Origin: Myxococcota bacterium
GTDB taxonomy: Bacteria > Myxococcota > JACRCW01
NCBI GenBank assembly: GCA_040752415.1
Contig: JBFMGU010000238.1
Span: 1 to 16,481, forward strand
Length of the DNA: 16,481 bases
Direction: 5' to 3'
Shown here: positions 1 through 16,481 of the stretch, in pieces
Layout of the letters: every line of letters begins with the position of its first letter
How positions within the stretch are numbered: position 1 is the stretch's first letter
Program-made: the position numbers and the translations under genes
Notes under the pieces: model-generated
The model's database searches: none
What the model was told of the DNA's origin: nothing
Seen by the model: only the letters and a program-made list of their open reading frames with translations

Positions 1-69
1 GCGCCGATTCTGCGCGTCAGCAGAGCCTTGTGGCGCAGTCATTCCTGCCTGTGGCGACGTCGCGGGCGG

Positions 70-1671
70 TCAGTTGATGCCGCGGAAGGTCTTGCCGCGA
101 CCTTCACCGCGAACGGGATCCCCATCACGCACCACGGGAATGCCGCCGTTGACGACGTGACGCATCCCGGTGGGGAACTGGATCGGATCGGTGAAGGTGG
201 CGTTGTCGATGACGGTGCTGAAGTCGAACGCCACCAGGTTGGCGCGCTTGCCCTTCTCGACGACGCCGTGGTCCTTCAGTCGCATGGCGCGTGCGGCCTG
301 GGAGGTCATCTTACGCACGGCCTCTTCCAGCGTCGTCAGCTTCTTCTCCCGCGTCTGGCGGCCCAGGATGCGCGGATAGGTCCCGAACGCGCGCGGGTGC
401 GGCCGGCCACCCAGCAAGCCATCCGTGCACGCGTTGACCCACGGCAGCTTCCACAGCGCGTCGACGACGTCATCGCTCTGGCTGAACGACACCATGGCCA
501 CGCCCAGGCGCTCGCTGGCCAGCAGGTCCAGCGCGAAGTCCAGCGCCTCCACTCCCGCCGCGTTGGCAGCGTCCTCCAGCGTCTTGCCCACCACCTCGGG
601 ACGTCGGCCGCTGGGCACGTCGGCGAGGATGATTCCCTTGGCGCGCGACCACTTCCAGAAGTTGTCCCAGTGGCTCGGCTGCTGGCTCTGCATCTCAGAG
701 CGGATGCGCGCGCGCGTGGCCTTGTCGTTGAGGCGCTCCACCACCTTGTCGACGCCACCCTCGTGCATCCACGGCGGAAGGATGGCGCCCAACATGGTGG
801 AGCCGGCAATGTACGGGTACTGGTCCGCCGTCACCTCAATGCCACTGCGACGCGCCTCCTCCACCTTGGCAATCAGCTCCTCCACCCGACCCCAGTTCTC
901 CCGCCCGGCGATCTTGAAGTGGCTGATGTGGAGCCGCACGCCGCTGGCACGACAAATCTGGAGGCACTCCTCGACGCCATCCAGGATGTAGTCGCTCTCA
1001 CTGCGCATGTGGATCACGAACGCGCCGTCCCGCTTGGCCACCGGCTTGCACAGCTCAATGAGCTCCTCCGCGTTGCCGTATACGCAGGGCGGATAGATGA
1101 GGCCGGTGGAGATGCCGAGCGCGCCCTGCTCCAGCCCCTGCTCGACGAGGGCCACCATCTTCCGGACTTCCTCCGGCGTGGCGTGACGATTCTCCATGCC
1201 CATCACCACCGCGCGCACCGCGCCGTGCGGGATGAGGTACGTCATGTCCACGTGCGGCTTCACGCGGTCGATCTCGTCGAGATACGTGCGCACGTCGCGC
1301 CAGGCCCAGGACACCGGCGGGTCACCGTCGAGACCGGCGAGGCGACGCCGCGTATCCGCCACGTCCTCCTCCTTCACCGGCGTGACGCTGATGCCGTCCT
1401 GTCCCAGCACCTCCAGCCCCACGCCCTGGCGGACCTTGGGCGGAAGGTCCGGCTCGACGAGAATCTTGAGATCGCTGTGGCTGTGCGTATCCAGGAAGGC
1501 CGGCGCCACGACGAAACCCTTGCAGTCCAGCGTGTTGCGGCCCTTCAACGTGCCGGGCGGCGCCACCTCCGCAATGCGGTCACCGGAGATTCCCACGTCG
1601 GCGTGTCGACGCGGCGCACCGGTTCCATCCACCACCTCACCACCCGAGAGCACCCAATCCAGTTGAGACAT
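70..1671 (-). CDS. N-acyl-D-amino-acid deacylase (D-aminoacylase) family amidohydrolase
   Basis: About 533 aa. Shows the N-terminal 'GGEVVDGTGAPRRHADVGISGDRI' beta-domain, the metal motif DTHSHSD, IHMRSE, HISHFK, ADQYPY, CTDG and HPRAFGTYPR. ATG at 1671 follows an AAGGTG SD-like site; the GTG at 1674 is an alternative start. Confidence 0.9.
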   Translation of the reverse strand: MSQLDWVLSGGEVVDGTGAPRRHADVGISGDRIAEVAPPGTLKGRNTLDCKGFVVAPAFLDTHSHSDLKILVEPDLPPKVRQGVGLEVLGQDGISVTPVKEEDVADTRRRLAGLDGDPPVSWAWRDVRTYLDEIDRVKPHVDMTYLIPHGAVRAVVMGMENRHATPEEVRKMVALVEQGLEQGALGISTGLIYPPCVYGNAEELIELCKPVAKRDGAFVIHMRSESDYILDGVEECLQICRASGVRLHISHFKIAGRENWGRVEELIAKVEEARRSGIEVTADQYPYIAGSTMLGAILPPWMHEGGVDKVVERLNDKATRARIRSEMQSQQPSHWDNFWKWSRAKGIILADVPSGRRPEVVGKTLEDAANAAGVEALDFALDLLASERLGVAMVSFSQSDDVVDALWKLPWVNACTDGLLGGRPHPRAFGTYPRILGRQTREKKLTTLEEAVRKMTSQAARAMRLKDHGVVEKGKRANLVAFDFSTVIDNATFTDPIQFPTGMRHVVNGGIPVVRDGDPVRGEGRGKTFRGIN

Positions 1672-1684
1672 CACTTCACCTTCT

Positions 1685-3706
1685 TCATGCGGGAGTCGGC
1701 AGCAGGAACGGTGCGCTGACGTGGCTGACGTGGTCCTTCTCTCGCACCGCGTCGAGCATCACGCACAGCACCTGCGCGTAGTTCGTGTGCAGCCGGGCAT
1801 CGGGCGCCACGTCGTCAAGAGCGTTCTCCGGCGGGAGGACCGCGTCCTGGCCGTTGAGCCGGATGCGGAACGGTCCCTCGTGATACACGCGCGCACCGCC
1901 GCCACGCTCCTCCAGCGCGCACAACACACCGTCAATGCGCGCGTCCACGCGCCAGGTTCCGTCCGCCTTGCGCTCGACGTGGAACCCATCGCGGTACGGC
2001 GTGTCCTTCCAGCTGTGGTGCGAGCCGAAGAAGCGCGGCTTGACCACGTAGGGCCCGCCGTCCTCGGGACAGAACACATCGCAGTTGCCGCACTCGTTGC
2101 AGAAGTCGGCGAAGTTGGCGAGCTGGTGGTCCTTGCCCACGCGCACCGCTTCGTCCTTCTCGCGCACCAGCTTACCGGCCTCCACCTTGTAGACGGCCGC
2201 CGTCACCTCGCGCACCGCGGTCTCGAAGGAGAAGTTGGCGTCGTTGGGGCAGACGGGGATGCACTTGTCGCAGTTGATGCAGTCAAAGAACCGCAGCTGG
2301 GAACCCACCTTGCGCGGCGGCTTGCTGTTCTTGGCGGCGGCAAAGCGCGGGTTGGTGAGCGCGGCCTTGGCGACGTGCGGCGTGTTGAGCCGGGCCGCCT
2401 GGTCCACGTGCAGGTCTCCACCTTCCGGCGCGTTCGGGTCGATGGCACGCGCGCGCTTGAGCGCCTCTTCACGGTTGCCGAATGCGTTGAGGATCCACTC
2501 GCGCACGTTGTTGGCGCCCACGTCCGCCATGCGCTTCTCGACGATGGGGAAGTACTTCCCGAGGCGCGAGTAGCCACCAGGCCGCAGCAGGTCGGTGCAC
2601 ATGGTGATGGGCGTGAGTCCCAGCGCCACCATGTCCGCCGCGTTCTCGCGGTCCACGCCGGCGGAGAAGGAGATGGGCAGGCCCGGCGGAAGGTGCGGCC
2701 GCAGCTTGTCGAGCAACTGCAACGCCACCACGTGGAGCGGCTCCCCCGACGTGTACATCTCCTTTTCCGTCTTGGGGAAGAAGCTCTTGTGATTGTGGAC
2801 GATGAGCGTGTTGGTGAGCTTCACGCCGAAGGTGAGCCCGCGGCTCTTCGCGCGCTCCGTGAGTCGACCAATGATGTCCAGCGCCTGGTTCCACTGCAGG
2901 TCGTTGTCGAACGCGCTGTCGGGGGTGCGGAGCTCGTCGTAGCCCAGTTGACCGCGCACCACGTCGCGCACGCCGTCACGACCGAGCAGCGTGGGATTCA
3001 GCTTGACGATGAGGTTCAGCCCCAGGTCATCCATCAGGTAGTTGCAGATGCTCTCGATCTCGTTGGCGGGGCAGCCGTGGAACGTCGACAGCGTCAGCGA
3101 GTTGGCCAGCCTGGGTGACACCTGCAGACCCGACCAGCGTGCGAGTGGACCCGTGAGCGCATGCAATCTCTCGTCGATGAGCTGACGCGCGTTCATCATC
3201 TGGCGGATGAAGCCGGTGACCTTCTCGCTCTTGATGCCCTCCAGGTTGTAGCCGCAGGAGAGATCGAAGATGAGCGGGCTCTGCGCCATGGGCTCGCCCA
3301 GCTCACGCAGCACGTGGATGAGGATCCAGGCATTGATGTATTCGCTCAGCGACTGGCTGACGCGCAGCTCCTGGCTCCACTCGACGTTGAACCCGACGGT
3401 GGCGGCGTCAATGCACGGACGCGGAATCTTGAGCTCGTCGAGAATCTGGACGGTCTTGAGCTCCATGACGCGACCACCCGCCAGGTACGCCAGCACGATG
3501 TTCTGCGCGAGCTGGGAGTGCGGTCCGGCGGCGGGACCAAACGGCGTGGCGGCGGTCTGTCCGTGGAGCTTGATGGAGAGGTCACGACCCGGCAGCCCGG
3601 TGAAGAAGGAGCGACGCGGCAGGTCAAAGATGGCGTCCTTCTTCTCGCGCTCGACGAGCATGCGTGACAGCAACGTCGGGAGGGGGAGGGGGACAAGCTC
3701 GGCCAT
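1685..3706 (-). CDS. ygfK: YgfK-like oxidoreductase (DHODH/PreA-like barrel + 2x[4Fe-4S]), short form lacking the central FAD/NAD(P)H module
   Basis: 673 aa. The motifs TPFGPAAGPHSQLAQNIV, ELKTVQILD, FNVEWS, GYNLEGIK, TLSTFHGCP, VKLNPTLLG, GVKLTNT and TDLLRPGGY match YgfK as I recall it. The C-terminus has CINCDKCIPVCP and CNECGNCDVFCP ferredoxin motifs. GGAG SD upstream. Confidence 0.88.
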   Translation of the reverse strand: MAELVPLPLPTLLSRMLVEREKKDAIFDLPRRSFFTGLPGRDLSIKLHGQTAATPFGPAAGPHSQLAQNIVLAYLAGGRVMELKTVQILDELKIPRPCIDAATVGFNVEWSQELRVSQSLSEYINAWILIHVLRELGEPMAQSPLIFDLSCGYNLEGIKSEKVTGFIRQMMNARQLIDERLHALTGPLARWSGLQVSPRLANSLTLSTFHGCPANEIESICNYLMDDLGLNLIVKLNPTLLGRDGVRDVVRGQLGYDELRTPDSAFDNDLQWNQALDIIGRLTERAKSRGLTFGVKLTNTLIVHNHKSFFPKTEKEMYTSGEPLHVVALQLLDKLRPHLPPGLPISFSAGVDRENAADMVALGLTPITMCTDLLRPGGYSRLGKYFPIVEKRMADVGANNVREWILNAFGNREEALKRARAIDPNAPEGGDLHVDQAARLNTPHVAKAALTNPRFAAAKNSKPPRKVGSQLRFFDCINCDKCIPVCPNDANFSFETAVREVTAAVYKVEAGKLVREKDEAVRVGKDHQLANFADFCNECGNCDVFCPEDGGPYVVKPRFFGSHHSWKDTPYRDGFHVERKADGTWRVDARIDGVLCALEERGGGARVYHEGPFRIRLNGQDAVLPPENALDDVAPDARLHTNYAQVLCVMLDAVREKDHVSHVSAPFLLPTPA

Positions 3707-3730
3707 GGCGGGCTCCAGGATGGTCAGAGG

Positions 3731-5014
3731 TCAGGACAACTTGTTCCACATCTTCTGCGCGGTCTCGCGACAGCGGTGCTTGAGCGCGGCCTCATCCACC
3801 AGCGTGAAGCGCCCACCGCGCATCACCACCTGCGCATCCACCACGACGTCGCGCACCGGCCACGGCGAGGGACCGAAGAACATATGACCGAACACGGTGT
3901 TCTCGGTGAGCGGCGTGGGCGGGTCGTACGCGGTGACCACGGCGTCCCCGACGTAGCCGGGCTGCAGCGCGCCGAACTTCCCGCCAAAGTGCCGCTCCGC
4001 GAGCTTGAAGTTGTTCTGAAGGAGCGCCAGCGCGTCGACGGAATCCGTGGGCCCGTACTGGCGGCGCCCGTTGTGGAACACCGCGCGCCCCTCGGTGATC
4101 ATGTCACCATCCATCCCGTCGGTGCCGAGCGTCACCATGCTCTTGAAGCGCTTGGGCTGCTGGTAGCCCACTGCGTTGTTGAGGTTGGAGCGCACGTTGT
4201 GGATGACGGGCGTGTCGGTGCGGGCCAGTTCCCGGATCTCCGCCTCGTCGACGTGGACCGCGTGCGCCACCAGCGAGAGCGGCCCCAGCGCGCCGGCCTT
4301 GGAGAGCCGGGTCACGGCAGGCATGTTGTACTTCGTGGCGCTGTGCACCTCGTCGGAGAGCGCTTCCGCCACGTGCACGTGGATGCCGGTGCTGGTGGCC
4401 TTCATGGCGTCGACGGCGGCGGCCAGCGTCTCCGGTCCCACGGTGAACGGCGCGTGCAGGCCCACCAGGCCGCGCAGCATGCGGTCACCCTTGATGCGCT
4501 CGATGAAGCGCTTGCACTCGGCAATGCCGCGCTGCCCGTCGGTGTCGCCGTGGCGGTCGGTGGCGCCGTAGCAGAGGACGCCCCTCAGGCCCACCTGGCG
4601 CAGCGCATCCGCGATGATGTCGAGGCTGCCGTCGATGAAACGCGGGGACTCGTGGTGGTCGAACAGCGTGGTGGTGCCGGCGCGCAGGGCCTCCATGGAC
4701 GCGGCAAACACGCTCATGCGGAGGCTCTCCTCGTCGAGCGCGCAGTCCATCTTCCACCACACCTGCTCCAGGATCTCCACGAAGGAGCGCGTGGGTCCCT
4801 TGGGCAGCGGCATGCCGCGCGCCAACCCGCTGTAGAGGTGCGTGTGCGCGCAGACCATGCCCGGCCAGATCACGCAGCCGGTGCAGTCCACGCGCTCGTC
4901 GTCGTCGTTGGGGGCGCGATCGACCACGTGACCGTCTTCCAGCACCACGTCGCGCATGGCCACGTGGACAGGATTGAGGTCCACCACCGTTCCGCCGCAA
5001 AGAGCCACGCCCAT
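3731..5014 (-). CDS. ssnA: SsnA-like metal-dependent amidohydrolase (chlorohydrolase/aminohydrolase family)
   Basis: 427 aa with PGMVCAHTHLYSGLARGM, GTTTLFDHH, GLHAPFT, HVHVAE, AHAVH and LGTDG motifs. It is adjacent to the ygfK-like gene, as ssnA is in known clusters. Confidence 0.85.
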   Translation of the reverse strand: MGVALCGGTVVDLNPVHVAMRDVVLEDGHVVDRAPNDDDERVDCTGCVIWPGMVCAHTHLYSGLARGMPLPKGPTRSFVEILEQVWWKMDCALDEESLRMSVFAASMEALRAGTTTLFDHHESPRFIDGSLDIIADALRQVGLRGVLCYGATDRHGDTDGQRGIAECKRFIERIKGDRMLRGLVGLHAPFTVGPETLAAAVDAMKATSTGIHVHVAEALSDEVHSATKYNMPAVTRLSKAGALGPLSLVAHAVHVDEAEIRELARTDTPVIHNVRSNLNNAVGYQQPKRFKSMVTLGTDGMDGDMITEGRAVFHNGRRQYGPTDSVDALALLQNNFKLAERHFGGKFGALQPGYVGDAVVTAYDPPTPLTENTVFGHMFFGPSPWPVRDVVVDAQVVMRGGRFTLVDEAALKHRCRETAQKMWNKLS

Positions 5015-5017
5015 TGC

Positions 5018-6265
5018 TCACCCCACCCTTTCCACGACGTCACGCACCGCATCCAGCCGGGGCGCCACCTTGTGCGCCGACGGAGCGGCCCGCAGCGCGC
5101 CACGTGAGTCCTTGAGCCCGTGCCCGGTGACGTAGTGCACCACGCTCTCGTCCTTACCGACGATCCCGCGCTGCTTCGCCACGTGGATACCGGCCAGCGC
5201 CGCCACCGCCGTGGGCTCGGCAAAGACGCCGGTGTTGCGCGCCAATCGTGGCATCCACTCGTCAATGAGCCCGTCGGGGACGGTGACCACGGCACCACCG
5301 CTCTCGCGAATGGCCCGCAGCGCCTTCACCGCGTTGCGCGGCGTCCCGACGCAGATGCTGTCCGCAATGGTCTTGGCGTCCTCGGGGACGAACGTCTCGG
5401 TGCCCTGGACCCACGCCTTGTGCAGCGGTGAGGAGCCCTCCGCTTGCACGGCGAGGATGCGGGGCGTGCGGGAGAGGACGCCCATGGCCTTCATCTCCTT
5501 GAGGCCCTTCCAGATGCCCGCGGTGGTGCACCCGTCGCCGAGCGGCACGGCCACCCAGTCCGCGGGCTCGCTGTTGCCCAGCTGCTCACCCAGCTCCAGG
5601 CCGCCCGTCTTCTTCCCCTCGACGAGGAACGGGTTCACCGCGCAGTTCCGGTTGAACCAGCCGAAGGCGCCCACGGCCTGCTGACACAGGTCATAGGCCT
5701 GGTCATAGGACCCTTCCACGAGCAGCACGTTGGCGCCGTAGATGAGCAGCTGCGCCAGCTTGGCCTCCGGCGCTGTGTGCGGGACGAAGATGAACGCCTT
5801 CAGCCCGAAGTGCGCCGACCACCCGGCAAGGCTGCTGGCCGCATTTCCCGTCGACGCGCACGTGATGACCTTGGCGCCCTGTTGCGCGGCGCGCCACACG
5901 CCCAGCGAGCTTGCGCGGTCCTTGAAGCTGGCGGTGGGCTGGCGTCCGTCGTCCTTCACGCGCAGCTGGCGGATGCCCAGGTCACGCGCGAGGGCGGGGA
6001 AGTCGTAGAGCGGGGTCCAGCCAATGTGCAGCTGCGGCGCCGTCCACGACGGGTCCACCGGCAAGAGCGGCCGGTAGCGCCACACGTTGAAGCTGGTGTC
6101 GGACGTCAGCGCGGCGGGAGTGTACGTGCGGAAGATGCGCTCGTAGTCGTAGATGACGTCGAGGATGCCCTTGTCGGGGCCGCACGCGGGACAGGTGTAG
6201 TCCACGCTGCCGTACGCATGGGTCTTCCTGCACTGGACGCATTCAAGGTGACGGATGTGCTGCAC
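5018..6265 (-). CDS. Threonine synthase-family (fold-type II) PLP-dependent enzyme with N-terminal zinc ribbon
   Basis: Shows a CVQC...CPAC ribbon, the PLP-lysine motif PTASFKDR, ASTGN, EGKKT, EPT and VTGHGLKD. The true start is probably the GTG at 6265, 5 nt after a perfect AGGAGG SD (6271-6276), rather than 6391. The stop is 3 nt before the ssnA ATG. Confidence 0.87.
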   Translation of the reverse strand: MQHIRHLECVQCRKTHAYGSVDYTCPACGPDKGILDVIYDYERIFRTYTPAALTSDTSFNVWRYRPLLPVDPSWTAPQLHIGWTPLYDFPALARDLGIRQLRVKDDGRQPTASFKDRASSLGVWRAAQQGAKVITCASTGNAASSLAGWSAHFGLKAFIFVPHTAPEAKLAQLLIYGANVLLVEGSYDQAYDLCQQAVGAFGWFNRNCAVNPFLVEGKKTGGLELGEQLGNSEPADWVAVPLGDGCTTAGIWKGLKEMKAMGVLSRTPRILAVQAEGSSPLHKAWVQGTETFVPEDAKTIADSICVGTPRNAVKALRAIRESGGAVVTVPDGLIDEWMPRLARNTGVFAEPTAVAALAGIHVAKQRGIVGKDESVVHYVTGHGLKDSRGALRAAPSAHKVAPRLDAVRDVVERVG

Positions 6266-6384
6266 GCCCACCTCCTGGAACCCACGGCTTCTAGCCCAAA
6301 AGCCCGCCATCGCGCGCCCGGTTTTCCGCATTTCCGCGACGTCGCCTTCTTCTCGAACCGGGGCCCTCAGCCTGAACCATCTCA

Positions 6385-6419
6385 TGGACACGAACTTCGT
6401 GGAACACTAGATTCGTGGC
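6385..6419 (+). promoter_or_regulatory. Sigma70-type promoter of the TA operon overlapped by two palindromic operator sites
   Basis: TGGACA (6385-6390), a 17-nt spacer, then TAGATT (6408-6413), with 6 nt between it and the ATG at 6420. A perfect palindrome CACGAA-C-TTCGTG (6389-6401) and a degenerate copy CACTAG-A-TTCGTG (6405-6417) overlap it. Confidence 0.7.
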
Positions 6420-6656
6420 ATGAAGAACCTGACCATCACGGTGCCCGAGGAAGTTGCCGCGTGGGCCCGGGTCTGGGCGGCCAAGCACAACACCAGCGTG
6501 TCCAAACTGGTGGGTGAGATGCTTCGGGAGCGCATGCAGCAGGAGGATGCGTACGAGGCGGCCATGAGGTCGTTCCTGGCGCGCAAGCCCACGGTGCTGA
6601 GTGGCGCACCGTATCCCAAGCGCGAGGAGCTGTATGACCGCCCGCGTCTTCGTTGA
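6420..6656 (+). CDS. Ribbon-helix-helix (CopG-like) antitoxin, VapB-type
   Basis: 78 aa. 'MKNLTITVPEEVAAWARVWAAKHNTSVSKLVGEML' fits the RHH pattern, and the C-terminal 'REELYDR' is typical of PIN-associated antitoxins. It overlaps the downstream PIN gene. Confidence 0.85.
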   Translation: MKNLTITVPEEVAAWARVWAAKHNTSVSKLVGEMLRERMQQEDAYEAAMRSFLARKPTVLSGAPYPKREELYDRPRLR

Positions 6657-7077
6657 CACCAACGTGCTGGCGTATGCGCAGGACCTCCGGGATGCCGTCA
6701 AGCAGCAGCGCGCCCACGAGTGGGTGACGTCGCTGTGGCGGCAACGCAACGGGCGTGTCAGCGCGCAGGTGCTCAACGAGTTGTACGTGACGCTCACGCA
6801 GCGGTTCCGACCAGGGATGAGGAAGGAAGAGGCCCGCGACTTCGTGCGCGAGCTGATGACATGGAGTCCCGTGCCGGTCGACGCCGTGCTCGTCGAGAGG
6901 GCGTGGTCGCTGCAGGACCGGTTCTCGCTGTCATTCTGGGACGCGCTGATTGTCGCGGCGGCGCATGCGTCCGGCTGCACGCACCTGCTCAGCGAGGACC
7001 TGCAGGATGGCCAGGACATGGAGGGCGTGGTCGTCGTCAACCCGTTTGCGCACGCACCGGCAGAGCTGGAACGCTGA
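6634..7077 (+). CDS. vapC: PIN-domain toxin (VapC family ribonuclease)
   Basis: 147 aa with VFVDTNVL, SAQVLNE, SFWDALIVAAA and LLSEDLQDG acidic PIN motifs. ATG 6634 follows a GAGGAG SD (6624-6629) and the gene overlaps the antitoxin by 23 nt. Confidence 0.9.
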   Translation: MTARVFVDTNVLAYAQDLRDAVKQQRAHEWVTSLWRQRNGRVSAQVLNELYVTLTQRFRPGMRKEEARDFVRELMTWSPVPVDAVLVERAWSLQDRFSLSFWDALIVAAAHASGCTHLLSEDLQDGQDMEGVVVVNPFAHAPAELER

Positions 7078-7107
7078 CCGTCTCCTCGTCGAGGGAATGC
7101 GCGGGAT

Positions 7108-9711
7108 TCAGCCCTTCACAATGCCCGCGGCGGCCGGGGAGTCGCGCATGGGCAGCTTGTAGCGACGCTTCCCCTCGAACTTGGCCAACGCACCCGCCAC
7201 CGCGCCCGCCGTGGGCACCAGGCCAATCTCACCCACGCCCTTGGCGCCAAACGGACCCTCCGGCTCATGGTCCTCGACGATGATCACGTCCACCTTGGGC
7301 ATGTGCTTGGCGCGCAACACGCCGATGTCGCGGATGCGCGTGGTGACGGGGAAGCCGTCCTCGTCGGTGGCCAGCTCCTCGGAGAGCGCGTAGCCCAGGC
7401 CCATGTGCACGGACCCTTCAATCTGGCCCTGGCACAGCGCGGGATTGATGGCCCGACCCACGTCATGCGCGGCAATCACGCGCTCCACCTTGCCCTTGGC
7501 GTCGAGGATGACAACCTGCGTGGCAAATCCGAACGCGGTGTGCGTCTTGACCTTGTCAACCTTGGCGCCGAGTGGCGTGGTGTCATTGCAGAGGAAGTCA
7601 CCGGCGTAGACCTTGCCGGAGAGGTCCTTCAGGGTGGCGCCCCCGTCGAGGTCCGCCTTGAGCTGCTTGGCGGCCATGATCACCGCGTTGCCGCCGAACA
7701 GCGTGGCGCGGGAGCCCGTGGTCTGCCCGGAGCCCAGCGGATAGATGGTGTCCACCTTGGCACGGAACACGCTCGCGGGAAGGCCCGTCACCTCGCACGC
7801 GCACTGGATGAGGATGGTGAGCAGGCCCTGACCCATCTCGGTGTAGCCGTTGTACAGGCTGACGGTGGCATCCTTCTCGACGACGAGCCGGCACCGCCCC
7901 CACTCCGGCACACCGTTGCCGATGCCGCTGTTCTTGATGCCGCAGCCAATGCCCACCGCTTTGCCTTCGGCCTTGGCCTTCTCGTAGTGCGGCTTCACGG
8001 CTTCCAGCGTCTTCTTGAGGCCCACGCTCTTCTCGAGCACCTGGCCCGTGCAGAACACGCTTCCCACCTGCAGCGCGTTGCGCCAGCGGATTTCCCACGC
8101 ATCCAACCCCAGCTTCTCGGCCAGGAGGTCCATGCAGCCTTCCATGGCGAACGCCGCCTGGTTGGCCCCGAACCCGCGCATGGCGCCGCAGGGGAGGTTG
8201 TTGGTGTACGCGGCGATGGCCTCCACGTCGACGTTGGGCACGTCATACGCACCACACGCGTGACCCGCCGCGCGCTCCAGCACCTTGCCACCGACGGAAG
8301 CGTACGCGCCGCTGTCGCCGAGCATGCGGGCCCAGACGGCGGTGAGCTTGCCGTTCTCGTCGGCGCCCACGCGGTAGTGCAGGCGGATGGGGTGCCGCTT
8401 GGGGTGCATGCGGATGGAGTCATCACGCGTGAGGGTGACGCGCACGGGCTTGCCGGTCATCCTGGCCAGCAGGCACGCGTGGGCCTGGACGCTCATGTCC
8501 TCCTTGCCGCCGAACGCGCCGCCGTTGGGCACCAGCACCACGCGGATCTTGTCCTGCTCCACGCCCAGGAAGCTGGCGCACTGGCGCTGGTCGTCGAAGA
8601 TGCCCTGGCCTTGCGAGTAGAGCGTGATGTCGCCGGTGGCCTCGGGAACGGCGAGCGCGGACTCCGGCTCCAGGAACATGTGCTCAATGCGCTGCGTCTG
8701 CCACGTGCCTTCCACGACGTACTTGCTGTCCTTCAGCGCGTCCTCCGCGTTGCCGCGGGTGATGACGCTCTTGCTGAGCACGTTGTTGGGCTTGGGCGAG
8801 ATCTTGGGCGCGCCGGGCTTGATGGCCTCCTCGGGGTCGGTGACGGGAACCTTGACCTCGTACTCCACCTCGACGAGCGCCGCGGCATCCCGCGCCTGAC
8901 GGGGCGTGTCCGCCGCCACCACGGCCAGCACGTCCCCCACGTAGTGCGTCTCCTCGCCCTCGGCGATGAAGCCGGGCCAGTCGTCGTAGAGGATGCCGTA
9001 GCAGCGCTTACCGGGGACGTCCTTGTACGTGGCCACCGCGCGCACGCCAGGGGCCGCCAGGGCCTTGGTGACGTCGATCTTGATGACCTGCGCGCGCGCG
9101 TGGTCGGAGAAGCGGACGGCGCCGTGCAGCATGCCTTCCACCTTCATGTCGGCCACGTAGGGGTTCTCGCCCAGCGCGCGCGCCTTGCCGTCCACGCGGT
9201 CCAGGCTGGTTCCCACGCGACCACTCTCGTCGCGCGGAGGCAGCGCCTCACCACGCTTGACGGCGGCCGCCAGCTGGATGGCCTCGATGATCTTCACGTA
9301 CCCGGTGCAGCGACACAGGTGCACGTCGAGCTTCTTGGCAATCTCCGCGTCGGTGGGATTGGGGTTCTTCTCCAGGATGCTGTACGCGCGCATCACGATG
9401 CCGGGGATGCAGAACCCGCACTGCAGGCCCGCCTTGGCAACGAAGCAGTCCGCGAGCAGCCTCCGGTCCGCCTCGGGGAGTCCCTCCAGCGTGGTGACCT
9501 TGGCGCCCTGCTGCTTGGAGCACGGGACCGCGCACGTGGTCACTGCCCACCCGTCGACGAGCGCGGTGCAGCAACCGCATTGCCCCTGCGGCGCGCATCC
9601 GTCCTTGACGCTGGTGACTCCGCACTCTTCCCGGATGGCCTCCAGGAGCGTGCTGCGGTCATCCACCTGCAGGGACTTCTCCTGGCCATTCAGCGTGAAC
9701 TTGAACTCCAT
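7108..9711 (-). CDS. xdh: Xanthine dehydrogenase-family molybdenum hydroxylase, fused [2Fe-2S] + Mo-cofactor subunit (resembles the selenium-dependent XDH type)
   Basis: 867 aa. N-terminal GCAPQGQCGCC and QCGFC...LCRCTGY 2Fe-2S motifs. Mo-domain motifs QRIEHMFLEPE, GGAFGGKE, VLER, GAMRGFG, TEMGQG, TGSR and AKGVGE (catalytic Glu). GGAGG SD at 9719-9723. Confidence 0.9.
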   Translation of the reverse strand: MEFKFTLNGQEKSLQVDDRSTLLEAIREECGVTSVKDGCAPQGQCGCCTALVDGWAVTTCAVPCSKQQGAKVTTLEGLPEADRRLLADCFVAKAGLQCGFCIPGIVMRAYSILEKNPNPTDAEIAKKLDVHLCRCTGYVKIIEAIQLAAAVKRGEALPPRDESGRVGTSLDRVDGKARALGENPYVADMKVEGMLHGAVRFSDHARAQVIKIDVTKALAAPGVRAVATYKDVPGKRCYGILYDDWPGFIAEGEETHYVGDVLAVVAADTPRQARDAAALVEVEYEVKVPVTDPEEAIKPGAPKISPKPNNVLSKSVITRGNAEDALKDSKYVVEGTWQTQRIEHMFLEPESALAVPEATGDITLYSQGQGIFDDQRQCASFLGVEQDKIRVVLVPNGGAFGGKEDMSVQAHACLLARMTGKPVRVTLTRDDSIRMHPKRHPIRLHYRVGADENGKLTAVWARMLGDSGAYASVGGKVLERAAGHACGAYDVPNVDVEAIAAYTNNLPCGAMRGFGANQAAFAMEGCMDLLAEKLGLDAWEIRWRNALQVGSVFCTGQVLEKSVGLKKTLEAVKPHYEKAKAEGKAVGIGCGIKNSGIGNGVPEWGRCRLVVEKDATVSLYNGYTEMGQGLLTILIQCACEVTGLPASVFRAKVDTIYPLGSGQTTGSRATLFGGNAVIMAAKQLKADLDGGATLKDLSGKVYAGDFLCNDTTPLGAKVDKVKTHTAFGFATQVVILDAKGKVERVIAAHDVGRAINPALCQGQIEGSVHMGLGYALSEELATDEDGFPVTTRIRDIGVLRAKHMPKVDVIIVEDHEPEGPFGAKGVGEIGLVPTAGAVAGALAKFEGKRRYKLPMRDSPAAAGIVKG

Positions 9712-9823
9712 GCGCGTTCCTCCCGGGCGTCGGAAAACCAGCGGAGGCTACGGACAGGAGCAGCACGGGTCAATCCGCTTTCCTGCTCGCGGAGGGGCCG
9801 GTGCGTGTGGGATGGAACGGGCC

Positions 9824-10255
9824 ATGCGTCCCGGTTTCGTGTTGCTGATGCTTGCGTCGTGGGTTGGCTGCTCGGGGGATGCGTCTCCAAGCACCACCGA
9901 GGTCCAGGAAATCCGCGGCGTGTGCGCACCCGTCGTCACGCGCAGTGATGAGCGCTTCGAGATCGAGGTGAGCGGCGGCTGCGACCCGGACCGTCAGAAG
10001 TACTCCTGCGGCGTGCAGCGGTCAGGCGGCATTGTGGAGGTGAAGCTGCTGGGCCCGTCTCCGTCAGGGAGCTGCGTCACGGTCACCAAGCCCTGCTCGG
10101 TCCCGCCGCTGCCGGAGGGGACGTATCGCTTCGAGTTCCTGCGTGGGGAGTCGTTCAACCAGGAGGTGGGCGCCGCGCCGCAGCACCCGGTGTTCCAGTG
10201 TCCCAAGCCGGACGCAGGCACTCCTTCCGACGGTGGCGCCGACCCCCGCGGCTGA
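9824..10255 (+). CDS. Hypothetical Cys-rich lipoprotein
   Basis: MRPGFVLLMLASWVG|C resembles a signal peptide II with a lipobox. It has six further Cys and a C-terminal PDAG...DGG low-complexity tail. Alternative ATG at 9812. Transcribed divergently from xdh. Confidence 0.65.
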   Translation: MRPGFVLLMLASWVGCSGDASPSTTEVQEIRGVCAPVVTRSDERFEIEVSGGCDPDRQKYSCGVQRSGGIVEVKLLGPSPSGSCVTVTKPCSVPPLPEGTYRFEFLRGESFNQEVGAAPQHPVFQCPKPDAGTPSDGGADPRG

Positions 10256-10945
10256 TCACAACGTGCCCGCTGCCTTGCGCAGCACCCCCGCGGGGTCGTC
10301 GCGAATGGGGTCGCCGTGGGCGCCCAGGAGCAGCTTGAGCTGAGGCGTCTCCGCCAGCTCGAGGAGGAACTGCTTCAACACGGCCTTCTTGGCCACCTGC
10401 CGGAACCGCACAATGCGCGGCAGGCCGGCACCACCGCCGGGCACGCTGAGCAGTTTCATGAGCAGGCCCTTGGCGTGGACGTTCCCGATGACGTCGGTGA
10501 AGACCAGTGCGCGGCCTCCCGCGGCGTCGAGGTCCAGCATGATCTCACCGTGCTTGAGGCCGGGCACCACGCGGTGGCGGATGCCCAGCGGGGTGAGCAG
10601 CTGATCCGGTCCCCCGTCGACGGAAACCTTGCCGGCGAGCCGCTGCGCCGCGTCTGGCAGGGCCACCACCTTGAGGTCGGGGTAGCGCGCCTTGAAGAAC
10701 GGGGCGTCCATGATGTGGAACGCGTGCGGCACCACCATCACTTCCGGCTTGCCCAGGGCTTCCAGCTTGCGCATGCCCTCGTCGTGCATGGCCACCACGC
10801 TGTAGAGCAGCAGTCCGCCGCTGGGCAGCTTCACGATGGTCATGCTGCGAGGCAGTGGGAAGGGAAGGGAGCCAGCCACCTGCCAGATTCCAGGCGCAAT
10901 CTCGACGGGGGGCTGGTGGGGATAGATGGTGTGGGCGCTCGTCAC
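10256..10945 (-). CDS. Hypothetical protein, metallo-beta-lactamase-like fold (DUF4336-like)
   Basis: 229 aa with 'EIAPGIWQV...RSMTIVKLPSGGLLLYS', 'LEALGKPEVMVVPHAFH', 'LVFTD' and 'LLGAHG' patterns typical of this group. GTG start. Confidence 0.7.
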   Translation of the reverse strand: MTSAHTIYPHQPPVEIAPGIWQVAGSLPFPLPRSMTIVKLPSGGLLLYSVVAMHDEGMRKLEALGKPEVMVVPHAFHIMDAPFFKARYPDLKVVALPDAAQRLAGKVSVDGGPDQLLTPLGIRHRVVPGLKHGEIMLDLDAAGGRALVFTDVIGNVHAKGLLMKLLSVPGGGAGLPRIVRFRQVAKKAVLKQFLLELAETPQLKLLLGAHGDPIRDDPAGVLRKAAGTL

Positions 10946-11127
10946 GGGCCAACAAGTACTGTGGGTGGCGAGGCGCTGTCACGGTGCCGCGAGGGGGCGC
11001 GACGAAATCCCGGGACCAGGTGCTCCCGCGCCGGATCCGCGGTCGTGACCTCGGCATGCCACGGTCAGTCCTGCGTCGCGACGACGCGGCCGGGTGGTGA
11101 GCAGGACGTACCCTTTCCCCTTGCCTG

Positions 11128-11206
11128 CCAATCTCATTGGCGGGAGCCAAGAGCGTCGTCCCAATGGAGCCGCACCCAGTCTCATTGGTGGGAGCCAGGT
11201 GCGTCG
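11128..11206. repeat. Two imperfect 31-bp direct repeats (48-bp period), each with a hairpin core
   Basis: CCAATCTCATTGGCGGGAGCCAAGAGCGTCG (11128-11158) versus CCAGTCTCATTGGTGGGAGCCAGGTGCGTCG (11176-11206), 27/31 identical. Confidence 0.8.
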
Positions 11207-11387
11207 CTGCAGGAGGGCCCCCAGGGAGCCGGACCCGGTCGCCAAGCGGGTCGGCGGTGAAGCCACGAGCGCGTGCACGACGGTGTCGGCCCAAGCGCGA
11301 GCAACGTCCTGGGCAATGGACCCGGCAGCCTGGCGACGTTAAGGGGTGCGGTTGGGCGTTGTTCGTCTCCATCGTGCATCGAGCGCA

Positions 11388-14300
11388 ATGACATCACCTT
11401 TGCCTCCCGCCACGTTTCAACGCACCTGGGCCACGCCCCTGGGCAGGTTCCTCCGTGCGCACCATCGGACCGCCTCAGGGATGCGTGGGGCGGCCTACGC
11501 CCGCCTTGGCCACGTGCAGTCGTTCCGCGCCCAGGGCCAGAACGTGGTCGTCGCCACCGTCGCGGGCAGCCAGCCCCATCCCTACCAGGTCAAGCTGGAG
11601 GTGTTCCGGGAGGGTCTGCTCACCAACTGCAGCTGTCCCGTCGGCTTCGACTGCAAACACGCGGTCGCCGCCGGGCTGGTTCTCGCCACGCAGCACGGGC
11701 TGTCGACGGCGACAGACGTCCGCGTTGCACCCTCACCGCGGCCCGTGAGGCGCTCTCCTGTCGTCGTCCGCGCGCCTGCGGCCGCTCGGCGTGAAACACC
11801 TCGCGCACTTCCACCGGCTCCAGCGGCCACGGACCCGGCCCCTGCACGTGACGCCCAGGACGTCATCCTCGGCTGGCTGGCGCGCCCCGCTTCCGGCGTG
11901 ACGACGCATGACCTGGACCTCCGCGTCGAGTGGCACAGCGTGGTCTCGTCTCACGGTGGAATGGCGCAACTGCGCGCAGAGGTGGTCCTGACCCCACCGG
12001 GCGGACGCAGCGGAGCCCAGCACCCGGCGGTGGTGGGGCACATCCGGAACGAGATCACACTGGGCCGGCTCCAGCCTGCACGTGCGCGCGAGGGCCACTT
12101 CCTCCAGTGGCTGGGCACCACCGGCGCCTGGCGGGTTTCCCACGAGCACGGTGACCCGCGCCATTACGTCGCCGTCGCAGATGCCGGAGAGTGGCTGGCG
12201 CGCTGGTCCGGGAGCGGACTGCTGTGGTGGCGCGGCGGCGACGAGGTGGTGGCCGCCCCGGAGGTTGCGCGCTTCGTCGTCCGGACGGAGGACCGGGAGC
12301 CGCAGTGGATGCTGGAGCTGCCGCGGGGAGGGCAGGATGCGCTGCTGTTGCCCCTGTCCGACGTCGATCTGCTGGTCAGTGACGACTCCCCGCCCGACTT
12401 CCCACGCATCCATCTCCGTCGTGGCGCCGCCCTCCACCGGGTCGATGCCGGCGGACTGACGCTGCCGCTCCTCGAGGCGATTCGCCGCGCGCCTCTGCTC
12501 CCGCTGGACCGCGTGCGGCAGTTGCCCCAGGCGCAGCACGTCCTGGCGCCGTTCCTGGACCGGGCCGGTGCGCTGCCGGTGCCGCGCGAGGTGGACGTCC
12601 TCCCCAGCGCCGCCTTCAAGCTCAGCCCGATGGGGGAGCTGGAGATCACCGCCTGGGCCGAAGCCGCCGACGGAACGCGGTTCAACTATGCCTTCAACGC
12701 GCACTGGACCGTGTCCCTGCCCGCGTCCCTCGACACGACGTTGGAGCCCATGCCCGCCGAAACGCCCGCCGCTCCGCCCGCGCCCGACGCCGCCACGGCG
12801 CGCGCGCTGTTTGTCACGCCACGACGGGAGGACGTGGCAGCGCTGGAGAGCTGGCTGCAGGCACTGACGGTGGATGTGCTGCGCGCCGCGCGGGTTGCGG
12901 ACGCGGTCTTGCGCGGGTGGACGGAGAAGAGCGCGCGGCCGGCGCTCCTCCGGGTCTGGGAGACCCGACCGGGACACGTGCGCTACCTGGGCAACCGCCC
13001 ATTCCGCGACGCGGTCACACCGCGCCCCCCGCCGCGCTTCCAGGTTCGCGTTGAGCGCAGCGGCATCGAGTGGCTGAGTGTCTCGGTGGGGTTGCAGGAG
13101 GAGCTGGAGAGATTGGACCTCCAGGAGCTGCTGCGCGTGCTGCGGACCGCGCAGGACCAGGAGCTGGTCATCCTGCGCAGCGGGGAGATGTACCGGCGCG
13201 CCGAGCTGGAGCCGTTCAAGGCGCAACTGGAGGCCCTGGCCGACCTTGGCCTGGAGCCCCGTCGTGACGTCGAGGTCCGGCTCCATGCCGCGCAGCTCGC
13301 GGGAGTGCGCGCCGAGACGCTGTCCACGCTGAGCGAATTCTCGTCGGAGCTGGGCGCGCTGGCGGCGGCCATCCGCAAGCACGCGGCGAGCTTCAAGGGC
13401 ATCCCCAAGGCGGGCGTTCCCGTCGCCACCGCGCGCCACCTGCGTCCCTACCAGCGGCAAGGCGTGGACTTCGTGGCGTGGTCGACCAGCATCTTCGGCG
13501 GCGCCCTGCTGGCTGACGAGATGGGGCTGGGCAAGACGTTGCAGGTGCTGGCCGCCCTGACGGCGCTGCGCGCAGGACGCAAGCGCAACCTCCCCACGCT
13601 GGTGATCTGCCCGGCGAGCGTGGTGCGCAACTGGGAGCGCGAGGCGCAGCGTTTTGCGCCCGGTCTGCGCGTCGGCCTCCTGGAGCGCGGCCCCGGGCGA
13701 CAACACGTGCTCTCCCGTCTGGCGCGCCTGGACGTGGTGGTGACCAACTTCGCCCTGGCCCGCATGGAGATTGAAGCGCTCATCGCGCAGCGCTGGCTCA
13801 TGGTCGTTGTCGACGAGGCGCAGGCCATCAAGAACCCTCAGTCCGGCATTGCGCACGCCGTCAAGCGCCTGCAGGCCCGCCACCGCGTGGCGCTCACCGG
13901 GACGCCCATTGAGAACCGTTTGCAGGACCTGGAGTCCATCATGGACTTCGCGGTGCCGGGCCACCTGGGCTCGCTGGACGCGCTCCAGCCCGGGGCCGAC
14001 GACGAGACCCTGGTGCGGGGCCGTCGGATCCTGCGCGCTCGCCTCCGGCCGGTGCTGTTGCGTCGTCTGAAGCAGGAGGTGGCGCCGGAGCTGCCTCCGC
14101 GCATCGAGGAGCGACTGGACTGCGAGATGACACCTGCCCAGCGCAGGCTCTACGCCGCCGAGCTCAAGCGTGCGCGGATGGTGTTGGAGGACGTGCGCGA
14201 CGACCGGGTCGTTGGGCAGGACCGTGTGCTGATGCTGACGGTGCTCACGCGCCTGCGGCAGCTCTGCTGCGACCCTGCGGTGCTGGGCATCACCGGCGTC

Positions 14301-14846
14301 GGCTCGGGGAAGGTGGAGGAGTTCCTGGAGCTGATGACGGGCTTGTTGGAGGGGGGCCACAAGGTGCTGGTGTTCTCTCAGTTCGTGCGCGTGCTCGAGC
14401 GCCTGCGTCCGCTCCTGAGGGACCGCCGTGTGACGCAGTGGATGCTCACGGGCAAGACCCAAGGGCGGGATGCGCTGGTCCGCGAGTTCGAGGCGCACGA
14501 GGGGCCCGGGGCGTTCCTCATCTCACTGAAGGCGGGCGGCAGCGGGCTCAACCTGGTCTCCGCGTCCCAGGTGATCATCTTCGACCCGTGGTGGAACCCG
14601 GCGGTGGAGGCTCAAGCCATCGATCGCACGCACCGCATTGGGCAGCGCAAGACGGTCACGGCGTTCCGGCTGGTCACGCGCGACACGGTGGAGGAGCGCA
14701 TCATGGAGCTGCAGGAGCGCAAGCGCGCACTGGTCCGCGGCGTGCTCGAAGAAGAAGCCTTCAACCGGACGCTGACCCGTGAGGACTTCGAGTTCCTCCT
14801 GGCACCCACCGCGCGCCGGGAAGCAGGCGATCACCCCCCGACGTGA
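11388..14846 (+). CDS. SWIM zinc-finger + SNF2-family (SF2) DEAD/DEAH-like helicase/ATPase
   Basis: SWIM motif CSCPVGFDCKH. Helicase motifs LRPYQ, LADEMGLGKT, VVDEAQAIKN, LTGTPIEN, RLRQLC, LVFSQF, SLKAGGSGLNL, DPWWNP and QAIDRTHRIGQ. The start is uncertain; ATG 11388 was chosen. Confidence 0.92.
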   Translation: MTSPLPPATFQRTWATPLGRFLRAHHRTASGMRGAAYARLGHVQSFRAQGQNVVVATVAGSQPHPYQVKLEVFREGLLTNCSCPVGFDCKHAVAAGLVLATQHGLSTATDVRVAPSPRPVRRSPVVVRAPAAARRETPRALPPAPAATDPAPARDAQDVILGWLARPASGVTTHDLDLRVEWHSVVSSHGGMAQLRAEVVLTPPGGRSGAQHPAVVGHIRNEITLGRLQPARAREGHFLQWLGTTGAWRVSHEHGDPRHYVAVADAGEWLARWSGSGLLWWRGGDEVVAAPEVARFVVRTEDREPQWMLELPRGGQDALLLPLSDVDLLVSDDSPPDFPRIHLRRGAALHRVDAGGLTLPLLEAIRRAPLLPLDRVRQLPQAQHVLAPFLDRAGALPVPREVDVLPSAAFKLSPMGELEITAWAEAADGTRFNYAFNAHWTVSLPASLDTTLEPMPAETPAAPPAPDAATARALFVTPRREDVAALESWLQALTVDVLRAARVADAVLRGWTEKSARPALLRVWETRPGHVRYLGNRPFRDAVTPRPPPRFQVRVERSGIEWLSVSVGLQEELERLDLQELLRVLRTAQDQELVILRSGEMYRRAELEPFKAQLEALADLGLEPRRDVEVRLHAAQLAGVRAETLSTLSEFSSELGALAAAIRKHAASFKGIPKAGVPVATARHLRPYQRQGVDFVAWSTSIFGGALLADEMGLGKTLQVLAALTALRAGRKRNLPTLVICPASVVRNWEREAQRFAPGLRVGLLERGPGRQHVLSRLARLDVVVTNFALARMEIEALIAQRWLMVVVDEAQAIKNPQSGIAHAVKRLQARHRVALTGTPIENRLQDLESIMDFAVPGHLGSLDALQPGADDETLVRGRRILRARLRPVLLRRLKQEVAPELPPRIEERLDCEMTPAQRRLYAAELKRARMVLEDVRDDRVVGQDRVLMLTVLTRLRQLCCDPAVLGITGVGSGKVEEFLELMTGLLEGGHKVLVFSQFVRVLERLRPLLRDRRVTQWMLTGKTQGRDALVREFEAHEGPGAFLISLKAGGSGLNLVSASQVIIFDPWWNPAVEAQAIDRTHRIGQRKTVTAFRLVTRDTVEERIMELQERKRALVRGVLEEEAFNRTLTREDFEFLLAPTARREAGDHPPT

Positions 14847-14915
14847 CCGGGTTGCATCGGGATTCAGGCGGGCGAGTACTGGCACCGTGCAGTAGGGCTC
14901 TGTATCGTTTCAGGC

Positions 14916-15500
14916 ATGCGAGCGGTGGTTCTGGATGTGCCGGAAGACTGGCTCAAGGAGCGAGCGCGCCTTGGGCTGGACCGTCGGGATGAGATGTGGA
15001 ACGGGGTTCTTCACATGGTTCCACCGCCGTCGTTTGAGCATCAGGACCTGGCTGGACAGCTCTTCGGGTTCCTGCTCGTTCGGCTGGCGTCTCGTGGCAT
15101 CCGCGTCCTGTACGAGACCGGTGTGTTTCGCCCGGGCGGGGGTGGGAAGGACTACCGTATCCCTGACATGGTGTTTTTCCGCGCGTCGGACAAGCACCTC
15201 GTCACGGACCGCGGGATCGAGGGTGCGCCACTGGCCGTGCTCGAAGTGCTTTCACCCGACGATGAGAGCTACGAGAAGCTGGACTTCTGGGCAGCGCTGG
15301 GCGTTGCGGAGGTCATCATGATCTCGCCGAAGGACCGCGCCGTGGAACTCTACCGGCTCGCGGGGACCGGCTACGTGGCGACGTCAGCTGACGCGTCGTG
15401 GACGCTCCACGCCGCATCCATCGACGTGCGCTGGTCGCGCCTGCCGCGGATTCCAGCGTGCCTGCGTGTTGAGTGCGGTGGCGAGGCCATGGAAATCTAG
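14916..15500 (+). CDS. Uma2 family (DUF820) PD-(D/E)xK endonuclease-like protein
   Basis: 194 aa with RDEMWNGVLHMVPPPSFEHQ, RIPDM, GAPLAVLEVLSP and EKLDFWAALGVAEV motifs. Confidence 0.88.
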   Translation: MRAVVLDVPEDWLKERARLGLDRRDEMWNGVLHMVPPPSFEHQDLAGQLFGFLLVRLASRGIRVLYETGVFRPGGGGKDYRIPDMVFFRASDKHLVTDRGIEGAPLAVLEVLSPDDESYEKLDFWAALGVAEVIMISPKDRAVELYRLAGTGYVATSADASWTLHAASIDVRWSRLPRIPACLRVECGGEAMEI

Positions 15501-15514
15501 CGCTCGGCGGAAAC

Positions 15515-16071
15515 ATGGTTGCCGTCACGCCCTTTGCGCTCGAGCCCGCGCCCCCCGACGAAGACCAGCGGGTCATCCTGCGTGGCGTCAGTTGGATGCT
15601 CTACGAGATCCTGCTCGCAGCTCGCGGCGACTCCGCCGTCCCGCGCATGACCTATCTGAACGGAGCGCTTGAGCTCATGCGCCCGTCCATCAGCCACGAG
15701 GAAATCAAGAAGCGGATCGCCCGCATGGTGGAGGCGTAGGCGGTTCACGTCGGCAAGGACCTGAATGGGTACGGCTCCTGGACCCTGAAGGACGCGTCCA
15801 CCGAGCGCGGCCTGGAACCTGACGAGTGCTACGTCGTCGGTAGCGGCAGCGATGTTCCCGACATTGCCATCGAGGTGGTGTGGACGCGCGGTGGATCTGG
15901 GAGAAGGGCGTCATCACCCCCTGCGTCTTGCGGAAGGAGGGGTACCAACCTGTCTCTCGCAGTGAGGTGCTGCCGGAGCTGGACCTCGCGTTGCTCGCGC
16001 GCTTTGTCGAGGAGAGCAGTCAGGCCCGCGCCGTTCGTGCCTACCTCGACGCGCTGAAGGCCGCCGGCTGA
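15515..16071 (+). pseudogene. Uma2 family endonuclease pseudogene (internal TAG + frameshifting deletion)
   Basis: VILRGVSW..Y, RMTYLNGALELMRPSISHE, then TAG at 15737-15739. The frame continues GYGSWTLK..RGLEPDECY..PDIAIEVVWTRGG. The C-terminus (WIWEKG...RSEVLPELDLALLARFV) lies in another frame from about 15892. Confidence 0.85.
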
Positions 16072-16078
16072 CCAGGCA

Positions 16079-16481
16079 TCACGGCGTCGTCGTCGTCCGC
16101 GCGGGGCCGCTCAGGAGCGCGCGGGCGGCACCGGTCACGCGCTCGGCGTAACCGGCGTTGTCGGGACGGTCGCGCAGGCGCACGTAGCCCTGCTCGTCGA
16201 TGACCAGCGTGGTGAACGTGCCAATGCCCAACGGACGCACAAGCGCGCCGCCGCTGGGGTCGAACACCAGGCGCTGGTCCAGCCCGAACTCCTGCGCCCA
16301 CGACGTGCTGGCCGACCCGTACGCCACATTCACCACCGGCAGCCCCACGTCCATCCCGCCACGCGCTTCCAGCGCCTTGCTCGCCTCGAACGCGGGCATG
16401 CAGTCCTGGCACCCCTGCAACCACACCTGGATGACCGCGGGCGTGCTCATGGGCAGCGTCACGGGGCCACCGGGGCCCTGC
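16079..16481 (-). CDS. Thioredoxin-fold (TlpA/ResA-like) protein, 5' end probably outside the window
   Basis: PAVIQVWLQGCQDC (CxxC), VVNVA, LVFDPSG and TTLVIDEQG. The frame stays open to the window edge. Confidence 0.7.
   Translation of the reverse strand, partial: QGPGGPVTLPMSTPAVIQVWLQGCQDCMPAFEASKALEARGGMDVGLPVVNVAYGSASTSWAQEFGLDQRLVFDPSGGALVRPLGIGTFTTLVIDEQGYVRLRDRPDNAGYAERVTGAARALLSGPARTTTTP

Follow-up and report, generated by a model that had tools for sequence, protein, structure and literature searches.

The window, a stretch of 16,481 nucleotides that makes up the entire contig C155 of a Myxococcota genome, carries five genes on its minus strand at the positions given by the initial annotation. 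They encode a fused 2Fe-2S/Mo xanthine-dehydrogenase homologue (XDH; 7108-9711), a ThrC-like PLP enzyme (ThrCL; 5018-6391), an SsnA-type amidohydrolase (3731-5014), a short YgfK of 673 residues (sYgfK; 1685-3706) and a D-aminoacylase-family amidohydrolase (70-1674), beyond which only 69 nt remain to the contig end. The close packing described for the last four genes was confirmed, with gaps of 10 nt between the D-aminoacylase and sYgfK genes, 24 nt between sYgfK and SsnA, and 3 nt between SsnA and ThrCL. None of the five reading frames is broken or shortened compared with homologues, and their codon-position GC content (GC1 0.66-0.69, GC2 0.42-0.50, GC3 0.87-0.93) follows the real-gene pattern of the genome. 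The assembly comprises 520 contigs, is 96.8% complete and has an estimated contamination of 4.3%; genes from separate contigs (C155, C23, C36, C506, C201) were taken as one organism's by assumption.

A 716-nt gap between the ThrCL and XDH genes houses two genes on the plus strand, an RHH/DUF6364 gene (6420-6656; Pfam DUF6364 30.5 bits, cut-off 27.3) and a PIN gene (6601-7077; Pfam PIN E 5.7e-13). This pair (6420..7077) is a VapBC-like toxin-antitoxin insert that separates XDH from the other operon genes and lies outside the pathway. Three related loci (L070, L079 and L084) share the gene order XDH-ThrCL-PALP485-SsnA-sYgfK, where PALP485 is a second PLP enzyme of 485 aa, and there the XDH and ThrCL genes adjoin without the insert.

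XDH, short YgfK and SsnA

The oxygen-free pathway of uric-acid breakdown was worked out in gut bacteria in 2025 (Li et al. 2025 bioRxiv 10.1101/2025.05.19.654654; Liu et al. 2025 bioRxiv 10.1101/2025.04.24.650524), and the reductive urate cluster of E. coli K-12 is given in these preprints as ygeW-ygeX-ygeY-hyuA-yqeA ... ygfK-ssnA-ygfM-xdhD. As in E. coli, homologues of XdhD, YgfK and SsnA lie together in the window. Unlike the E. coli cluster, the window has no YgfM and its operon no HyuA, YgeW, YqeA, YgeY or YgeX, whereas it adds the ThrC-like PLP enzyme and the D-aminoacylase homologue.

XDH matches TIGR03311 ('selenium-dependent xanthine dehydrogenase') with 962.5 bits, above the cut-off of 830.45, and aligns with E. 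coli XdhD at 25% identity over 951 columns. It contains Fer2, Fer2_2, the hammerhead domain and both MoCo domains (Pfam Ald_Xan_dh_C, MoCoBD_1, MoCoBD_2), but a Pfam search found no FAD domain. A separate FAD subunit was not found either, each xdhB-like gene in the genome belonging to another three-gene XDH set. This architecture resembles that of C. sporogenes XdhAC (DOPDH), a selenium-dependent enzyme with fused 2Fe-2S and MoCo parts that makes 2,8-dioxopurine and whose physiological donor is given as unknown (Liu et al. 2025), the likeness being one of published description. The genome carries selD with an in-frame TGA; a genome search for yqeC, of selenium-cofactor maturation, gave a sole N-terminal YqeB/XdhC-like match and no yqeC. 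We propose that XDH is of the DOPDH/XdhAC type and would interconvert urate and 2,8-dioxopurine.

Against TIGR03315 (cut-off 835), the short YgfK scores 442 bits, the match being confined to positions 5-398 and 913-972 of the profile. A BLASTP comparison with E. coli YgfK likewise aligned two segments, the barrel at 42% identity (6-382 with 7-398) and the C-terminal 2x[4Fe-4S] region at 31% (479-578 with 905-979), so that E. coli residues of about 399-904 are missing. From its sequence, sYgfK is an FMN-barrel reductase core with a 2x[4Fe-4S] domain and without the GltD-like NAD(P)H/FAD module. Both of its CxxCxxCxxxCP motifs are kept without change in 20 homologues. No solved structure was matched at the sequence level, and PF01180 gave no match in a Pfam search. 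An AF2 model (pLDDT 81.9, pTM 0.86) is closest in fold to pig DPD (PDB 1h7w, 7m31) and DHODH. In domain content sYgfK is also like PreA, an FMN barrel with a 2x[4Fe-4S] domain and no FAD/NAD(P)H half; unlike in PreA/PreT, no PreT-like partner recurs beside it in 84 loci, and the only PreT-like gene of the genome lies on C201 together with its own PreA. Short YgfK is widespread, being found in at least 594 species genomes, a spread that our literature searches did not find described.

The suggestion that neither redox enzyme has an NAD(P)H/FAD module thus agrees with the domain analysis, and because the module is absent both would have to take electrons from an outside carrier through their Fe-S clusters. 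The C. difficile variant offers a precedent: it is described as having an FAD-less XdhD, with no YgfM, and an FAD-less reductase (Li et al. 2025), and by the same logic an external donor such as ferredoxin can be proposed here. The reductases themselves differ, since C. difficile UacX is presented as a PydA/DHO_dh-type protein, whereas the window enzyme is a truncated YgfK with an N-terminal TIGR03315 match and no PF01180. We propose that sYgfK is a 2,8-dioxopurine reductase with an external electron donor. Across the 84 loci, the surroundings of sYgfK show no recurrent gene for a ferredoxin or other electron donor, and the source of the electrons is for that reason a guess.

The best profile matches of SsnA, NF005540 (404.6 bits, cut-off 444) and TIGR03314 (378.4 bits), both fall below their cut-offs, and an alignment of 434 columns with E. 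coli SsnA gives 35% identity. By homology, its predicted step is the opening of the pyrimidine ring in reduced 2,8-dioxopurine.

The ThrC-like enzyme and the D-aminoacylase homologue

ThrCL is a fold-type-II PLP enzyme (PF00291, E 3.6e-73) with the PLP lysine and an N-terminal Cys4 ribbon of the PRK08197 type. Its true start is probably residue 43 (position 6265), where the ESM Atlas record also begins; alignments with orthologues set in at residues 40-50. It resembles threonine synthase in fold, PLP lysine and Cys4 ribbon (PDB 1uim, 2zsj, 6cgq, 2d1f), matches solved threonine synthases with E 1e-51 to 1e-56 and passes TIGR00260 (thrC) with 191 bits against a cut-off of 167. Unlike ThrC, all 27 members of the ThrCL clade carry A, L/T/M and D at T. 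thermophilus ThrC positions 88, 160 and 188, which are T, R and N in the solved enzymes and in the genome's second ThrC (C508). A tree placed the clade on one side of a branch, apart from housekeeping ThrC, with the ThrCL of L070, L079 and L084 as the nearest relative of the window protein. The three-residue replacement was not found described in our literature searches. Judged by these lost phosphate-site residues, ThrCL is not a threonine synthase; we propose that it may act in beta-elimination or beta-replacement on the C3 amino acids with which the pathway ends.

The D-aminoacylase homologue matches PF07969 (E 3.9e-24) and, among solved structures, the D-aminoacylase 1m7j (E 7e-84) and 3gip/3giq (E 7e-75), with metal and carboxylate-binding positions conserved save for an Asp where 1m7j has Cys. 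In C. difficile an assayed D-aminoacylase, UacY (PF07969, modelled on 3GIQ), is reported to replace YgeW/YqeA (Li et al. 2025). The window likewise has a PF07969 hydrolase in place of YgeW/YqeA, a likeness to UacY at the family level only, and unlike the C. difficile variant as described its operon has no HyuA, YgeY or YgeX. By this analogy we propose a UacY-like 2-ureido hydrolase; alternatively, it may be a ring-opening hydrolase.

Gene context and the downstream steps

The surroundings of short YgfK were compared in 84 loci that carry a relative of it, related genomes not being independent counts. SsnA was present in 47, the window type of XDH (orthologues at >=45% identity) in 32, another XDH in 20, PALP485 in 40 and ThrCL in 24; the canonical genes were represented by YgeW (25), YgeY (23), YqeA (17), HyuA (14) and YgeX (2), and M20 amidase (14), CN-hydrolase (11) and D-aminoacylase (3) were found as well. 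On these counts, short YgfK accompanies canonical pathway genes in many phyla. The predicted co-occurrence accordingly holds for the core, ThrCL included, but not for the D-aminoacylase, which at 3/84 is no conserved member. Neither of the two YgeX loci contains ThrCL.

The initial annotation had also suggested that two unrelated enzyme families may substitute for the canonical downstream steps. Taken in full, this reading makes ThrCL a non-orthologous replacement of YgeX (dpaL), the diaminopropionate ammonia-lyase, that, with the D-aminoacylase, completes the downstream half from this operon alone. Like YgeX, ThrCL is a fold-type-II PLP enzyme; its phosphate-site residues are lost and position 188 has become an Asp, and YgeX (TIGR01747) was found neither in the genome nor in any of 41 genomes sampled from the phylum. 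PALP485, however, is the commoner SsnA partner: it adjoins SsnA 27 times and, among the 49 loci with SsnA or the window type of XDH, occurs in 17/19 that bear ThrCL and in 20/21 that bear YgeY. The commonest downstream set, YgeW+YqeA+YgeY+PALP485 (9/47 loci), has no ThrCL. A PALP485 of this genome is encoded on C23, and the operon holds no gene for 3-ureido cleavage or hydantoin-ring opening. We consider completion from this operon unlikely and, because the commoner partner is encoded on another contig here, ThrCL is probably not a simple YgeX replacement. Literature searches did not find PALP485 described as an SsnA partner. In the phylum sample SsnA occurs in 19 genomes, and PALP485 (16), ThrCL at >=40% identity (13) and sYgfK (5) are all confined to these 19; for ThrCL this confinement is a further difference from ThrC.

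Alternatively, the D-aminoacylase could form with sYgfK a separate module, a reductase and a ring-opening amidohydrolase for another N-heterocycle, accidentally adjacent to purine genes. In one other locus (L057) an orthologue of 56% identity immediately follows sYgfK, as in the window, and no other pathway gene (XDH, SsnA, ThrCL, PALP485 or HyuA) lies within 10 kb; the genes nearby are for a 3-hydroxyisobutyrate-dehydrogenase-like protein and a methyltransferase. Neither SsnA nor the window type of XDH is seen in 35/84 loci, although many of these are short contigs. HyuA occurs in only 9/47 SsnA-bearing loci, and another amidohydrolase may therefore open the second ring. Against an accidental adjacency, only 3-24 nt separate the four window genes, sYgfK has SsnA as its immediate upstream neighbour and in many loci adjoins SsnA, XDH, YgeY, YgeW or HyuA, and all 5 sYgfK genomes of the phylum sample also have SsnA. 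We regard a separate module as quite improbable.

The absence of canonical genes presumed by the initial annotation extends to the 96.8%-complete genome, in which YgeX, YgeY, YgeW, YqeA, YgfM and full-length YgfK were not found; among the canonical genes missing from the operon, only a HyuA homologue is present (41% identity to the E. coli enzyme). With the toxin-antitoxin pair between XDH and ThrCL, and with PALP485 no longer between ThrCL and SsnA, its usual position, but on C23 beside another PIN/RHH pair, the cluster might be a decaying remnant that lost PALP485 and downstream genes and no longer supports purine breakdown. Such decay is hard to reconcile with five intact frames of normal codon-position GC and with conserved cluster-binding cysteines and catalytic positions. 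The genome also has plausible carriers of the missing functions: the PALP485 (45% identity to a cluster copy), an M20 carbamoylase-type amidase on C36 (61% identity to a cluster copy), and a hydantoinase/dihydropyrimidinase with a CN-hydrolase on C506. The C506 pair is more simply accounted for by the usual pyrimidine route, given that C201 carries PreT/PreA and an aminotransferase. Of the oxidative urate route, neither uricase nor HIU hydrolase nor OHCU decarboxylase was found in the genome, which also speaks against a remnant, and we think this reading more improbable still.

A proposed reductive urate pathway independent of pyridine nucleotides

We favour, with a probability of about 0.65, the reading that the window encodes the upper part, and one or two of the later steps, of a reductive urate (2,8-dioxopurine) pathway in a variant form that does without pyridine nucleotides. 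Going by homologues that have been assayed, the XDH without FAD would convert urate and 2,8-dioxopurine into each other, the FMN barrel of sYgfK would reduce the latter and SsnA would open the reduced pyrimidine ring. Domain content suggests that an outside carrier, most likely of the ferredoxin type, would give electrons to both redox enzymes through their Fe-S clusters. Family membership and the published C. difficile UacY point to hydrolysis of the 2-ureido group of 2,3-diureidopropionate by the D-aminoacylase homologue. ThrCL would be a dedicated member, and we tentatively favour a PLP-dependent beta-elimination or beta-replacement, with 2,3-diaminopropionate or 3-ureidoalanine; ThrCL showed no link with any ureido-cleaving enzyme, whether present or absent, which makes the choice of substrate a tentative one. 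The remaining steps would be encoded elsewhere in the genome, with PALP485 as the more likely YgeX replacement and the M20 amidase among the candidates; the C506 enzymes may serve this pathway and pyrimidine catabolism alike.

For C. difficile, redox enzymes without FAD and a D-aminoacylase replacement have already been published (Li et al. 2025), and for this reason the operon is not the undescribed system that it was first taken for. The idea that the reductive urate/purine pathway is here in a divergent form from outside the gut is supported, and the operon is an environmental variant of the known oxygen-free route of uric-acid breakdown.

The purine gene cluster and its flanks

Five minus-strand genes make up the cluster: a fused 2Fe-2S/MoCo xanthine-dehydrogenase homologue (XDH; 7108-9711), a ThrC-like PLP enzyme (ThrCL; 5018-6391), an SsnA-type amidohydrolase (SsnA; 3731-5014), a short YgfK of 673 residues (1685-3706) and a D-aminoacylase-family amidohydrolase (70-1674; PF07969; 1m7j E 7e-84, 3gip/3giq E 7e-75). 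From the left, the last four are separated by 10, 24 and 3 nt, so the initial annotation had described the five genes, and the 3-24 nt spacing of the last four, correctly. All are intact and show the codon-position GC pattern of real genes in a window of 65-73% GC. ThrCL probably starts at its residue 43 (position 6265). The window comprises contig C155 from end to end (16,481 bp), and the contig ends 69 nt beyond the D-aminoacylase gene. The genome assembly spans 11.0 Mb in 520 contigs (estimated 96.8% complete and 4.3% contaminated).

A DUF6364/RHH and PIN toxin-antitoxin pair of VapBC type lies on the plus strand between the XDH and ThrCL genes (6420-7077; DUF6364 30.5 bits against 27.3, PIN E 5.7e-13), with the two frames overlapping at 6601-6656. 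A PIN and FitA-like RHH pair (contig C23, 7637-8358, minus strand) adjoins the genome's gene for PALP485, a second PLP enzyme of about 485 residues discussed below; both displaced pieces of the pathway neighbour toxin-antitoxin modules. Upstream of XDH is a 229-residue minus-strand gene (10256-10945; weak DUF4336 match, E 0.0047), which we considered as a member of the system and dropped, as it does not recur in 84 related loci. An Rfam scan of the whole window at E up to 0.1 returned nothing, with no riboswitch before XDH or the operon and no match in the 545-nt gap between the 229-residue gene and XDH (9712-10255). Promoter and terminator counts in 1-11400 were at the level of shuffled sequence, and the sole promoter-like site found there lies ahead of the antitoxin gene. 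Further right on the plus strand (11346-15500) is a 1166-residue helicase of the SNF2 family that carries a SWIM zinc finger and whose best NCBIfam match (SCO1167/SCO6262 helicase) falls under its cut-off, and after it comes a Uma2-family putative endonuclease; this region has no relation to the purine genes. A minus-strand redoxin-like open frame (16079-16481; weak Pfam Redoxin match, E 9.4e-4) leaves the contig at its right end.

Redox enzymes and the published pathway

It took until 2025 for the reductive urate pathway to be solved. According to Li et al. 2025 (10.1101/2025.05.19.654654), E. coli XdhD-YgfM turns urate into 2,8-dioxopurine, YgfK performs the reduction, SsnA opens the ring and serves as marker gene for the pathway, and the final order is HyuA, YgeW/YqeA, YgeY and YgeX (DpaL). 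The same paper describes a C. difficile variant in which XdhD lacks YgfM, a PydA-like UacX without FAD domain takes the place of YgfK, ferredoxin is the proposed donor, and the D-aminoacylase homologue UacY, which was assayed, takes the place of YgeW/YqeA. Liu et al. 2025 (10.1101/2025.04.24.650524) identify C. sporogenes XdhAC (2Fe-2S and MoCo) as the 2,8-dioxopurine dehydrogenase and give its physiological partner as unknown. A term search of the main text of both papers found no mention of threonine synthase, truncated YgfK, Myxococcota or Acidobacteria, and the other literature we found on the pathway, judged from listings, is centred on the gut. The initial annotation had proposed a variant purine/urate cluster with rewired electron input and downstream enzymes. 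It named the right kind of pathway but overstated the novelty, since two of its three rewirings are already published in the C. difficile variant of Li et al. 2025. The cluster is a variant of a known pathway with three undescribed parts: the short YgfK, ThrCL and PALP485.

The window XDH is of the XdhD/DOPDH type (TIGR03311, 962.5 bits against a cut-off of 830.45) and has no FAD domain. Its orthologues adjoin SsnA in 16 loci and the short YgfK in 10. No match to ygfM was found in the genome, and the xdhB-like genes present (C109, C445, C121) each belong to a three-gene XDH set of their own. SsnA is 35% identical to the E. coli enzyme over its full length; its best models both stop short of their cut-offs (NF005540, 404.6 bits against 444; TIGR03314, 378.4 against 455.5), with scores far above those for other families.

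Full YgfK/DOPOR enzymes (TIGR03315, IPR017701) combine an FMN barrel, a GltD-like FAD/NAD(P)H module and a 2x[4Fe-4S] domain, and are NAD(P)H-dependent. The short YgfK scores 442 bits against the TIGR03315 cut-off of 835 and matches only profile positions 5-398 and 913-972. It aligns with E. coli YgfK in two segments (42% identity, 6-382 against 7-398; 31%, 479-578 against 905-979), and E. coli residues ~399-904 have no counterpart. The missing stretch includes the GltD-like part (TIGR03315 ~437-835), which in this genome is matched only by other genes. Two CxxCxxCxxxCP motifs are invariant across 20 homologues. An AlphaFold model (pLDDT 81.9, pTM 0.86) is closest in fold to pig dihydropyrimidine dehydrogenase (DPD) and to dihydroorotate dehydrogenases; a sequence search against solved structures gave nothing at E <= 0.001. 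Alignment, cysteine motifs and fold together indicate a catalytic FMN barrel with a 2x[4Fe-4S] domain. By sequence and predicted structure, the protein is the equivalent of the YgfK catalytic core rather than a full family member, and stands to YgfK as PreA stands to DPD.

A NAD(P)H/FAD partner acting in trans was also considered and rejected, as the two GltD-like genes of the genome are otherwise accounted for. One (C8) adjoins a 1553-residue ORF which, by length only, has the size of a glutamate-synthase large subunit. The other (C201) is PreT, which has its own PreA and an aminotransferase as neighbours. No GltD-like partner gene recurs in the 84 short-YgfK neighbourhoods.

Spread of the variant and the terminal PLP enzymes

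Of 8,000 candidates scored in a protein search with the short YgfK, 7,893 matched at E <= 0.001. The 120 top matches are all 567-718 residues long and carry the source names 'glutamate synthase' or 'putative selenate reductase'. The gene is present in at least 594 species genomes (one genome per species; 594 of 600 candidate stretches confirmed). For neighbourhood counts we used 84 loci, namely the 80 best (L014-L093) and four from relatives (L099-L102), and located pathway genes by tblastn because the crude gene caller had overlooked some, in L057 for instance. Roughly six of the 84 (L062, L069, L082, L088, L091, L092) hold a long, full-length-type YgfK, called where the matches lie over 1 kb from each other.

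SsnA is found in 47 of the 84 loci, XDH of the window type (>= 45% identity) in 32, another XDH in 20 and an FAD subunit in 17; as many loci are short contigs, absences in all these counts are soft. Downstream genes comprise YgeW (25/84), YgeY (23/84), YqeA (17/84), HyuA (14/84), an M20 carbamoylase-type amidase (14/84), a CN-hydrolase (11/84) and YgeX (2/84), and the two PLP enzymes PALP485 and ThrCL occur in 40 and 24 loci. D-aminoacylase is present in 3/84. HyuA occurs in only 9 of the 47 SsnA-bearing loci, and the commonest downstream set, YgeW, YqeA, YgeY and PALP485 (9/47), has no HyuA.

PALP485, a CysK/SbnA-like PLP enzyme, surfaced from clustering of neighbour genes and adjoins SsnA 27 times and ThrCL 13 times across the 84 loci. 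Of the 49 loci that hold SsnA or window-type XDH, 17 carry both PLP enzymes, 20 PALP485 only, two ThrCL only and 10 neither; of the 21 that have YgeY, 20 also hold PALP485. A sample of 41 genomes of the phylum gives a pattern rather than a test, because related genomes are not independent: SsnA occurs in 19, and all genomes with PALP485 (16), ThrCL at >= 40% identity (13) or short YgfK (5) are among those 19. YgeX (TIGR01747) was found in none of the 41. The proposal that the ThrC-like enzyme substitutes for DpaL is thus probably wrong; the locus counts favour PALP485, which is the likelier stand-in for YgeX. We also considered whether ThrCL bypasses the ureido-cleaving step. Its presence showed no association, among these related loci, with the absence of YgeY/CN-hydrolase, of YgeW/D-aminoacylase/M20 amidase or of HyuA; with no link to any ureido-cleaving enzyme, genomic context leaves the bypass idea unsupported. 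ThrCL is an added pathway enzyme, its substrate most plausibly 2,3-diaminopropionate or 3-ureidoalanine, or a single stereoisomer of either.

Curated models name ThrCL threonine synthase (TIGR00260, 191 bits against 167), and every near cluster in the ESM Atlas is automatically named threonine synthase or PALP, which gave no functional lead. Residues T88, R160 and N188 of T. thermophilus ThrC, which we take to be the substrate-phosphate contacts, are kept in two solved ThrCs and in three of five paralogues, including the second ThrC of this genome (C508). ThrCL lacks them: all 27 clade members (the window enzyme and 26 others; one of the 24 loci was left out for an incomplete match) show A, L/T/M and D in their place, the window enzyme itself A, L and D. 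Maximum-likelihood analysis places the 27 sequences together to one side of a branch with support 84/95, and a long, fully supported branch parts them from three housekeeping ThrCs; the remaining two paralogues are long-branched and unsurely placed. The 27 come from at least 12 phyla, the 23 tree-placed loci from 12. The residue changes and the separation in the tree argue that ThrCL is an enzyme distinct from threonine synthase and that its substrate is probably phosphate-free.

Of the downstream set (HyuA, YgeW and YqeA or UacY, YgeY, YgeX), the window holds only a possible UacY analogue, the D-aminoacylase homologue. UacY, here compared by description, is a PF07969 amidohydrolase like D-aminoacylase 3GIQ with the D-aminoacyl-binding residues. 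By eye, the window hydrolase keeps the His-x-His, His, His, Tyr, Asp and Arg positions of 1m7j, presumably metal- and carboxylate-binding residues, and has Asp in place of the 1m7j Cys, as do all four relatives aligned. Our best guess, by analogy, is a UacY-like role. Alternatively, the hydrolase may itself open the ring, a role kept in play by its rarity in short-YgfK clusters, the scarcity of HyuA in SsnA-bearing loci, and one locus where the pair stands alone amid unrelated genes. There (L057, 8358-14211, a Myxococcaceae MAG) the short YgfK adjoins a D-aminoacylase homologue (56% identity); the neighbours of the pair are a 3-hydroxyisobutyrate-dehydrogenase-like gene and a methyltransferase, and within 10 kb there is no further pathway gene.

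The host genome and wider implications

Elsewhere in the genome YgeX, YqeA and YqeC, like YgfM, gave no match, and YgeY and YgeW only weak paralogue matches. The C23 PALP485 gene is 45% identical to a cluster copy, and an M20 amidase on C36 is 61% identical to that of the L019 cluster. Three loci (L070, L079, L084), whose ThrCL proteins are the nearest relatives of the window enzyme, share the order XDH-ThrCL-PALP485-SsnA-short YgfK, which suggests that the window operon lost PALP485 from the junction of ThrCL and SsnA. A HyuA homologue on C506 (41% identity with E. coli HyuA) lies with a CN-hydrolase; in view of PreT/PreA on C201, the pair finds a simpler explanation in the usual reductive pyrimidine route. 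The genes of that route are a class-III aminotransferase with PreT-like and PreA-like genes (C201, 46275-51196) and the dihydropyrimidinase with its CN-hydrolase (C506, 11652-13945). Searches of the genome for uricase, HIU hydrolase and OHCU decarboxylase found none of them, and the host appears to lack the uricase route. A selD gene (C171, 7395-8327, plus strand) has one in-frame TGA, suggesting that it may encode a selenocysteine-containing SelD.

A mechanism can be proposed in which the Fe-S clusters of the FAD-less XDH and the short YgfK would connect the two enzymes, either directly or by way of a shared ferredoxin pool, so that purine hydroxylation would pay for ring reduction. ThrCL, as a retooled threonine-synthase descendant, would split off ammonia or urea by elimination, with 2,3-diaminopropionate or 3-ureidoalanine as substrate, leaving the other isomer or intermediate to PALP485. 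That many environmental bacteria run this 'anaerobic gut' urate pathway without pyridine nucleotides, with an Fe-S-wired redox pair and two new PLP end enzymes, is a tentative reading to which we give roughly one chance in five.

Discussion of the pathway has dealt almost entirely with gut bacteria; the window and its relatives would make a pyridine-nucleotide-independent form common in soil, groundwater and sediment lineages. Automatic annotation gives three of its enzymes wrong names: the short YgfK is called 'glutamate synthase' or 'selenate reductase', ThrCL becomes 'threonine synthase', and PALP485 is labelled cysteine-synthase-like. As the short YgfK falls under the TIGR03315 cut-off and gives no PF01180 match, neighbourhood surveys keyed on both models would probably count such clusters as reductase-free. 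Strains engineered to degrade urate might draw on the variant for enzymes that are simpler or independent of NAD(P)H. Knowing which substrates ThrCL and PALP485 use, and which donor feeds the short YgfK, would round off the map of anaerobic-type purine catabolism.

Follow-up and report, generated by a model that had tools for sequence, protein, structure and literature searches.

In Escherichia coli, YgfK (TIGR03315, IPR017701) has been described as an NADPH-dependent 2,8-dioxopurine (isoxanthine) reductase (DOPOR) of reductive uric-acid degradation, and YgfK together with SsnA was reported to convert 2,8-dioxopurine with NAD(P)H in vitro (10.1101/2025.05.19.654654; 10.1101/2025.04.24.650524). 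That YgfK is an NAD(P)H-dependent reductase that dearomatizes 2,8-dioxopurine was only recently reported, within a reductive urate pathway of gut anaerobes for which SsnA serves as a marker (PMC12507026). FAD-less analogues have also been described. PydAc, the clostridial ferredoxin-dependent dihydropyrimidine dehydrogenase, uses reduced ferredoxin or methyl viologen (PMC7332683). The FAD-less isoxanthine reductase UacX of C. difficile, a member of the PydA family, was assayed with reduced methyl viologen, and a ferredoxin donor has been proposed for UacX and XdhD (PMC12507026).

We examined a YgfK homologue encoded in a 16,481-nucleotide stretch of DNA from a Myxococcota bacterium, which we refer to as the window. 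A first-pass annotation of this stretch had proposed that an open reading frame of 673 aa at 1685..3706 is a YgfK homologue cleanly missing the central GltD-like FAD/NAD(P)H module. We found the open reading frame on the minus strand, with no GxGxx[GA] motif in its 673 aa, and its product is laid out as a TIM-barrel domain, a linker, a 2x[4Fe-4S] domain, and a C-terminal domain:

1685..3706, minus strand: short-form YgfK gene (P0001), ATG at 3706, 673 aa, from the open reading frame and its translation
2552..3694, minus strand: N-terminal YgfK-type TIM-barrel domain, residues ~5-385, from TIGR03315 positions 5-398
2297..2551, minus strand: variable linker, residues ~386-470, from alignment A2
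2246..2281, minus strand: first ferredoxin motif, C476-x2-C479-x2-C482-x3-C486-P487 (CxxCxxCxxxCP; nt 2281-2246)
2066..2101, minus strand: second ferredoxin motif, C536-x2-C539-x2-C542-x3-C546-P547 (CxxCxxCxxxCP), aligned with 'CNECGNCAQFCP' of E. coli YgfK
1688..2044, minus strand: C-terminal domain, residues ~555-673, no assigned function, also present in long forms (alignment A2)

We compared this short form with the long form of E. coli K-12 (L001:21061-24159). The E. coli protein is 1032 aa long, in line with the length of about 1030 aa given in the first-pass annotation, and it contains both '...LPLTDCYVAPC...' and '...CNYVCSKCVDVCPNRAN', with Pfam domains Fer4_20 at 453-532, Pyr_redox_2 at 552-839, and Fer4 at 900-950, so the central block that the annotation placed after 'LPLTDC' is there. 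BLASTP aligned both ends of the two proteins, pairing residues 6-382 of the short form with YgfK 7-398 (42% identity, E 2e-96) and residues 479-578 with YgfK 905-979 (31% identity, E 8e-10), while the Fer4_20 and Pyr_redox_2 (FAD/NADPH) cassette, about 410 residues net, was absent from the short form. An 11-sequence MAFFT alignment (A2) likewise left the short forms gapped over the entire Fer4_20 and Pyr_redox_2 block of the long forms. The missing center is a result of homology and not a chance pattern. The TIGR03315 Se_ygfK model scored 442.3 bits, below its cutoff of 835.3, and matched positions 5-398. Pfam matches were limited to Fer4-type dicluster families at 475-549, and the scan returned neither Pyr_redox_2 nor Fer4_20 nor any NAD/FAD family, as the first-pass annotation had predicted.

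At the point where the cassette is missing, residues 471-476, 'LRFFDC' (nt 2296-2279), are joined directly to 'INCDKCIPVCPNDAN' at residues 477-491 (nt 2278-2234), so the position given earlier for this junction, about 2249-2290, was approximately right. In alignment A2, D475-C476 aligns with the long-form 'DC', and the conserved NPR[FY]...K...L.FDC segment at the end of the linker is common to the long forms, where it precedes Fer4_20. The first ferredoxin motif is itself the junction at which long forms carry the Fer4_20 and Pyr_redox_2 cassette. A complete CxxCxxCxxxCP motif had been noted there; we located it at C476-P487 and found a second complete copy at C536-P547. The first motif has the canonical spacing Cx2Cx2Cx3CP in the short form, whereas E. 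coli YgfK has Cx3Cx2Cx3CP. Intermediate YgfK forms of ~906-940 aa (e.g., P0208 and P0233) belong to the same family and also have a reduced central module; in these, Fer4_20 is retained and much of Pyr_redox_2 is gone, with one Rossmann (FAD-type) segment left in some. The window protein, unlike these intermediates, is without the entire cassette.

Outside the cassette, the short form shares with E. coli YgfK the N-terminal barrel, the C-terminal 2x[4Fe-4S] domain, and the C-terminal domain. Barrel motifs that are invariant across the short and long forms of alignment A2 include GPAAGP 57-62, ELKT 82-85, N107/E109/W110/S111, S207/H210/G211/C212/P213, K235/N237, K296/N299/T300, S320/G321, G350, and G377/G378, and the barrel presumably holds the FMN and substrate site. 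No Pfam model covered the barrel domain of the window protein. PF01180 (DHO_dh) matched 3 of 24 family members in the Pfam scan, with a best E of 0.099, and gave nothing significant in the window protein. A PDB sequence search with the family profile left the barrel unmatched and returned weak Fe-S matches only (9lay_B, E 0.007; PFOR 1b0p, E 0.025). The ESM Atlas model of the protein (pTM 0.92) superposes on long-form YgfK clusters with a TM of 0.77 by query, over ~553 aligned residues across 1-666, and the fold of the C-terminal domain also follows Fer4 diclusters in other oxidoreductase clusters in the Atlas structure search (TM by query, 0.64-0.72).

We also compared the short form with the dihydropyrimidine dehydrogenase family. 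Since it keeps a barrel and a C-terminal [4Fe-4S] pair without the FAD/NAD(P)H module, the window protein has the layout of PreA or clostridial PydAc, in which two [4Fe-4S] motifs come after a flavin TIM barrel and a FAD/NAD(P)H domain is absent. When hhalign was run against an alignment of E. coli PreA, residues 40-549 of the window protein aligned collinearly with the PreA profile (E 5e-05, probability 68%, 370 columns), a moderate match in which the barrel of the window protein falls on the PreA DHO_dh barrel; with the E. coli PreA sequence taken singly, the match was weak (probability 11.6%). The NCBIfam PreA model NF006183 matched residues 320-499 (E 3.4e-07) with 29.4 bits, below its cutoff of 335. 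Several features set the window protein apart from PreA and PydAc. Its barrel is not recognizable as PF01180, it has an extra linker of ~85 aa and an extra C-terminal domain of ~120 aa, and its gene context is that of purine rather than pyrimidine metabolism. Unlike the two-subunit PreA-PreT type, it is accompanied by no PreT/GltD-like gene in the window. UacX is described as catalyzing the same reaction that we propose here, and with the same logic as in the window, in which a reductase without a FAD domain accompanies an XDH without a FAD subunit and a UacY-type hydrolase (PMC12507026). UacX is, however, a PF01180 protein, whereas the window protein is of the YgfK lineage and, on sequence grounds, would be an independent route to a FAD-less enzyme.

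The short form was present in at least 599 species genomes from at least nine phyla among confirmed genome matches, including Myxococcota, Acidobacteriota, Planctomycetota, Gemmatimonadota, and Proteobacteria. The 120 best listed matches to the window protein were all 567-718 aa long and all carried Fer4 only. Among the window protein and its 150 best 50%-identity representatives (n = 151), 76 were short, 52 long, and 9 intermediate, and the eight cluster cysteines were invariant in 24 short forms. Most short forms made up one clade, the window protein included, and the branch dividing this clade from the long forms received 100% SH-like support in each of the two trees; the same Cys-to-Cys junction also arose independently outside this main clade. 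The short form is an old, widespread subfamily and not a deletion private to the present genome. The trees are unrooted, and the main clade may reflect loss of the cassette by short forms or its gain by long forms. By host name, the carriers were mostly environmental, many of them soil and water bacteria, with names including Myxococcota, Gemmatimonadota, and Comamonadaceae. These are largely aerobic groups. The published accounts of the reductive urate pathway, in contrast to many of these hosts, concern anaerobes. Cultured carriers of the short form include Rhodoplanes sp. SY1, Rhodovulum sp. PH10, and Propionivibrio dicarboxylicus DSM 5885.

We then considered the genes around the short form. 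Judged by its gene content, the short ygfK gene sits in a predicted reductive urate-degradation operon, in which genes for XDH, a PALP enzyme, SsnA, short YgfK, and a UacY-like hydrolase lie on one strand, with gaps of 4-24 bp from the PALP gene onward:

7108..9711, minus strand: FAD-less molybdenum hydroxylase (XDH) with fused 2x[2Fe-2S] and Moco domains; TIGR03311 selenium-dependent XDH, 962.5 bits (cutoff 830)
5018..6391, minus strand: PLP-dependent, threonine-synthase-like enzyme (PALP-a); Pfam PALP E 3.6e-73; NF006050, 293.6 bits (cutoff 303)
3731..5014, minus strand: SsnA-like amidohydrolase; NF005540, 404.6 bits (cutoff 444)
70..1674, minus strand: Amidohydro_3 hydrolase (D-aminoacylase-like, UacY-like); Pfam PF07969 E 3.9e-24

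The SsnA-like protein, which shares 35% identity with its E. coli counterpart SsnA across 434 columns, ends 24 bp before the start of short YgfK and is the putative next pathway enzyme after it; E. coli YgfK similarly has ssnA adjacent and a molybdenum hydroxylase in its cluster. The UacY-like hydrolase lies 10 bp downstream of the short form and belongs to PF07969, the family used for UacY (PMC12507026). The true start of PALP-a is probably downstream of the listed GTG. The window XDH has Fer2, Fer2_2, hammerhead, and MoCoBD_1/2 Pfam domains, with no FAD_binding_5 in the protein or anywhere in the window, and it is a candidate uric acid/2,8-dioxopurine enzyme and a candidate redox partner of short YgfK. 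In the interval between the XDH and PALP genes, we considered a 249-aa open reading frame (6291-7040, minus strand) as a diverged YgfM-like FAD subunit and rejected it: it had no Pfam or NCBIfam match and no homologue in 80 loci, and its codon-position GC (0.60/0.59/0.76) is that of non-coding sequence. The opposite strand there encodes a PIN toxin. An Rfam scan of the window (E <= 1) returned no riboswitch and no other RNA family.

Similar associations recurred elsewhere. At least one pathway gene was found in 65 of 81 short-form neighborhoods; XDH was the most frequent family (41 of 81, and 23 of 39 full-flank loci), SsnA was present in 35, alongside YgeY-, YgeW-, YqeA-, HyuA-, and UacY-like genes, and the PALP-a family occurred in 29. 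No pathway gene lay within 10 kb in 6 of the 39 full-flank loci.

Taken with the substrate of E. coli YgfK, these observations lead us to consider it likely that the window protein is an intact FMN/[4Fe-4S] 2,8-dioxopurine reductase of the YgfK lineage that is fed by an external one-electron donor and not by NAD(P)H bound to itself. The assignment of substrate and of FMN draws on the 42% identity to E. coli YgfK and on gene context. In the mechanism we propose, an external redox protein would pass electrons singly through the pair of [4Fe-4S] clusters, 2,8-dioxopurine would be reduced at the putative FMN, and the neighboring SsnA would open the ring of the reduced product. Absence of an NAD(P)H domain argues against direct use of NAD(P)H, and since the NADPH-reading part is missing, electrons would have to be obtained other than from NADPH. 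Candidate donors are a soluble ferredoxin or flavodoxin and the Fe-S chain of the FAD-less XDH encoded alongside; the suggestion made earlier, that electrons come from ferredoxin, flavodoxin, or a separate partner subunit, fits the FAD-less analogues PydAc (PMC7332683) and UacX (PMC12507026). We found no conserved ferredoxin or flavodoxin gene near the short form in the 81 neighborhoods. Genes for small 2x[4Fe-4S] ferredoxins occurred in two of them (L015 and L068), and no family of small partner open reading frames (40-110 aa) near the gene was present in more than four loci. This lack of a conserved donor gene counts against the proposed mechanism, as do the moderate PreA match, the failure of Pfam models to cover the barrel, the largely aerobic groups among the hosts, and the full-flank loci devoid of pathway genes. 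A partner may also be encoded elsewhere in the genome, beyond the 16.5-kb window.

The collinearity with PreA raises the alternative that the short form is a PreA-like half whose PreT/GltD-like FAD/NAD(P)H subunit is encoded elsewhere in the genome, which would make the enzyme NAD(P)H-dependent after all. By annotation, E. coli PreA works with an adjacent PreT, and a dedicated subunit of this kind would be expected to be linked, like preT and preA, yet only 1 of the 81 neighborhoods had a PreT/GltD-like gene within 10 kb. In that locus (L068, Propionivibrio dicarboxylicus), a protein with Fer4_20 and Pyr_redox_2 is encoded ~2 kb from the short form; however, its gene is on the opposite strand and adjoins a 2-oxoacid:ferredoxin oxidoreductase, and this placement, together with the protein's DHODB Fe-S domain, suggests a general ferredoxin:NAD(P)H module. 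We think a hidden NAD(P)H subunit unlikely. A similarly low probability attaches, in our judgment, to the short-form clade acting on another N-heterocycle, or oxidatively, instead of as a 2,8-dioxopurine reductase. Such a shift would be compatible with the modest barrel identity to the characterized E. coli enzyme, the well-supported split between short and long forms, the 25% identity between the window XDH and E. coli XdhD, the threonine-synthase-like PLP enzyme in place of YgeX, and the mostly environmental hosts. Against it stand the invariance of the barrel motifs between short and long forms and the recurrence of SsnA, adjacent in the window, with the other pathway-type genes in the neighborhoods. 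Decay or misassembly of a ygfK gene is highly improbable, and so is a role as a selenate reductase. Source names do include "putative selenate reductase" and "glutamate synthase," but selenate is reported to be neither required by nor stimulatory for E. coli YgfK (10.1101/2025.04.24.650524), and the gene has an intact frame and conserved cluster ligands, with hundreds of genomes sharing its architecture. Because the family is large, its eight cysteines are invariant, and the protein is collinear with PreA, we read it as intact, which agrees with the earlier view of a functional PreA-like architecture.

A further reading refines the preferred explanation of an externally fed 2,8-dioxopurine reductase and is not exclusive of it. 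Short YgfK and the co-encoded FAD-less XDH could form one Fe-S-wired complex, in which the [2Fe-2S] pair of XDH exchanges electrons with the [4Fe-4S] pair of YgfK; we regard this as possible rather than probable. Either the electrons for both steps, from uric acid to 2,8-dioxopurine and on to the dihydro form, would enter at a single port, or oxidation of a purine at the Mo site would provide the electrons for the reduction at the flavin. The first-pass annotation did not consider XDH as the partner, and two natural fusions point there. We searched for longer proteins (7999 candidates scored) and recovered the fusions from 42 matches at E <= 0.001. P0271 (1573 aa) contains a full short YgfK (45% identity, 99% coverage) followed by Fer2_2, hammerhead, and MoCoBD domains, and in P0273 (1623 aa, from a cluster of five member sequences) the domains are ordered likewise; its linker is ~45 aa long, and the joint lacks a Met. 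The XDH halves of P0271 and P0273 are orthologues of the window XDH, with 62% and 54% identity to it, respectively, over 864-865 columns. In addition, XDH, the commonest neighborhood family, was also the most frequent immediate neighbor, within 300 bp of short YgfK in 11 cases, of which four were downstream on the same strand (gaps of 5, 5, 45, and 75 bp), and 32 of the 41 neighborhoods with XDH showed no FAD_binding_5 gene nearby. These fusions suggest direct Fe-S wiring, although the XDH part of P0271 retains its own Met after a 16-aa linker, as would also be seen after loss of a stop codon or a sequencing error. A third fusion, P0272, with M20 and OTCase, appears to be an artifact, its junction resembling a frameshift. 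Moreover, electron transfer does not follow from the fact alone that two consecutive pathway enzymes are fused, and in the window ~3.4 kb separate the XDH and short ygfK genes, an interval holding three genes and a toxin-antitoxin pair. In the pathway as published, both enzymes consume electrons, and therefore a third donor would still be needed for urate. A broader version strikes us as rather doubtful: that short YgfK and the FAD-less Mo/Se hydroxylase of the same operon are one Fe-S-wired machine, fused in some bacteria and without a pyridine-nucleotide site, that either carries urate through 2,8-dioxopurine to the dihydro form or couples Mo oxidation to FMN reduction, and that a pyridine-nucleotide-independent urate pathway is thereby widespread in soil and aquatic phyla.

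Among the closest family representatives, short forms seem to outnumber long ones (76 versus 52, n = 151). The published survey recognizes three reductase types, namely, YgfK by IPR017701, UacX by PF01180, and an F420 type (PMC12507026), and another survey used an 80% coverage filter (10.1101/2025.04.24.650524). Because the 673-aa form scores below the TIGR03315 cutoff and would be subject to that filter, both surveys would probably miss it. This large subfamily is not described in the main texts of the surveys, nor do the main texts of the pathway papers mention its environmental phyla in this connection, although supplements or figures could show short forms. If these proteins are active as we propose, the reductive purine pathway would extend far beyond gut anaerobes, its electron supply there would be other than NAD(P)H, and the FAD/NADPH cassette would be a detachable module that was lost or acquired on several occasions, each time at the same Cys-to-Cys junction. 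Metagenome surveys also use YgfK as a marker for "selenium cycling" (PMC12638822), and the YgfK-type proteins counted as such are more likely purine catabolic.

The first-pass annotation had proposed a 673-aa YgfK homologue at positions 1685-3706, and we found this open reading frame to be real, running on the minus strand from an ATG at 3706 (protein P0001). For comparison we took the E. coli K-12 ygfK product from its RefSeq record, a protein of 1032 aa with Pfam matches to Fer4_20 (453-532), Pyr_redox_2 (552-839) and a Fer4 dicluster (~900-950); the length of about 1030 aa and the motifs that the first-pass annotation gave for it were correct. Homology was borne out at the two ends, where BLASTP aligned P0001 residues 6-382 with E. 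coli YgfK 7-398 (42% identity, E 2e-96) and residues 479-578 with 905-979 (31%, E 8e-10). The NCBIfam YgfK model, TIGR03315, gave P0001 442 bits against a cutoff of 835, in two stretches, the best of which joined protein 5-395 to model 5-398 of 1012 positions. As had been claimed, the GltD-like module is missing: when we aligned five short forms, four long ones and two intermediates by MAFFT (proteins without, with and with part of the central cassette), the whole Fer4_20/Pyr_redox_2 block was gap in the short forms, and a scripted motif search of the whole protein found no GxGxx[GA] in P0001. The Pfam scan that the first-pass annotation had suggested returned 4Fe-4S dicluster families only, at residues 475-549.

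The direct junction it described is present as well. Residues 471-476, LRFFDC (nt 2296-2279), stand directly before INCDKCIPVCPNDAN (residues 477-491, nt 2278-2234). In the MAFFT alignment, D475-C476 matches the invariant DC that opens the Fer4_20 cysteine motif of long forms (...LPLTDCYVAPC in E. coli), and from C479 on P0001 matches their C-terminal C..C...CPNRAN. The scripted search found two CxxCxxCxxxCP motifs, both complete, one at this junction (C476-P487) and one at C536-P547.

By sequence comparison, this architecture is neither decay nor an assembly artefact. The claim that it is a working one is sustained by the cluster cysteines, all eight of which are invariant in an alignment of 24 short forms, and by a large family of the same layout. 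A word-index search scored 8000 candidates, 7893 of them at E <= 0.001; the best 120 of these 7893 were all 567-718 aa with Fer4 as their only Pfam match, and the closest non-self match among those listed was 65% identical to P0001. Among 50%-identity representatives, searched exhaustively, 1883 proteins matched at E <= 0.001, of which 580 reached E <= 1e-30. We sorted P0001 and the best 150 representatives into classes by phmmer, with E. coli YgfK divided into three query parts, and Pfam scans of example proteins bore out the classes.

Classes of YgfK-related proteins (151 proteins).
Short (N and C parts only): 76, median 668 aa
Long (all three parts): 52, median 1091 aa
Intermediate (partial central module): 9, 869-1055 aa, most 906-940
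Fragments without the C part: 14

By Pfam, the intermediate forms (P0208, P0219, P0230, P0233, P0238, P0251, P0253, P0258 and P0270) keep Fer4_20 and have lost much of Pyr_redox_2, with a single Rossmann (FAD-type) segment left in some. Short forms carry database names such as "glutamate synthase", "putative selenate reductase" or "4Fe-4S dicluster domain-containing protein". The short form is not unique to this assembly, since a scan of one genome per species gave at least 599 matching stretches, every one confirmed by tblastn. The best 80 of these loci came from Myxococcota (24), Pseudomonadota (20), Acidobacteriota (10), Planctomycetota (7), Elusimicrobiota (6), Gemmatimonadota (5) and other phyla, and included the isolates Rhodoplanes sp. 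SY1, Rhodovulum sp. PH10 and Propionivibrio dicarboxylicus DSM 5885.

We built a FastTree phylogeny from the barrel domain alone. Its 121 rows were 62 short forms, 53 long ones with E. coli YgfK among them, and 6 intermediates; 31 of the 151 proteins were left out because they were fragments or lacked part of the N terminus. With 100% SH-like support, one branch separated 58 short forms and one long form (P0154) from the remaining 62 rows, and P0001 fell within the main short group. The same split was recovered in a quick IQ-TREE run on 58 rows, comprising the four outlying short forms, six intermediates, P0001, E. coli YgfK, P0154, P0263 and a random draw of 22 short and 22 long forms. The topology with all 27 short rows in one group was rejected by an AU test (delta lnL 328, p 7.7e-07), although the post hoc choice of this group weakens the test. 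The four outlying short forms are nested among long forms, and three of them have the same kind of junction as P0001:

P0268: LFDC-IS-C-GF-C-VEV-CPNRAN
P0220: MFDC-PGK-C-GN-C-VGV-CPNRAM
P0221: LFDC-RDK-C-GI-C-AGV-CPNRAI

Given these junctions, the Fer4_20 and Pyr_redox_2 block behaves as a cassette bounded by two cysteines that was taken out or, less probably, put in on several occasions at one site. For the nested short forms the direction must be loss, whereas for the main short clade the unrooted tree allows either direction. In the FastTree phylogeny the intermediates share a group, supported at 98%, with one short and three long forms, which suggests that the cassette was reduced stepwise.

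No solved structure matches the P0001 barrel by sequence, and no Pfam model covers the barrel in P0001 or the short family. The ESM Atlas model of the exact P0001 sequence (pTM 0.92, pLDDT 0.89) superposed on YgfK clusters of ~980-1001 aa with a TM of 0.77 by query, over ~553 residues across 1-666. This superposition of predicted structures indicates that the short form corresponds to the long form without its cassette and that the domains left keep the same arrangement. A short-family profile aligned along its length, at 40-549, with 3-391 of an E. coli-type PreA profile (370 columns, E 5e-05, probability 68%), and the NCBIfam PreA model matched P0001 residues 320-499 (E 3.4e-07). On or near one another, the profile alignment placed the YgfK/PreA pairs GPAAGP/SSSP, ELKT/FKT, FNVEWSQE/FKNMEQIAE, LSTFHGCP/NFSCP, KLNPT/KMTPN, KLTNT/INT, SG/SG and SAG/GGI, which probably correspond to the motifs that bind FMN and substrate in the DHOD/DPD barrel. 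"PreA-like architecture", as the first-pass annotation put it, thus holds as an account of working, on the strength of the profile alignment, but not as membership of PF01180/PreA, for which no curated threshold was reached. P0001 is of the same lineage as the curated YgfK family, but lacks the central module and falls under the cutoff; it would work like PreA, PydAc and UacX, yet is not a PF01180 protein. In structural modelling described in the text of PMC12507026, the FMN and FAD sites of E. coli YgfK were placed as in pig PydA.

The C-terminal domain of P0001 (residues 555-673, nt 1688-2044) is also found after Fer4 diclusters in unrelated-looking oxidoreductase clusters, which an Atlas structure search returned at a TM by query of 0.64-0.72; these include GltD-like proteins of 467-790 aa and small Fer4 proteins of 205-290 aa.

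The short YgfK gene of the window lies among the following features:

9711-7108, minus: fused [2Fe-2S]/Moco hydroxylase (XDH); TIGR03311 selenium-dependent XDH, 962 bits, above cutoff
6391-5018, minus: threonine-synthase-like PLP enzyme (PALP-a); NF006050, 293.6 bits, cutoff 303
5014-3731, minus: SsnA-like amidohydrolase, 35% identical to E. coli SsnA
1674-70, minus: Amidohydro_3, UacY-like hydrolase
6420-6656, plus: putative antitoxin ORF, 78 aa, overlapping the PIN ORF
6601-7077, plus: PIN-domain ORF (Pfam PIN, E 5.7e-13)
10256-10945, minus: 229-aa ORF, coding-like GC, weak DUF4336 match
11346-14846, plus: SWIM + SNF2 + Helicase_C protein, 1166 aa; best NCBIfam SCO1167/SCO6262-family helicase, 371 bits, below cutoff
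14916-15500, plus: Uma2-family putative endonuclease

The minus-strand order is XDH, PLP enzyme, SsnA, short YgfK and UacY-like hydrolase, with intergenic gaps of 4-24 bp from the PLP gene onward; no FAD domain was found in the window's XDH. The genes at 10256-10945, 11346-14846 and 14916-15500 lie outside the purine cluster. We surveyed ORFs of at least 90 aa in the window and 80 related loci by all-against-all BLASTP clustering with shadow ORFs removed, which gave 26 recurrent clusters, named by the Pfam matches of one representative each. Since ~10 kb on both sides was present in 39 sources only, the counts are lower bounds: among the 81 sources, XDH occurred in at least 41, SsnA in at least 35, PLP enzymes a and b in at least 29 and at least 27, M20 peptidases in at least 16 and at least 12, CN-hydrolase in at least 14, an OTCase-like protein in at least 12, a FAD_binding_5 subunit in at least 10, a HyuA-like amidohydrolase in at least 9, a UacY-like protein in at least 8, and XdhC and a carbamate-kinase-like protein in at least 7 each. 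At least one pathway gene was found in 65 of 81 sources; where both flanks were complete, 33 of 39 had one and 6 had none. Judged by gene content, the set is that of the pathway of reductive uric-acid breakdown published in 2025, in which XdhD reduces urate to 2,8-dioxopurine, YgfK reduces 2,8-dioxopurine and SsnA opens the ring (10.1101/2025.05.19.654654; 10.1101/2025.04.24.650524; PMC12507026).

The window's PLP enzyme has a CxxC...CxxC segment at its N terminus; assignment as a YgeX-type diaminopropionate ammonia-lyase was rejected (22% identity to YgeX over 183 columns only). Between the XDH and PLP genes, opposite to the operon, lies a VapBC-like toxin-antitoxin pair (6420-7077, plus) with no homologue at the same position across the 80 related loci, and a sigma-70-like site occupies 6385-6413. 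We also considered a 249-aa minus-strand ORF at 6291-7040 as a YgfM-like subunit gene. It is probably non-coding: neither a family match nor a homologue among the related loci was found for it, and its GC by codon position is 0.60/0.59/0.76, where the real genes have ~0.67/0.45/0.90.

P0001 lacks any module for NAD(P)H or FAD. With the cassettes of E. coli YgfK and P0154 and with E. coli PreT as tblastn queries, a PreT/GltD-like gene was found in one of the 81 sources (L068, from P. dicarboxylicus DSM 5885); weak partial matches in L014 and L016 (25.5% over 184 columns, ~10 kb upstream of short YgfK) were treated as unrelated Rossmann proteins. The YgfK gene aside, ORFs under 100 aa with ferredoxin-type cysteine motifs occurred at three loci, L015 and L068 with confirmed 2x[4Fe-4S] ferredoxins and L009 with no Pfam match, and no family of 40-110-aa ORFs near short YgfK was common to more than four loci. 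Taken together, these searches point to no conserved linked donor gene. At L068 (13610-21867), short YgfK and a HyuA-like gene are followed by a 77-aa 2x[4Fe-4S] ferredoxin, with a 954-aa Fer4_20 + Pyr_redox_2 + DHODB_Fe-S_bind protein and a 1662-aa ORF of the pyruvate/2-oxoacid:ferredoxin oxidoreductase family on the other strand, a layout that, as a single case, fits ferredoxin supply. The text of PMC12507026 describes C. difficile UacX and its XdhD as both without FAD parts and proposes ferredoxin as donor, and 10.1101/2025.04.24.650524 reports that XdhAC of C. sporogenes works without NAD(P)H; by analogy, this precedent supports a one-electron donor for FAD-less YgfK. The best explanation, and in our judgment a probable one, is that P0001 would act as an FMN/[4Fe-4S] 2,8-dioxopurine reductase fed by an external one-electron donor. 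The architecture and functionality proposed earlier are supported, and the donor itself is what we infer.

As a refinement of this explanation, short YgfK and the co-encoded XDH, both FAD-less, might form a complex that exchanges electrons or shares one entry port through Fe-S chains. A search among longer proteins scored 7999 candidates and gave 42 matches at E <= 0.001, mostly ordinary long forms, with three short-YgfK fusions among them. P0271 (1573 aa) joins a complete short YgfK (45% identity, 99% coverage) through a 16-aa linker to an XDH with its own Met, and in P0273 (1623 aa, a cluster with five members) the linker is of low complexity, ~45 aa long and without a Met; their XDH halves are 62% and 54% identical, respectively, to the window XDH over its full length. 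P0272 (short YgfK + M20 + OTCase) was set aside as an artefact with a frameshift-like junction. The gene found most often right next to short YgfK is also XDH (within 300 bp in 11 cases, of which four have it downstream in the same orientation, 5-75 bp away), and 32 of the 41 XDH-bearing neighbourhoods showed no FAD_binding_5 gene. These observations make a YgfK-XDH complex possible; however, consecutive enzymes may fuse without electron transfer between them, and one fusion is explicable by a lost stop codon; we regard such wiring as rather unlikely.

At L075 (19441-20856, plus) there is a PreA-like ORF (tblastn with E. coli PreA, 25%, 340 columns, E 9e-17) whose only Pfam match at E <= 1e-4 is Fer4; it may be a second reductase, of UacX/PreA type, alongside short YgfK.

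Among the papers listed on ygfK/ssnA and the 2,8-dioxopurine reductase, and in the text of the two pathway papers, we found no description of a FAD-less YgfK, and short forms may already stand unremarked in a published network figure. The short YgfK marks a clear gap that can be tested, in a pathway whose description dates only from 2025; it has a broad environmental distribution, while remaining a variation on known enzyme logic. The finding is also relevant to YgfK as a marker for selenium, since read-based metagenome surveys, as presented in PMC12638822, count it under "selenium cycling". In view of the biochemistry published in 2025 and of the purine gene context seen in our analysis, what these surveys count is probably purine catabolism. 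Several further environmental papers also mention YgfK. Among the related proteins, P0155 (1046 aa) is a short YgfK fused to a DHDPS-family domain, and P0310 (1578 aa) is a long YgfK with PF00860, the xanthine/uracil permease family, among its precomputed Pfam matches.

Follow-up and report, generated by a model that had tools for sequence, protein, structure and literature searches.

The gene cluster for the reductive breakdown of uric acid via 2,8-dioxopurine was published in 2025 (Li et al., bioRxiv 10.1101/2025.05.19.654654; Liu et al., bioRxiv 10.1101/2025.04.24.650524). The last enzyme of this pathway in E. coli and Clostridium sporogenes is the diaminopropionate ammonia-lyase YgeX, also called DpaL, a fold-type II PLP enzyme. 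YgeX was marked in gene neighborhoods solely by PF00291, a domain model that also fits the gene described here, and UacY, the ureido-hydrolase of C. difficile, was marked by PF07969 (Li et al., bioRxiv 10.1101/2025.05.19.654654). The terms "threonine synthase" and "ThrC" are absent from the text of both preprints, and a literature search found no description of a threonine synthase-like substitute for DpaL.

The second group of described enzymes relevant to this locus is threonine synthase itself (ThrC, EC 4.2.3.1), for which structures from Aquifex (2zsj), Thermus (1uim/1v7c), Bacillus (6cgq/6nmx) and Mycobacterium (2d1f) served as references. The Thr of the STGNT loop, the Asn-Ser pair before VNP, the Arg that follows NPx and the Asn of GNAGN are presumed here, after the Thermus thermophilus enzyme, to be the ligands of the substrate phosphate. 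Cysteate synthase evolved from ThrC, and its substrate is still a phospho-amino acid.

The purine operon of the window

The window, a stretch of 16,481 nucleotides at the start of a Myxococcota contig (JBFMGU010000238.1), contains a tight operon on the minus strand in which a ThrC-like gene (5018..6265) comes first, followed by genes for an SsnA-like amidohydrolase (3731..5014, starting 3 bases past the ThrC-like stop), a short YgfK-like reductase of 673 amino acids (1685..3706) and a UacY-like Amidohydro_3 hydrolase (70..1674; 86.4 bits on PF07969); the successive gaps are 3, 24 and 10 bases. The UacY-like gene is the final one before the contig stops 69 bases beyond it, and the operon is read to that point. 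The operon is positioned downstream of a minus-strand gene for a selenium-dependent-type xanthine dehydrogenase of the XdhD / 2,8-dioxopurine dehydrogenase type (7108..9711), which combines 2Fe-2S and Mo-binding domains in one chain and scores above the cut-off of TIGR03311 (962.5 bits; cut-off 830.45). The adjacent SsnA-like and YgfK-like genes both fall below their family cut-offs, which leaves room for a substrate purine other than urate: the SsnA-like protein reaches 404.6 bits on NF005540 (cut-off 444) and 378.4 bits on TIGR03314 (cut-off 455.5), with E values of 1e-113 to 1e-121, and the YgfK-like protein 442 bits on TIGR03315 (cut-off 835), in a match confined to positions 5–398 of 1012. 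The latter protein consists of an FMN/DHODH-like half and a 4Fe-4S dicluster, with Fer4 domains at residues 475–549, and lacks the C-terminal NAD(P)H/FAD half.

The window thus resembles the published 2,8-dioxopurine cluster in its XdhD-type dehydrogenase, YgfK-type reductase, SsnA and UacY-type hydrolase, and differs from it in the missing NAD(P)H half of YgfK, in the absence of YgfM, YgeW, YqeA, YgeY and YgeX from the window version, in the location of a hydantoinase and a CN-hydrolase on another contig, and in the presence of the ThrC-like enzyme. On that other contig (C506), a D-hydantoinase (596 bits, over the cut-off) adjoins the CN-hydrolase; by analogy with a related locus, L033, where an Amidohydro_3 gene is found and a CN-hydrolase gene lies beside the cluster, both C506 enzymes may serve the urate pathway. 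With the UacY-like protein and the CN-hydrolase, this genome encodes two ureido-cleaving enzymes; YgeY has no match over the cut-off anywhere in it. A profile search did not find DpaL in the window, from which the preliminary description had already reported it missing, nor in the whole 96.8%-complete genome.

The ThrC-like protein and its remodeled pocket

The open reading frame, its start and its stop were rechecked, and the gene coordinates and motif positions given earlier are correct: a GTG codon at position 6265, 5 bases past AGGAGG, opens a frame of 415 codons that stops at 5018, and both the length of the protein and its N-terminus agree with its homologs. The protein is a fold-type II PLP enzyme in which a four-Cys zinc ribbon (CVQC ... 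CPAC, residues 9–28; 6182..6241, minus strand) precedes a PALP domain (246.9 bits on PF00291). Among its aligned homologs C25 and C28 of the ribbon never vary, and conservation of C9 and C12 is 90% or higher; the ribbon does not define the subfamily, since the genome's canonical ThrC carries the same one. The PLP-binding lysine, K115 in SFKDR (5921..5923, minus strand), aligns with the SFKDR lysine of the solved ThrCs and is invariant in 83 of 83 subfamily proteins. An AlphaFold2 model (pLDDT 90.8) has its best fold matches among the short bacterial ThrC structures (TM 0.83–0.85 by target), with which the protein also shares 34–38% identity, the S-T-G-N loop and a C-terminal TGxGLKD; fold-type II racemases are also among its structural neighbors. 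Another neighbor (TMq 0.79) is chain 9k3c, which one search lists as cysteate synthase and another as CapA2; cysteate synthases (TIGR03844) are close structural relatives of ThrC.

By family models, the protein passes the cut-off of the thrC model TIGR00260 (191.2 bits; cut-off 167.1) and stays below that of NF006050 for ThrC of the zinc-ribbon type (293.6 bits; cut-off 303). Its homologs bear the name "threonine synthase" in public sources, and the earlier expectation that such a gene would be mis-annotated as thrC therefore holds. On the DpaL model NF006058 it reaches 52.5 bits (cut-off 276) and is not a member by sequence; it comes from another branch of the superfamily. Threonine dehydratase and cysteine synthase were rejected as identities, since the scores on their models are far short of the cut-offs. 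The genome has a further thrC, the presence of which the preliminary description had proposed to check: on contig C508, thrB overlaps a 424-aa thrC with the motifs STGNT, NSINPFRVEGQKT and AGNLGN. In the same genome search with TIGR00260, this canonical gene reaches 284 bits and the window gene 192, at a mutual identity of 34%. The window gene, which is placed in a purine operon and not with thrB, is thus no housekeeping threonine gene, given the higher-scoring thrB-thrC operon elsewhere and its own position next to SsnA.

Residue-level alignment of the ThrC-like protein to four solved ThrCs (2zsj, 1uim, 6cgq, 2d1f) and to the genome's own canonical ThrC bears out the earlier claim of a remodeled phosphate pocket. 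Where the solved enzymes have STGNT, N-S-VNPxR and GNAGN, the ThrC-like protein has STGNA, C-A-VNPFL and GDGCT. The STGNA loop (5840..5854, minus strand) carries A142 in place of Thr; the loop NRNCAVNPFLVEGKKT (5606..5653, minus strand) carries C208/A209 for Asn-Ser, L214 for Arg, a new R206 eight residues upstream of the lost Arg site, and K218 for the Gln of EGQK; and the PLGDGCT loop (5525..5545, minus strand) carries D244 in place of Asn. With A142, C208/A209, L214 and D244 at the presumed ligand sites, none of the ligands is retained in the alignment. Of the substitutions originally listed, from Thr, Ser, Arg and Asn to Ala, Cys, Leu and Asp, the first and the last two stand as given, and the second, Ser to Cys, is better described as a change of Asn-Ser to Cys-Ala; one alignment alternatively pairs N207 with the ThrC Asn, which makes C208 an insertion. 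The preliminary description had named a conserved phosphate-binding Arg as evidence against its proposal; the aligned site, L214 in the window protein, is never Arg in the 83 subfamily proteins, which were drawn from loci of many phyla (Leu in 41, Met in 36, Thr in 4, Pro in 1, Cys in 1).

These changes are not chance, as they are fixed across relatives. STGNA is present in all 121 proteins of a set made up of the window's own and its best database homologs; 120 of them match the second pattern, with Leu at the former Arg site in 118 and Met in the remaining 2. Among the 83 subfamily proteins, A142, K218, K219 and D244 are as invariant as K115, and R206 is present in 82. In a phylogenetic tree from which 31 of 150 representatives had been removed for lengths outside 380–480 amino acids, the ThrC-like protein falls into a clade of 96 of the 121 rows, with 100% local support, apart from the canonical rows. 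The ThrC-like proteins probably represent a conserved clade that descended from ThrC and lost the phosphate-pocket residues, a view held jointly with the functional interpretation given below.

Alternatively, the gene might encode an active threonine synthase, or an enzyme for some other phospho-amino acid (cysteate synthase, for example), with no link to the purine genes beside it. This would account for the ThrC fold and for the TIGR00260 score above the cut-off, and R206, which could still supply a positive charge in the pocket, might rescue phosphate binding. Every presumed phosphate ligand is replaced, however, and the replacements are fixed; the threonine requirement has its own canonical thrB-thrC operon; and the cysteate synthase model TIGR03844 yields 77 bits against a cut-off of 324.9, on which a cysteate synthase identity was rejected. 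This explanation is very hard to credit.

Distribution relative to DpaL

The gene context was surveyed in a census of 80 loci from many phyla in which all open reading frames of at least 110 amino acids were clustered; clusters 2, 8 and 26 were opposite-strand shadow frames and were excluded, and clusters 9, 10 and 12, with no NCBIfam match, were left out of the marker counts. At least one urate-pathway marker was found within the fetched stretch in 62 of the 80 ThrC-like loci (SsnA in 32, xanthine dehydrogenase in 32, carbamoyltransferase in 32, YgeY in 26, carbamate kinase in 26). One locus, L113, is in other respects a canonical set of the E. coli type, but its ThrC-like gene takes the place of ygeX, and the cluster has no YgeX; its order is adenine deaminase, HyuA, YgeW (763 bits), a regulator, selenium-type xanthine dehydrogenase, ThrC-like gene, a second PLP enzyme gene termed PALP2, YgeY (704 bits), a full-length YgfK of 1018 amino acids (1579 bits), a deaminase, SsnA (700 bits) and XdhA.

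Within a sample of 300 scored genomes of the Clostridia class, 25 were SsnA-positive, and 13 of these contained DpaL; the ThrC-like gene was found in all 12 without DpaL and in none of the 13 with it (Fisher p = 2e-7, an overstated value because kin are not independent). In those 12 genomes the ThrC-like proteins score 387–590 bits on the subfamily profile, and the next best match in any of the 25 genomes does not exceed 265. Of 41 genomes from the window's own phylum, none has DpaL; 17 are SsnA-positive, and 13 of these carry the ThrC-like gene, which is missing from all 24 SsnA-negative genomes. Apart from the window's own there are thus 12 ThrC-like genes in this phylum sample, ten of them on a contig other than that of SsnA. 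That the gene tracks SsnA and excludes DpaL in these two samples also speaks against a threonine synthase that adjoins purine genes by accident. Across phyla, DpaL exceeds its cut-off in only 5 of 50 genomes carrying the ThrC-like gene, in one of which a single contig carries the two genes at a distance of 17 kb; since both occur in these five, the two enzymes are not strictly equivalent. Taken over the 50 carrier genomes and the two genome samples, urate-cluster carriers that are not of the E. coli type mostly lack ygeX and have the ThrC-like gene in its stead.

A hydantoinase-like gene is kept in 25 of 25 SsnA-positive Clostridia-class genomes, and it is thus DpaL specifically that is swapped; the possibility that the ThrC-like gene and PALP2 as a pair also replace hydantoinase was ruled out by the same count, which covers both cluster types. 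The earlier proposal of a non-orthologous replacement of DpaL is strongly supported by this complementarity and from the gene order of L113.

Candidate roles in the terminal steps of urate breakdown

The window gene probably encodes no threonine synthase and serves the reductive urate pathway, where it would catalyze the alpha,beta-elimination of diaminopropionate in place of DpaL; we infer both substrate and reaction from sequence data. It is proposed to yield the products of DpaL because it occupies the same place in the cluster and because the two are mutually exclusive in SsnA-positive Clostridia-class genomes. In the predicted sequence of steps, the xanthine dehydrogenase homolog would lead to 2,8-dioxopurine; the short YgfK and SsnA would reduce and open the pyrimidine ring; the C506 hydantoinase would open the hydantoin ring; and the UacY-like hydrolase of the window and the C506 CN-hydrolase would carry out two ureido cleavages that release 2,3-diaminopropionate. 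The ThrC-like enzyme would then perform a PLP-dependent alpha,beta-elimination, as YgeX/DpaL does in E. coli, to aminoacrylate and on to pyruvate and ammonia, in a rebuilt pocket that keeps the invariant Asp (D244) and has a hydrophobic residue at the former phosphate-Arg site. The amino acid at the PLP step should be diaminopropionate because two ureido-cleaving enzymes accompany the ThrC-like gene: the UacY-like protein and CN-hydrolase in this genome, and carbamoyltransferase and YgeY in each of L113, L114 and L031.

The same counts bear on a reading in which the ThrC-like enzyme acts one step earlier, on 3-ureido-alanine (albizziin), from which it would release urea or carbamate; D244 and R206 would recognize the ureido group, and one ureido hydrolase would be bypassed. 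Albizziin is a pathway intermediate (Li et al., bioRxiv 10.1101/2025.05.19.654654). In size, its leaving group would resemble the phosphate ester of the ThrC substrate more closely than an amino group does; the invariant Asp and nearly invariant Arg of the rebuilt loops and the lack of a YgeY match over the cut-off in this genome would also fit. Yet ThrC-like clusters usually retain two ureido-cleaving enzymes, and the Clostridia-class comparison and L113 indicate that DpaL is replaced, not YgeY or YgeW, which leaves this reading improbable.

Diaminopropionate elimination by the ThrC-like enzyme has a stronger competitor in PALP2, a CysK-like PLP enzyme that usually accompanies the ThrC-like gene and that DpaL does not need. 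PALP2 occurs in 45 of the 50 genomes with the ThrC-like gene. Of the 80 loci, 43 have it directly downstream of that gene, and 11 of the 12 Clostridia-class genomes carry both genes on one contig, no more than about 4 kb apart. Its PLP lysine and S-T-G-N loop are both intact. The diaminopropionate lyase could accordingly be PALP2, and the ThrC-like protein could catalyze an auxiliary PLP step, such as racemizing the D-configured product of a D-specific hydantoinase route, or form part of a heteromeric enzyme. The fold-type II racemases among the structural neighbors would agree with such a role, as would the published proposal of an R configuration for the intermediates of the pathway, whose stereochemistry is described there as an open question (PMC12990295). 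On the other hand, the ThrC-like gene is the constant member of the pair: a search at E<=1e-40 returned no PALP2 from 5 of the 50 carriers, the gene is unlinked in this genome (on contig C23) and in another with the order ThrC-like gene, then SsnA, and two DpaL-positive Clostridia-class genomes contain an unlinked PALP2-like gene. A distinct ThrC-like pocket in the PALP2-less genomes was also considered and rejected; among those listed (L033, L049, L075, L100) there is no private signature, and that of L033 is identical to those of the PALP2-bearing L028–L031. We know of no ThrC-fold racemase, which counts against a racemase role for the ThrC-like enzyme. PALP2 as the lyase is on balance rather unlikely.

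For the favored function in diaminopropionate elimination, the ThrC-like enzyme may act alone, as the gene order of the window suggests, or together with the PALP2 found in most genomes. A more speculative proposal, for which the case is tentative, is a new two-enzyme PLP system in one of three forms. A racemase or epimerase could work with an L-specific lyase on D-diaminopropionate; the two proteins could make up one heteromeric lyase; or the ThrC-fold enzyme could release urea or carbamate from ureido-alanine, or form serine by the addition of water. If true, any of these would represent a PLP reaction not yet described for this fold, and the accepted end of the anaerobic urate pathway would have to be revised in more than 10 phyla.

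Anaerobic urate breakdown by bacteria reduces the urate load of the host, and its genes are now used both as markers and in the engineering of probiotics. If ygeX is made a requirement, a survey would find too few urate degraders, and surveys that recognize YgeX by PF00291 would count ThrC-like genes while remaining blind to the different identity of the enzyme. Automatic annotation spreads the wrong name "threonine synthase", and metabolic reconstructions would credit these organisms with a second one. For the enzyme family, the ThrC-like proteins would provide a clean natural case in which a phosphate-eliminating PLP enzyme was rebuilt so that an amino or ureido group leaves instead.

Operon layout and the housekeeping threonine synthase

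The ThrC-like gene (5018-6265, minus strand), named threonine synthase by databases and considered here as a candidate stand-in for diaminopropionate ammonia-lyase (DpaL/YgeX), belongs to an 11 Mb genome in 520 contigs that is 96.8% complete; the window, itself one complete contig of 16,481 bases, has a G+C content of 68%. On the minus strand, a selenium-dependent-type xanthine dehydrogenase (7108-9711; TIGR03311, 962.5 bits vs. a cut-off of 830) is followed by the ThrC-like gene, an SsnA-like amidohydrolase (3731-5014), a short YgfK-like reductase of 673 aa (1685-3706) and an Amidohydro_3 hydrolase from the Pfam family to which UacY belongs (70-1674), with gaps of 3, 24, and 10 bases separating the last four genes. 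The ThrC-like protein has 415 aa when read from a GTG start at 6265, which is preceded by AGGAGG at a distance of five bases; the resulting length and N-terminus agree with those of its homologs. In the YgfK-like reductase, the FMN/DHODH-like half is joined only by a 4Fe-4S dicluster; the NAD(P)H/FAD half that completes the full YgfK of locus L113 (1018 aa) is absent, and YgfM is missing as well. Two features of the operon weigh against the stand-in reading: SsnA and YgfK of the window score below their own family cut-offs, and the operon runs past the contig end.

The opposite strand carries, in the interval separating the xanthine dehydrogenase from the ThrC-like operon, a 78-aa DUF6364 ORF (6420-6656) that overlaps a 147-aa PIN-domain gene (6634-7077); the two look like a VapBC-type toxin-antitoxin pair. 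A helicase of the SNF2 family that bears a SWIM zinc finger (1166 aa; 11346-14846, plus strand) and, after it, a putative endonuclease of the Uma2 family (14916-15500, plus strand) are unrelated to the purine operon, and the 1.6 kb or so at 9712-11345 contain long ORFs on both strands with no Pfam or NCBIfam match except a sub-threshold DUF4336.

Whether the genome has another thrC, a check proposed in the preliminary description, is answered by contig C508, where the stop of a homoserine-kinase-like gene overlaps the start of a canonical 424-aa ThrC that keeps every canonical residue and shares 34% identity with the ThrC-like protein. In one genome search with the thrC model, this ThrC scored 284 bits vs. 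192 for the ThrC-like protein; the window gene is not the housekeeping enzyme.

A remodelled substrate pocket

The preliminary description had also proposed that the threonine synthase pocket is remodelled, and this is borne out when the protein is aligned with four solved threonine synthases and with the canonical ThrC of C508. Both the PLP lysine and the general architecture are retained; STGNT is replaced by STGNA, the Asn-Ser before VNP by Cys-Ala, the Arg after NPx by Leu, GNAGN by GDGCT, and EGQK by EGKK. The replaced residues are those that we take, from Thermus structures, to bind the substrate phosphate. STGNA recurs in all 121 proteins composed of the window's own and its best database homologs, and in the 120 proteins that match the second pattern the position of the Arg is occupied by Leu (118) or Met (2). 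In a set of 83 proteins (the window protein, 79 from the 80 loci of a cross-phylum scan, and three from Clostridia-class loci), the residues A142, D244, K218, and K219 do not vary, Arg never occupies site 214, and a new arginine, R206, is found in 82; judged from these sequences, the pocket changes are fixed. The AlphaFold2 model (pLDDT 90.8) is nearest to short bacterial ThrC structures in fold comparison. It is hardly credible that the ThrC-like protein is a true phospho-amino-acid enzyme.

Gene neighborhood, DpaL, and the PALP2 partner

Scanning one genome per species yielded 80 loci in Acidobacteriota, Myxococcota, Chloroflexota, Desulfobacterota, Bacillota, Planctomycetota, Thermotogota, Synergistota, and others, all ORFs of which were clustered and named by NCBIfam and Pfam. 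A second, CysK-like PLP enzyme of about 490 aa (PALP2) lies directly downstream in 43 loci; SsnA, XDH, and an OTC/YgeW-like carbamoyltransferase occur in 32 each, YgeY and carbamate kinase in 26 each, a YgfK-like protein in 12, and a PydA-like UacX in 8. At least one urate-pathway marker besides PALP2 accompanies 62 of the 80 loci, and none was found in the fetched stretch of 12. These neighbors correspond to the reductive urate pathway as presented in two preprints (Li et al., 2025, bioRxiv 10.1101/2025.05.19.654654; Liu et al., 2025, bioRxiv 10.1101/2025.04.24.650524) and treated in a commentary (PMC12990295). Locus L113 is a clean swap: HyuA, YgeW, Se-XDH, YgeY, full-length YgfK, and SsnA, all with scores well above their cut-offs, are joined by the ThrC-like protein and PALP2, without YgeX.

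The absence of DpaL noted earlier for the window extends to the entire genome (best match 67 bits vs. a cut-off of 276), in which no YgeY scores above cut-off. In an even draw of 300 scored Clostridia-class genomes, SsnA was found in 25, of which 13 have DpaL and 12 do not; the ThrC-like gene was present in all 12 genomes without DpaL (387-590 bits with the subfamily profile) and in none of the 13 with it, the next best match in any of the 25 reaching at most 265 bits, with a presence threshold that was chosen after this gap was seen and with two of the 12 genes clipped by contig ends. Within about 10 kb of SsnA lie the ThrC-like gene in 10 of its 12 carriers and DpaL in 11 of 13, and all 25 genomes have a hydantoinase-like gene. 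In the phylum to which the window belongs, none of 41 genomes has DpaL, and the ThrC-like gene occurs in 13 of 17 SsnA-positive and 0 of 24 SsnA-negative genomes. For the two tables, Fisher p values lie at about 1e-7 to 2e-7 and overstate the evidence, since related genomes are not independent.

Against replacement weigh the location of most ThrC-like genes of this phylum on a contig other than that of SsnA, and the co-occurrence of DpaL, above cut-off, with the ThrC-like gene in five of 50 carrier genomes. These are G011 (locus L047), G013 (L052), G042 (L055), G049 (L045), and G050 (L058), four of them Desulfobacterota-type MAGs; in G013 a single contig holds both genes, separated by 17 kb, and the DpaL of G049 is interrupted by a TAA stop.

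PALP2, which retains the PLP lysine and the S-T-G-N loop, was found in 45 of the 50 carrier genomes; in 11 of the 12 Clostridia-class carriers it shares a contig with the ThrC-like gene, at most about 4 kb away, and in the twelfth the contig stops inside the ThrC-like gene. These observations speak for the alternative that PALP2 is the lyase and the ThrC-like protein an auxiliary, for example a racemase for R-configured intermediates, which we consider doubtful. Where the ThrC-like gene is directly followed by SsnA, as in the window, PALP2 is unlinked or not found, and no pocket signature among those listed is private to loci without PALP2; the ThrC-like protein is therefore the constant member. 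PALP2 is unlinked in G006 and in the window's own genome (contig C23, 6077-7627, minus strand; 44% identical to the L101 protein), and at E<=1e-40 it was not found in G005, G012, G020, and G033. The C23 gene stands alone between a KaiC-like ATPase gene and aspartyl-tRNA synthetase, far from purine genes.

Proposed reaction and phylogenetic position

Clusters with the ThrC-like gene normally retain two ureido-cleaving enzymes, represented here by the window's UacY-like gene together with a CN-hydrolase on contig C506, where it forms a two-gene unit with a D-hydantoinase among housekeeping genes (7653-9946, minus strand); this CN-hydrolase is 66% identical to one beside the urate cluster of a Myxococcales locus (L033). 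Since both cleaving enzymes are kept, the amino acid at the PLP step should be 2,3-diaminopropionate. The alternative, elimination of the ureido group of albizziin by the ThrC-like enzyme, with that group recognized by R206 and D244, would draw on the conservation of these two residues; given the retained pair, we rate it as improbable. The ThrC-like enzyme itself is, on comparative sequence grounds, probably the lyase: it would catalyze a PLP-dependent alpha,beta-elimination of the beta-amino group, with D244 as partner or acid for the leaving amine, to yield pyruvate and ammonia.

Neither preprint uses the term "threonine synthase" or "ThrC" in its main text, and among the open papers searched none contains both "dioxopurine" and "threonine synthase". 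Combined with ssnA, ygeY, diaminopropionate ammonia-lyase, or isoxanthine, "threonine synthase" led, among the 20 of 29 matches listed, only to one E. coli proteomics paper and one Bilophila paper. According to the latter (PMC11193023), cysteate sulfo-lyase activity was absent from an annotated "threonine synthase" of Bilophila wadsworthia (E5Y294), and the assays there did not include a 52-kDa PF00291 protein.

A FastTree phylogeny, with local support only, was built from the window protein, the genome's own ThrC, and 119 database representatives with lengths of 380-480 aa, the other 31 of 150 having been left out for length. The four canonical rows fall outside a branch with 99% support, within which a clade of 96 rows has 100% support and combines Ala142 and Asp244 in 88 of them. 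Many proteins inside this clade (representatives P0135-P0258) carry Thr at site 214 in place of Leu or Met, and GDGNI in place of GDGCT; only a few such variants occur among the 80 loci. The ThrC-like protein represents a ThrC-fold clade with a new candidate specificity inside a known pathway.
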